64,000 nt of DNA from positions 32 through 64,031 of the forward strand of contig CAKOXI010000004.1 in NCBI GenBank assembly GCA_934130045.1, written 5' to 3'. Numbering within the stretch: position 1 is the first letter of the stretch; every line of letters starts with the position of its first letter. Below are positions 1 to 64,000 of the stretch, one piece after another. Both the position numbers and the translations under genes were made by a program. The notes beneath the pieces are model-generated. The model saw only the letters and a program-made list of their open reading frames with translations, made no database searches and had not been told where the DNA came from. Origin of the DNA: an uncultured Bacilli bacterium (lineage in GTDB: Bacteria; Bacillota_I; Bacilli_A; RF39; UBA660).

Positions 1-279
1 AATTCCTAGATTGACATTTTTGTCCAATTCTATATTAACATTTACACTATTAGAAGTTTGCCTTTTATTTTGATACAAAATTATTTATTAATTATTAACT
101 ATTTAAGTTTTTAGCGAATTTTATAAATATAAAAATATCCTTAAAAAATTTTAAATGTAAATAAAAAATTTTAAAAATTTGTGATATAATTGTAGAAATT
201 ACGTTCTTATATGTTACAATAAAATGCAAAGCAAGAAAAAATGTTAGTATTGCTTATTTGTGAAGCGGAGTAGATAGAA

Positions 280-1998
280 GTGAAAAATGATACCAAAAAT
301 TTAGGTAAATTAATTAAATATTATAAAAAATATAAATTTTTTTCTATACTGGTTGTTTTATTAAGTTTAGGATATGCAGTAATATCATTATTATCGCCAA
401 TATATGAAGGTAAATTATTAGGTTATTTTGAAAATTTTAATAAAGAAAATATTTTCAAAACAGCATTATTTTTAATGGTATTAAGAATTGTAATTGAAAT
501 AGTTACAAATCTATGGTCAAGAGTAGTTTTGAAATTAAATGGAAAAGTTAATTTTGATTTAAAAAGTGATATGTTAGAAAGCTTAACAAATTTTGAAGTG
601 AGAAATTTTGATAATACAAATTCAGGGCTTTTTATATCAAGATTAAATAAGGATACTACTGAATTATCAGAATTATTTGATTATATAACAGACGATTTAT
701 CCGGTATAATACTTAATGTTAGTTTTATAGTTTATGTTTGTTATCTTAATATATATTTAGGTTTATATTTGATTTTAAATGTAATATTTGTTTATATTTT
801 AACATCAAAAAAATTATATTATTATAAAAAAGCAAAAAAAGATTATAAAGAAAAAGATGAAAGAGTTGTAGGTTTATACACAGATGTAATAAGAGGAATA
901 AGAGAGATTAAAGATCTTAATTTAAAATCAATGGTTTTACGAGATGTTAATCAAAGACAAACAGAAACAATAAAAGCGGAAATAAAAAGTACTCATACTA
1001 GAAGAACTTGGAATAGATGGATTAAAGCATTTCAACATATATTAGACTTTATGTTTATATTATTATCAGTTTACTTTATTATAAATAATACACTTCAAAT
1101 AAGTTCATTTATGATAATTTTTCTATATAAAAATAAAGTGTTAGATTTAATAAATTATATATCAGAAATGAGAGAAAAATTAGCGGATGGAAAAGTTTCT
1201 GCTTCAAGAGTATTTGATATAATTACTTATAATTCTTTTAGCAAAGAAATTTATGGAACAACAACTTTGGATAGTATAAAGGGAAATATAGAATTTAAAA
1301 AAGTGGTATTTAAATACAATTCAAATAAACTGTTTGAAAATTTGACTTTCAAAATTAAACCAAATAAGATGATTGCAATTGTTGGTAAAAGTGGAGAGGG
1401 AAAATCTACTATTTTGAAATTGATAAGTAAAAGTTATAGTGCAACTAGTGGTGAAATATTGATAGATAATCACAATATAAATGATTTATCAGAAGAAACA
1501 ATAAAGAATAACATATCAGTAGTTTCTCAATCTCCTTACATTTTTAATTTATCAATAAAAGAAAATATTAAATTAGCTAATTCAAATGCAACAGATGATG
1601 AGGTAATCGAAGTTTGTAAAAAAGCACAAATTCATGATGTTATTACATCAATGGAAGATGGTTATGATACGCTTGTTGGAGAAAATGGAGTTATTTTAAG
1701 TGGTGGTCAAAGACAAAGAATTGCTATTGCAAGGGCATTGATAAAAAAATCGAAGATAATTTTACTAGATGAGGCAACAAGTTCATTAGATAATAATAAT
1801 CAAGAAAAAATTAAAAATGTTATTAAAGATTTAGCAAAAGACCATACAGTTATTATTGTTGCACATAGATTAAGCACAATAGTAGATTCTGATAATATTT
1901 TTGTTTTAGATAAACACAAAATAAGTGCTAGTGGAACGCATAATGAATTGATGAAAAATTGTGCTGAATATAAGAATTTGTATGAGATAGAAGAATAA
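280..1998 (+). CDS. ABC transporter, fused permease/ATP-binding protein (exporter type)
   Basis: 572-aa ORF with a GTG start about 10 nt after GGAG. The N-terminal half has several hydrophobic helices. The C-terminal NBD has Walker A GKSGEGKST, signature LSGGQRQR, Walker B ILLDEATSSLD and H-loop VAHRL. Confidence 0.9.
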   Translation: MKNDTKNLGKLIKYYKKYKFFSILVVLLSLGYAVISLLSPIYEGKLLGYFENFNKENIFKTALFLMVLRIVIEIVTNLWSRVVLKLNGKVNFDLKSDMLESLTNFEVRNFDNTNSGLFISRLNKDTTELSELFDYITDDLSGIILNVSFIVYVCYLNIYLGLYLILNVIFVYILTSKKLYYYKKAKKDYKEKDERVVGLYTDVIRGIREIKDLNLKSMVLRDVNQRQTETIKAEIKSTHTRRTWNRWIKAFQHILDFMFILLSVYFIINNTLQISSFMIIFLYKNKVLDLINYISEMREKLADGKVSASRVFDIITYNSFSKEIYGTTTLDSIKGNIEFKKVVFKYNSNKLFENLTFKIKPNKMIAIVGKSGEGKSTILKLISKSYSATSGEILIDNHNINDLSEETIKNNISVVSQSPYIFNLSIKENIKLANSNATDDEVIEVCKKAQIHDVITSMEDGYDTLVGENGVILSGGQRQRIAIARALIKKSKIILLDEATSSLDNNNQEKIKNVIKDLAKDHTVIIVAHRLSTIVDSDNIFVLDKHKISASGTHNELMKNCAEYKNLYEIEE

Positions 1999-2246
1999 GT
2001 AAATTAATATTTAATTTGATAGTAATTGTGATAGAATGAATAAATTTAAGAGTAAAGAAGGAATAGATAAATTATCAAATCATGTTATAGATGATTTAAT
2101 AAGTGATATATATATATTTGTGAAGAAGAAATAATCATTGTATATGAATATGAATATAAAAATGTGGTAGATTTTATAAAATAATTAATAGATTTTTATC
2201 TATTTTTTTGTTATAATTTACTTAATAAAATTAATCGAGGTTATAT

Positions 2247-2978
2247 ATGAAAAAAAAGATTATTATAGTGTTATTTTTAATTATAATTATTAGTATTATA
2301 GGATATTTTTTATTTATAAAAAAAGATAGAAAAATTTTTAGTCAAACATTTTCCGCTAATATAATAAATATAGAAAAAAATAATGATAAAGTTAATTTAT
2401 TAGTTAGTGGATTAGATACAAATGATATTAATTATAGAGGTAATTTTACTTTTTCTTTGAATAGTGATTTTATAGTTTATTTTGAAAATACAAAAACAGA
2501 TGTTTCAAAATTATCAATTGGTGATAAGATATCAATAACTTTTACTGATAAATTATTAAAAGAAATATCTCCTATAGAACTAAATAGTATTACTAAAATA
2601 GAACTCTTAGAAGCAGTTTCTGACGATTCAGATATTACTATAGATATTAAAAGTATATCAAATACAAGTGCTGATATTGTTATTAATGATAATAGTGGTA
2701 TTAAAAATATTTATACAACAGAGTTTAAAATTCAAAAAAAGATAGACAATATTTGGACTGATTTAAAGATAATTGATACAAATTTTGAACCCGATTTAGT
2801 TGCTTATTATATAAATGAAAATAGTGAAATAGAAATGAAGCAAGACTGGACTTATATGTATGGTAAATTAGAAAGTGGAAATTATAGAATAGTAAAATTT
2901 ACTGAATATGTTATGGATAATAATATTTCTATAAAAAAAGATAGAAAGTATATTTATAAAGAGTTTACTATTGATTAG
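2247..2978 (+). CDS. membrane-anchored/secreted hypothetical protein
   Basis: GAGG RBS. N-terminal signal-anchor helix (KKKIIIVLFLIIIISIIGYFLFI) followed by a beta-rich soluble part. No catalytic motif recognised. Confidence 0.6.
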   Translation: MKKKIIIVLFLIIIISIIGYFLFIKKDRKIFSQTFSANIINIEKNNDKVNLLVSGLDTNDINYRGNFTFSLNSDFIVYFENTKTDVSKLSIGDKISITFTDKLLKEISPIELNSITKIELLEAVSDDSDITIDIKSISNTSADIVINDNSGIKNIYTTEFKIQKKIDNIWTDLKIIDTNFEPDLVAYYINENSEIEMKQDWTYMYGKLESGNYRIVKFTEYVMDNNISIKKDRKYIYKEFTID

Positions 2979-2996
2979 AATTTTATAGGTGGTTTA

Positions 2997-3512
2997 ATGT
3001 TTATAAATTATTATAAAACTATAGATCGATATAGCGATATCTGTATGACAAGTGACGGTTGTTTTTTAACTGGACTATGGTTTAAAGATTCAAAAGATGA
3101 TATAAAACATAAAGGTAATTATAAAATAAAGGATTTACCGATATTTGAAGAAACAAAGAAATGGTTAGATATTTATTTTAGTGGAATAATTCCAGATTTT
3201 ACGCCAAACTATAAATTAGAAAATTTAACACCATTTAGAAATTTAGTTATGGAAGAATTAAAAAAAATTCCATATGGGAGTGTAGTTACATATGGGGATA
3301 TTGCTCGCAATGTGGCAAGTATAAAATGTATAAAAAAGATGTCTGCTCAGGCCATCGGTGGAGCAGTTGCGGCAAATCCTATTTGTATAATTATTCCATG
3401 TCATAGAGTAATCGGAAAAAATTCGCGTCTTGTTGGATTTAGTAGTGGAATACAAAATAAAATAGAACTTTTAAAATTAGAAAATAAAGAAAATTCTAAT
3501 ATAAAATATTAG
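2997..3512 (+). CDS. ogt: methylated-DNA--protein-cysteine methyltransferase (MGMT/Ogt family)
   Basis: Active-site PCHRV motif (IIPCHRVIG) preceded by the DNA-binding segment YGDIARNV. Size is typical (171 aa). AGGTGG RBS. Confidence 0.85.
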   Translation: MFINYYKTIDRYSDICMTSDGCFLTGLWFKDSKDDIKHKGNYKIKDLPIFEETKKWLDIYFSGIIPDFTPNYKLENLTPFRNLVMEELKKIPYGSVVTYGDIARNVASIKCIKKMSAQAIGGAVAANPICIIIPCHRVIGKNSRLVGFSSGIQNKIELLKLENKENSNIKY

Positions 3513-3531
3513 ATAGTTAAATTTTTATAAT

Positions 3532-4053
3532 TTATATAAATTTATTTTTATATTCACTTTCCAGTATTTTTAAAATATCTTCTGGTTTTTCCTTACAATT
3601 ATTATTAAGCCACATTTTAATAATAGCGGTAATACCAGCTTTAAAAAATTCGCTATGATATTCAATAAATTGATCATTATACATTTTTTTAGCAAGTTCT
3701 TTATCATAATAATCTATTTTATAATTTGTATCAAAGTTTAATTTAAAATAAGTTTTATAAAATACTTGGTTATTTTTTATATGATTAAACATTTTTAAAT
3801 AATTTTCTCTTGTATGACCATCTTCATTATCAAATATATTAGCAAATTCATTTAACATTCTATCTCTTATTTTATCAATTAAATCATAGATATCAATGTA
3901 ATTAGCATAAAATGTTGTTCTATTTATATTAGCAAATTTACATATTTTTGATATTGTAATATCTTTAATATCATTATTTTGGATTAGATTTAAAAATGTT
4001 TTTTCAATTCGTTCTATTGAATCCTTTTTTCTTTTATTATTAGGCTTATTCAT
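3532..4053 (-). CDS. TetR/AcrR family transcriptional regulator
   Basis: N-terminal HTH typical of TetR (ITISKICKFANINRTTFYANY). 173 aa, GGAGG RBS. Divergent from two membrane-protein genes. Confidence 0.8.
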   Translation of the reverse strand: MNKPNNKRKKDSIERIEKTFLNLIQNNDIKDITISKICKFANINRTTFYANYIDIYDLIDKIRDRMLNEFANIFDNEDGHTRENYLKMFNHIKNNQVFYKTYFKLNFDTNYKIDYYDKELAKKMYNDQFIEYHSEFFKAGITAIIKMWLNNNCKEKPEDILKILESEYKNKFI

Positions 4054-4297
4054 AAGTCCTCCATTAACTCAACAAAACAGTATAAATTGATGACTGTTTT
4101 TTTTCTTATTTTATATTATACTATAAATGTAATAACACAACAAGTGTTTGAATATTGAGAATTTTGATGTCTAAATTAGAGAATATTAATAAAAAAATAG
4201 AAAAAAATATTATTAGTAATTATAAAAAATTTAAAATGATAGAATTAAAAGAAGAAAAGTTAATGAATAAAATTTATTAAGATAAGGAGACATTAGT

Positions 4298-4696
4298 ATG
4301 AAAAAAGAAACTTTATTAGAAATTATTATAGGTACTATTGGGGGAATTGTTTTTGGAATAGGTATGTGTATGTGTTTAATACCTGAATGGGATTTATTTA
4401 ATATAGGTGTTATAGTAACTATTATAGGATTTATTATTTTACTTTGTATTATTCCTGTTTATAGAAGTAGTCATCCAAAAAGTTCAAAAAAAGGAAATGT
4501 TAACTATGGAATTGTTTTAACTTGGATAATTGGTATAATTGGTGCTTTAGTAATGGGATTTGGTATGAGTAAAGTTATGACTGGTGATGTAGATAAAACT
4601 GATATAATAATAGGACTAATTACTGGAATTGTTGGTTTAATAGTTTGTATATTGAATTATCCTATTTATGCTTATATTAAAGGAAATAAAAATTAA
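4298..4696 (+). CDS. small integral membrane protein
   Basis: AAGGAG RBS. 132 aa with four hydrophobic segments. No recognisable family. Confidence 0.6.
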   Translation: MKKETLLEIIIGTIGGIVFGIGMCMCLIPEWDLFNIGVIVTIIGFIILLCIIPVYRSSHPKSSKKGNVNYGIVLTWIIGIIGALVMGFGMSKVMTGDVDKTDIIIGLITGIVGLIVCILNYPIYAYIKGNKN

Positions 4697-4703
4697 AATA
4701 AAT

Positions 4704-5561
4704 ATGAAAGAAAAACTAAATAAAATATTACACCCTAGTAATATTTTTATTGTTATTAATGCTGCAGTAATTATCTTTTCACTCCTATACTTAATTTTAC
4801 TAAATAGATTTAATAAAATAGAATCTTATTTTTTATATTTAATTATGACATATTCTTTAGTTGTAATAGTTATAAAAGTTTTTAATTTAGTTAAATTTAA
4901 AATTAATAAAATAATAAGTAGTAATAAGTATTTAACTAAATATAAGAACGACTATAAATTAAGATATAAGATATCACTATATTCATCATTGTTTTTTAAT
5001 CTTTTGTATGTTTTTTTTAAACTTATATCTGGTATAGTTTATAAATCATTATGGTTTATTACTTTTTCATTATATTATTTATTACTTGTTATAGTTAGAA
5101 TTAATATAGTTAAAGAAGAAATAAAAAGTGATAAGTCATTAAGTGATGAATGGATGAAATATCGTAAATGTGCAATTATTTTATTATTTATGAATGTAAT
5201 TTTAACAATGATTATTTTGGTTATTTTAAATATGAAAATAACTATTAAGTATCATATGTATATAGTTATTCTTATGGCAATATATACCTTTTACATAATG
5301 ATTTATAGTATTATTAATTTATTTAAGTATCGTAAATTAAATAGTCCATTAGTATTAGCTTCAAAAGTTGTTAATTTTATAAGTTGTTTAATATCGATGT
5401 TATCTTTAGAAATAGTTATGCTTTCAACGTTTGGAGAAAATAAAATTAAATTTAATGAAATAATGATTATGACAACAGGTGGATTTTTAAGTATTATTAT
5501 ATTAGTTATATGTATGTATATGATTATTAAGTCAACAGAGTGGTTAAATAATCGTGAGTAA
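4704..5561 (+). CDS. polytopic membrane protein
   Basis: Long hydrophobic ORF. I prefer the ATG at 4704, 8 nt after the upstream stop, over the ORF-track start at 4668. The start remains uncertain. Confidence 0.55.
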   Translation: MKEKLNKILHPSNIFIVINAAVIIFSLLYLILLNRFNKIESYFLYLIMTYSLVVIVIKVFNLVKFKINKIISSNKYLTKYKNDYKLRYKISLYSSLFFNLLYVFFKLISGIVYKSLWFITFSLYYLLLVIVRINIVKEEIKSDKSLSDEWMKYRKCAIILLFMNVILTMIILVILNMKITIKYHMYIVILMAIYTFYIMIYSIINLFKYRKLNSPLVLASKVVNFISCLISMLSLEIVMLSTFGENKIKFNEIMIMTTGGFLSIIILVICMYMIIKSTEWLNNRE

Positions 5562-5574
5562 TTTTTAATTATTA

Positions 5575-5597
5575 AGTAGATGTATTTCTACTTTTTT
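5575..5597 (+). terminator. rho-independent terminator
   Basis: AGTAGA-tgtatt-TCTACT hairpin followed by a T-run, directly after the stop at 5561. Confidence 0.6.
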
Positions 5598-5623
5598 GTA
5601 TATAATAAAAATATAAAAAAGTA

Positions 5624-5654
5624 TTGACTCGTGTTTTACACACGGGCTTATTAC
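5624..5654 (+). promoter_or_regulatory. orphan MerR-type promoter/operator-like element (second copy)
   Basis: TTGACT, then a 19-nt spacer containing GTGTTTTACACACG, then TATTAC. It shares AAAAAGTATTGAC...GTGTT.ACACACG with the element at 8545-8575. Confidence 0.4.
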
Positions 5655-5919
5655 GCTAAAGAAGTCGAAGAATTATAACTAGTTTAAAATAAGTTAATGA
5701 AGACTTCAGTCAATTTTGTTAAATATTAGCTTATAATGTTTGCAATATCTAAAATTATGGAATAACAAAATCAAAACAAAATAAAGTTGTACTATATCCA
5801 TTTAGTAGCATTAGTCCTAGACATAATTTGCTTTAAAAGATATTAAATTTAGTGCCTTTTTATTTTTCATAAGATATATGATATAATCTTGGTAAATTGG
5901 AAAAAGAAAGGAAACGGTT

Positions 5920-6753
5920 ATGAAGAATATAATACTAGACACAGATTTATATAATGAAATAGATGACCAAATTGCTTTAGCATATGTATTAAAATCAAAA
6001 GATGCATTAAATTTAGAAGCAGTTACAATTGCGCCATTTACCAAAGGTGAATATAATACCAAAACCTCAATTGATAAAAGCTATGAAGTAGCTAAAAAAA
6101 TATTTAAAATGTGCGGTGAAGAAAATTATGACATAATATTGAAAGGAGCTACAGAATATTTTACAAACAATCCTCATCAAACAAATGAGGCAGTTAATAA
6201 GATAATAAAAATAGCTAAAAAAAATGATAAAACATACATTTTAAGTATAGGATGTATAACTAATATTGCATTAGCAATAAAAAAGGAACCATCAATAATA
6301 AACAAAATAGAAGTAATTTGGTTAGGTACTAACTTTTTATTTATGAAAAATAATGATTTTAATTTTAGACAAGATGTTGAAGCAGTTAGATTTGTATTGG
6401 ATAGTAAAGTAAAAATAACTATAATTCCTACTTATCCAGTAAGCTATGGGCTAATGATTTCAAAATATGAATTAGAAAATAGAATAAGAAATACTAACGA
6501 ATTGTGTAATTATTTTTGTGATATATTTACAGATGATTATGGTACTAAAAAAATAAGAAGAGTTATATGGGATATTAGTACTGTAGCATATATGATTAAT
6601 AAAGAATGGTTTGAAACAATGGAAATAAGTTGTCCTAGAATAAAAGATGATACATCATTTAAATTAACAAAATTTAGACATAAAATAAAATTTGTTCAAA
6701 GGCTTAATAGCGATAAAATATATGATGATTTATTTTCAAAAATTACGAAGTGA
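5920..6753 (+). CDS. nucleoside hydrolase (inosine/uridine-preferring, IUNH family)
   Basis: N-terminal aspartate cluster DTDLYNEIDDQIAL matches the DxDxxxDD fingerprint of the family. 277 aa. GGAAA RBS, with an extended -10 (TGATATAAT) upstream. Confidence 0.75.
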   Translation: MKNIILDTDLYNEIDDQIALAYVLKSKDALNLEAVTIAPFTKGEYNTKTSIDKSYEVAKKIFKMCGEENYDIILKGATEYFTNNPHQTNEAVNKIIKIAKKNDKTYILSIGCITNIALAIKKEPSIINKIEVIWLGTNFLFMKNNDFNFRQDVEAVRFVLDSKVKITIIPTYPVSYGLMISKYELENRIRNTNELCNYFCDIFTDDYGTKKIRRVIWDISTVAYMINKEWFETMEISCPRIKDDTSFKLTKFRHKIKFVQRLNSDKIYDDLFSKITK

Positions 6754-6760
6754 GGTATAT

Positions 6761-7231
6761 ATGAAAGTAAAATATTATGGAGATAAAATAGAAAAAAGTA
6801 AAAAAGCAATATCATTGTGTGGACCGACTCCCAGAAATAATAAAGTAACTAGTTGGAGAAAAGAAGCTTTAGATATATTACAAAATATTGGTTATGATGG
6901 GATTGTGTATGTTCCAGAACTAAAAGATGAAATGGAAGTATTTAAAACAAAAGAGGAACAATTATTTTGGGAAAGAGATTGTTATATCAATTCAAATGTA
7001 ATATTATTTTGGGTACCAAGAAAATTTCCATCAATGCTAGGATTAACTACAAATGTAGAATTTGGTTATTGGTTAAAAAGTAAAAAATGCATATATGGCA
7101 GACCAGATGGTGCTTATAGAACATACTATTTGGATTGGTTATATAATTTAGAATATAATAGAAATCCAATAAATTCATTAGAAGAATTGTTAAAACAAGC
7201 AGTAAAAATGAGTAAAGGAGAGCAACTATGA
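6761..7231 (+). CDS. nucleoside 2-deoxyribosyltransferase-like protein (Nuc_deoxyri_tr2-like)
   Basis: Start revised to the ATG at 6761 (GAGGT RBS, 7 nt after the upstream TGA). Motifs LCGPTPR, SWR, VYVPE, FWVPR and TTNVEFGYW resemble the PF15891-type family as I remember it. Confidence 0.6.
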   Translation: MKVKYYGDKIEKSKKAISLCGPTPRNNKVTSWRKEALDILQNIGYDGIVYVPELKDEMEVFKTKEEQLFWERDCYINSNVILFWVPRKFPSMLGLTTNVEFGYWLKSKKCIYGRPDGAYRTYYLDWLYNLEYNRNPINSLEELLKQAVKMSKGEQL

Positions 7232-7797
7232 AAAGTATAATGATACTTGGGATATGTAGGACTGGGAAGACTACCTTTTCAAAAATGATACAAAAAGAAT
7301 TTAATAATTATCAAATTATAGAAGTTGACACAATTATTTCCGCATTGCAAAAAACTGTACCCAATGTTCCAATTGGATTTATTCACGATAATTTAAAAGA
7401 AAATAGATTGCCTGAATTTTTAAATTTGCTTATACAAAAGAATATTAATAAAAATGGAAAAGAACTAGGTTTTATTATAAACGGAGATTCTATTTTGCCT
7501 GAAGAGTTATCTAAATATTTTGATTTAAAAGATATGATTGTTTATTATTTTGTAACCGAAAAGTTATCTCCTAAACAAATTCTAGAAAATTGTAGGAGGT
7601 TTGATGCAAAAGAAGAATGGACTACTAGAAGGTCAGATGATGAATTATTAAATCATTTTAAATTTTATAAAGAAATAGAAAAGAAGATTATAAGTGATTG
7701 TAAGATGTATAATATAAAATGCATTGATACATCTGAAAACAGACAGATATTATTTAATCAATTATTAGATGAGATAAAATATGAATTGAATACATAA
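7228..7797 (+). CDS. P-loop NTPase / putative (nucleoside or nucleotide) kinase
   Basis: Walker A GICRTGKTT at the extreme N-terminus. 189 aa. ATGA overlap with the upstream gene. Confidence 0.6.
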   Translation: MKSIMILGICRTGKTTFSKMIQKEFNNYQIIEVDTIISALQKTVPNVPIGFIHDNLKENRLPEFLNLLIQKNINKNGKELGFIINGDSILPEELSKYFDLKDMIVYYFVTEKLSPKQILENCRRFDAKEEWTTRRSDDELLNHFKFYKEIEKKIISDCKMYNIKCIDTSENRQILFNQLLDEIKYELNT

Positions 7798-8053
7798 ATT
7801 TGTTATAATTTTATCGTAATTTAAAAAATTGTGATATGTTTTAATAATTGAGTGATATTTGTATCAATCTTTATGAAAGCCGGAAAAAGTTGTAGATATT
7901 TATGTTTATTCCGTTATAGCTATAGAAATAAATATTTAGAATGTTCTGGGTATGAATAAGGAAGACTCAAAAAAACATTACAAGTACAATACCAGTAAAT
8001 TGGATCAATATACGCTGTTGATGGTGGTATGGGTGCAATATAAAAATGATGGC

Positions 8054-8479
8054 TTATTTGTCATCATTTTCTGTATTGATTAAATAACTAAAGTATTTTT
8101 TCTTTCCAGATAATACATCATTATAAAAATTTTGTTTCCAATTAACAAAATCAATTGATTTTTGTATTTCTTGCTTTTTTTGTTCTAATTCCCTTAGTTT
8201 AGCATTAAGAATTATTTTTCTTTCAGGAATTGTGGATTCACCCTTTAGGCAAAGTTCAAGATATTTTTTCATTTCTATAATACTCATACCACAATTTTTT
8301 AGACAAGTTAAACTTTTAATCCAATTGATGTCATTATCATTAAATACACGATAATTGCTCTTATTTCTTTTTACATTCGGAATAAGACCTTCGTTGCAAT
8401 AAAATTTAAGTGCATCATAAGTAAGTCCTGTTTTTTCACAAGTTTCTTTCATTGAATATAAAGTATCAGTTTCTATCAT
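8054..8479 (-). CDS. MerR family transcriptional regulator
   Basis: N-terminal MerR HTH (YSMKETCEKTGLTYDALKFYCNEGLI) followed by a coiled-coil dimerisation helix. Divergent from the aldo/keto reductase gene. Confidence 0.85.
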   Translation of the reverse strand: MIETDTLYSMKETCEKTGLTYDALKFYCNEGLIPNVKRNKSNYRVFNDNDINWIKSLTCLKNCGMSIIEMKKYLELCLKGESTIPERKIILNAKLRELEQKKQEIQKSIDFVNWKQNFYNDVLSGKKKYFSYLINTENDDK

Positions 8480-8544
8480 TTACTTCACCTCTTAATTAAT
8501 TTTAAAATATCGATGTAAAATGTAGTTAAAAATTAAAAAAAGTA

Positions 8545-8575
8545 TTGACCGGGTGTTACACACGACATTTATAAT
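8545..8575 (+). promoter_or_regulatory. MerR-type promoter with 19-nt spacer and internal dyad
   Basis: TTGACC, then 19 nt (GGGTGTTACACACGACATT, dyad GTGT-T-ACAC), then TATAAT. It lies 45 nt upstream of the ATG at 8621. The over-long spacer is the MerR hallmark. Confidence 0.65.
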
Positions 8576-8620
8576 TATATTGTAAATTATTGAATATGTC
8601 AAATAAGAAAGGATGATTTT

Positions 8621-9511
8621 ATGGAATATGTTAAATTAAACAATGGTGTAGAAATGCCTATTTTAGGATTTGGAGTTTACCAAATACCAGCTAGTGAAAC
8701 AAAAAAATGTGTATTAGATGCGATTAAAGTTGGTTTTAGAAGTATTGATACAGCTCAAAGTTATTTTAATGAAGCAGAAGTTGGTGATGCAATAGCAGAG
8801 TGTGGAGTTGAAAGAAGTGAATTATTTATTACAACTAAAGTATGGATAGATAATTATGGATATGAAAGTTGTAAAAAATCAGTAATTGAATCACTTTCAA
8901 AATTAAAAACAGATTATATTGATTTAGTATTACTTCATCAACCTTTTGGTGATTATTATGGTGCTTATAAAGCTTTAGAAGAATTATATGAAGAAGGAAA
9001 AATTAGAGCAATTGGAGTTTCAAATTTTTATCCTGATAGATTAACAGATATTTGTCTTTTTGGTAGAAAAATTATTCCTAGTGTTAATCAAGTTGAAGTA
9101 AATCCTTTAAATGCGCAATTTTCATCTAAAGAAAATATGGAAAAATATGGTGTAAAAATGGAAGCTTGGGCACCATTTGGTGAAGGAAGAAATAATTTAT
9201 TTACTAATGAAGTATTAGTTAATATAGGAAAAAAATATAATAAAAGTGCTGCTCAAGTAATGCTTAGGTGGCTAATACAAAGAGGTGTTATTGTAGCTTG
9301 CAAATCTACACATATTGAGAGAATGGAAGAAAACTTTAATGTTTTTGATTTTAAATTATCTAATGGTGATATGGAAGAAATTAAAAAATTAAATCAAAAT
9401 AATAGCTTATTTTTTAATCATCAAGATCCTAAAATGGTAGAATGGTTTGATAATATTGTTAAGTCTAGAAGGGAAAATAAAGATTGTCGTAATGATAAGA
9501 AAAATTGGTAG
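8621..9511 (+). CDS. aldo/keto reductase
   Basis: Typical AKR start MEYVKLNNGVEMPILGFGVYQ, catalytic-region motifs DTAQSY and LLHQP, and NQVE. 296 aa. Confidence 0.9.
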   Translation: MEYVKLNNGVEMPILGFGVYQIPASETKKCVLDAIKVGFRSIDTAQSYFNEAEVGDAIAECGVERSELFITTKVWIDNYGYESCKKSVIESLSKLKTDYIDLVLLHQPFGDYYGAYKALEELYEEGKIRAIGVSNFYPDRLTDICLFGRKIIPSVNQVEVNPLNAQFSSKENMEKYGVKMEAWAPFGEGRNNLFTNEVLVNIGKKYNKSAAQVMLRWLIQRGVIVACKSTHIERMEENFNVFDFKLSNGDMEEIKKLNQNNSLFFNHQDPKMVEWFDNIVKSRRENKDCRNDKKNW

Positions 9512-9523
9512 GAGGATTTTAAT

Positions 9524-10162
9524 TTGAAAAAAATAATAATTGAAATAGTAATGATAATTTTAGTTTTAGTTACTATTATTGGTTTATTTTATATATTTAA
9601 TGGTTCAAATAATTCAGAAAATAAATTTAATGATAATAAACAAAATGATATAGATAACAATATAAATTTGGATGGTAAAAAAATTCTTGTGGTATATTAT
9701 TCGGCCCAAAATCATACTGAAAATATTGCTAAAAAAATCGCAAGTAAATTAAATGCAGATATTTTTGAAATAGAACCTGAAAATGTTTATACTTCTAGTG
9801 ATTTAAATTGGTCAGATAGTAATTCAAGGGTATCAAGAGAACATAATGATGAATCTTTAAGAAATGTTTCCTTAAAGACGACAAAAGTAGATGATTGGGA
9901 TAGTTATGATATAGTATTAATCGGTTATCCAATTTGGTGGGGAATAGCTGCTTGGCCCGTAAATACATTTGTTCAAAATAACGACTTTACTGGAAAAACT
10001 GTTATACCTTTTTGTACATCTGCTTCCTCTGGTATTGGGGAAAGTGGTGAATTATTAAAACGTGATGCCTTAGGTGGTGATTGGAAATCAGGCTATAGAT
10101 TTTCTTCAAATGCAACTGATAATGATATTGAAATATTTATAGATAGTATAAGTGAAAATTAA
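9524..10162 (+). CDS. flavodoxin-family protein with N-terminal membrane anchor
   Basis: TTG start after AGGAGG. A TM helix is followed by a flavodoxin-like core (ILVVYYSAQNHTENIAKKIA, GYPIWWG). Confidence 0.7.
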   Translation: MKKIIIEIVMIILVLVTIIGLFYIFNGSNNSENKFNDNKQNDIDNNINLDGKKILVVYYSAQNHTENIAKKIASKLNADIFEIEPENVYTSSDLNWSDSNSRVSREHNDESLRNVSLKTTKVDDWDSYDIVLIGYPIWWGIAAWPVNTFVQNNDFTGKTVIPFCTSASSGIGESGELLKRDALGGDWKSGYRFSSNATDNDIEIFIDSISEN

Positions 10163-10173
10163 TTTTAAAATGT

Positions 10174-10204
10174 AAAGCAAATTATAATTGATTTGCTTTT
10201 TTTA
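10174..10204 (+). terminator. rho-independent terminator
   Basis: AAAGCAAAT-tataattg-ATTTGCTTT hairpin plus T-run, 12 nt after the stop. Confidence 0.75.
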
Positions 10205-10339
10205 TGATATAATTTTAAGTAGTAATTAGAAGAAAAATATAAATAGTAACAATTATAAATAATTTAAACTAGAATAAAAAATATTAAATATAATTGAAAT
10301 GAAGAAATTATGATAGTGTATGAAAGGAAATGATTTAAA

Positions 10340-11254
10340 ATGAGAATATTAATTATTGGAGCTGGTGTACTAGGATCAAATCTAGCACATTCTATAAAAA
10401 AAGGTAATGATGTAACTATTTTAGCAAGAAATAAAGCCCATGAGAATTTAAAAAATAATGGACTTATTATAAAACATAAATTAGGAAAGAAAACAGTAGA
10501 TTATTTTAATGTAATAGAAAAGTTAGATGAGAATGATATTTATGATGTAATATTTATAGTTTCAAGATTTTCATCTTTAGATAGTATTGTTCCAATTATA
10601 GAAAATAATAAAAGCAAAAACATAGTATTTGTAGGTAATAATATGTCAGTAGAAAAATATATGAATATAAAAAATAAAAATGTATTATTCGCATTCTTTA
10701 TGGCTGCTGGCAAAAAGTGTGATGGGTATATAAATTCAATTTGTTTAAATAAAATTCAAATTGGAAGAGTGGATGGTAAAGACATAAGTAATGAATTTAT
10801 AAAATCTATATTTAAAGATACAAAAATAAAAGTAATTATAGAAAATAAGATGAATGATTATCTTAAAACACATGCATGTGCGGTTCTTCCACTTGTATTT
10901 GCAAGTTATAAAGTAAATGGTAATTTAAAGTTACTAAAAAAAGATAAGAAATATTCTCTACTAATTATGGATGCGATTATTGAAGGATATGATGTTTTAA
11001 AAAAACTAGGATATGAAATACTTCCTAAAGGTGAATATGAAAATTGTGTTAATAAAAAGAATCTATGTGCATTTATTTATAGATTTATGTTTTCTAATTT
11101 TATAGGAAAAATGTGTATATCAGATCATGCTATGAGTGCAAGAGAAGAGTTTTTAGTTATGAATAATGAATTTGAAAAATTAAAGGAAAAATCAAAACTT
11201 GAAACTAAAGTATATGATGAGTTAAAATTGGAGTTATTAAATTACAAAGATTAA
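10340..11254 (+). CDS. ketopantoate reductase (ApbA/PanE) family NAD(P)-oxidoreductase
   Basis: N-terminal Rossmann motif MRILIIGAGVLGS. The length and C-terminal helical domain are consistent with the family. Confidence 0.6.
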   Translation: MRILIIGAGVLGSNLAHSIKKGNDVTILARNKAHENLKNNGLIIKHKLGKKTVDYFNVIEKLDENDIYDVIFIVSRFSSLDSIVPIIENNKSKNIVFVGNNMSVEKYMNIKNKNVLFAFFMAAGKKCDGYINSICLNKIQIGRVDGKDISNEFIKSIFKDTKIKVIIENKMNDYLKTHACAVLPLVFASYKVNGNLKLLKKDKKYSLLIMDAIIEGYDVLKKLGYEILPKGEYENCVNKKNLCAFIYRFMFSNFIGKMCISDHAMSAREEFLVMNNEFEKLKEKSKLETKVYDELKLELLNYKD

Positions 11255-11296
11255 TTGAAAAAATATTAGTAATTATTCAAAAATAATAATATTTAA

Positions 11297-11336
11297 TGTA
11301 AGATTTATCAAATAATAATCGTTAATATATATGAGA
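11297..11336 (+). promoter_or_regulatory. ECF-type promoter, copy 1
   Basis: TGTAAGATTT, then N13, then CGTTAATATATATGAG. The outer motifs and the 17-nt gap between TGTAAG and CGT are the same as at 11825-11864. Confidence 0.55.
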
Positions 11337-11384
11337 GCCAATTTAAGTGTACTTATATATTATTGGTTGTTAGGAGGTAGAATA

Positions 11385-11750
11385 GTGAAGAAATCGATAA
11401 TTGTAATATTTGTTGCTGCAATTATTTTAACTGGTTGTAACATTTCAAAAAATAATAATAAATCAAAAACAGCGGAAATTGTTGTTGAAATTAATGGTGG
11501 TATTCCATACGATTGGGTATATACAATAAGTAATGAGAGTATTGTTAAATACAAAGATATGGAAGAAAAAACTTCGGATACTTTGGGTGGAAGCTATGAA
11601 CAGCATTATATTTTTGAAGGTTTAAAGGAAGGGGCAACAACAATCGAATTTGAACTAAAAAGCATTGTTGATAATACAGTAGATCAAACAAAAAATTATG
11701 AAGTTGTGGTTGATAAAAATTTAAATGTAACCATTACTGAAGTAAAATAA
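11385..11750 (+). CDS. lipoprotein, possibly chagasin-like (I42) peptidase inhibitor
   Basis: Start revised to the GTG at 11385 (AGGAGG RBS); the ORF-track ATG lies inside the promoter repeat. Lipobox LTGC. GGIPYDW and LGGSYEQHYIFEGLKEGATTIEFEL resemble chagasin loops. Confidence 0.5.
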   Translation: MKKSIIVIFVAAIILTGCNISKNNNKSKTAEIVVEINGGIPYDWVYTISNESIVKYKDMEEKTSDTLGGSYEQHYIFEGLKEGATTIEFELKSIVDNTVDQTKNYEVVVDKNLNVTITEVK

Positions 11751-11764
11751 TATAAAAACGTTTT

Positions 11765-11789
11765 GCAGATTTTTAATAATCTGCTTTTT
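11765..11789 (+). terminator. rho-independent terminator
   Basis: GCAGAT-ttttaata-ATCTGC hairpin followed by TTTTT. Confidence 0.65.
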
Positions 11790-11824
11790 CTATGATAAAA
11801 TATTTTTAGAAAAATAAAAAAGTT

Positions 11825-11864
11825 TGTAAGATTTTGTATGTATATATCGTTAATATATATGAGT
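11825..11864 (+). promoter_or_regulatory. ECF-type promoter, copy 2 (putative autoregulated sigma promoter)
   Basis: Same TGTAAGATTT...CGTTAATATATATGAG architecture as copy 1. CGT lies 37 nt upstream of the sigma-factor ATG. Confidence 0.55.
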
Positions 11865-11884
11865 ACACTAGTTAGGAGGCTTTC

Positions 11885-12442
11885 ATGGAAGATTTGGATA
11901 TAGTAAATCTTATCTATAATAGGAATGATTTGGGATTAGATGAATTAAGAAAAAAATATAATGAATTATTATATAGTTTAGCATTTTCTATATTAAATAA
12001 TAATAGTGATTCAGATGAGTGTGTAAATGATACTTATTTGAAAGTATGGAAAACAATTCCACCATATAAACCAACTTATTTAAAATCATTTGTTTGTAAG
12101 ATAACAAGGCAAATTTCTATTGATAGATATAGAATTAATAACAGAATTTTGAAAAAAGAAATGTCTTTGAATGAACTTGATTATGATATTTCTAGTAGTT
12201 ATAGTTTAGATGATGAGTTTTATAAAAATGAGCTTGTTAATTTTATTAATTTATTTTTGGAAAATTTGGATATTGAAACGCAAATATTATTTATTAGAAG
12301 ATATTTCTTAAATGAATCAGTTAAATCTTTATCAAAAAGATTTGATATAACAGAAACTAATATAAGTGTTAAATTATCTAGAGTAAGAAATAAACTAAAA
12401 AAATATTTAGAATTGGAGGGGTATAAAATTGAAAAAAATTAA
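11885..12442 (+). CDS. RNA polymerase ECF-type sigma-70 family factor
   Basis: 185 aa. Region 2 (ECVNDTYLKVW) and region 4 HTH (ESVKSLSKRFDITETNISVKLSRVRNKL). AGGAGG RBS. Confidence 0.85.
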   Translation: MEDLDIVNLIYNRNDLGLDELRKKYNELLYSLAFSILNNNSDSDECVNDTYLKVWKTIPPYKPTYLKSFVCKITRQISIDRYRINNRILKKEMSLNELDYDISSSYSLDDEFYKNELVNFINLFLENLDIETQILFIRRYFLNESVKSLSKRFDITETNISVKLSRVRNKLKKYLELEGYKIEKN

Positions 12443-13013
12443 TTTATTAGATATTTTTGGATTAACTGATAACGCAATGATAAATCGAGCTATTGAAACA
12501 GATAACATAGAAAAATTAAAAGAATTAAAAATATTAGAAAAAAGAAAAAAACATTTAAGTATATTTAGATATGTATCAATGTTAGCGGGGGGGCTTGCCG
12601 TTTTGGTGATAGGAATAGTTTTACTTAATAACAATATTAATGATGAAAATGTTTTAATACCTAATCCTATGACTGAAGTAAAAGATATAACTGAACTAGA
12701 AAATTATATTAAATTAGATTTATCAAAATATGAAATAAAAGAAATAATGGAAATGTATAAATTTGAAAATGAAAGTTTAATACAAATTAAATATATTGAT
12801 GGCTCAACTTTAAGAATAAGTAAAGAAAATGGTGATAATAGTGGTATATATGGTTCAACATTAGATAAAACTGAAACAATAAATGGAATTAATGTAAGTA
12901 TATATAAATTTGATAATACTGTTTATGCTGTTTGGAATGATAATAATTATGCCTTTAGTTATATATTTAGTGATAATGAAAATACTACTCAAATATTATC
13001 TAAATTGGTATAA
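12429..13013 (+). CDS. putative anti-sigma factor (single-pass membrane protein, DUF4367-like ectodomain)
   Basis: TTG start after GGAGGGG, with a 14-nt overlap with the sigma gene. One TM helix (VSMLAGGLAVLVIGIVLL). The position is typical of anti-sigma partners. Confidence 0.55.
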   Translation: MKKINLLDIFGLTDNAMINRAIETDNIEKLKELKILEKRKKHLSIFRYVSMLAGGLAVLVIGIVLLNNNINDENVLIPNPMTEVKDITELENYIKLDLSKYEIKEIMEMYKFENESLIQIKYIDGSTLRISKENGDNSGIYGSTLDKTETINGINVSIYKFDNTVYAVWNDNNYAFSYIFSDNENTTQILSKLV

Positions 13014-13031
13014 GGAGAATTAAAAAGTATT

Positions 13032-14432
13032 ATGAATTACGTAAATAGAAGTTTATTAAGTATAAAAAAGAGAAAGAATCGTTCTTTAATATTATTTGTA
13101 GCTGTACTTTTAATTTGTAATGTTATGGCTGGCGCTATTTCTGTTAAAAATGCTTTACTAAATACAGAGAAATCTTTTACTGACCTAATTCCAGTAGAAG
13201 TAAATATTGTAGATGATTATTCTTATTTTTTAGAAGATAGTGATAATACTTTATCAGAAGAAGTAGTAAAAAAAATTGGTAGTTCACCTTATGTAAAAAA
13301 TTATTACTATTATTATAAATATTGGCTTGGAAGTAACAAGTTAGAAAACGGAAGTGAACTTCCTATAGTAGGTGCAGAACAAGATAATGAATTTCATCCA
13401 TTTAATTCTTTTGATATATTAGGCGCATATAAGAGAACAGTTAAAGAACAGGATGATGGTAGTATAAAAATTACATCAGGAAAAACATTTACTGATGAAG
13501 ATATTAAAAATGGTAACAATGTGATACTTGTATCAGAACAAGTGGCAAGTAAAAACAAATTAAATGTTGGTGATAAAATTAAACTTGGTAGTCAAATAGA
13601 TATTTATAGTGTTAATTCACAAGTTGTTGAAGAGGAATACGAAATTATAGGTATTTTTGAAACAAAAACTGAATATGAAAAAGATATAACTGGAAACCTT
13701 ATTGAAATAGAAAGTAACTATGTAGATACAATTTATATGCCAAATGACGCAATAAAAAATATTCATGATAAAGTAATTACTGAAGTAAAGAAACAAGAAG
13801 TTGATAGTTATGATGCATTTTCTATAATAACAAACTATGAACTAAATAGTATTGATGAAATGGAAGAATTTAAAAGTGAAAACTTACCTAATTTACCTAA
13901 AGGATATGTATTTGAAGATAATTCGGAAAGTATTAGTAGTGTTATTGTTCCAATGAATAATATGAAGGATTTATCTAATATAATTGTTTATGCTTCTATA
14001 GTAGCTTCGATAATAATTATAGGATTGATTTCAATATTATTTTGTAAAGAAAGAAAAAAGGAAATGGGAATTTATCTTGCTCTTGGTGAAAAGAAAATAA
14101 ACATTGCTTTGCAATTATTAATAGAAACATTACTAGTATCAGTAATAGCAATAACAATATCTATATTTACTGGTAATATGATTGCCAAAAATGTATCAAA
14201 TAAAATGCTTCAAAATAAAATAGTAGAACAAAATGCTAAAATAGAAAATCAATATAATTATAATTCCTACGATTTAATAGATTGTGAAGAAATAATGGAT
14301 AATTATACTGTTTCATTAAATATTGGTACAATTTTAATGATTTATGCAGTTGCAATTATAAGTATTTCTTTATCTACAGTAATTCCAATATATTATACAC
14401 TTAAATTAAATCCAAGAAAGATACTTATGTAG
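13032..14432 (+). CDS. ABC transporter permease, FtsX/MacB-like
   Basis: N-terminal TM helix, a large extracytoplasmic domain of about 280 aa, then three C-terminal TM helices. This is the MacB/FtsX topology. Confidence 0.8.
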   Translation: MNYVNRSLLSIKKRKNRSLILFVAVLLICNVMAGAISVKNALLNTEKSFTDLIPVEVNIVDDYSYFLEDSDNTLSEEVVKKIGSSPYVKNYYYYYKYWLGSNKLENGSELPIVGAEQDNEFHPFNSFDILGAYKRTVKEQDDGSIKITSGKTFTDEDIKNGNNVILVSEQVASKNKLNVGDKIKLGSQIDIYSVNSQVVEEEYEIIGIFETKTEYEKDITGNLIEIESNYVDTIYMPNDAIKNIHDKVITEVKKQEVDSYDAFSIITNYELNSIDEMEEFKSENLPNLPKGYVFEDNSESISSVIVPMNNMKDLSNIIVYASIVASIIIIGLISILFCKERKKEMGIYLALGEKKINIALQLLIETLLVSVIAITISIFTGNMIAKNVSNKMLQNKIVEQNAKIENQYNYNSYDLIDCEEIMDNYTVSLNIGTILMIYAVAIISISLSTVIPIYYTLKLNPRKILM

Positions 14433-14441
14433 GAGGAATTT

Positions 14442-15125
14442 ATGAATAATGATTATATATTAACTGCGGATAAAATATGTTATTCTTATCAAGATGGTGA
14501 TGTAATAAGACATATACTTAAAGATGTCTCATTTAATTTTGAAAGAGGTAAATTTTACACTATTCTTGGAGAAAGTGGTTCAGGAAAAACAACATTTTTA
14601 TCACTCCTATCAGCACTTGAAGAACCTATTAGTGGAGTCATTAAATATGAAAATAAAGATATAAGAAATATAGGATTAGAAAAATACAGAAGAAATAAAA
14701 TAGGAATTATATTTCAAAATTATAACTTAATAAACTATATGACTGCTTTAGAAAATGTATATGTTGCAATGGGAATAACAGATAACAATATACCGGGTAA
14801 CATGAAGGTAATTGCAAGAAATTTGCTTAAATTTGTTGGTATAGATAAAGTTAAGGCAAATAGGCCAGTTAATAAATTATCTGGTGGGGAGCAACAAAGA
14901 GTTGCAATAGCTAGAAGTTTATCAACCGATGTTGACTTATTGTTTGCTGATGAACCAACTGGAAATTTAAATCAGGAAATGTCGGAAGAAATAGTAAAAA
15001 TTTTTAAAACATTAGCTCATCAACATAATAAATGTATTATTATGGTAACCCATTCAAAGGAAATAGCGGATAAATCTGATGAAGTTTTAATTTTGGAGAA
15101 AGGATTATTAAAGAAAAATGAGTAG
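14442..15125 (+). CDS. ABC transporter ATP-binding protein (MacB/LolD-like)
   Basis: Walker A GESGSGKTT, signature LSGGEQQRV, Walker B LLFADEPTGNL, H-loop VTHS. Confidence 0.9.
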   Translation: MNNDYILTADKICYSYQDGDVIRHILKDVSFNFERGKFYTILGESGSGKTTFLSLLSALEEPISGVIKYENKDIRNIGLEKYRRNKIGIIFQNYNLINYMTALENVYVAMGITDNNIPGNMKVIARNLLKFVGIDKVKANRPVNKLSGGEQQRVAIARSLSTDVDLLFADEPTGNLNQEMSEEIVKIFKTLAHQHNKCIIMVTHSKEIADKSDEVLILEKGLLKKNE

Positions 15126-16347
15126 TTTTTTAGAAAAATTTAACGAAGAAACAGATCAAGGTAAAGGTATTATTACAGAAGAAAATGATATAGAAGAAGA
15201 TACTTTATATTTAGATAAGCAGAAAAAGAAAAAATTAATTATTATTATTTTTAGTGTTATTATGATTATTGTTATTGCTATAATTGTTATACTTTCAAGA
15301 TTAGTGAATGTACCTGATTTTCAAAATGGTTTGAGTACTATTGCAACAAAATGGGCAAATAATAATGATATTGAAATTAAGGAAGAACAAAAATATGATA
15401 GTAAAGTATCAGAAGGAATGGTAATATCACAATCTATAAAATCAGGAACTAAGATATTTAAAGGAAATCAAATTACCATTGTTGTAAGTATTGGTAAAGA
15501 TCCAAATGAAAAAATAAAAGTACCCGATTTAAAAACAATGACAGCATCAGAAATTAAGATATGGAAAGAAGAAAATGAACTTTCAAATGTTACAATTAAA
15601 GAAGAATACTCCTCTACTATAGAATTTGGAAATATTATAAGTTATGAATTTGATAATATAGCTACAAATGAAAATAATTTCACAAGAAGTGATAAATTAA
15701 CTATTGTTGTATCAAAGGGTGCGAAAACACTAACTATGGAAGACTTTTCATCTAAAACAAAAGAAGATGTAGTTAAATGGTGCTCTGAAAATAAAGTTAA
15801 TTGTACTATAACCGAGCAATTTGATCAAAATGTTGTTTCAGGTCGTGTTATATCTCAATCTATAGCTAAAGGTACTAAACTAGAAGAAAATACTCAGATA
15901 ACATTTACAATTTCCATTGGAGAAGGAGTTACAGTACCTAATTATTATAATGTTTCTAGTGAAGATGCTACCGAATTAAATAGCAAAATAAAAATTAAAA
16001 TTAAAAATGTTTATAATATGGATGTTGGTTATGGAAATTTAATATCACAATCAGTTAGGGCAGGAGAAGTAATAAAAATAGATGAAAATGAGGTAACCTT
16101 AGTATATTCATTGGGAGTTCCATATTTTACAAGTTTAATTGGAATAAGTGAAAGTGAAATTGCAAAAATATTTTATGAATATAATCAAAAGGGTGTAAAT
16201 TTTACATATTCAATCAAATATGTTGATTCAGAAGAAGAAAAAGGGAAGATTGTGTGGTCATCAAAGTCCAATGAGTTTGTATCTATGAAGGAACATATTG
16301 AAATTAGTGTTAGTAATGGCTCAAAACAAAATTCTAATGAAAACTAA
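15118..16347 (+). CDS. membrane-anchored protein with about five PASTA-like repeats (no kinase or PBP domain)
   Basis: 8-nt overlap with the ATPase gene. One TM helix, then repeats of about 65-70 aa of the type VPDxxxxxxxxxxxWxxxNxxxxxxxxxYSxxVxxGxVISQSxxxGTxxxxxxxITxxxSxG. Confidence 0.7.
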   Translation: MSSFLEKFNEETDQGKGIITEENDIEEDTLYLDKQKKKKLIIIIFSVIMIIVIAIIVILSRLVNVPDFQNGLSTIATKWANNNDIEIKEEQKYDSKVSEGMVISQSIKSGTKIFKGNQITIVVSIGKDPNEKIKVPDLKTMTASEIKIWKEENELSNVTIKEEYSSTIEFGNIISYEFDNIATNENNFTRSDKLTIVVSKGAKTLTMEDFSSKTKEDVVKWCSENKVNCTITEQFDQNVVSGRVISQSIAKGTKLEENTQITFTISIGEGVTVPNYYNVSSEDATELNSKIKIKIKNVYNMDVGYGNLISQSVRAGEVIKIDENEVTLVYSLGVPYFTSLIGISESEIAKIFYEYNQKGVNFTYSIKYVDSEEEKGKIVWSSKSNEFVSMKEHIEISVSNGSKQNSNEN

Positions 16348-16463
16348 TTAAGTGAAAGTATAAAATTATAAAAGAGCAGCTAATATTATGAAAAAAGTAT
16401 TAGAAATGTGTAAAAAATAAAATTTATCTTTTAATTATAAATATTATTGTGGAGGTAAAAAAT

Positions 16464-16961
16464 ATGATATTGTTACTAGAATGTATTGGTTTGTGTTTAA
16501 TTTTTTATATGCTGATTATAATATCATATAAAAAAAATCCCTTGTCAGGAGTTCATAATTTACCTATAGAAATACAAAAAAGAGTTCAAGAATTACCAGA
16601 GTATAATGATATAAAACCCAAAAGTATTTTATCTACAAGAAAAAGAATAATAAAAAAAATTCCAGCATTAATAGTGTTGCTAGTAATTTTTGCAATTCTT
16701 GTTTATTTAGCAGGAGCAAGAAATTTTATAGAAGGTTTTACATATTCTTTTATAATATGGTTTACTATAAAACTATTTGTAGTATTTGTAATAGATATTT
16801 TATGGTATTCTAATTCACCAAATTATTGGATAAAAGGTACAGAAGACTTGGAAAGTGAATATAAAAATTATAAATTTTATATAAGTAGTATACCAAGAAG
16901 TTTAATAGCGGGATTTATTGTATCAATAATTATTGGAATAATTATAAGTATAATTGGTTAA
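16464..16961 (+). CDS. integral membrane protein
   Basis: Start revised to the ATG at 16464 (GGAGG RBS). Four hydrophobic helices. Confidence 0.55.
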   Translation: MILLLECIGLCLIFYMLIIISYKKNPLSGVHNLPIEIQKRVQELPEYNDIKPKSILSTRKRIIKKIPALIVLLVIFAILVYLAGARNFIEGFTYSFIIWFTIKLFVVFVIDILWYSNSPNYWIKGTEDLESEYKNYKFYISSIPRSLIAGFIVSIIIGIIISIIG

Positions 16962-16985
16962 TTTAAAATTAAAATAAGCATAAAA

Positions 16986-17015
16986 AGTAGATAAATAAAA
17001 TTATTTACTTTTTTA
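16986..17015 (+). terminator. rho-independent terminator
   Basis: AGTAGATAA...TTATTTACT hairpin (one G-U pair) plus TTTTTT. Confidence 0.55.
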
Positions 17016-17059
17016 TGTTATAATTTAATAAACATATTTAATTAAGGTTGTGATGTTTA

Positions 17060-17713
17060 GTGAAAAAGAAACCATTATCAATTTTGTTAATTATTTTAAT
17101 ATTAATTATAATATTTATTGTTTATGAATTATATGTATTTAATTACATTGAACATAAAAAATATACAAATGATTATTTCAATATAAAAAGTTATGTAAGT
17201 AATGTTGATTTAGATGGTGATTTAATAGATGATCAAACAGATATTTTACAAAATGCGAGAAAATATATAGCAACTAATCCTAAATATAAAAGTAAATATT
17301 ATGACACAGGATATCCTAATGATGGGTATGGAGTTTGTACAGATGTTGTTGCATTTAGCCTTAAAGGTGCTGGATATGATTTAATGAATTTAGTCAATGA
17401 AGATATTAAAAATCATAGAGAGCTATATAATGTTGATATAATAGATAAAAATATAGATTTTAGAAGAGTTAAAAATTTAAAAATATATTTTGATAATAAT
17501 GCAAAACAATTAACAACTGATATACAAAAAATTGAAGATTGGCAGGGTGGAGATATTGTGATTTTTAAAAATCATATAGGAATAGTTTCTGATAAAAGAA
17601 ATAAAAAAGGAATACCATTTATAATACATCACGCAAGTAAATATCAAAAATATTATGAAGAAGATATTTTAGAGTATAGAAAAGATATTGTTGGTCATTA
17701 CCGAATAAGTTAA
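17060..17713 (+). CDS. DUF1287 family protein (membrane anchored)
   Basis: GTG start. A TM anchor is followed by YDTGYPNDGYGVCTDVV, FRRVKNL and GDIVIF, which are characteristic of DUF1287 as I recall it. Confidence 0.6.
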   Translation: MKKKPLSILLIILILIIIFIVYELYVFNYIEHKKYTNDYFNIKSYVSNVDLDGDLIDDQTDILQNARKYIATNPKYKSKYYDTGYPNDGYGVCTDVVAFSLKGAGYDLMNLVNEDIKNHRELYNVDIIDKNIDFRRVKNLKIYFDNNAKQLTTDIQKIEDWQGGDIVIFKNHIGIVSDKRNKKGIPFIIHHASKYQKYYEEDILEYRKDIVGHYRIS

Positions 17714-17743
17714 ATGTAGCGATACTTTTTAAGGAGAAAAAAA

Positions 17744-18073
17744 ATGAAAAAGAAAATTTTAACTATTTTAATATTTGGAGTTATTTTTTTAGGAATAACA
17801 GGTTGTGGCAAAGAAAAAATGACTGATATTTATGAATTAAATATTATTAATGATAAAATAATAGAATATTTTGAAAAAAATGGTTCAGTCAAATATGATA
17901 ATTATAGTTATAATTATGTTGATGAAGAAAATGGTTTCATAATAGTAGGACTGTTTGATAATAGTAAGGAACAACAAGAATGGTTTAAGAAAAATATAGT
18001 AAATTCAAAGTATATAAAGTTTGAACAAGCAAAACTTCTTATAAATAATGAGGTTGATGTAAGTGAAAAATAA
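17744..18073 (+). CDS. small lipoprotein
   Basis: AAGGAG RBS. Signal peptide with lipobox ITGC. Confidence 0.6.
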   Translation: MKKKILTILIFGVIFLGITGCGKEKMTDIYELNIINDKIIEYFEKNGSVKYDNYSYNYVDEENGFIIVGLFDNSKEQQEWFKKNIVNSKYIKFEQAKLLINNEVDVSEK

Positions 18074-18093
18074 ATAATATAGCGAGGTGTACA

Positions 18094-18303
18094 GTGAGTA
18101 AATATGATTCATTATGGAAATATATAAAAGAAAAACAAAAAGATAATTATGAATTAACATATGAAGAAATTTATAATATTTTAGGATTTGAAATAGATCA
18201 TTCATTTCTAACTTATAAAAAAGAACTGTTAGAATACGGATATGAAGTTAAAAAAATATCTATGAGAGAAAAGAAAATAGTTTTTAGTAAATATAATTTG
18301 TAG
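18094..18303 (+). CDS. small hypothetical protein
   Basis: 69 aa. GTG start after GAGGTG. Charged, soluble composition. Confidence 0.45.
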   Translation: MSKYDSLWKYIKEKQKDNYELTYEEIYNILGFEIDHSFLTYKKELLEYGYEVKKISMREKKIVFSKYNL

Positions 18304-18316
18304 AGGAAGTGCTGTA

Positions 18317-18652
18317 ATGAACGAATATATAAATTTAATTTTAGAAAATATTGATGATGAACATATATGGTGCGCAATAGATGATAAAAAACATCAAGCA
18401 GGAGTTGATAGAAAAAAAGAATGGATAAAAAGTAAGTTTAAAGATGGTCATGTGTTTAGAAAATTAAATACTAAAGACAAGATATTTATTGTTTGTGGGT
18501 AGCAGTAAGTTTTAAAGAAAAAAATTTGGAAAAGAATTATTAGAGAAAGCTAAAAATACTACGTATTCAACAATTGGGTAAATTTCTACAATGGTGAGTT
18601 TATATCTAATACCATATTAAATTCAAATTCACTTGAAAAATTAATTAAATAA
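18317..18652 (+). pseudogene. decayed GNAT/YoaP-like acetyltransferase gene
   Basis: The N-terminal 61 aa (ENIDDEHIWCAIDDKKHQAGVDRKKEWIKSKFKDGHVFRKLNTKDKIFI) match the start of YoaP-like acetyltransferases and then hit a stop. Out-of-frame pieces follow (FGKELLEKAKN, then FYNGEFISNTILNSNSLEKLIK). The total is far shorter than an intact gene. Confidence 0.6.
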
Positions 18653-18677
18653 AAAATAACTTTTGGAGGTAATTATT

Positions 18678-19262
18678 ATGAAGATAAAACAACAAAAACA
18701 AATAAAAACATTTTTAAATGAAGAATTTGGAATTGATAAAGGAATTGTATTATTTAATAAGCAAGAAGAAATACTTAATGAACTTATCAAAAATATAAAA
18801 GGAAAGTCAAAAAATCAGAGAAAAACTCTTATTCAAACAATTCTTCCTCGAATAGCATTATATAAAGTTTTGTTAAAAGATGATTTAAAAAATGAGAATG
18901 TATATCAATATATGAAAAAATATATGATTGATATAGTTGCAAAAGAAAAGCATTTGTCTATGAAAAAAATGGAAAAAGTTCCATGTTTCTACTCAATTTA
19001 TAGTAATATATTTCTTCGAGTTGTTCGCAAAAATGACCTATGGGAAAGTGAACAAAAATATGATAAGAATTCTTTTGATATAACAATGAAAAAATGTCTT
19101 TGGCACACTGCATGCATAGAAAATGATTGTAAAGATTTATGCCACCTTTTTTGTGATGTTGATAATGTTACATATGGAAATTTGAAAAAATTAGGTTTTT
19201 CACGAACTAAAACTCTAGGTTATGATGGAGATTGTTGTGATTTTCATTTTTATAAAAAATAA
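18678..19262 (+). CDS. L-2-amino-thiazoline-4-carboxylic acid hydrolase-like protein (ATC_hydrolase family)
   Basis: Start revised to the ATG at 18678 (GGAGG RBS). The C-terminal cysteine-rich signature CLWHTAC...LCHLFCDVDN...SRTKTLGYDGDCCDFHF is typical of the family. Confidence 0.65.
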   Translation: MKIKQQKQIKTFLNEEFGIDKGIVLFNKQEEILNELIKNIKGKSKNQRKTLIQTILPRIALYKVLLKDDLKNENVYQYMKKYMIDIVAKEKHLSMKKMEKVPCFYSIYSNIFLRVVRKNDLWESEQKYDKNSFDITMKKCLWHTACIENDCKDLCHLFCDVDNVTYGNLKKLGFSRTKTLGYDGDCCDFHFYKK

Positions 19263-19434
19263 TGATTAATTATTATTGAATTTTTTAAAAATGAATATTC
19301 CATTTTTATATAAATAAGTGAAAAAACTCGAAAAATTTTTTCTTTATGTTAATATATATGTAGCAAGAAATACTTGCATAAAATAAAAAGAAACACTTAA
19401 TATTAGCATGTTGGGTGTTGTCTATGTTTTGGTT

Positions 19435-19469
19435 TCACCTAAATCAATGCCGAGTTAGGTGATTTTTTT
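19435..19469 (+). terminator. orphan rho-independent terminator
   Basis: TCACCTAA-atcaatgccgag-TTAGGTGA hairpin followed by TTTTTTT. There is no annotated gene directly upstream. Confidence 0.6.
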
Positions 19470-19573
19470 GTTTAGATTAATACTATAAATATTAAAATAT
19501 TTTTACACTTAATTTTAAGTACGTACTATCTAAAATTATTATATAAATGTATAATAGTATTGGAGGAAATAGT

Positions 19574-19768
19574 ATGGTAGATTGTCTAGTTGAATATATA
19601 GTTTCTTTATTTAATAATAAACGAAAAATTATAACGATAAAAAACCTTAAAAATGATGGTATTGTAAGTAAAAAATTATATTCAGTATTACCAACTAAGG
19701 TTGAATACTCTTTAACTAATAAAGGTAATGATTTTAAAATTGTTGTAGCTGTTAGTGATAGCGTTTAG
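19574..19768 (+). pseudogene. degenerate HxlR-like regulator (HTH portion deleted)
   Basis: GGAGG RBS. Only the C-terminal wing signature (NDGIVSKKLYSVLPTKVEYSLTNKG) is kept. At 64 aa it is too short for a functional wHTH. Confidence 0.4.
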
Positions 19769-19789
19769 ATTAAAATATAAGGATAAAAA

Positions 19790-20680
19790 ATGATATTAAA
19801 TGTAAGCGGTAGAACAGATATAGTAGCATTTTATACAGAATGGTTTATGAATAGATATAGAGCAGGTTTTGTGGATGTAAGAAATCCATTTAATCCTAAT
19901 CTAGTAAATAGAATAAATTTTGATGATGTAGATGCCATTTTATTTTGTACTAAAAATCCTACACCAATTTTAAAATATATAAAAGAAATAGAAAAACCGA
20001 TATTATTCCATGTAACATTAACAGCGTACAAAACTGATATTGAACCAAATGTACCACCTAAAGGACAAATAATTGAAGCAATAAAAAAATTATCCCAATT
20101 AATTGGAAAAGATAATATAGTAATAAGATATGATCCAGTATTTATAAGTCCTAAATATAGCCTTGAATATCATACAAAAGCATTTGAAAAATTATGTAGC
20201 TTACTTGAATGTTATGTTAGTAAAATATTAATTTCCTTTATAGATGATTATAAAAATGTTAGAAAAAATGAAAAAACTTTAAATTATAAAGCATTTACCG
20301 AAAATGATTATAAAACAATAGGGGAAAATTTTAGTAAGAGTGCTAGAAAACACGGACTTATTGTTCATACATGTTTTGAAGATAGAAATCTAACTGAGTA
20401 TGGATTTTCTAAGGATGAGTGTTTATCTCATACATTAGCATATAAATTAACTGGTAAAATATATAAGGAAGAATGGACTGCAAGAAAAATGCGAAAATGT
20501 CATTGTGTAAAAATGGTTGATATTGGAGTATATAATTCTTGTAAGCACTTTTGTAAGTATTGTTATGCTAACTTTGATGAAAAAAAAGTAAATGAAAATT
20601 ACAAAATGCATAATCCAAATTCATCATTGTTAATAGGTGAATTAAAGGAGACAGACGTAATAAAAGAAAGAATAAAATAA
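19790..20680 (+). CDS. DUF1848 domain protein (C-terminal Fe-S-like cysteine cluster)
   Basis: The N-terminus SGRTDIVAFYTEWFMNRYRAGFVDVRNPFNP and the C-terminal CHCVKMVDIGVYNSCKHFCKYCYAN match my memory of DUF1848. Confidence 0.65.
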   Translation: MILNVSGRTDIVAFYTEWFMNRYRAGFVDVRNPFNPNLVNRINFDDVDAILFCTKNPTPILKYIKEIEKPILFHVTLTAYKTDIEPNVPPKGQIIEAIKKLSQLIGKDNIVIRYDPVFISPKYSLEYHTKAFEKLCSLLECYVSKILISFIDDYKNVRKNEKTLNYKAFTENDYKTIGENFSKSARKHGLIVHTCFEDRNLTEYGFSKDECLSHTLAYKLTGKIYKEEWTARKMRKCHCVKMVDIGVYNSCKHFCKYCYANFDEKKVNENYKMHNPNSSLLIGELKETDVIKERIK

Positions 20681-20688
20681 TTGATAAT

Positions 20689-20709
20689 AGATAAATTATT
20701 TATCTTTTT
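20689..20709 (+). terminator. rho-independent terminator
   Basis: AGATAAAT/ATTTATCT inverted repeat followed by TTTT. Confidence 0.5.
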
Positions 20710-20744
20710 GTGTTATAATATTATTAATTTATGAGGGTGATAAA

Positions 20745-20855
20745 ATGCTGGAAAATAAATTAGGAATTACTAATGAAATAGAGTTGTCAAAAGAAGAGGA
20801 AAGAATTACAAAATTAAAGGCATTAGAATTATTTGAAAAATTAATTACGGAATAG
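20745..20855 (+). pseudogene. N-terminal fragment of a Fic/DOC family gene
   Basis: The 36-codon ORF MLENKLGITNEIELSKEEERITKLKALELFEKLITE resembles the conserved N-terminus of Fic proteins. It stops before the Fic core (no HPFxxGNGR). Confidence 0.45.
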
Positions 20856-20968
20856 ATGTTAAAACAAATAATATAAAAAAATATTATCTATCATGAGTAA
20901 ATTATTATTTGTGATAGTATTTTATTTTTGATTAAAATTATTATACTTAATACAAAGGGGATATAGTA

Positions 20969-21757
20969 ATGGAATTAGTTAATTTAATGTACCGATATGT
21001 AAACAAGTTTATTAATAGCGAAGAATTATTTAATGAATTAAATAAAATTGAGATTAGTAAATATTCTGATGAGGATAAAAAGATTATTAATAAATTGATA
21101 GACGATGTTAAAAATATTAGAGAAAATATTCCTAATGAGATTGATGATGTGGAAAAAAACAGATTAAAACAAGTAGATGATTTACTAAATAAAATTGAAG
21201 TAGCAAAAGAACAAAATTTAGATAATTCAGATGAAAATTTAAAAAATTTTTTGGAAAAACAATATAATAATTTACTTGATGAAAAAAACAAAATAAAGGA
21301 TGGTGGTAGGTTATATAATGATATAGTAAGCATACTTACAAATAATTCTATAGTTAATAGATCTGCAAGTAATATGGATGATAAACAATTATTATTATTT
21401 ATCACTAAATACATAAAAGCCCCAAAACCTCCAATTATAGATCAAGAAAATTTTAATGATTTAGTAAATGCAGGGATTGAGGATGATAAAAGAGAAGCAT
21501 TGTGGAGATTAGCAGTTAATTATAATAATAAAATGGATTTTACTTTAATTGAAGATTACTTTATCAAAAAAAGAGATGCTTATTATTTAATAGAATTAAT
21601 TAGTGCAACTGATAATATAGATTTAGATAAATTAGTAGATAGAGTAGTAGCTACTTGTGATAGAACTTTTATGAATGATTTAGCAAATAGAGCGTTAGAA
21701 TTAGGAATTTTTACTAAGGATGATATTATAAGGATAAAGAATAAATATAATTTATAA
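20969..21757 (+). CDS. hypothetical protein (helical, acidic)
   Basis: GGGGA RBS and normal K/E/D/N-rich composition. The overlapping minus-strand ORF (20947-21414) is L/S/F/I-rich antisense shadow. Confidence 0.6.
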   Translation: MELVNLMYRYVNKFINSEELFNELNKIEISKYSDEDKKIINKLIDDVKNIRENIPNEIDDVEKNRLKQVDDLLNKIEVAKEQNLDNSDENLKNFLEKQYNNLLDEKNKIKDGGRLYNDIVSILTNNSIVNRSASNMDDKQLLLFITKYIKAPKPPIIDQENFNDLVNAGIEDDKREALWRLAVNYNNKMDFTLIEDYFIKKRDAYYLIELISATDNIDLDKLVDRVVATCDRTFMNDLANRALELGIFTKDDIIRIKNKYNL

Positions 21758-21780
21758 AATAATATGAAAGAAGATAAACT

Positions 21781-22269
21781 ATGAATAAAAAGGAAGTATA
21801 TGAATTTATAAATAAAAGAAATATATGGTATGAAATAACAGAACATGAAGCAGTTTTTAGTATGAACGAATTATCAAAAGTTAAAGTTCCATATCCAGAA
21901 TATGATGCTAAAAATTTATTTGTTTGCGATGATAAAAAAAGAAATTATTATCTTATAACTGTTAGAGGTAATAAGAGAGTTGATTTAAAAAAATTTAGAG
22001 AAAAAAATAATACTCGTACTTTAAGTTTTGCTTCTCCTTGTGATTTAGAAAGTATTTTAAATTTAAAACCTGGTTCAGTAACACCATTTGGATTATTAAA
22101 CGATAAAGAATTAAAGGTTCAATTTTTTCTTGATAAAGAATTTCTTGATGACAAGAAAATAATAGGAATACATCCAAATGATAATACTGCAACAATTTGG
22201 TTAAAAACTTGTGATTTAATAGAAATTATAAAAGAAAATGGAAACCAAATTAATATTGTGGAAATATAA
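21781..22269 (+). CDS. prolyl-tRNA synthetase-associated (YbaK/ProX-type) trans-editing domain protein
   Basis: 162 aa. The layout (YEITEHEAVFSMNE...KNLFVCDDKKRNYYLITV...GSVTPFGL...HPNDNTATIWL) is typical of the ProX/PrdX family. Confidence 0.7.
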   Translation: MNKKEVYEFINKRNIWYEITEHEAVFSMNELSKVKVPYPEYDAKNLFVCDDKKRNYYLITVRGNKRVDLKKFREKNNTRTLSFASPCDLESILNLKPGSVTPFGLLNDKELKVQFFLDKEFLDDKKIIGIHPNDNTATIWLKTCDLIEIIKENGNQINIVEI

Positions 22270-22305
22270 TTTAATAATACTATAAAGATATTATGTGAGG
22301 TATAT

Positions 22306-22394
22306 ATGAATAAGTACTAATTAAAAATATAGATAAAATTCATACAACTGTATTAGGAGTTGATAGAATTAATAAATTTGTAGGTGTTATATGA
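22306..22394 (+). pseudogene. remnant of a DUF3781-like gene
   Basis: ATG-AAT-AAG-TAC-TAA, then in another frame KNIDKIHTTVLGVDRINKF. The motif IHTTxLGxxRIxxN is the conserved start of DUF3781 proteins as I recall. It ends at the tag start codon. Confidence 0.35.
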
Positions 22395-22933
22395 TTAGAT
22401 GTAAGTGGTGTAATTTAGATAATAAAAAATATGTAGATTATCATGATAATGAATGGGGGATACTTAATTTAGATGATTCGTATTTATTTGAAATGCTTAT
22501 TTTAGAATCATTTCAAGCTGGATTATCTTGGGAATGTGTTTTAAATAAAAGGGATAATTTTAGATTGTGTTATGATAATTTTAATTTAGATAAAATAATT
22601 AATTATGATGATAAAAAAATAGATGAATTATTACAAAATAAAGGTATTATTAGAAATAAATTAAAAATAAAGATGAGTATTAATAATGCTAAAATATTTA
22701 AAGAAATACAAACTGAGTTTGGTTCTTTTAGTAATTATTTAAATAGTTTTACTAAAGGTAAAATAATATATGAATTAAATTTAACACATTCTAAATTATC
22801 TGATGATATTTCAAAAAATTTAATGAGTCGTGGTATGAAATTTGTAGGAACAACAATAATATATTCTTACCTTCAAGCAATAGGAATTATTTATTCTCAT
22901 GACAGAGAATGTTTTAAATATAGAAAAAAATAA
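22391..22933 (+). CDS. tag: DNA-3-methyladenine glycosylase I
   Basis: RCKWCNLD...YHDNEWG...LFEMLILESFQAGLSWECVLNKRDNF is the canonical Tag signature. 180 aa. Confidence 0.9.
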   Translation: MIRCKWCNLDNKKYVDYHDNEWGILNLDDSYLFEMLILESFQAGLSWECVLNKRDNFRLCYDNFNLDKIINYDDKKIDELLQNKGIIRNKLKIKMSINNAKIFKEIQTEFGSFSNYLNSFTKGKIIYELNLTHSKLSDDISKNLMSRGMKFVGTTIIYSYLQAIGIIYSHDRECFKYRKK

Positions 22934-22991
22934 TTATAAATGTTATAATTTTGTATATGTAATTTTAAATAAAAATACTAAGGGTGATAAT

Positions 22992-23645
22992 ATGTTAACT
23001 AATTTAAAAAAAATCATAATAAATAATTATAAATTGATAATTTTCTTTATATGTTTGATTCTTTTTCTTGCACTAGCTGAAGATGTTTTTAATCACGATA
23101 TAATGAATGGTGATATTATTGGATATAATTTAATTTCAAAATATTTAATTAGTGATTCTATGACTGTAGTTATGAAATTTATTACTTGGTTTGGTAGTGC
23201 CATTTGCATTGGTTCACTAACTATAATATTATTTATTTTATTAAAAAATAAAAAAATTGGTATTTTAATTTTTGCTAATTTAGTAATTGTAACAATATTA
23301 AATCAATTACTTAAGTTTATTTTAGCGCGCCCTAGACCTAGTGAATATAGAATTATTAATGAAACTGGTTATAGTTTTCCTTCAGGACATTCAATGGTAA
23401 GTATGGCTTTTTATGGATTTTTAATCTATCTAATTTATAAATATGTAGGAAACAAATATTTAAAATTGACTTTAATGATATTATTATTTTTATTAATTAT
23501 TTTAATAGGTATTAGTAGAATATATTTAGGTGTTCATTATACAAGTGATGTAATTGCGGGATTTTTAGTAGCTATTTCTTATTTAATACTATATATAAAT
23601 ATATCTAAAAAGTTAGTATTTAATAAAATCGATATTAAGTGTTAA
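22992..23645 (+). CDS. PAP2 family lipid phosphate phosphatase (BcrC/undecaprenyl-diphosphatase-like)
   Basis: Start revised to the ATG at 22992. PAP2 motifs KFILARPRP, SFPSGHS and SRIYLGVHYTSDV are present. Confidence 0.85.
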   Translation: MLTNLKKIIINNYKLIIFFICLILFLALAEDVFNHDIMNGDIIGYNLISKYLISDSMTVVMKFITWFGSAICIGSLTIILFILLKNKKIGILIFANLVIVTILNQLLKFILARPRPSEYRIINETGYSFPSGHSMVSMAFYGFLIYLIYKYVGNKYLKLTLMILLFLLIILIGISRIYLGVHYTSDVIAGFLVAISYLILYINISKKLVFNKIDIKC

Positions 23646-23750
23646 TATATTATGAAAATTTTTTAAAGTTTTCATAATATAATTTGTTTTGTTTTAATTG
23701 TTATAAAAATTCTTATATGATATAATTAGTTAGAATAAAGTAGGTGATTT

Positions 23751-25619
23751 ATGCTTAGTTCTATTTTTTATTTATTATCAGTTATTTTATTAATGATTGT
23801 ATTTTTGATTTTTCCTAAATCCTATAAAAAACAGAATATTTTGAAATGGATTATTATTTTTAATATATTACTTTTTTGCTATAATTCTATAATAGTATTT
23901 ATATTAAGTAGTATAAATATACCAAGTTATTTATATATACTTTTGGTTTGTAATTTAATTGTATCTTTAATTTTATTTTTATTAATGAAAGATAAAAAAA
24001 CTTATCAAACTTATTATTTTAATATTAAAGATTTTATATTTCTTATTATTTTATTAGTTCTTACACTTTTTATTTTTTATATAAGATTTGGATTTAATTT
24101 TAACATTTCTTATGAAACAAGTGATAGTGGTATTCATTTTTTAACAGCTAAAGAATTTTTTAATCATTCTTATTTATTAAATAAAGTTGTTGATAAAACA
24201 GTGGTTGATTTTAGTACAAGACAGTTTGCCTCTTATGTAAATTTAGGTATTCTTTTTAAGGTATTTAATCCATTTATTGGTACATTTAATTTATATAAAA
24301 TTTATATTTTATTTGATATGATTATGTTATTTTTAGGTGGAGCTATATTTTATTTTTTATTTTCTGCAAACAAAAAAAATAATTTTTTTATATCTTTATT
24401 TGGTACAATAATTTATTTAATTGGATATCCTTTAAATAGTGTTTTATTCGGATTTTTTTATTTAGGACATTCAATTACTATAATTTCTTTAATTTTTTTA
24501 TTGTATGATTCTTATTTTAATAAATATATAGATAGAAATTTTAATATGGTTTTAATATTTATTTCAATGTTGACACTTTTTTTTACATATTATTTTTTTG
24601 TTCCTATTATTTATGGGGGATTATTTATATTTCAAATTTATAAAATAGTTAAAAATAAAGAAAAGCTAATTTCTAAAAACAATTTAGTGTTTATGTTTTT
24701 TTTGTATATATTACCTTGTGTAATAGGAAGTTTGTATTTTATAATTCCAAATATTGGTAATAGTAATCAAAATATTTTTACACAAATATCTTTAGATGGT
24801 CTATGTTTTATTGATATTTATAATTTTTTTACTATATTTTTACCAATTATTTTATTATATTTTGTTAAGGTGATAAAAAATAAGAATTTAACTTTTGATA
24901 TTTTTATTTATATATGTTCAATTTTATTTTTAATTTTATTAATTATTTTATTTTTTAATAATTTAGTAAGTATATATTATTTATCAAAAATTTATTATTT
25001 ATTATGGTTTATACAATTTTATATGATTTTAAAATTCTATGTTGAGTATTATGATTTAGTAAAAATAGAATTAACTATATATTTTATATTTTTCTTATTT
25101 TGTGTTATAATGTCTTGTAGTGGGGTAGATGTTGTTTTAAAAAATAAAACAGCTAATTATAATTCTTTTAATTATCATCCAGTTATAAGTATTTATAATG
25201 ATAATATGAAAAAAATTTATAATCCAACTATTATTTTTACAAATAATGAATTAGTTTGTCTTAAAAGTATATATGAAAAAAATATTAAAAATGTTGACAC
25301 TAATTTAGTAGGATTTTCTAAAACTTGGATTTTTGCTTTTTTTCAAAATAATAGAATTGATTATCCTGAAAATCAAATATATGATTATATAAGTGATAAT
25401 TTTTATATTAATACTAAAAGTGATTTTTACTTTACTGATAAATCAGTAAATGGCTTGCTGTTTTTTAGAGATGATCTTTTAGCTTATGATTACTATGGTC
25501 ATGATAAAATAAAAGAATCTAGAATAGATGAATTTAATCAAAGGATTAGTTTATGTAGTGATTGTTCTATTTATAAATATGATGATTTTTGGTATGTTAC
25601 AAATATAAAAGAGGAGTGA
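23751..25619 (+). CDS. large polytopic membrane protein with C-terminal soluble domain (possible GT-C-like envelope glycosyl/polymer transferase)
   Basis: 622 aa. I count 12 or more hydrophobic helices over the first ~460 aa, then a soluble tail of ~150 aa. The family was not recognised. Confidence 0.5.
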   Translation: MLSSIFYLLSVILLMIVFLIFPKSYKKQNILKWIIIFNILLFCYNSIIVFILSSINIPSYLYILLVCNLIVSLILFLLMKDKKTYQTYYFNIKDFIFLIILLVLTLFIFYIRFGFNFNISYETSDSGIHFLTAKEFFNHSYLLNKVVDKTVVDFSTRQFASYVNLGILFKVFNPFIGTFNLYKIYILFDMIMLFLGGAIFYFLFSANKKNNFFISLFGTIIYLIGYPLNSVLFGFFYLGHSITIISLIFLLYDSYFNKYIDRNFNMVLIFISMLTLFFTYYFFVPIIYGGLFIFQIYKIVKNKEKLISKNNLVFMFFLYILPCVIGSLYFIIPNIGNSNQNIFTQISLDGLCFIDIYNFFTIFLPIILLYFVKVIKNKNLTFDIFIYICSILFLILLIILFFNNLVSIYYLSKIYYLLWFIQFYMILKFYVEYYDLVKIELTIYFIFFLFCVIMSCSGVDVVLKNKTANYNSFNYHPVISIYNDNMKKIYNPTIIFTNNELVCLKSIYEKNIKNVDTNLVGFSKTWIFAFFQNNRIDYPENQIYDYISDNFYINTKSDFYFTDKSVNGLLFFRDDLLAYDYYGHDKIKESRIDEFNQRISLCSDCSIYKYDDFWYVTNIKEE

Positions 25620-25623
25620 AAAA

Positions 25624-26736
25624 ATGAAAAAAATTTTATTATCTATTTTTACATGTCTATTTTTGTTTACTGGTTGTGGAGCTAATGAAGTAAAAAAAGA
25701 TTATTCTTTTAAAAATGATTTTGAATACAAAACTGAAACAAGTAAAAATCGTATTTCAATGATTACTGCTGGGGATGCATTAATTCATAGTTCTGTATAT
25801 CAAGATGCTTTTATATCTGGAAATAGTTATGATTTTAAAAAAATGATTCCTTCAATAAAAAATTTAGTTTCTAATTATGATTTAAAATATTATAATCAGG
25901 AAACAATTATAGGGGGAAAGGATTTAGGAGTTTCTACATATCCTTGTTTTAATTCTCCTGATGAAATTGCTGATGCGATGCTTGATGCTGGATTTAATAT
26001 GGTAAGTTTAGCAAATAATCATACTCTTGATAGAGGAGAAAAAGCTATTTTATATTCTACTGGTAGTTATTGGAGTAGTAAGGATGTAATGGTAGCAGGA
26101 AGTTATGATTCATTTACAAATAGGGATAGAATTAATGTAAAAGAAATGAATGGTATTAAATATACTATGTTATCATATACAACTAATACTAATGGTATTA
26201 ATACACCTAGTGGTAAGGATTATTTGGTTAACAGATATGATCCTGAACAGGTAAAAAAAGATATTGAAGCTGTAAAACCTTATACAGATGTTATAATTGT
26301 TGCTATGCACTGGGGAGAGGAATATACAGCAACACCTGTAAGTAGTCAAAAGCAAATTGCTGAGTATTTATCAAGTTTGGGTGTAAATGTAATTATAGGA
26401 ACTCATCCTCATGTTATTGAGCCGATAGAGTATATTGGTGATACTTTAGTTATTTATTCTTTAGGTAATTTTATTTCAGCACAAATTGGAATTGATAGAT
26501 TAGTTGGAGCAATGGTTTCTTATGATATTGTAAAAAATAGTGATAATAGTATTAAGATAGAAAATGTAAAGGCTAATTTAATTTATACTTATTACAATAA
26601 TTTTAGAAATTATTATGTGTATCCTTTTCAAGAATTGAATACAGATATTCTACCTAATTATGTTTCTTTATATGAAAAATATTCTAATATAATTAAAATG
26701 TATGATCAAAATATTGAGGTTGTTCCTTTAGTATGA
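25624..26736 (+). CDS. CapA/PgsA family metallophosphatase-like lipoprotein
   Basis: Lipobox FTGC. Motifs [32 protein letters not shown] and YSLGNFIS. Confidence 0.8.
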
Positions 26737-27182
26737 TAGAAATAAAAAATAGAAAAGCTAGTTTTGATTATGAGATTATTGAAACATATGAAGCAGGTAT
26801 TGTTTTAAATGGAACTGAAATTAAATCAATTCGTGGCGGACATGCTAATTTAAAGGATTGTTATGCAATCGTAAAAAATAATGAAATTTTTATATTGAAT
26901 ATGCATATAAGTAAATATAAAGAAGGTAATATTTTTAATCATGATGAGCTAAGAACTAGAAAGTTACTTTTGCACAAAAAAGAAATTTATAAATTACGTG
27001 ATTACGTATCTTTAGATGGGTATACTTTAATTCCTTTAAAGGCTTATTTTAAGAATAATAAAGTTAAAATTCTTTTAGGTGTTTGTAGGGGAAGAAAAAA
27101 TTATGATAAAAGGGAAGTATTAAAAAGAAGGGATATTGAAAAAGAAGTAAAAAAACAATATAAATATTTAAAAATTAAGTAA
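26733..27182 (+). CDS. smpB: SsrA-binding protein
   Basis: [30 protein letters not shown]...[12 protein letters not shown] is a canonical SmpB sequence. ATGA overlap with the CapA-like gene. Confidence 0.95.
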
Positions 27183-27217
27183 ATTTTATATAAAATAATA
27201 GTTTGTATATAATAATA

Positions 27218-27269
27218 TTGACTATTATTTTTATTTTGTATATAATATGAATATATGAACATATAATCA
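27218..27269 (+). promoter_or_regulatory. sigma-A promoter plus ArsR/SmtB-type operator
   Basis: TTGACT, 17 nt, TATAAT. Immediately after comes the imperfect inverted repeat TGAATATAT-GAAC-ATATAATCA (27248-27269), upstream of the ArsR-family gene. Confidence 0.6.
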
Positions 27270-27285
27270 TATAAAAGGAGAAGTT

Positions 27286-27597
27286 ATGACCACACATAGT
27301 AAAGAATTATTATTTGGATTAAGCGAATTTTTTAAAATATTTGGTGATGCTACTAGATTAAGAATTTTGGATGTATTGTTAAATGGAGAAAAGTGTGTTA
27401 ATGAAATATCTGAAATCTTAGAAGTTAGTCAATCTGCTATATCACATCAATTAAAAAATTTGCGTTCATCTAATTTAGTAAAAACAGAAAAAATTGGAAA
27501 ATTAGTGAAATATTCTATTGCAGATGATCATATTAAAATAATTTTAAAGTATGGTTTAGAACATATTAAGGAGGAAATAGGAAATGAAAAAATTTGA
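27286..27597 (+). CDS. ArsR/SmtB family metalloregulator
   Basis: FKIFGDATRLRILDVLLNGEKCVNEISEILEVSQSAISHQLKNLR is the canonical ArsR wHTH. 103 aa. Confidence 0.9.
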   Translation: MTTHSKELLFGLSEFFKIFGDATRLRILDVLLNGEKCVNEISEILEVSQSAISHQLKNLRSSNLVKTEKIGKLVKYSIADDHIKIILKYGLEHIKEEIGNEKI

Positions 27598-36880: not shown

Positions 36881-37011
36881 CTTTATATGATGTAAAAAAT
36901 ATGTCGAATAAATTGTATTTATTGTCAGAAAATAGGGACAAAATGCTTATTTTTTGATATAATTACTATAGAGTTAATATTTGATTAGTTATTTGAAGTG
37001 GTGGTTTTTTT

Positions 37012-37638
37012 ATGACAAAAAGGTATAACTATATAATGGACTTAATTATTTCGATTGTTTCATTAATAGGATTAATTTTAAATTTTAATTTGTTTAAAAG
37101 TCCTGTTGGAATTTTATATTATACAATATTTAGTAATATGTTATGCTTTATATTCTATTTTACTGTTTTAGTATTAAAAATAACTGGAATTTTTAAAACA
37201 AATAGACTTTTTATTAAAATGAAGGGGCTAGTTTTAGTTTCATTAATATGTACTTTTTTAATTTATAATTTTTTTATGGTACCAACAGGACAGGTATCTG
37301 CATATGATGGTCATTTTATTGTATCTTGTTTTGTACACGTTTTTACACCAATATTGGTAGTATTAGATTGTATTATAAATGGTAAAAATAAAATGTTAGA
37401 ATACACTTATATTCTAGATTGGTTAATAGCAATTATAATATATGGAGTGATAGTTATTATATATCAGCATTGTGGAGGATTTTTTATCGATGGATTAAAT
37501 TATCCATATTTTAATTTTAATATTGATGATTATGGGTACTTATTATGTATATTTTTTAATTTTTTAATACTTGTTTTATATAGTTTTATTTGCTTAATAG
37601 TTATTTTAATAAACAGAAAAAATATTACTAATAGATAG
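37012..37638 (+). CDS. integral membrane protein (Pr6Pr/FAR-17a-like?)
   Basis: Six hydrophobic helices. FVHVFTPILVVLD resembles the Pr6Pr family histidine-proline segment. Family assignment is weak. Confidence 0.45.
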   Translation: MTKRYNYIMDLIISIVSLIGLILNFNLFKSPVGILYYTIFSNMLCFIFYFTVLVLKITGIFKTNRLFIKMKGLVLVSLICTFLIYNFFMVPTGQVSAYDGHFIVSCFVHVFTPILVVLDCIINGKNKMLEYTYILDWLIAIIIYGVIVIIYQHCGGFFIDGLNYPYFNFNIDDYGYLLCIFFNFLILVLYSFICLIVILINRKNITNR

Positions 37639-37650
37639 GAGGTATATTGT

Positions 37651-39396
37651 ATGAGAGAATATGAAAATACAAATTTAAAAATTTATGATTATATGAAAAA
37701 AGATAATGAATTATTTAAAAATAGTAAGGCACTTACTTACTATGGGAGGCAAATAGTTTATAATGAATTTTTGGATGCCATTGAAAAAGTAGCAGTTTCA
37801 TTTAAAATGCTTGGTGTTGAAAAGGGTGATTATGTACCTATATGTTTACCAAATATTCCACAAGGTGTAATATCTTTTTATGCTTTAAATAAAATAGGCG
37901 CAATACCAAATATGATACCTGTACTTGCAAGTGAAGAGGAATTTAAACATTATCTATCAGAAGTCCCTGCAAAAAATTTTATAATGTTTAGAGATTTTTA
38001 TTCTAAAGTTAAGAATGTTATTCCTAAAACATCAATTCAAAGAACTATTATTGCTTCTCCAACAACATATATTCCAACTGAAGCTATAAAACAAATGGCT
38101 AGTATGAAAGCTATAGCTAGTTCTTGTTATTTTGACGCTCAAACAAAATTTTCTTTTAGAAATAAATTAATGTCTTGGGATAAATTTATGAAATTATCAA
38201 ATGGCGAGATGTATATTCCAACAGAAAGTTTTAATTTTAATGATACCGCATTATTATCTCATACAGGTGGAACAACCGGTGTTCCAAAATCAGCTGAATT
38301 TACAAATGAAAATTTTAATGCTATGGTCGAACAATATCGTACATTAACAAATCTGTTTGAAAGAGGAGATAAGATTTTAACGGTGCTTCCGATGTTTATA
38401 AATTATGGATTATGTAATAATATTCATATGCCATTAAGTTTTGGAATTGAAACGATTATTGTTCCAACTTTTGATCCGAAGGAAGCATTTGATTTGTTTT
38501 TTAAATATAAACCAAATCATTTTATGTGTGTTGCTCATTATTTTGAATATATGATGAATGATGAAAGGTTCAATGGAATGAATTTATCATTTGTTAAAAC
38601 TATTACTTATGGTGGGGCACCTTTGAGTCCAAAATCAAAAAAAATGTTTGATGATTTTTTGGATAGTCATGGCGCAATTGGTGTTAAAATTTTAAATGGA
38701 TATGGTATGACTGAAAGTACATCAAGTGTTGCATATGAACAAAAGGCCACTAATTCTGACGATTATAAATTGTTTGAATTACCATATAGTAATATAAAAA
38801 TAGTTAATCCTGAAACTAAAATTGAAGTTAAAACAGGTGAAGTTGGTGAATTATGTGCGGAAGGACCTGTAATTTTTAAAGGATATTTGAACAATGAAGC
38901 TGAAACTAAAAATGTTTTAAAAGTACATAGTGATGGTAAAATTTGGTTACACTCTGGGGATTTAGCACGAATGAATGATGATAGATCTATAGATATAGTT
39001 GGAAGATTAAAAAGAATTTATCCAACAATGGATATAACAAATGGAAATGTTGCCAAAATTTTTCCAGATAATATTGAAAATGTCATTAAAACATGTGAAT
39101 GTGTTAAGGAATGTGCAATAGATTGTAAACCAAATAAGGAAAGAGTAAATGTTCCATTCGCTTTTATAGTTTTAAAGAGTGGATATTCTAGGGAAGAATC
39201 TTTAGAAATGATAAAAGAAAAATGTTTAGAGTTGAATGTATATTCTAGACCTTACAATTTTATTTTTTTAAATGAATTAAATAAAACAGCAGGAGGAAAA
39301 GTAGATTATAAAGCAATTATAAAAATGATACCAGATAATTATACTAATTCAATAGAGGAAATTATCTATGTTAAAAATAATAGAAAGGTAAGATAG
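37651..39396 (+). CDS. AMP-dependent synthetase/ligase (acyl-CoA synthetase-like adenylate-forming enzyme)
   Basis: AMP-binding motif LSHTGGTTGVPK, GYGMTE, and a GDLARMNDDRSIDIVGRLK hinge. AGGAGG RBS. Confidence 0.85.
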   Translation: MREYENTNLKIYDYMKKDNELFKNSKALTYYGRQIVYNEFLDAIEKVAVSFKMLGVEKGDYVPICLPNIPQGVISFYALNKIGAIPNMIPVLASEEEFKHYLSEVPAKNFIMFRDFYSKVKNVIPKTSIQRTIIASPTTYIPTEAIKQMASMKAIASSCYFDAQTKFSFRNKLMSWDKFMKLSNGEMYIPTESFNFNDTALLSHTGGTTGVPKSAEFTNENFNAMVEQYRTLTNLFERGDKILTVLPMFINYGLCNNIHMPLSFGIETIIVPTFDPKEAFDLFFKYKPNHFMCVAHYFEYMMNDERFNGMNLSFVKTITYGGAPLSPKSKKMFDDFLDSHGAIGVKILNGYGMTESTSSVAYEQKATNSDDYKLFELPYSNIKIVNPETKIEVKTGEVGELCAEGPVIFKGYLNNEAETKNVLKVHSDGKIWLHSGDLARMNDDRSIDIVGRLKRIYPTMDITNGNVAKIFPDNIENVIKTCECVKECAIDCKPNKERVNVPFAFIVLKSGYSREESLEMIKEKCLELNVYSRPYNFIFLNELNKTAGGKVDYKAIIKMIPDNYTNSIEEIIYVKNNRKVR

Positions 39397-39398
39397 AT

Positions 39399-41366
39399 AT
39401 GAATGGAAGTTTTTTTTGTCAATTAATAAGTTTGGTATATATGATTTCAATATTTATTTTATTTATTTCTAAAAAGAAAATAGATTCAATTGAAAACAAA
39501 TTATTTAAAATAATAATAGTTGCTAATATTCTAGGATTGGTTGTTGAAATTACATGTTTTTTATTAGGTTATTATAATATTGAAAATATTATATTATGCC
39601 AAACTATGGTTAAGTTATACCTAATTTATCTTGTATCTTTTGTAATGATATTTACGGTATATTTACTTTATATTTCTTCAAAGACAAAAAATATAAAGAA
39701 TGGTCAAAAAAATTTAAATATTATCTACTATGTTTTTAGTGTTTTATTATTAATATTTTTGCCAATTAATTTAGTTAATAAAAATGGAACTATTTATGCT
39801 AATGGTTTAGCTGTAAATGCTTCATATATTTTAATAACTGTATATATTGTTATATGGTATGTTGTATTGTTAAAAAATTTTAAAACGTTAAAACATAAAA
39901 AATATTTACCACTTTTTATGTTTCTAATAATTGGAACTATAGTTATGATTATTCAAAAATTACATCCAGAGTTATTGTTGATGACTTCTATGGAATCATT
40001 TATTGTGTTTTTAATGTATCACACAATAGAAAACCCAGATATGAAAATGTTAAATGAAATGACATTAGCTCGTAATCAAGCAGAAAAAGCAAATAGAGCA
40101 AAAAGTGATTTTTTAAGCAGTATGAGTCATGAAATAAGAACACCACTTAATGCTATAGTAGGATTATCAGAAGATATAGTAACATATAAAGACAAAGTAC
40201 CAAAAGAAGTAGTAGAAGATTCAGAAGATATATTAAATGCATCACATACATTACTAGAAATAGTAGGTAATATTCTAGATATAAATAAGATAGAATCAGA
40301 TAAAATGGAAATAGTAGAAAGTCCATATAATTTTAAAGAGACATTAATAAATATGTGTAGAGTAACAACAACACGTATAGGAGAAAAACCAATAGATTTT
40401 AAATTAAATATAGCGGAAGATATACCATATGAACTTATAGGAGATAAAGTACACGTAAAAGAAATAATAAATAATATTTTAACGAATGCGATAAAATATA
40501 CTGAAAAAGGAGAAATAAGTTTAACAGTAAAATGTGTAAATGATTTAGAAAAAAATAAAACAAATTTAATAATAAGTTGTAAAGATACTGGGCGTGGAAT
40601 AAAAGCAGAAAATATAAGTAAATTATTTACAAAATTTGAAAGATTAGATATAGAAAAAAATACAACAACAGAAGGAACAGGATTAGGACTAGCTATAACA
40701 AAATCATTAGTAGATATGATGGGAGGAACAATTAATGTTCAAAGTCAATTTGGAACAGGATCAATATTTGTAATTAACCTACCACAAAAAATAAGCAAAA
40801 TATCTTCTCCACTTAGTGAAGAAGAATTAATGAACACAGCTTCTTCTTTATATCAGAATAAAATAGATAATATTAAGTTAGAAAAACAAGAACAAAATTA
40901 TGGACATAAAAAAATATTAATAGTAGATGACAATAAATTAAATATAAAAGTAGCAAAAAGAGCATTACAAGATTTTGATTTTGAAATAGATGAAGCAATA
41001 GATGGAATAGACTGTTTAGAAAAAAATAAAACAAAAAAATATGATTTAATATTAATGGATATAATGATGCCAAATATGAGTGGAGAAACAGCATTATTAA
41101 AATTAAAAGAAAATATTAATTTCAAAACTCCAGTAATAGCTTTAACAGCCGATGCAGTAACAGGCGCAAAAGAAAAATATATAAGTGAAGGATTTGTAGA
41201 TTATATAGCAAAACCATTTAATAGAGAACAAATAAAAATAAAATTAGATAAACTATTTAAAAAAAATAATGAATCATTATTTAGTAATGAAATACCAAAA
41301 GAATTATTAGATATGAGTAAACTACCAAGTGAAATAGATTTAAGTTCATTAACTGAAAATAAATAA
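39399..41366 (+). CDS. hybrid sensor histidine kinase/response regulator with polytopic N-terminal sensor domain
   Basis: Six to seven TM helices. H-box SHEIRTPLN. N, G1 and G2 boxes (NAIKYT, DTGRGI, GTGLGLAI). C-terminal REC domain (ILIVDDNKLN...DLILMDIMMP...ALTADA...KP). Confidence 0.9.
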   Translation: MNGSFFCQLISLVYMISIFILFISKKKIDSIENKLFKIIIVANILGLVVEITCFLLGYYNIENIILCQTMVKLYLIYLVSFVMIFTVYLLYISSKTKNIKNGQKNLNIIYYVFSVLLLIFLPINLVNKNGTIYANGLAVNASYILITVYIVIWYVVLLKNFKTLKHKKYLPLFMFLIIGTIVMIIQKLHPELLLMTSMESFIVFLMYHTIENPDMKMLNEMTLARNQAEKANRAKSDFLSSMSHEIRTPLNAIVGLSEDIVTYKDKVPKEVVEDSEDILNASHTLLEIVGNILDINKIESDKMEIVESPYNFKETLINMCRVTTTRIGEKPIDFKLNIAEDIPYELIGDKVHVKEIINNILTNAIKYTEKGEISLTVKCVNDLEKNKTNLIISCKDTGRGIKAENISKLFTKFERLDIEKNTTTEGTGLGLAITKSLVDMMGGTINVQSQFGTGSIFVINLPQKISKISSPLSEEELMNTASSLYQNKIDNIKLEKQEQNYGHKKILIVDDNKLNIKVAKRALQDFDFEIDEAIDGIDCLEKNKTKKYDLILMDIMMPNMSGETALLKLKENINFKTPVIALTADAVTGAKEKYISEGFVDYIAKPFNREQIKIKLDKLFKKNNESLFSNEIPKELLDMSKLPSEIDLSSLTENK

Positions 41367-41491
41367 TTTATACATATTGATATATTAGTTTATGATAAGA
41401 TAAAAAATTAAAAATTTTATTAAAGTTAAATTCTATATTTTTGATTTTTAAGCTATAGATAATTAGTTTTTAGGTATTTAATATAAATTTT

Positions 41492-41515
41492 AAAGAGACA
41501 AGTTCTCTTTTTTTT
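41492..41515 (+). terminator. rho-independent terminator
   Basis: AAAGAGA-caagt-TCTCTTT hairpin plus TTTTT. Confidence 0.55.
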
Positions 41516-41643
41516 GACAAATATTGACATATGTTTACGTTAACAACTTGAAAAGAATATTTATTATAGTATAATGAACATAGTACAAGGGTACAGATAT
41601 GATTAAAATATATAATCTATTAAGTTGTGTTTTGGAGGTTTTT

Positions 41644-42084
41644 ATGAATGTAGAGTTTAAAATTGCAAAATTTGATGATATTGAAGAAATCATTAATTTA
41701 TGCAATGAATGTTTTAATGAAAATACGGATTTATCTTATGCAAAAAGAATTTATAAAGAAAATGAGAATGATAAAAATCAAATTTATTTGATTGGTGTTC
41801 TAAATAATGAAATTGTAGCTCATGCTAAAATAAATATAATTCCAACAATCTATGAAGATATGAATACCTATGCAATATTAAATCATGTTTGTGTTAAGCC
41901 AAGTTTAAGACGTGAACATATTGGTACAAAATTATTGGAGGAATGTTTTAAAATTGCCAAAGATTGTAATTGCAAATGTGTTGAGTTATGGTCAAAAAAT
42001 TTTAGAAAAGCTGCTCACGGTTTATATCATAGTTATGGATTTGAAGTTATGGATGCAAAATTTTTTACAAGGAATGTAGATTAG
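41644..42084 (+). CDS. GNAT family N-acetyltransferase
   Basis: Start revised to the ATG at 41644 (GGAGG RBS). Acetyl-CoA motif region VCVKPSLRREHIGTKLLEE and C-terminal YHSYGF. Confidence 0.8.
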   Translation: MNVEFKIAKFDDIEEIINLCNECFNENTDLSYAKRIYKENENDKNQIYLIGVLNNEIVAHAKINIIPTIYEDMNTYAILNHVCVKPSLRREHIGTKLLEECFKIAKDCNCKCVELWSKNFRKAAHGLYHSYGFEVMDAKFFTRNVD

Positions 42085-42095
42085 GAGGTTTTTAA

Positions 42096-43277
42096 ATGAA
42101 AATTAGTAATGTTTATATAGGTGGTTGGTTTCAAAGAACTATGCTACAATTATCTGAAATTTATGATTTTTTAAGAGAATGTAAATCTGAATTAAAATTG
42201 GATCAAGAAACACTAAATGAACATAGAAAAAATCTATCTATAGGAAGTATTGAATATGGTGTTTCTGGCGAGGAATTTATAAAATTTACAACAGGTGTTG
42301 GTATTAGTGTAAAAATATTTGAAGATGGGTTAATTATTTTAAATAATAAAAATGTTTCTGAAGATACATTATTTTCAGATATAGATAAGGTACAGGGTTA
42401 TTATGAAAATAATTTATCACCTGCATTAAACTACCTATTTAGTTTAGGTGCACCAGTTCCAAAAGAATTGGCAAGTATAGTTAGTGTATATCCATATTTT
42501 ATAGTATGTGATAATGCAGACCAAAATCAAATACAAGATTTGCTTGTAAAGACTGAAAAACAAAAGTATTTTGAATTTAAAAATGATAAATATAATGTTA
42601 TTCGTGGTGATAAATATTATTTTATTAATAATAAATCACAATCTAATGATAAAATTGAAAGATACATTGAAGAACAAATTTTTATTCGTGAATTTAAAGG
42701 ACAATTACATAGATACTTAAATATTCATAGAATTATTTGGGAAAAAATTGATGAAGTAAAGGAAAACTCTAAAGTAAAGGGTTCTGATATAATTAAATTT
42801 ACTACAAAATTGGAAGGATACGCTAAAACAATTAACTTAATAGATGGAAGAATTAAACAGATGAGTACTTATATTCCAACAAGAGAAAAAATTGCAAAAA
42901 GTGATGTAGAATTATCTGAATTTTTAGAGATTTCTGGATATAGGTATGAAACTTTAAGGGATACTCTTTCATATATACAATATTTATGGGGAATGACTCA
43001 AAATTATGTTTCAGCAGCTCAAAAACAGTTTGCAAGTATAAAGTCAGATGTTACAAGTAAATCTGTTAATAGTTTAACTATAGTAACTTCAATGAGTGCT
43101 GGTGCTGCCATACTTGGATTATTCCAAGAATCTAAACCTGAATTCTCATTATTTGGTGTTATTTATTTCTTTATATTGGCAGTTATCGGTTGGGGATCTC
43201 AAAAAGTATTAAGCTGTATTTCTAATAAACAAAAATATGATGTATCAGATGTAGAATATGAAAAGAATATAAAATAA
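42096..43277 (+). CDS. hypothetical protein with CorA-like topology (large cytoplasmic domain, coiled coil, two C-terminal TM helices)
   Basis: AGGAGG RBS. 393 aa. C-terminal LTIVTSMSAGAAILGLF and FGVIYFFILAVIGWG helices. No GMN motif. Confidence 0.5.
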   Translation: MKISNVYIGGWFQRTMLQLSEIYDFLRECKSELKLDQETLNEHRKNLSIGSIEYGVSGEEFIKFTTGVGISVKIFEDGLIILNNKNVSEDTLFSDIDKVQGYYENNLSPALNYLFSLGAPVPKELASIVSVYPYFIVCDNADQNQIQDLLVKTEKQKYFEFKNDKYNVIRGDKYYFINNKSQSNDKIERYIEEQIFIREFKGQLHRYLNIHRIIWEKIDEVKENSKVKGSDIIKFTTKLEGYAKTINLIDGRIKQMSTYIPTREKIAKSDVELSEFLEISGYRYETLRDTLSYIQYLWGMTQNYVSAAQKQFASIKSDVTSKSVNSLTIVTSMSAGAAILGLFQESKPEFSLFGVIYFFILAVIGWGSQKVLSCISNKQKYDVSDVEYEKNIK

Positions 43278-43278
43278 A

Positions 43279-45024
43279 ATGAAGAGATATTTTGAAACAG
43301 TAAAAACTTTAACAAAAATTGCTAATGGTAAATCATTATACGTTATTCAGATGTTTGCTAGTTGTTGTTTATATAATTTATCTAGCTTGTTACCACCTAT
43401 AGCAACATCTGGAATAATTGCAATGATATCTAATAATAATTTTAATGGTATTTGGTATTATGTATTTTTGTATATATTATTTTACATAATTTATTTTACT
43501 TCCCTAAATTGGAATTATTATACTTATACAGTGCTTGCTAATTATTACCATTTGGAAGTTCAAAAGATGTTATTTGAACATGTTGCAAACAACGATTCAA
43601 TTTTTAATAAAATTTCTAAGGGAAAAATTGTTGATACTACCAGTGATGATATAAGATATTTAGTAGATGTTATGGATTCTGCTTCAGAAGCACTTATGGG
43701 CTTTTTACAATTGGTTGTTATTTTTGTAATCTTTAGTTATTATAATATAATAGTTGCTTTAATAGCGTTATTGATTGATTTAGTTTATTTAATATTAATG
43801 AATAATAATGCAAAAAATGTTTCTAGGTATTATGAAGGTACTAGAAAGTATGAAGATAAAATTATTGATACATTAAATCAAATGTTGATAAATTTAAAGC
43901 AAGTTAAATCATTAAATATGATGCCTAATTTAAACAAAAAACTAGATAAAACTAGACTTAAATGGACCCAAGAATATAAAGGAAAAAGAAAATCTTTAAC
44001 CAATAGATATTGTAAAATGCCTTATATTGTATATCTTGGTAAAATATCGTTATATATTTTACTTGCTTATTTGGTTTCTAGTGGAAAAATGACAATAGAT
44101 AAATTAGTATTATTGATAAGCTATTTTGAATTAACTATAACATGTACAGATTCAATGTTAACATATTTACTAGATTTAAGTAATTATGGGATAAGAGTTA
44201 AAAGAATTGAAAATATATTAAATTATACATCTCATAGTAGTATTGATTTTGGAGATATTAATAATGATTATATTAATGGTATGATTGTGTTTGATAAAGT
44301 GAACTATAAAGTAAAAAATAATCTAATATTAGATAATGTTTCTTTTAAAATATATCCAAATGAAATAACTGCTATTGTAGGACATAGTGGTAGTGGAAAA
44401 ACGACTGTTATTAATTTATTATATAGACTTGATAGAATAAAATCTGGTAGTATTTTAATTGATGATGAAAATATATATAATTATAATAAAAAAGTTTATT
44501 CTTCAAACGTATCAGGTGTTTTCCAAAAACCATTTATGTTTGAAATGAGTATAAAAGACAATTTATCTTTGATTGATAGTAATCATAAAAATCATATAGA
44601 AGCTTGTAAAAGAGTTGGAATACACGATTTTATAATGAGTTTACCAAAAGGGTATAATACAGTTATTAATTCTGATGAAAGAATTTTGTCTGATGGAGAA
44701 AAACAATTATTAGTAATCGCACGTGCATTATTAACAAAATCAGAAATATTATTGTTTGATGAGGTAACTAGTAATATAGATCCTAATTCGACTACTAAAA
44801 TTGGCGAATTATTAAAAGATTTAAAACAAGATCATACTATCGTTATGGTTACACATAAACCAGAAATGATGGAAATTGCTGATAGAGTAATTGTTCTTGA
44901 TAAAGGAAAAGTAATTTCTAAAGGAACAAATGAGGAAGTTTATAATAAAAGCGAATTATATAGGGAACTTAGAAACAGGACATTTGCTAGTATCAGTAAC
45001 AATGAAGATGAGGTTTTACTTTAA
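43279..45024 (+). CDS. ABC transporter, fused permease/ATP-binding protein (exporter type)
   Basis: One-nt gap from the upstream stop. TM domain plus NBD with Walker A GHSGSGKTT, degenerate signature LSDGEKQL, Walker B LLFDEVTSNID and VTHK. Confidence 0.85.
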   Translation: MKRYFETVKTLTKIANGKSLYVIQMFASCCLYNLSSLLPPIATSGIIAMISNNNFNGIWYYVFLYILFYIIYFTSLNWNYYTYTVLANYYHLEVQKMLFEHVANNDSIFNKISKGKIVDTTSDDIRYLVDVMDSASEALMGFLQLVVIFVIFSYYNIIVALIALLIDLVYLILMNNNAKNVSRYYEGTRKYEDKIIDTLNQMLINLKQVKSLNMMPNLNKKLDKTRLKWTQEYKGKRKSLTNRYCKMPYIVYLGKISLYILLAYLVSSGKMTIDKLVLLISYFELTITCTDSMLTYLLDLSNYGIRVKRIENILNYTSHSSIDFGDINNDYINGMIVFDKVNYKVKNNLILDNVSFKIYPNEITAIVGHSGSGKTTVINLLYRLDRIKSGSILIDDENIYNYNKKVYSSNVSGVFQKPFMFEMSIKDNLSLIDSNHKNHIEACKRVGIHDFIMSLPKGYNTVINSDERILSDGEKQLLVIARALLTKSEILLFDEVTSNIDPNSTTKIGELLKDLKQDHTIVMVTHKPEMMEIADRVIVLDKGKVISKGTNEEVYNKSELYRELRNRTFASISNNEDEVLL

Positions 45025-45119
45025 TTAATAATAAATATAAATAAAATATTAGTTTAAAGCACTTTCATTATTGTACTTACTAAATATAATATAGTGGGTA
45101 TGGTAATGGAGGTTTTTTT

Positions 45120-45965
45120 ATGATAAAAAATTATTCATATCAAAATGACAAAGATATGTTTTTAACACCACATTTTCAGGTATGGGAATTTAGAAGTTAT
45201 TCCGATAGTGAAAATAGACTTACAACAGATACAATATTGATTGATGAAAATTTACCTAATATATTAGAAAAAATTTACAATAAATTAGATTGTAGTATTA
45301 TTAAAGTAACATCTGGTTATAGAAGTGATGATTTTGATAGACAAATAGGTGGATTTTTGGGATATCATTCAAAAGGTATGGCCGCTGATATAATGTGTTA
45401 TGACAAAAATAATAACTTGATTGATCCAAAATTAGTATGTATTGCGGGAGAAGATTTGAATATTTTAGGTATTGGATATGGAAATAATTATAATCATATT
45501 GATACTAGAAGTACAAAATCATATTTTGATGAAACAAATGGAAAAACAGGAATAAATAGTTTTTATGAATATTTTGGTGTAAAAAAAGATACAACCTATA
45601 ACATTGGTGATTATGTAGAGATAAATGGTGTTTATATTTCTTCAACTGATGACAATATGCTTACTCCTTTAATAACTAAGGGTCAAATTACTAAAATTTT
45701 AGATGGTGTAAGAAACCCATATTTAATTAACGACGGTAATATAGGTTGGGTAAATGATGATTGCATCATAAAAAAGTATGAAAAACAAAGTATCAATGTT
45801 GGCGATAAAGTTAGAGTAAAAAGTGCTATCCAATATAATGGTGAACCATTTTATACTTATTATGATTTATATGATGTAATTGAGGTAAATGGTGATAGAG
45901 TAGTTATTGGTATTGATAATGTAGTTACATGCGCAATAAATATAAATAATATTGAAAAAATATAA
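45120..45965 (+). CDS. peptidase M15A-like (YcbK/D-Ala-D-Ala carboxypeptidase fold) cell-wall hydrolase with C-terminal SH3-like repeats
   Basis: FLTPHFQVWEFRS, TSGYRS, HSKGMAADI and HIDTR are Zn-ligand motifs. Two similar C-terminal segments (GDYVEING..., GDKVRVKS...). No signal peptide. Confidence 0.65.
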   Translation: MIKNYSYQNDKDMFLTPHFQVWEFRSYSDSENRLTTDTILIDENLPNILEKIYNKLDCSIIKVTSGYRSDDFDRQIGGFLGYHSKGMAADIMCYDKNNNLIDPKLVCIAGEDLNILGIGYGNNYNHIDTRSTKSYFDETNGKTGINSFYEYFGVKKDTTYNIGDYVEINGVYISSTDDNMLTPLITKGQITKILDGVRNPYLINDGNIGWVNDDCIIKKYEKQSINVGDKVRVKSAIQYNGEPFYTYYDLYDVIEVNGDRVVIGIDNVVTCAININNIEKI

Positions 45966-45977
45966 AATATAAAATAT

Positions 45978-46007
45978 AAAATATACACTTTATAAAGTGT
46001 ATATTTT
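45978..46007. terminator. bidirectional terminator (30-nt perfect palindrome)
   Basis: AAAATATACACTTTA/TAAAGTGTATATTTT lies between convergent genes. Confidence 0.65.
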
Positions 46008-46428
46008 ATATTGGGACCAAAAAGTCAAATAGTTTAATATTTCTTAATATTCCAAAAATAATGGTAATTATTAATAAAAAATTCCAAAATTTATAATTAA
46101 AAAATTTTATTTCTTTATTGTTAAAATTTATCCAATTTATAATTCTAAGTAAAAGATAAATTAATATAAATGGTAAAAACAATGTAACTAACAAATTATA
46201 ATGTAATGCCTCTTTAAATTTAAATCTTATTAGTGAAAAAACTGCTCTAGTTATACCACAGCCAGGACAATACAATTTTGTTAAAGTATAAAATATACAC
46301 CTAATACCTATATGATATATAGAATATATTTTATAATATATAAATAATAAAATATATATTGCTATAATGGTAAATATAATAAAAGCAATTCTTTTTTTTC
46401 GATTGTTTAAAAATTTATCTAGTTGCAT
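46006..46428 (-). CDS. DUF2752 domain membrane protein
   Basis: CPGCGITRA motif after the first TM helix. 140 aa. Confidence 0.75.
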   Translation of the reverse strand: MQLDKFLNNRKKRIAFIIFTIIAIYILLFIYYKIYSIYHIGIRCIFYTLTKLYCPGCGITRAVFSLIRFKFKEALHYNLLVTLFLPFILIYLLLRIINWINFNNKEIKFFNYKFWNFLLIITIIFGILRNIKLFDFLVPI

Positions 46429-46798
46429 TTAAATAAACAAAAAGAATTCTAAGTATAATTGAGATTACAAGTAAAACAATTCCTATAATTATAAGGGTAT
46501 TCATTATTTTTTTTGTCTTCTTTGCTTCTTCTAACAAATTATTAGCTAATTGTTTTTTATATGTTATTTCATTTAAAATGATTACACCAATACCAAATGG
46601 GATTGATCCGAAAAAAGCAAGTAAAACACCAATAATTAAATATTTTTGTGAGTCATTATTAATTATATTATTATTAGAATAAGTTGAATTGTTATTAATA
46701 TTAGTGTTATTAACATCATTATCATTTATTTTTTTACCACAATAACAGCAAAATTTACTATCGTGTGCTATTAGGGCATTGCAATTTGGACAATACAT
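46415..46798 (-). CDS. zinc-ribbon membrane protein (CD225/dispanin-like C-terminus?)
   Basis: N-terminal MYCPNCNALIAHDSKFCCYCGKKI zinc ribbon, an N-rich linker, and two TM helices. Overlaps the downstream DUF2752 gene by 14 nt. Confidence 0.6.
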   Translation of the reverse strand: MYCPNCNALIAHDSKFCCYCGKKINDNDVNNTNINNNSTYSNNNIINNDSQKYLIIGVLLAFFGSIPFGIGVIILNEITYKKQLANNLLEEAKKTKKIMNTLIIIGIVLLVISIILRILFVYLNATR

Positions 46799-46956
46799 AC
46801 TATCACTTCCTAGAAGAATTATAACATATTAATATTTTATATTCAATTAAAAGTAGTCTTTATTGAATTAATTTAAAAAACACATATGAAATGCATATAT
46901 TATATTGTATAAAATATATTACTATGTTATTATTATATTAGAGAGGAGTGTAGTTT

Positions 46957-47307
46957 ATGATTAAAGAGAGAAATATTGCTATGTGTGTAATTTTATCTAT
47001 CGTTACATTTGGAATTTATGGACTAGTTTGGTTTTTTAATATGAATAGTGATGCTAGAACAGTTAGTGGCGACAATAGTATTTCTGGTGGTAAAGCAATT
47101 TTATTTTCTTTGTTAACTTGTGGTCTTTATATGATTTATTGGAATTACAAAATGGGTAAAACTATATATCAAGCAGAAGTTAATAAGGGAATGCAAAACT
47201 GTTCAGATAACTCAACTTTATATTTAGTCCTTAGTATTTTTGGATTAGCTATTGTAAGTGAATGTTTAATTCAAAATGAATTAAATAAATTTGCAACAGT
47301 ACAATAA
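46957..47307 (+). CDS. DUF4234 domain membrane protein
   Basis: RNIAMCVILSIVTFGIYGLVWFF and LTCGLYMIYWNYKMG are typical DUF4234 repeats. Confidence 0.65.
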   Translation: MIKERNIAMCVILSIVTFGIYGLVWFFNMNSDARTVSGDNSISGGKAILFSLLTCGLYMIYWNYKMGKTIYQAEVNKGMQNCSDNSTLYLVLSIFGLAIVSECLIQNELNKFATVQ

Positions 47308-47395
47308 TTTATTTGTTCTACAAAACAACATTAATTTGTTGTTTTTATTATAAAAAAATAAAATTATAGTGTATAATATTAAAAGAGGTGTTTTT

Positions 47396-49045
47396 ATGGA
47401 TAGAAAAGAATTTGCAAATCTCCTACTACCAGGAGTTACAAAAACAATAGAAGATTATGAAAAAATGTATCCTGAAAGAAATTTAAGTGATGGAGCAATA
47501 GTAACTAGATATGCACCAAGTCCAACAGGTTTTGTACATATGGGAGCTTTATATGCATCTTTTATTGCAAGTAAAATGGCTAGTCAAACAAATGGAGTAT
47601 TTTATTTGAGAATAGAAGATACTGACCAAAAAAGAAGCATTGACAATGGTGTTAATTTAATAATAAAAGATTTGAAAGACTTTAATATTAAATTTGATGA
47701 GGGAATGATATCAGAAACTGAGTGGAATGGTGAATATGGACCATATATTCAATCTGAAAGAAGAGAAATATATTGGGCATTCGCTAAATATTTAATCGAA
47801 AATGATATGGCTTATCCTTGCTTTTGTACAGAAGATGATTTGAATGAAATAAGACAAAAACAAGAAAAATATAAAAGTCGTATTGGATATTATGGAAGAT
47901 ATACAAGATGTAGAAATTTAAGTATTGAGGAAGCTTTAAAAAAAATAAAAAACGGTGAAAAATATGTAATTCGTCTTAAATCACCAGGACATTTTGATAA
48001 TAAATTTAAGTTTACAGATTGTATTAAAGGTAGTATGGAATTACCTGAAAATGATTTAGATATTGTTATTATTAAAGGAGACGGACTTCCAACTTATCAT
48101 TTTGCCCATTTAGTTGATGACCACTTAATGCGTACTACTCATGTTATTAGAGGAGATGAATGGTTATCAAGTATTCCTATTCATACACAATTATTTAGAA
48201 TGTTTAATTTTAAAGTTCCTAAATATGCTCACTTAGCTCCTTTAACTAAAGAAGAAAATGGAAATAAAAGAAAATTGTCAAAAAGAAAAGATCCAGAAGC
48301 AGCAGTATCATATTATCACGAAAGAGGAATTCCAAAAGAAGCAGTTATTCTTTATTTAGCTACAATCGCAAACTCAAATTTTGAAGAATGGATGGAACAT
48401 AATAAAGATAAAGATTTAAGTGAATTTAAAATGGAATTCAAAAAAATGAGTTCTAGTAGTGGAGCTTTATTTGACCTAGAAAAATTACTTAATATATCTA
48501 AAAATTATTTATCTAAATTAAGTGCACAAGAAATATATGATAGAGTATATAATTGGTCATGTGAATTTGATTTAGAATTTAAGAAATTACTAGAAAAATA
48601 TAAAGAAAAATCAATTTCAATTTTTAATATTGAAAGAGAACAAGCAAAACCTAGAAAAGATTATTCTTGTTATTCTGATATAAAAAATCAAATTTGGTAT
48701 ATGTATGATGAATTATTTGATAAAAATGAAAAAAATTATGAATTTCAAAAAATAACTGATAAGGAAGAAATTAGAAAAATACTTACTACTTATATTAATG
48801 AATATTATGTGGATAGTGATTCTGATGCTTGGTTTAATAAGATGAAAGAAATGGCAGAAAAATTAGGATATGCTTCTAATATGAAAGAATATAAGCAAAA
48901 TCCTGATAATTATAAAGGTAATATAGCTGATATTAGTAATGTTTTAAGAGTTGCTTTGACTACAAAATCAATGACTCCTGATCTATATCAAATTATGAAA
49001 ATATTAGGTAGTGATACAATTAAGAAGCGCTTTGAACTTATATAA
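47396..49045 (+). CDS. gltX: glutamate--tRNA ligase (long form)
   Basis: Start revised to the ATG at 47396 (AGAGG RBS). RYAPSPTGFVHMGALY (HIGH region), KLSKRK (KMSKS), and RIEDTDQKR. Confidence 0.9.
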   Translation: MDRKEFANLLLPGVTKTIEDYEKMYPERNLSDGAIVTRYAPSPTGFVHMGALYASFIASKMASQTNGVFYLRIEDTDQKRSIDNGVNLIIKDLKDFNIKFDEGMISETEWNGEYGPYIQSERREIYWAFAKYLIENDMAYPCFCTEDDLNEIRQKQEKYKSRIGYYGRYTRCRNLSIEEALKKIKNGEKYVIRLKSPGHFDNKFKFTDCIKGSMELPENDLDIVIIKGDGLPTYHFAHLVDDHLMRTTHVIRGDEWLSSIPIHTQLFRMFNFKVPKYAHLAPLTKEENGNKRKLSKRKDPEAAVSYYHERGIPKEAVILYLATIANSNFEEWMEHNKDKDLSEFKMEFKKMSSSSGALFDLEKLLNISKNYLSKLSAQEIYDRVYNWSCEFDLEFKKLLEKYKEKSISIFNIEREQAKPRKDYSCYSDIKNQIWYMYDELFDKNEKNYEFQKITDKEEIRKILTTYINEYYVDSDSDAWFNKMKEMAEKLGYASNMKEYKQNPDNYKGNIADISNVLRVALTTKSMTPDLYQIMKILGSDTIKKRFELI

Positions 49046-49066
49046 GACTATTGATATAGTCTTTTT
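49045..49066 (+). terminator. rho-independent terminator of gltX
   Basis: AGACTAT-tgat-ATAGTCT hairpin plus TTTT. Confidence 0.7.
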
Positions 49067-49164
49067 GTGTTATAAAATACACAAAAAATATAAATTTTTT
49101 CTTGACAAAATAAATAGCATATAGTATTATAGTGTAATTTTCATTGAAAAAAGGGGGAATTTTT

Positions 49165-49359
49165 ATGAAAATTAATATAAAAAAGGTTATTTTGATAGTA
49201 CTATATTGTATAGCTATTGGATTAGGTATATTTGCCTCAAGTGTATCTTTATTAACAAATAATAAAGTATTAGAATATACTTTATTAATAATTACTTATT
49301 TAATGGGTATAATGTTAGTTAGAGCTAGAAGAAAATATCCTTTAATGATAAAAAAATAG
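49165..49359 (+). CDS. small two-helix membrane protein
   Basis: Start revised to the ATG at 49165 (GGGGGA RBS). Preceded by TTGACA-17-TATTAT at 49102-49130. Confidence 0.5.
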   Translation: MKINIKKVILIVLYCIAIGLGIFASSVSLLTNNKVLEYTLLIITYLMGIMLVRARRKYPLMIKK

Positions 49360-49470
49360 TTATTTCATGTAAGAAAAAACTAATTACACGCATATGAGGT
49401 TGACATAAAAAGAAAAAGATATTATTATGATAAGACGTGATAATGTCTTTTTTAGTTTGGTGGTGAGTAT

Positions 49471-50694
49471 ATGAATAAGGATAAAAGTTTTAATACAAGA
49501 ATTTTAATCGGTAATGAATTAGGTGAAAACTATTTTATTATACAGGAATTGGTTAATGATAAATGGCATGTTTATCCACAAAATTGTTACCGAGGAAATT
49601 ATTTTGTTAGAAAAAAGATAAAAGAATTATTAAAATATAATATTGGTAGTATTCAAAAAAACAATAAAAATGATGTAATTAAATTAAAGTTAAATAATAA
49701 TGTTGATGTTTATATAAATAATTATTCTATTATAAAAAATAATCCTGAATTAAAAATATTAAGAAATATAATAAATAAAGAATTGATATATAAAAAATTT
49801 ATAAAGAATTTTTCATTGAAAAAAAGTAAAAATATATCTAATGATAGTTCTTTAAAATTGGTTATTTTATCATCAATATCTTTAGGTATAATTATTTCTT
49901 CTAGTAATTTTGATATACATAATAATTTTAGAATAAATACTGATGATTTACTTATATCAAATAATAGTTATTATGATAATTTACATGAAAATTTTCTTTT
50001 TAATTATGATTATAATTATAATAAGATGAAATTTTTTTATCATAATCATGAGGAAGTATCTAATGAAGAAGTTTGTGATATTGATGTTATTGAAGAATTT
50101 TCTAAAATGTATTTTATGGACTATAATAGAGTAAAACAAATATATTTGAATAATTATGATGAGATAAATAATTCCGAGAATGCAGATTTGGCATTACTTT
50201 TAAAAGTAAAGAATGAGTTTTATAATGATGATACAATTGATAAAACTCCAATTATTACTGATAAAACCTCAGAAGAAAAAGAAAAATATATAATTGATAT
50301 AGCAAGAGGAATATATAAGGTGGATAGTAATGAAGAATTTGCGATTTTGCTTGCAATTCATAGGTTAGAAACTTCATGGGGAAAATCAGATAAATGTGTA
50401 TATGATAATAATCCCGGAGGATTAAAAGAAGGGGATAAATTTCTTGAATTTAAAACATTTGAAATTGGTGCCGAATGTTTTGTTAGAAATGTTTTAAAAA
50501 TTAAAAGACAAGCTATTCAAAATTATGATGATAACTTGTCTTTAGAGGAAAATATGCAGAAAATATATTGTGAAGGTGAAAATGATTGGGCTAAAGATGT
50601 AACCTGTATTAAACAATCTCTACTTTCAAGTAATGATTTTGATAATAATATTGACTCGAACTTACAAAAAAACACAAAAAAACTACATTTGTAG
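49471..50694 (+). CDS. protein with C-terminal glucosaminidase (FlgJ/LytD-like muramidase) domain
   Basis: LAIHRLETSWGKS...NNPGGLK resembles the glucosaminidase domain core. One internal TM segment. The N-terminal part is unknown. Confidence 0.55.
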   Translation: MNKDKSFNTRILIGNELGENYFIIQELVNDKWHVYPQNCYRGNYFVRKKIKELLKYNIGSIQKNNKNDVIKLKLNNNVDVYINNYSIIKNNPELKILRNIINKELIYKKFIKNFSLKKSKNISNDSSLKLVILSSISLGIIISSSNFDIHNNFRINTDDLLISNNSYYDNLHENFLFNYDYNYNKMKFFYHNHEEVSNEEVCDIDVIEEFSKMYFMDYNRVKQIYLNNYDEINNSENADLALLLKVKNEFYNDDTIDKTPIITDKTSEEKEKYIIDIARGIYKVDSNEEFAILLAIHRLETSWGKSDKCVYDNNPGGLKEGDKFLEFKTFEIGAECFVRNVLKIKRQAIQNYDDNLSLEENMQKIYCEGENDWAKDVTCIKQSLLSSNDFDNNIDSNLQKNTKKLHL

Positions 50695-50697
50695 TTT

Positions 50698-51816
50698 TTA
50701 TTTTACGTAATATTCATAATATTCTTCAAAGGTTAAATTCTCATTTTTTATTATTGTGGCTGCATTTGTACCAACATATCTGTAATGCCATGGTTCATAC
50801 ATATAACCAGTTATTGTTTCTCTATCTTTAGGGTATCTTAATATAAATCCATATTTATAAGCATTTTTTTGCATCCAATCAAAACTTTTAGAATTTTCAA
50901 ATGTACTTAATTCTAAATATGCTTGCTCAGTTATATCAATTGCTAGTCCTGTTTGATGTTCAGAGTGTCCTGCTCTAGCAGAATATTTTTCAACATTTTC
51001 AAATGTGTCTATAGAATTGTAATAATTATATAATCTATTTTGATGTTCATAGCTTCTATATGGAGATGAGATAAATATTGAAATATTTTCTTTATTTGCG
51101 TCATCATACATTTTTTTAAATGCACTATATGCTTCAGAATTAATTAAATATTTATATCCATGAATTGGTTCTATTTCTACCAAATCATCTGGAATATATG
51201 TATCTGGTAATTTATTTTGTTTATTTACTAACACTAAAATTCCTTTTGATAAATCAGCCATTTTATAATTATCATAGCTATTATTTTTATCAAAATTAGT
51301 TGTATTTTGATATTCACTATTTATTATGTCTATAACCTCATTAGGTGTAATTTGTTTATTTTTTATGTAATAATTTATATATTTATCGATGTTATTTTCA
51401 TTATATTTTTTATTATTGGTTAATTCTATTAAAAAGTTTTCAATTTCTATTCCATATTTATTTATATAATTTTCAAGTTTTTTATTAACTATATCTATTA
51501 CATTATTGTAATTATTGGAACTATATGTACTGATATAATTTATATAATTATTAATATTATTTATATCAAAATTTTTAAGTTTATATAAATTTTTTAATTC
51601 TTTTATATCACAGTCAATAGAATTGTCGTTACAAAAATTTACATATTCTATTGTTTCATTAATATTTTTAATTTCATTATAATATTTTTGATAATCTATA
51701 TAGTATTCTTCTTTATAATTATCAGAATCTTTAAATATATTTATATTTTTACTATTTTCATTTTTACAACCAGTAATTATAAAAAGTAAGAATAAAATTG
51801 TTATAGTTTTTTTCAT
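50698..51816 (-). CDS. D-alanyl-D-alanine carboxypeptidase, VanY/M15B family lipoprotein
   Basis: Lipobox ITGC. SPYRSYEHQ, GHSEHQTGLAIDI and EPWHYRYVG motifs. Confidence 0.85.
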   Translation of the reverse strand: MKKTITILFLLFIITGCKNENSKNINIFKDSDNYKEEYYIDYQKYYNEIKNINETIEYVNFCNDNSIDCDIKELKNLYKLKNFDINNINNYINYISTYSSNNYNNVIDIVNKKLENYINKYGIEIENFLIELTNNKKYNENNIDKYINYYIKNKQITPNEVIDIINSEYQNTTNFDKNNSYDNYKMADLSKGILVLVNKQNKLPDTYIPDDLVEIEPIHGYKYLINSEAYSAFKKMYDDANKENISIFISSPYRSYEHQNRLYNYYNSIDTFENVEKYSARAGHSEHQTGLAIDITEQAYLELSTFENSKSFDWMQKNAYKYGFILRYPKDRETITGYMYEPWHYRYVGTNAATIIKNENLTFEEYYEYYVK

Positions 51817-51824
51817 ATTATCAC

Positions 51825-52718
51825 CTAGTTATCTGATAACCTATATAAGTTAATGGAAGGTTTATTGAATAATCTTAATTTTATATCTGATGTTCCAATT
51901 CCACTTGAAATAAAAAATTGGGTATTTTCTAATTTATAATATTCTTTATAATATTTTTTAGCACCATCTGGTGTTATTATAGCGCCAATAATAGGTAATC
52001 TTATTTGCCCATTATGAGAATGACCTGCTAAAATTAAATCATATTTACTATAATCAAAATCTAAAATTTTATCAGGTTTATGTAATAGTAATATTTTATA
52101 TATAATATTTTGCTTATTATTTTCTTCAGTTATGTTTTCTAGGGCATCATTATTGGAAATATAATTATTGATTTTTTCAAAACTATCACTTATATCATCT
52201 TCAGTATTAATACCAGCAATGAGTATACTATTGTTATTATTTGAGTTGTATATTATATCATAATCATTGTTTAAATTTATGAAATTTGCTTCTTTAATTA
52301 TCGCATCAAAATCTTCGTCATCGCAGTTACCGCTCACTGCATATTTACCTAATTTAAATTTGATGTTTTTTAAATTATTAATTAATTCTTGTTTTTGTTC
52401 ATTATCAAGTGTTTTAGAGTAAAGATCCCCAGTAAAAACAACAATATCAGGATTTATAAGATTAATTTCATTTACAATATTTTCTAAGTCTTTGTTATTA
52501 GTTGTTTCGCCATAATGAATATCTGATAAATGTATAATTTTAAGTCCATAAAAATCGTATTTAAAATTTTCATTTACAATTTTATATTCTTTGGTTATTA
52601 AACCTTTTGTTTCAATATAACGTGCATATAAATATATAATTAATGTTATAAATAATAAGATGGTAAAAATTTTAATAAATTTTTTTAATTTATGATGGTT
52701 ATTTTTTTCATCTTTCAT
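51825..52718 (-). CDS. membrane-anchored metallophosphoesterase (YkuE-like)
   Basis: Start revised to the ATG at 52718 (AGGTGA RBS). IIHLSDIHYG, FTGDL and LAGHSHNGQ motifs. Confidence 0.8.
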   Translation of the reverse strand: MKDEKNNHHKLKKFIKIFTILLFITLIIYLYARYIETKGLITKEYKIVNENFKYDFYGLKIIHLSDIHYGETTNNKDLENIVNEINLINPDIVVFTGDLYSKTLDNEQKQELINNLKNIKFKLGKYAVSGNCDDEDFDAIIKEANFINLNNDYDIIYNSNNNNSILIAGINTEDDISDSFEKINNYISNNDALENITEENNKQNIIYKILLLHKPDKILDFDYSKYDLILAGHSHNGQIRLPIIGAIITPDGAKKYYKEYYKLENTQFFISSGIGTSDIKLRLFNKPSINLYRLSDN

Positions 52719-52832
52719 TATTATCACCTATCATATTGTAACATGTATTTTATCAATAAGTAAATTATTGATTATAAAAATTGTGTAATTTTACAAATAT
52801 TTTATATTAAAAAATCTACATATAAATGTAGA

Positions 52833-53738
52833 TTAAAATAGCATTACAAAGAATTGAAGTGATAGTAAGATACCATTGTGTAATAAGTGAAATCCAGTTG
52901 AAACAAAAATATTATCTGTTTTATATAACATATAAGCAAATGCTACTCCTGGTGCTGAATAAGGAATTATATATAAAATATCAATAATTGAATTAATGTC
53001 GTTTGTAAAAACATGCATTCCACCAAAAATTAATCCTGATAGTATTATAAATAACCATTTATTATTAATTAAATTTCTGATACTTTGCCTAAATACTAAT
53101 TCTTCTAAAATTGGTGCGAAACAAACAGCACTTATAAAAATATATAAAGGGCTAACTTGAAATTGTTCTCTAATAATTTCTTCATTATTTGGAATACCAC
53201 CATTACTCATGATTGTTAATATTAAATTGCTTACGTACATTACAAATAAAGCCATAAGCCAATATTTTAGGTTATTTTTATAATATTCTTTATGATTTTT
53301 CTTTAGATCTTTTAAATCTTTTTTTAATTTTTTTGAGTTAATAAGAATTATAATACCAATAATTATTCCTTCATAACAAATAGAATATATTATTTTTATT
53401 GCTTTACTTATTTTACTTGTGTCAATATTTAATAATTGAAATGGTAATAGTTGTAATTGTGATAGTAAAAAATAAGTAATAATTGAGCTGATTCCTATTA
53501 TATATTTCTTTGATTGCTCTTTTATTTCTTTATCTGTTTTTTTATTCCAAATTAAAAAATATAATAAAGATGAGGAGAAAGCAAATACTTGATATATAAT
53601 GTAATAAATTTTTAAATCAACATTTTTATTTAAATTATATAATTCAATTGGTATATTTTGCAGTGATATTAATACTGCATATAAAATTACTGTATATATT
53701 GTTACAATGTATATTTTATAGTCGTTATTTTTTTTCAT
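52833..53738 (-). CDS. CPBP family intramembrane glutamic endopeptidase (CAAX protease-like)
   Basis: APILEELVFRQ, GGMH and FHLLHN motifs. Polytopic. Confidence 0.8.
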   Translation of the reverse strand: MKKNNDYKIYIVTIYTVILYAVLISLQNIPIELYNLNKNVDLKIYYIIYQVFAFSSSLLYFLIWNKKTDKEIKEQSKKYIIGISSIITYFLLSQLQLLPFQLLNIDTSKISKAIKIIYSICYEGIIIGIIILINSKKLKKDLKDLKKNHKEYYKNNLKYWLMALFVMYVSNLILTIMSNGGIPNNEEIIREQFQVSPLYIFISAVCFAPILEELVFRQSIRNLINNKWLFIILSGLIFGGMHVFTNDINSIIDILYIIPYSAPGVAFAYMLYKTDNIFVSTGFHLLHNGILLSLQFFVMLF

Positions 53739-53848
53739 GTAATCATCTCCATAAATATTATAAACTAAAAATTTAAAATATAAAAGTCATTTAAAAATAA
53801 AATAAAAAATAAATTTTGGTTAATAATATGATTGAAAGGGGAATTAAT

Positions 53849-54277
53849 ATGAATGAAGATATTAATGCATTAGATGAAATAAATAAAGGATGTTCCATGG
53901 GAGTAGATGCGATTAACTATATTTTAGATAAAGTAGAAGATAGTAAATTTAGCGATTTTTTGAAAAAGCAATCAGAAGAATATAATAAAATTTCTAATAG
54001 AATCGAAAAAATTTATAATAATTATAATGAGGGAGAACCTCATGAAACAAGTGTTATTAATAAAGTTATGACATGGTATGGTGTTAATATGAAAACATTA
54101 ACTGATCATAGTAATTCTAAAATTGCCGAGTTATTGTTACAAGGAACTAATATGGGAATAATAGAAGGTAGAAAAATTTTAAATAATAAAAAATTAAATG
54201 AAGAAGTTAGTAGTATTATTAATGAATATGTTAATATGCAAGAAAAATGTGTTGAAACATTAAAAGAATATTTATAA
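53849..54277 (+). CDS. four-helix-bundle (ferritin-like, DUF2383-like?) hypothetical protein
   Basis: Start revised to the ATG at 53849 (AAGGGG RBS). Helical, soluble. Family assignment is weak. Confidence 0.4.
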   Translation: MNEDINALDEINKGCSMGVDAINYILDKVEDSKFSDFLKKQSEEYNKISNRIEKIYNNYNEGEPHETSVINKVMTWYGVNMKTLTDHSNSKIAELLLQGTNMGIIEGRKILNNKKLNEEVSSIINEYVNMQEKCVETLKEYL

Positions 54278-54321
54278 TGTAATATATTTATATACAAAAA
54301 TCAGTAAAATGAAAAAAAGTG

Positions 54322-54390
54322 TTGATTAAATATATATTATTGTGTTATAATTTTTTTAGCAGAAAGGAAGAGTGGGAATTGCCCACTCTT
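54322..54390 (+). promoter_or_regulatory. promoter and leader hairpin of the rimP-nusA-infB operon
   Basis: TTGATT, 18 nt, TGT-TATAAT (54322-54351). Then a 9-bp GC-containing hairpin AAGAGTGGG-aattg-CCCACTCTT (54368-54390) followed by the interrupted T-tract TCATTT. Confidence 0.5.
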
Positions 54391-54412
54391 TCATTTGATT
54401 AATGGAGGATGT

Positions 54413-54667
54413 ATGAATATAGAAGAAAAAGTACGTGAAATATTAGAAAAAGTAATAACTGATAATGGATATATATTATCAAATGTTATATATGAGAGTG
54501 AAAATGGTACAAATTTTTTAAGACTAATTATTGATAAAGAGGATATAATTACAGTAGATGATTGTGTTGTTGTTAGTAATTTGGTTAATCCGATTTTAGA
54601 TAAATTTGATCCAATAAGTGATAAGTATATTTTGGATGTTTGTTCAAAAGAGAAAGGTTGTGAATAA
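54413..54667 (+). CDS. rimP: ribosome maturation factor RimP, N-terminal domain only
   Basis: Start revised to the ATG at 54413 (GGAGG RBS). Aligns by eye to the RimP N-domain up to the LxVSSPG region (here YILDVCSKEKG) and then stops. nusA starts 2 nt later. Confidence 0.65.
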   Translation: MNIEEKVREILEKVITDNGYILSNVIYESENGTNFLRLIIDKEDIITVDDCVVVSNLVNPILDKFDPISDKYILDVCSKEKGCE

Positions 54668-54668
54668 G

Positions 54669-55850
54669 ATGGATACAAAAGAATTTAAAAAAGCTGTTGA
54701 TTTATTAGCTAAAGAAAAAGGAATTTCAGAAGATGTTATTTATGATGCGATGGAGTTAGCGCTTACTTCTGCTTATAAGAAAAATTATCATTCATTATCA
54801 AATGTACGTGTTGATATTGATAGAACAACAGGGGAGATACATGTGTATTCTTATAAAACCGTTGTTTTAGTTAATGATGATGATGAGGTAATTAGCTTAC
54901 CTACAGAAGAAAAAGAAGAAAAATCTGAAAGCGTTGACAAAGTAGAAACTGAAGAATCTGAAGACGATGAAGATGAAAAGGAAATTATTTATTTTGATGA
55001 AAGAATTCATTTAAAACCAGAAGAAGCTGAAAAAATTGTTCCTGGTATTAAAGTTGGTGAAACTATTGAACAAGAGGTTACTCCAAAAGATTTTGGTCGT
55101 GTTGCAGCAGCAACTGCTAAACAAGTTGTTATTCAAAAAATTCGTGAAGCAGAAAGAAATACAATAATTGATGAATTTAGTGATAAACAAGATGAACTTG
55201 CAGTTGGATTAGTAGAAATGGAAGATGCTCGTAATTATTATATTAACCTTGGTAGAACTCAAGGAATATTACCAAAAACTGAAATTATTCCTGGAGAGGT
55301 AATAAAAATGGGTTCAACAATTAAGGTTTATATATCTAAAGTTGAAACTAGTGGTAAGGGACCATTGATTTTACTTTCAAGAAGTCATTATGGCTTTGTA
55401 AAGAGATTATTTGAATTAGAGATTCCTGAAATTAATGAAGGTATTATATTGGTTTATAGTGTTGCACGTGAAGCAGGTAATAGAACTAAAGTAGCTGTAT
55501 ATTCTGAAAATTCAAATGTTGATGCGGTTGGATCTTGTATAGGTGAAAGAGGAGTAAGAATTAACAAAATAATTGAAGAATTAAATGGCGAAAAAATTGA
55601 TATAGTAGAATATAATAGTGATGCGAAAACATTTATTGAAAATGCTTTAAGCCCTGCTAAAAATTTAACTATTCTTGTTACTGATGATAAAAAAAGAGAG
55701 GCAATGGTTGTAGTTGATAAAGAAAATTTATCATTAGCTATTGGTAAAAAGGGTCTTAATGTTCGTTTAGCAGCACGTTTAACACATTACAAATTAGATG
55801 TTAAAACTTATGAACAAGCCAAAGAAGAAGGAATTAATATAGTATTTTAG
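54669..55850 (+). CDS. nusA: transcription termination/antitermination factor NusA
   Basis: Start revised to the ATG at 54669. LAKEKGISEDVIYDAMELALTSAYKK, S1 (VTPKDFGRVAAATAKQVV) and KH regions (GSCIGERGVRI, AIGKKGLNVRLA). Confidence 0.95.
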   Translation: MDTKEFKKAVDLLAKEKGISEDVIYDAMELALTSAYKKNYHSLSNVRVDIDRTTGEIHVYSYKTVVLVNDDDEVISLPTEEKEEKSESVDKVETEESEDDEDEKEIIYFDERIHLKPEEAEKIVPGIKVGETIEQEVTPKDFGRVAAATAKQVVIQKIREAERNTIIDEFSDKQDELAVGLVEMEDARNYYINLGRTQGILPKTEIIPGEVIKMGSTIKVYISKVETSGKGPLILLSRSHYGFVKRLFELEIPEINEGIILVYSVAREAGNRTKVAVYSENSNVDAVGSCIGERGVRINKIIEELNGEKIDIVEYNSDAKTFIENALSPAKNLTILVTDDKKREAMVVVDKENLSLAIGKKGLNVRLAARLTHYKLDVKTYEQAKEEGINIVF

Positions 55851-55868
55851 TTTTATTGAGGTGATTCT

Positions 55869-56129
55869 ATGAAAATGAAAAAAATACCAATGCGTAGTTG
55901 TGTTGTGAGTCATGAAAAATGTGAAAAAAAGGATTTAGTAAGAATTGTTAGAACACCGAGTGGTGAAGTAATGATAGATTTGACGGGAAAAATGAATGGA
56001 AGAGGTGCTTATTTAAAGAAGGATATTGAAATTTTTAAAAAGGCTCAAAAATCAAAAATTTTAGATAAAATCTTAGAAGTACCTGTTCAAAATGAAATTT
56101 ATGATGAATTAAATAATTTAATAAAATAA
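55869..56129 (+). CDS. ylxR: YlxR/RnpM family RNA-binding protein (DUF448)
   Basis: KIPMRSCVVSHEKCEKKDLVRIV...GRGAYL is the canonical YlxR motif. Confidence 0.9.
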   Translation: MKMKKIPMRSCVVSHEKCEKKDLVRIVRTPSGEVMIDLTGKMNGRGAYLKKDIEIFKKAQKSKILDKILEVPVQNEIYDELNNLIK

Positions 56130-56145
56130 GAAAGAGGTGATTTAT

Positions 56146-58260
56146 ATGATGTCTGTATATGAATATGCAGAAGATATAAAAAAATCTGTTGATGAGGTAT
56201 TAAAAAAATGTGATACTTTAAATATTTTAGTTAATGGTGAAAGCGATTTATTAGATGAAGATGCGATTGTAATGTTGGATAATGAGTTTTCAAATGATAA
56301 TAGTATAGAAGAAGATATGGAAAAAACTACTGATATAGAAGAAATATCTAATTCTATAGATAATGTTTTTTATGATGATGCAGAACCTGTTAATGTTGTA
56401 AAAAAAATTAAGAAAAAAAATGATGTTTCAAAAAAATCTAAAAAAGATTTAGCTATTAAGAAAAAGGAAATGTATAAAAACAAAGAAAAGTTAATGTCAA
56501 ATACACCTAATACAAATGAAAATGTTGTATTGTATTATGAAAATATGACTGTTGGTGATTTAGCTAATAGTTTAAATGTTCCATCAGCTGAGTTAGTAAA
56601 AAAATTATTTATGCTAGGCACGATGGCTACTGTAAATAATGCTATTAATTATGAAACTGCTGAAGTTTTGGTTAGTGAATATAATAAGCAATTAAAAAGA
56701 GAAGAAAGTATTGATGTTACTAATTTTGAAGAATATGAAATAATTGATAATGAAGAGGATTTAGTGAAGAGAGCTCCAGTTGTTACAATTATGGGACATG
56801 TTGATCATGGCAAGACTACACTTCTTGATACTATAAGAAAAACTAATGTTGCATTAAAAGAGGCTGGCGGTATTACTCAAGCTATAAGTGCTTACCAGGT
56901 CTTATATAATGGTGAAAAAATAACTTTTATTGATACTCCAGGACATGCTGCTTTTACTGAAATGCGTGCAAGAGGTGCAGGAATTACCGATATAGTAATT
57001 ATAATTGTTGCGGCTGATGATGGAGTAATGCCACAAACTAAGGAAGCTATAGATCATGCTAAGGCAGCTGGAGTTCCTATTATGGTTGCTATTAATAAAA
57101 TTGATAAACCGGGTGCTAATGTTGAAAAGGTTATGACTGAATTATCCGATTATGGACTTGTTCCAGATACTTGGGGTGGGGATACATTATATAATCAAAT
57201 CTCTGCTAAAAACAATGTTGGTATTGATGAATTATTAGAAAATATTTTATTAATTGCTGATATGCAAAATTACAAGGCTAATCCTAAAAGATATGCAGTT
57301 GGTACTGTAATTGAATCTCGTTTGGATAAACAAGTTGGTCCAGTTGTTACTTTATTAGTTCAAAATGGAACTTTAAGACTTGGTGATCCGATTGTTGTTG
57401 GATGTTCTTTTGGAAAAGTTAGAACTTTAAGAAATGATATAGGTGAGGAAATAATAGAAGCAGTTCCTTCTACTCCAATTGAAATAACAGGATTAAATGA
57501 AACTCCTTCAGCAGGTGATAAATTTATGTCATTTGAAACTGAAAAACAGGCAAGGAGTATTGGTGAAAAAAGAGCTATTCAAGCAAAATTAAATCATAAT
57601 AAAAAATCAGAAACAGTTACACTTGAAGATTTATTTTCAAAAATTCAAGAAGGAACTAAAGAAATAAATGTAATTATTAAGGCCGATGTTAATGGAAGTA
57701 GTGAAGCTGTAAAAAATGCTTTAGAAAAACTTAATGTTGAAGGTGTACATGTAAATGTTATTCGTAGTAGTGTAGGGGCTATTACAGAAAGTGATATTGT
57801 TTTAGCTAAAGCATCTAGCGCAATAATTATTGGTTTTAATGTAAGACCGAATAATAAATTAAAAGAGTATGCTAAGGATAATAATGTTGAAATTAGACTT
57901 TACAATATAATTTATAAAGTGGTTGAAGAAATGGAAGCTGCAATGAGAGGTATGCTTGATCCAGTATTTGAAGAAAAAATTCTTGGAAGTGCAGAAATTA
58001 GAAAGATTTTTAAATTTTCTCGTGTCGGTTCTATTGCAGGATCTTATGTACTTGACGGTGTTATAAAAAGTAATGCTAAAGCCAGAATTATTAGAGATAG
58101 TGTAGTAATATATGATGGTAATATTAATTCTTTACAAAGAGAAAAAGATGCTGTTAAAGAGGTAAAAAAAGGTTTAGAATGTGGAATTACAATAGAAAAT
58201 TATACTGATTTAAAAGAAAATGATATTATTGAAGCTTATGAAATAGTTGAAAAAAAATAA
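56146..58260 (+). CDS. infB: translation initiation factor IF-2
   Basis: Start set to the ATG at 56146. GTPase motifs [14 protein letters not shown] and NKID. Conserved C-terminal domains. Confidence 0.95.

Positions 58261-64000: not shown

Follow-up and report, generated by a model that had tools for sequence, protein, structure and literature searches.

Type VII ABC transporters of the MacB family, exemplified by MacAB-TolC and by the Gram-positive systems YknXYZ and Spr0693-0695, combine a permease carrying FtsX and MacB_PCD domains, four transmembrane (TM) segments, and a large outer domain between TM1 and TM2 with a separate LolD/MacB-like ATPase. Another type VII complex, FtsEX, acts on the cell wall via extracytoplasmic partners (EnvC, PcsB, CwlO/SweCD, and RipC), and in BceAB-BceRS an FtsX-family transporter is under a dedicated envelope-stress regulator. 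PASTA repeats follow a single TM segment in tandem, outside the cell, in Ser/Thr kinases (PrkC, PknB, StkP, Stk1, and IreK) and in PBP2x-type transpeptidases. ABC transporters are also included in ECF sigma factor operons, as in sigY-yxlCDEFG of Bacillus subtilis. Among the ECF groups of Firmicutes, ECF258 has operons that include ABC transporters (PMC7826278). We found no study in the literature of a permease and ATPase of this kind paired with a PASTA protein.

We analyzed such a pairing in a 64-kb stretch of DNA (here called the window), in which the module occupies positions 11297-16347. All six genes listed in a preliminary description of the locus were found in the order given there, on the plus strand (Table 1), and the MacB/FtsX-type identity proposed for the transporter was borne out by the Pfam models FtsX, MacB_PCD, and ABC_tran.

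Table 1. Features of the module in the window
Feature	Position	Strand	Basis or remark
ECF-type promoter-like site TGTAAG-N17-CGTTAA	11297..11325	+	~60 nt 5' of chagasin-like lipoprotein gene
Chagasin-family (I42) lipoprotein gene	11385..11750	+	Pfam Inhibitor_I42; lipobox LTGC
Terminator-like hairpin, then T-run	11765..11784	+	Parts lipoprotein gene from sigma operon
Second ECF-type promoter-like site TGTAAG-N17-CGTTAA	11825..11853	+	32 nt 5' of sigma gene
ECF (group 4) sigma-70 factor, 185 aa	11885..12442	+	TIGR02937, Sigma70_r2
Anti-sigma candidate, 194 aa	12429..13013	+	ORF and RBS; position
Type VII (MacB/FtsX-family) ABC permease, 466 aa	13032..14432	+	Pfam FtsX and MacB_PCD
ABC ATPase, 227 aa	14442..15125	+	ABC_tran; motifs read from translation
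PASTA-only membrane protein, 409 aa	15118..16347	+	PASTA sole domain, E 1.4e-35
PASTA repeats 1-4 (aa 64-334)	15307..16119	+	Each above Pfam gathering score
Fifth, C-terminal domain (aa 335-403)	16120..16326	+	PASTA-like by topology, not sequence

The permease is predicted to consist of TM1, a large extracytoplasmic domain (approximately residues 40 to 315), and TM2 to TM4. It matched FtsX with an E value of 8e-13 and MacB_PCD with 6e-9, and its closest solved structure was MacB, which it resembles in the TM region only (E 1e-5). The ATPase matched ABC_tran (E 1e-33) and has intact Walker A, signature, Walker B (with the catalytic E), and H-loop motifs; its top models, the Lcn972-type bacteriocin exporter and LolD, were both under their cutoffs. 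These features accord with MacB-type transporters, except that the module has no MacA/HlyD-type adaptor gene and has, as its third component, a protein made of PASTA repeats. In contrast to BceAB, which has a permease of 10 TM segments and ~650 aa and recognizes its target by its own ectodomain without a PASTA partner, the window permease has 4 TM segments and 466 aa.

The PASTA protein comprises a 37-aa cytoplasmic tail with an N-terminal MSSFLEKF motif, one TM segment, and five extracellular repeats. The earlier count of about five PASTA repeats holds in full for the first four, which individually scored 40.9, 27.9, 49.5, and 30.1 bits against Pfam PASTA (cutoff, 23.2). The fifth domain gave no Pfam match when searched alone and no significant similarity to repeats 1 to 4 by BLAST; it is PASTA-like by predicted fold only, showing the same strand-helix-three-strand topology in an AlphaFold2 model of the protein (mean pLDDT, 83.6). 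It is also the best-conserved part of the protein, with the densest run of invariant columns in alignments A1 and A3. The best Foldseek match of the repeats was the Staphylococcus aureus PrkC ectodomain (3py9; E 4.6e-14), and when compared with NF033483, the Stk1-family kinase model, the TM and PASTA part aligned with its C-terminal half (positions 327-563). Unlike the PASTA kinases and PBP2x-type proteins, the window protein has a family-specific fifth domain and, in agreement with the preliminary description, no kinase or transpeptidase domain detectable by domain search.

The PASTA-only family includes 371 representatives with E<=1e-30 (50% clustering), mostly of 410 to 530 aa and with one full-length match. 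All 120 profile matches listed carry PF03793 (one, P0286, also lists PF05795), and kinase and transpeptidase domains are absent from these 120. In the family, the median length of the cytoplasmic part is 91 aa, versus 37 aa here, and its sole conserved feature is an N-terminal FLxxF (FLxx[FY]) motif. Because this motif is also seen in a relative for which the linked transporter is of the ABC-2 type, it is not specific evidence of docking on the present ATPase.

Judging from gene packing and a conserved promoter sequence, the trio of permease, ATPase, and PASTA genes lies, in the window lineage, in a five-gene operon behind the ECF sigma factor and its membrane-bound partner. The genes are separated by gaps or overlaps of <=18 nt, and each has an RBS. 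Exactly two ECF-type promoter-like sites were matched in the 64-kb window, versus 0.25 expected, and TGTAAG-N16/17-CGTTA stands 5' of both the sigma operon and the chagasin gene in each of the eight full-module loci. At both positions, the window and seven related loci keep the -35 and -10 elements, and the spacer varies. The site directly before the sigma gene is presumed to be the autoregulated operon promoter, consistent with the ECF control proposed earlier. The proposed translational coupling of the ATPase and PASTA genes likewise agrees with an 8-nt overlap, ATGAGTAG, read directly at 15118-15125. In relatives, the two genes usually overlap at the stop codon of the ATPase and the start codon of the PASTA gene, and the ATGAGTGA overlap is often retained (as in loci L017, L018, L020, L021, and L023).

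The sigma factor matched TIGR02937 (E 9e-22; 77.5 bits against a cutoff of 42.9) and Sigma70_r2 (E 3e-9), and its Sigma70_r4_2 score of 23 bits was slightly below the cutoff of 25.7. The next gene, which has a TTG start, an RBS, and a 14-nt overlap with the sigma gene, encodes an N-terminal cytoplasmic part of ~45 aa, one TM segment, and a folded ectodomain of ~115 aa. By position only, it is an anti-sigma candidate: it had no sequence match in Pfam, NCBIfam, or PDB and no anti-sigma domain, and DUF4367, suggested previously, was not detected in profile searches. Its ectodomain (residues 80-194) was modeled by AlphaFold2 with pLDDT >90, save one 10-residue block at 84, and the model had no significant structural neighbor. 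All 78 clusters of its family come from the window's gut clade. Like ECF groups with ABC transporters, the window shows an autoregulated ECF sigma factor, a membrane anti-sigma candidate, a cotranscribed ABC transporter, and a CGT-containing -10 element, all as predicted features. It differs from ECF258, the anti-sigma factors of which carry DUF4179, in that this domain was not detected in the candidate by profile search, and from ECF promoters generally in a -35 element of TGTAAG versus the usual ..AAC.

The chagasin-like lipoprotein gene adjoins the sigma gene in 8/8 full-module loci. Its product matched Inhibitor_I42 (E 1.6e-8; 35.1 bits; cutoff, 27.2), and the domain-called ORF (11331/11385-11750) likely starts at the GTG at 11385, which follows AGGAGG in the sequence. 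The terminator-like hairpin has a 7-bp stem with 3 GC pairs followed by TTTTTCT; when the stem and T-run were compared, most relatives had kept the stem sequence AATCTGC and the T-run just 5' of the sigma gene. With this hairpin and its own ECF-type promoter copy, the chagasin gene is predicted to be a separate transcription unit, which corrects the single gene series described before.

Across taxa, the conserved unit in sequence comparisons is permease-ATPase-PASTA, orthologous and coinherited in Bacillota and Coriobacteriia. The trio recurs in 12 related loci of the clade; it was intact in loci L001, L003 to L011, and L013 to L015. It was also found in 12 of the 14 distant contexts, namely Enterococcus innesii, Oceanobacillus, Oscillospiraceae, Coriobacteriia, Streptococcus, Evansella, Lactococcus paracarnosus, Culicoidibacter, and four metagenome contigs; in one relative (locus L024), the ATPase and PASTA genes are present but a permease gene is missing. 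The adjacency holds down to 33 to 40% PASTA identity, with permease orthologues (28 to 31% identical) 5' of the PASTA gene in distant taxa. The ATPase orthologues, 61 to 64% identical across phyla, form a clade apart from other MacB-type ATPases of the same loci (390 to 430 bits against the family HMM, versus 150 to 190). Thus, the adjacency of the PASTA gene to the transporter is not fortuitous. That the PASTA gene lies there by chance or is what is left of a degraded PASTA kinase or PBP gene is scarcely credible: the alignment to the kinase model would suit a remnant, but synteny and the start/stop overlap are kept across phyla, no ORF is disrupted, the family has an N-terminal motif and a fifth domain of its own that are both conserved, and the 120 profile matches listed lack kinase and transpeptidase domains.

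The regulator, on the other hand, is lineage specific in these loci, and the sigma/anti-sigma pair is confined to the window's gut clade. In sister lineages, which keep the trio, the pair has given way to a sigma-A promoter with an XRE gene in divergent orientation. A two-component system lies directly 5' of the trio in Culicoidibacter and 3' of it, within 3 kb, in Oceanobacillus; in the majority of distant relatives no regulator is adjacent, and an ECF gene adjoined the trio in none of the 14 distant contexts. The ECF/PASTA wiring, previously taken as the essence of the system, is therefore a clade-level feature. Within the clade, three ECF arrangements were seen, i.e., sigma and anti-sigma genes upstream (the window), a divergent pair (L013), and a sigma gene with a TM tail downstream (L014). 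The genes flanking the trio in L014 include FemAB genes and one for a MurJ/Wzx-type flippase; those in L018, L021, and L030 encode further permease/ATPase pairs of the FtsX family and two-component systems of the OmpR type; and Bce-like permease/ATPase pairs with small two-component systems adjoin the trio in Oceanobacillus and Streptococcus. No stress regulator or resistance gene was close by in the majority of the distant loci.

The reading that we favor, which we regard as an even call, is that of a type VII ABC machine induced by envelope stress and directed by the PASTA protein to lipid II or nascent peptidoglycan. Envelope stress would be sensed by the anti-sigma ectodomain, and the released sigma factor would induce the operon that encodes it, together with the protease-inhibitor lipoprotein. 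The PASTA protein would be made in step with the ATPase and, as gene linkage suggests, assemble with the transporter. By analogy with kinase and PBP2x studies, the rod of four repeats and a fifth PASTA-like domain may bind lipid II or un-cross-linked peptidoglycan, which would place or gate the transporter where the wall is being synthesized. ATP-driven motion of the permease outer domain might then do work at the wall, presumably by mechanotransmission as in MacB, FtsEX, and BceAB; like BceAB, the transporter plausibly acts on lipid II-cycle intermediates. Its most likely job would be to remove or neutralize wall-targeting antimicrobials, the resistance role being a guess from context.

It is unlikely that the trio is instead an FtsEX-like regulator of wall remodeling and not a resistance pump, in which ATP would move the PASTA rod or a bound partner and so switch a peptidoglycan hydrolase or synthase at the nascent wall. 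Both are type VII complexes with a dedicated extracytoplasmic partner, the trio is constitutively placed without an adjacent regulator in most distant taxa, FemAB and flippase genes neighbor it in L014, and high conservation of the membrane-distal fifth domain is expected of a protein- or wall-docking module. However, no hydrolase or coiled-coil activator gene was linked in any locus examined. As a difference from FtsEX, the partner is a membrane-anchored PASTA-repeat protein, and its gene belongs to the operon and has a start/stop overlap. The permease ectodomain (~275 aa, with a MacB_PCD match) is MacB/LolC sized, about twice the size of that of FtsX, and the FtsX and FtsE models gave 20 bits (cutoff, 250) and 165 bits (cutoff, 265), far under the cutoffs. 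ECF or two-component control in several lineages also suits a stress response better.

The preliminary description had proposed an ECF/PASTA wiring for the sensing of wall precursors. Spelled out as an ECF-wired Bce-like module, this would have the transporter and PASTA protein sense such precursors, or their complexes with drugs, and inform the anti-sigma factor, much as BceAB relays its transport activity to BceS. The three ECF arrangements suggest a repeated functional link, and the very short cytoplasmic part and one TM segment of the anti-sigma candidate could contact the permease, but we consider this reading improbable. The linkage is explained by coregulation alone, no ECF gene accompanies the trio in 14/14 distant contexts, and close relatives lost the sigma gene and kept the trio. 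A role of the PASTA protein as sensor for the sigma factor found no support, and the anti-sigma candidate has its own conserved ectodomain, predicted to be well folded, as a more obvious sensor; the window regulator is an ECF sigma/anti-sigma pair, unlike BceRS.

Distinctly improbable is a dedicated exporter or extractor of a specific cargo (a peptide, lipoprotein, or lipid-linked molecule), with the PASTA rod as a wall-spanning adaptor or anchor in place of a MacA/HlyD-type adaptor (cf. YknXYZ). The topology of the PASTA protein (an N-terminal TM segment and an extended ectodomain) and its operon position match membrane fusion adaptors, no HlyD-type gene was found in the window locus or the distant loci examined, and the bacteriocin exporter and LolD were the top, if subthreshold, ATPase models. 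Against this, no conserved cargo gene adjoins the trio in the loci examined, and we know of no PASTA domains that form conduits.

The regulator thus varies by lineage (ECF, two-component system, XRE, or none), and the trio is therefore best regarded as an effector, not a sensor. As the trio occurs in cultured genera, its function would be testable there.

Profile searches and direct reading of the gene junctions bore out both the gene order of the module and the 8-nt overlap between its last two genes that the preliminary description had given. All genes of interest lie on the plus strand, in DNA with a G+C content of about 23%, and the ProRS, GluRS, and IF-2 genes in the window indicate that it is chromosomal. 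Each gene is preceded by its own Shine-Dalgarno sequence, and a terminator-like hairpin parts the lipoprotein gene from the five-gene operon. Within the operon, as read directly, the sigma and anti-sigma candidate genes overlap by 14 nt, gaps of 18 and 9 nt follow on either side of the permease gene, and the ATG of the PASTA gene overlaps the ATPase stop by 8 nt (ATGAGTAG). The first three PASTA codons double as the end of the ATPase gene in the overlapping frame, and the two genes are translationally coupled. An Rfam scan of window positions 10000 to 18500 gave zero matches at E values of ≤1, and a sigma-70 promoter scan of the region was uninformative in this DNA of 23% GC, with 85 sites versus 83 expected. 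Elsewhere in the window, an MBOAT-family O-acyltransferase gene followed by a gene for a DHHW-motif protein (32808-35259) forms a putative envelope-modification pair, and an AMP-binding enzyme gene (37651-39396) precedes a gene for a 655-aa hybrid histidine kinase with HisKA, HATPase_c, and receiver domains (39399-41366).

Features of the transporter-PASTA module in the window
Feature	Position	Strand	Evidence
ECF-type promoter-like site, lipoprotein gene	11297-11325	+	TGTAAG-N17-CGTTAA
Chagasin-family (Inhibitor_I42) lipoprotein	11331/11385-11750	+	PF09394, 35.1 bits versus cut-off of 27.2
Terminator-like hairpin	11765-11784		
ECF-type promoter-like site, sigma gene	11825-11853	+	TGTAAG-N17-CGTTAA
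ECF sigma factor	11885-12442	+	TIGR02937, 77.5 bits versus 42.9
Single-pass membrane protein, 194 aa (anti-sigma candidate)	12429-13013	+	No family match
Permease, 466 aa	13032-14432	+	FtsX and MacB_PCD domains
ABC ATPase	14442-15125	+	Every catalytic motif present
PASTA protein, 409 aa	15118-16347	+	PASTA the sole domain, 121.5 bits, E = 1.4e-35
N-terminal motif of the PASTA protein	15118-15141	+	M-S-[DS]-F-L-x-x-[FY]

In Ser/Thr kinases and PBP2x-type enzymes, PASTA domains form the ectodomain that senses the wall; there they bind muropeptides or lipid II and localize to sites of wall synthesis. Pfam and BLAST tests of the repeats, together with the topology shared in a structural model, established that the 409-aa protein contains four genuine PASTA repeats plus a single domain that is PASTA-like. 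Repeats 1 to 4 each passed the Pfam PASTA model (PF03793) alone, with 40.9, 27.9, 49.5, and 30.1 bits versus a gathering score of 23.2, whereas the fifth domain (aa 335 to 403) had no Pfam match at E values of ≤10 and no similarity to repeats 1 to 4 by BLAST. In an AlphaFold2 model based on 12 family members (mean pLDDT of 83.6), a transmembrane (TM) helix at residues 30 to 60 is followed by five units, all with the same strand-helix-three-strand order, i.e., the one helix and three strands in tandem of the PASTA fold. Thus, of the approximately five PASTA-like repeats originally described, four are confirmed by Pfam and the fifth agrees in predicted topology only; this fifth domain is the best-conserved portion of the protein. 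The best Foldseek match in the PDB was the PrkC ectodomain of Staphylococcus aureus (3py9; E = 4.6e-14), followed by PknB (2kui; E = 8e-11) and PBP2x PASTA domains (E values of about 1e-6 to 1e-4).

The protein lacks a catalytic domain and hence is not a member of the PASTA kinases or PBPs. A Stk1/PknB-family kinase was rejected on a score of 151 bits versus a cut-off of 450 (NF033483), with alignment confined to model positions 327 to 563 in the C-terminal half, and Pfam found no Pkinase domain in the protein. A PBP2x-type class B PBP was likewise rejected, as there was no Transpeptidase or PBP_dimer match and just 37 aa precede the TM segment. Besides, the repeat HMM matched no ORF of ≥60 aa in the window other than that of the 409-aa protein, and a Pfam scan of 28 of the largest ORFs revealed no kinase or PBP.

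Type VII ABC transporters, such as MacB, FtsEX, LolCDE, and BceAB, pass ATP-driven movement to an outer domain, and the partners or substrates that they act on lie outside the membrane. The window permease has the FtsX C-terminal domain (PF02687; 48.9 bits versus 25.5) and the MacB-like core (PF12704; 36.9 bits versus 27) of this type, with hydrophobic stretches, read from the translation only, at about residues 19 to 39, 318 to 338, 362 to 385, and 433 to 455. Its cognate ATPase (ABC_tran; 117 bits) retains GESGSGKTT, LSGGEQQR, LLFADEPT, and VTHS intact, as read from the translation. Functionally, the system resembles a type VII ABC machine paired with an extracytoplasmic partner, and it falls outside all of the named groups compared. 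Unlike the MacAB tripartite pump, it has no adaptor gene: no MacA/HlyD or biotin-lipoyl-like adaptor was found among window genes 11331 to 17713 or in the clade and distant neighborhoods examined. The equivalog scores for FtsEX (NF038346, 20.2 versus 250 bits; TIGR02673, 164.9 versus 264.85 bits) were far below the cut-offs, as were those that exclude it from LolCDE (TIGR02212, 15.2 versus 362 bits; TIGR02211, 175 versus 308 bits), and the ATPase did not belong to the Lcn972-type exporters (TIGR03608, 186 versus 255 bits). Whereas the permease of BceAB-BceRS has 10 TM segments in about 650 aa, that of the window has a single FtsX domain and 4 predicted TM segments in 466 aa; furthermore, no two-component genes of any type were present at 11 to 18 kb of the window.

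When cluster representatives at 50% identity were searched exhaustively, the PASTA protein had 4318 matches at E values of ≤1e-3 and 371 at ≤1e-30. The top matches were mostly 410 to 530 aa long and gave one alignment over query residues of about 20 to 402, implying the same architecture of a TM segment plus five domains. Named members identified by profile search came from Enterococcus, Vagococcus, Streptococcus, Lactococcus, Oceanobacillus, Evansella, and Sutcliffiella, as well as from Culicoidibacter, Erysipelotrichaceae, Oscillospiraceae, and Coriobacteriia, and a metagenome scan with the narrower of two family alignments (A4) yielded only 5 loci. Among the 120 profile matches listed, all carried PF03793 and none was a kinase or transpeptidase; one (P0286) also had PF05795. 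Eleven proteins from the search of cluster representatives (P0121, P0124, P0133, P0138, P0145, P0153, P0155, P0160, P0169, P0179, and P0234) are giant proteins of 1,900 to 3,300 aa with 8 to 27 separately matched PASTA-like stretches, and several of them begin with a signal-peptide-like sequence and not with FLxxF.

The trio of permease, ATPase, and PASTA genes is a conserved, co-inherited unit, and the regulator differs by lineage, as the trio is kept across distant loci with varying regulators or none. The adjacency of the PASTA and transporter genes, on which the preliminary description relied, was conserved in relatives: the trio was found in related loci of the window's gut clade and, in the order permease (FtsX family, 490 to 530 aa), ATPase (224 to 240 aa), and PASTA gene, in 12 of 14 distant contexts. 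One of the 14 (L024) has the ATPase and PASTA genes only. In another (L022, 3213-7752), the most distant PASTA-only relative among these contexts (P0376; 583 aa, beginning METKNTFLDTY) is encoded right after an ABC ATPase and an ABC-2-type permease (ABC2_membrane_2/DUF2705), suggesting that PASTA-only proteins may partner more than one ABC class. The distant ATPases were 61 to 64% identical to that of the window and the permeases 28 to 31%, and a family HMM gave the trio ATPases 390 to 430 bits, whereas other MacB-type ATPases of those loci reached 150 to 190. The start/stop overlap ATGAGTGA was retained in Enterococcus, Oceanobacillus, Coriobacteriia, Streptococcus, and the distant locus L023. 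None of the 14 distant loci had an adjacent ECF sigma gene. An OmpR-type two-component system lies immediately upstream in Culicoidibacter; in Oceanobacillus, such a system lies downstream, amid more FtsX-family transporter pairs. A divergent TetR-type gene is located 0.6 kb downstream in Streptococcus, the Oscillospiraceae locus has a separate sigma gene in the opposite orientation about 5 kb off, and no adjacent regulator was seen in the contexts from Enterococcus, Coriobacteriia, Evansella, and Lactococcus. A coriobacterial locus (L020, 2170-3684) and a metagenomic one (L027, 1416-2860) have, immediately before the trio, a second permease of the family or fragments of it, which could be part of a LolC/LolE-like heterodimer or a decaying duplicate.

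By a strict pattern, the motif F[LF]xx[FIL] occurs within the first 25 residues in 185 of 203 family proteins, most commonly as MSDFLSKF, and is followed by a variable low-complexity tail or linker of 11 to 235 aa (median, 91 aa) before the TM segment. A pattern search also found a juxtamembrane EHxVxxDxxYxKRK-like motif in 46 of the 203 members. FLxxF as a specific sign of docking on this ATPase is weakened, since the ABC-2-linked relative carries FLDTY.

Close homologues of the PASTA protein inside the clade form more than 120 clusters with 61 to 99% identity, all PASTA-only; they derive from low-GC MAGs of uncultured gut bacteria that carry the labels Bacilli, "Tenericutes," or Clostridia. 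When the window proteins were compared with 16 loci by tblastn, the trio was present in L001, L003 to L011, and L013 to L015, with identities down to 51% for the PASTA protein and 48% for the permease. The six-gene set was complete in the window and in L001, L003, L006, L008, L009, L010, and L015, seven loci with orthologues of the chagasin gene. Three loci (L004, L005, and L007) have lost the sigma gene and the greater part of the anti-sigma gene and have instead a perfect sigma-A promoter (TTGACA-N17-TATAAT), flanked by two CTGAAATCGGT direct repeats, and a divergent XRE-type HTH gene. Thus, these sister lineages show a clean natural regulator swap, and the regulator is interchangeable. The last ~30 anti-sigma codons remain right before the permease ribosome-binding site in L004 (5560-5914) and L007 (1026-1381). 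A divergent ECF sigma gene and a gene for a 244-aa membrane protein lie immediately upstream of the trio in L013. In L014, an ECF sigma gene (regions 2 and 4; 9229-9993) whose product ends in a tail containing two hydrophobic segments overlaps the 3' end of the PASTA gene, a membrane-tethered sigma factor downstream of the trio and not upstream; three genes of the FemAB family and one for a Polysacc_synt/MurJ-type flippase flank this trio. The module is decayed in L002, L012, and L016, and in the last of these just a C-terminal PASTA fragment (8001-8342) is left, adjoining an orthologue of window gene 10340-11254. The region is plastic, with flanking genes differing in most loci; 3' of the trio, an IS110-like transposase gene was seen in L007 (5018-6223) and PemK-like toxin and serine recombinase genes in L013 (11225-13469).

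The sigma factor of the window belongs to the ECF (group 4) type by its TIGR02937 match, with Sigma70_r2 at 36.8 bits versus 24 and Sigma70_r4_2 at 23 bits, slightly under the cut-off of 25.7. The lipoprotein gene and the sigma gene are each preceded by a sequence TGTAAGATTT-N13-ATCGTTAATATATATGAG, the core of which has exactly 2 matches in 64 kb, both on the plus strand, with 0.25 expected by chance. Both sites were conserved in 7 of 7 related six-gene loci (8 loci with the window), in which the -35 and -10 elements are kept and the spacer sequence varies (L001 and L003 have 16-nt spacers). A CGT-containing -10 element and such spacing are typical of ECF-dependent promoters of the sigma-W, -M, and -X type. 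Given these sites, the ECF operon is probably autoregulated, and the regulon would also take in the chagasin-type lipoprotein. The start of the latter is most likely the GTG at 11385, after AGGAGG, which gives a signal peptide and the lipobox LTGC. The PF09394 match spans model positions 4 to 90 of 91, as for a putative I42 cysteine-protease inhibitor; by eye, the NPTTG-like and GxGG-like loops of chagasin are partly kept (NGGIPYDW and LGGS), and an RPW-like third loop was not seen. A conserved hairpin in the 5' untranslated region of the chagasin gene was considered and rejected (consensus of -1.17 kcal/mol, no covariation, missing from L001).

The 194-aa membrane protein is a candidate anti-sigma factor on account of its position, the overlap of its gene with the sigma gene, its single TM segment, and its co-conservation. 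The family comprises 78 clusters, all within this clade and none named or with a Pfam domain, and no match, whether to an anti-sigma domain (zf-HC2, RskA, or class II) or to anything else, was obtained in Pfam, NCBIfam, or PDB sequences. DUF4367, which had been suggested for this protein, was not detected, nor was DUF4179, at E values of ≤5 in any of seven orthologues. In a reclassification of ECF sigma factors, one Firmicutes group, ECF258, is tied to ABC transporters, with an anti-sigma type different from that found here (PMC7826278); DUF4179, a trait of ECF258, was not among the Pfam matches of the anti-sigma orthologues. AlphaFold2 predicted an ectodomain at residues 80 to 194, with pLDDT values of >90 bar one 10-residue block at 84, in the order strand, helix, seven strands, and helix; the N-terminal 45 residues were modeled with low confidence. 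A Foldseek search with the model gave nothing significant, the best matches being TP0453 (E = 0.018) and LolA (E = 0.19), a faint open-sheet resemblance.

Putting type VII mechanics and PASTA ligand binding together, we propose that the PASTA protein would be a stoichiometric accessory subunit of the transporter, as family knowledge suggests, and may target or gate it at lipid II or nascent peptidoglycan. Release of the ECF sigma factor would, in this lineage, induce the complex and the protease-inhibitor lipoprotein together. The likeliest job of the complex may be protection against wall-targeting antimicrobials, to which the stress regulators in several lineages and the Bce-like, FemAB, and flippase neighbors point; this is the weakest step of the proposal. 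The chief alternative to this proposal is that the system remodels the wall in the manner of FtsEX. Less probably, the transporter and PASTA protein act as a sensor of wall precursors wired to the ECF and anti-sigma factors, as first proposed, but nothing found here favors this specifically; the trio is kept where the sigma factor is absent, and an ectodomain of its own is present in the anti-sigma candidate. We consider it unlikely that both parts of a stronger reading hold together, namely, that the PASTA protein is the lipid II- or nascent peptidoglycan-reading subunit of a new type VII class and that the activity of the machine is the signal controlling the ECF anti-sigma factor here. If they did, this would be a Bce-like "flux sensing" through a sigma factor in place of a histidine kinase, and kinase-less PASTA proteins would be general targeting or gating subunits of ABC transporters.

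A full-text literature search for PASTA with ABC, MacB, FtsX, or mechanotransmission turned up no paper that describes this pairing, and one under the name "PASTA domain-containing protein" gave nothing relevant, judged by title and abstract. The PASTA-transporter system is widespread and apparently unstudied. The family is large (371 clusters at 50% identity and E values of ≤1e-30), and its gene is almost always the third one, translationally coupled, in the operon of a distinct and highly conserved MacB/FtsX-type ABC transporter. This suggests a novel kind of accessory subunit in ABC systems that operate by mechanotransmission, one that links ATP-driven mechanical work to lipid II or nascent peptidoglycan. 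Kinase-less PASTA proteins accompany FtsX-type transporters, and at least one relative is encoded with a transporter of the ABC-2 type instead. The orthologues in cultivable Enterococcus, Streptococcus, Lactococcus, Oceanobacillus, and Evansella make the idea directly testable, and in the window clade, the ECF regulon is compact and its promoter footprint clear, with the exchange of the regulator as a natural experiment. The system could be relevant to the intrinsic resistance of bacteria, gut commensals among them, to wall-active antimicrobials.
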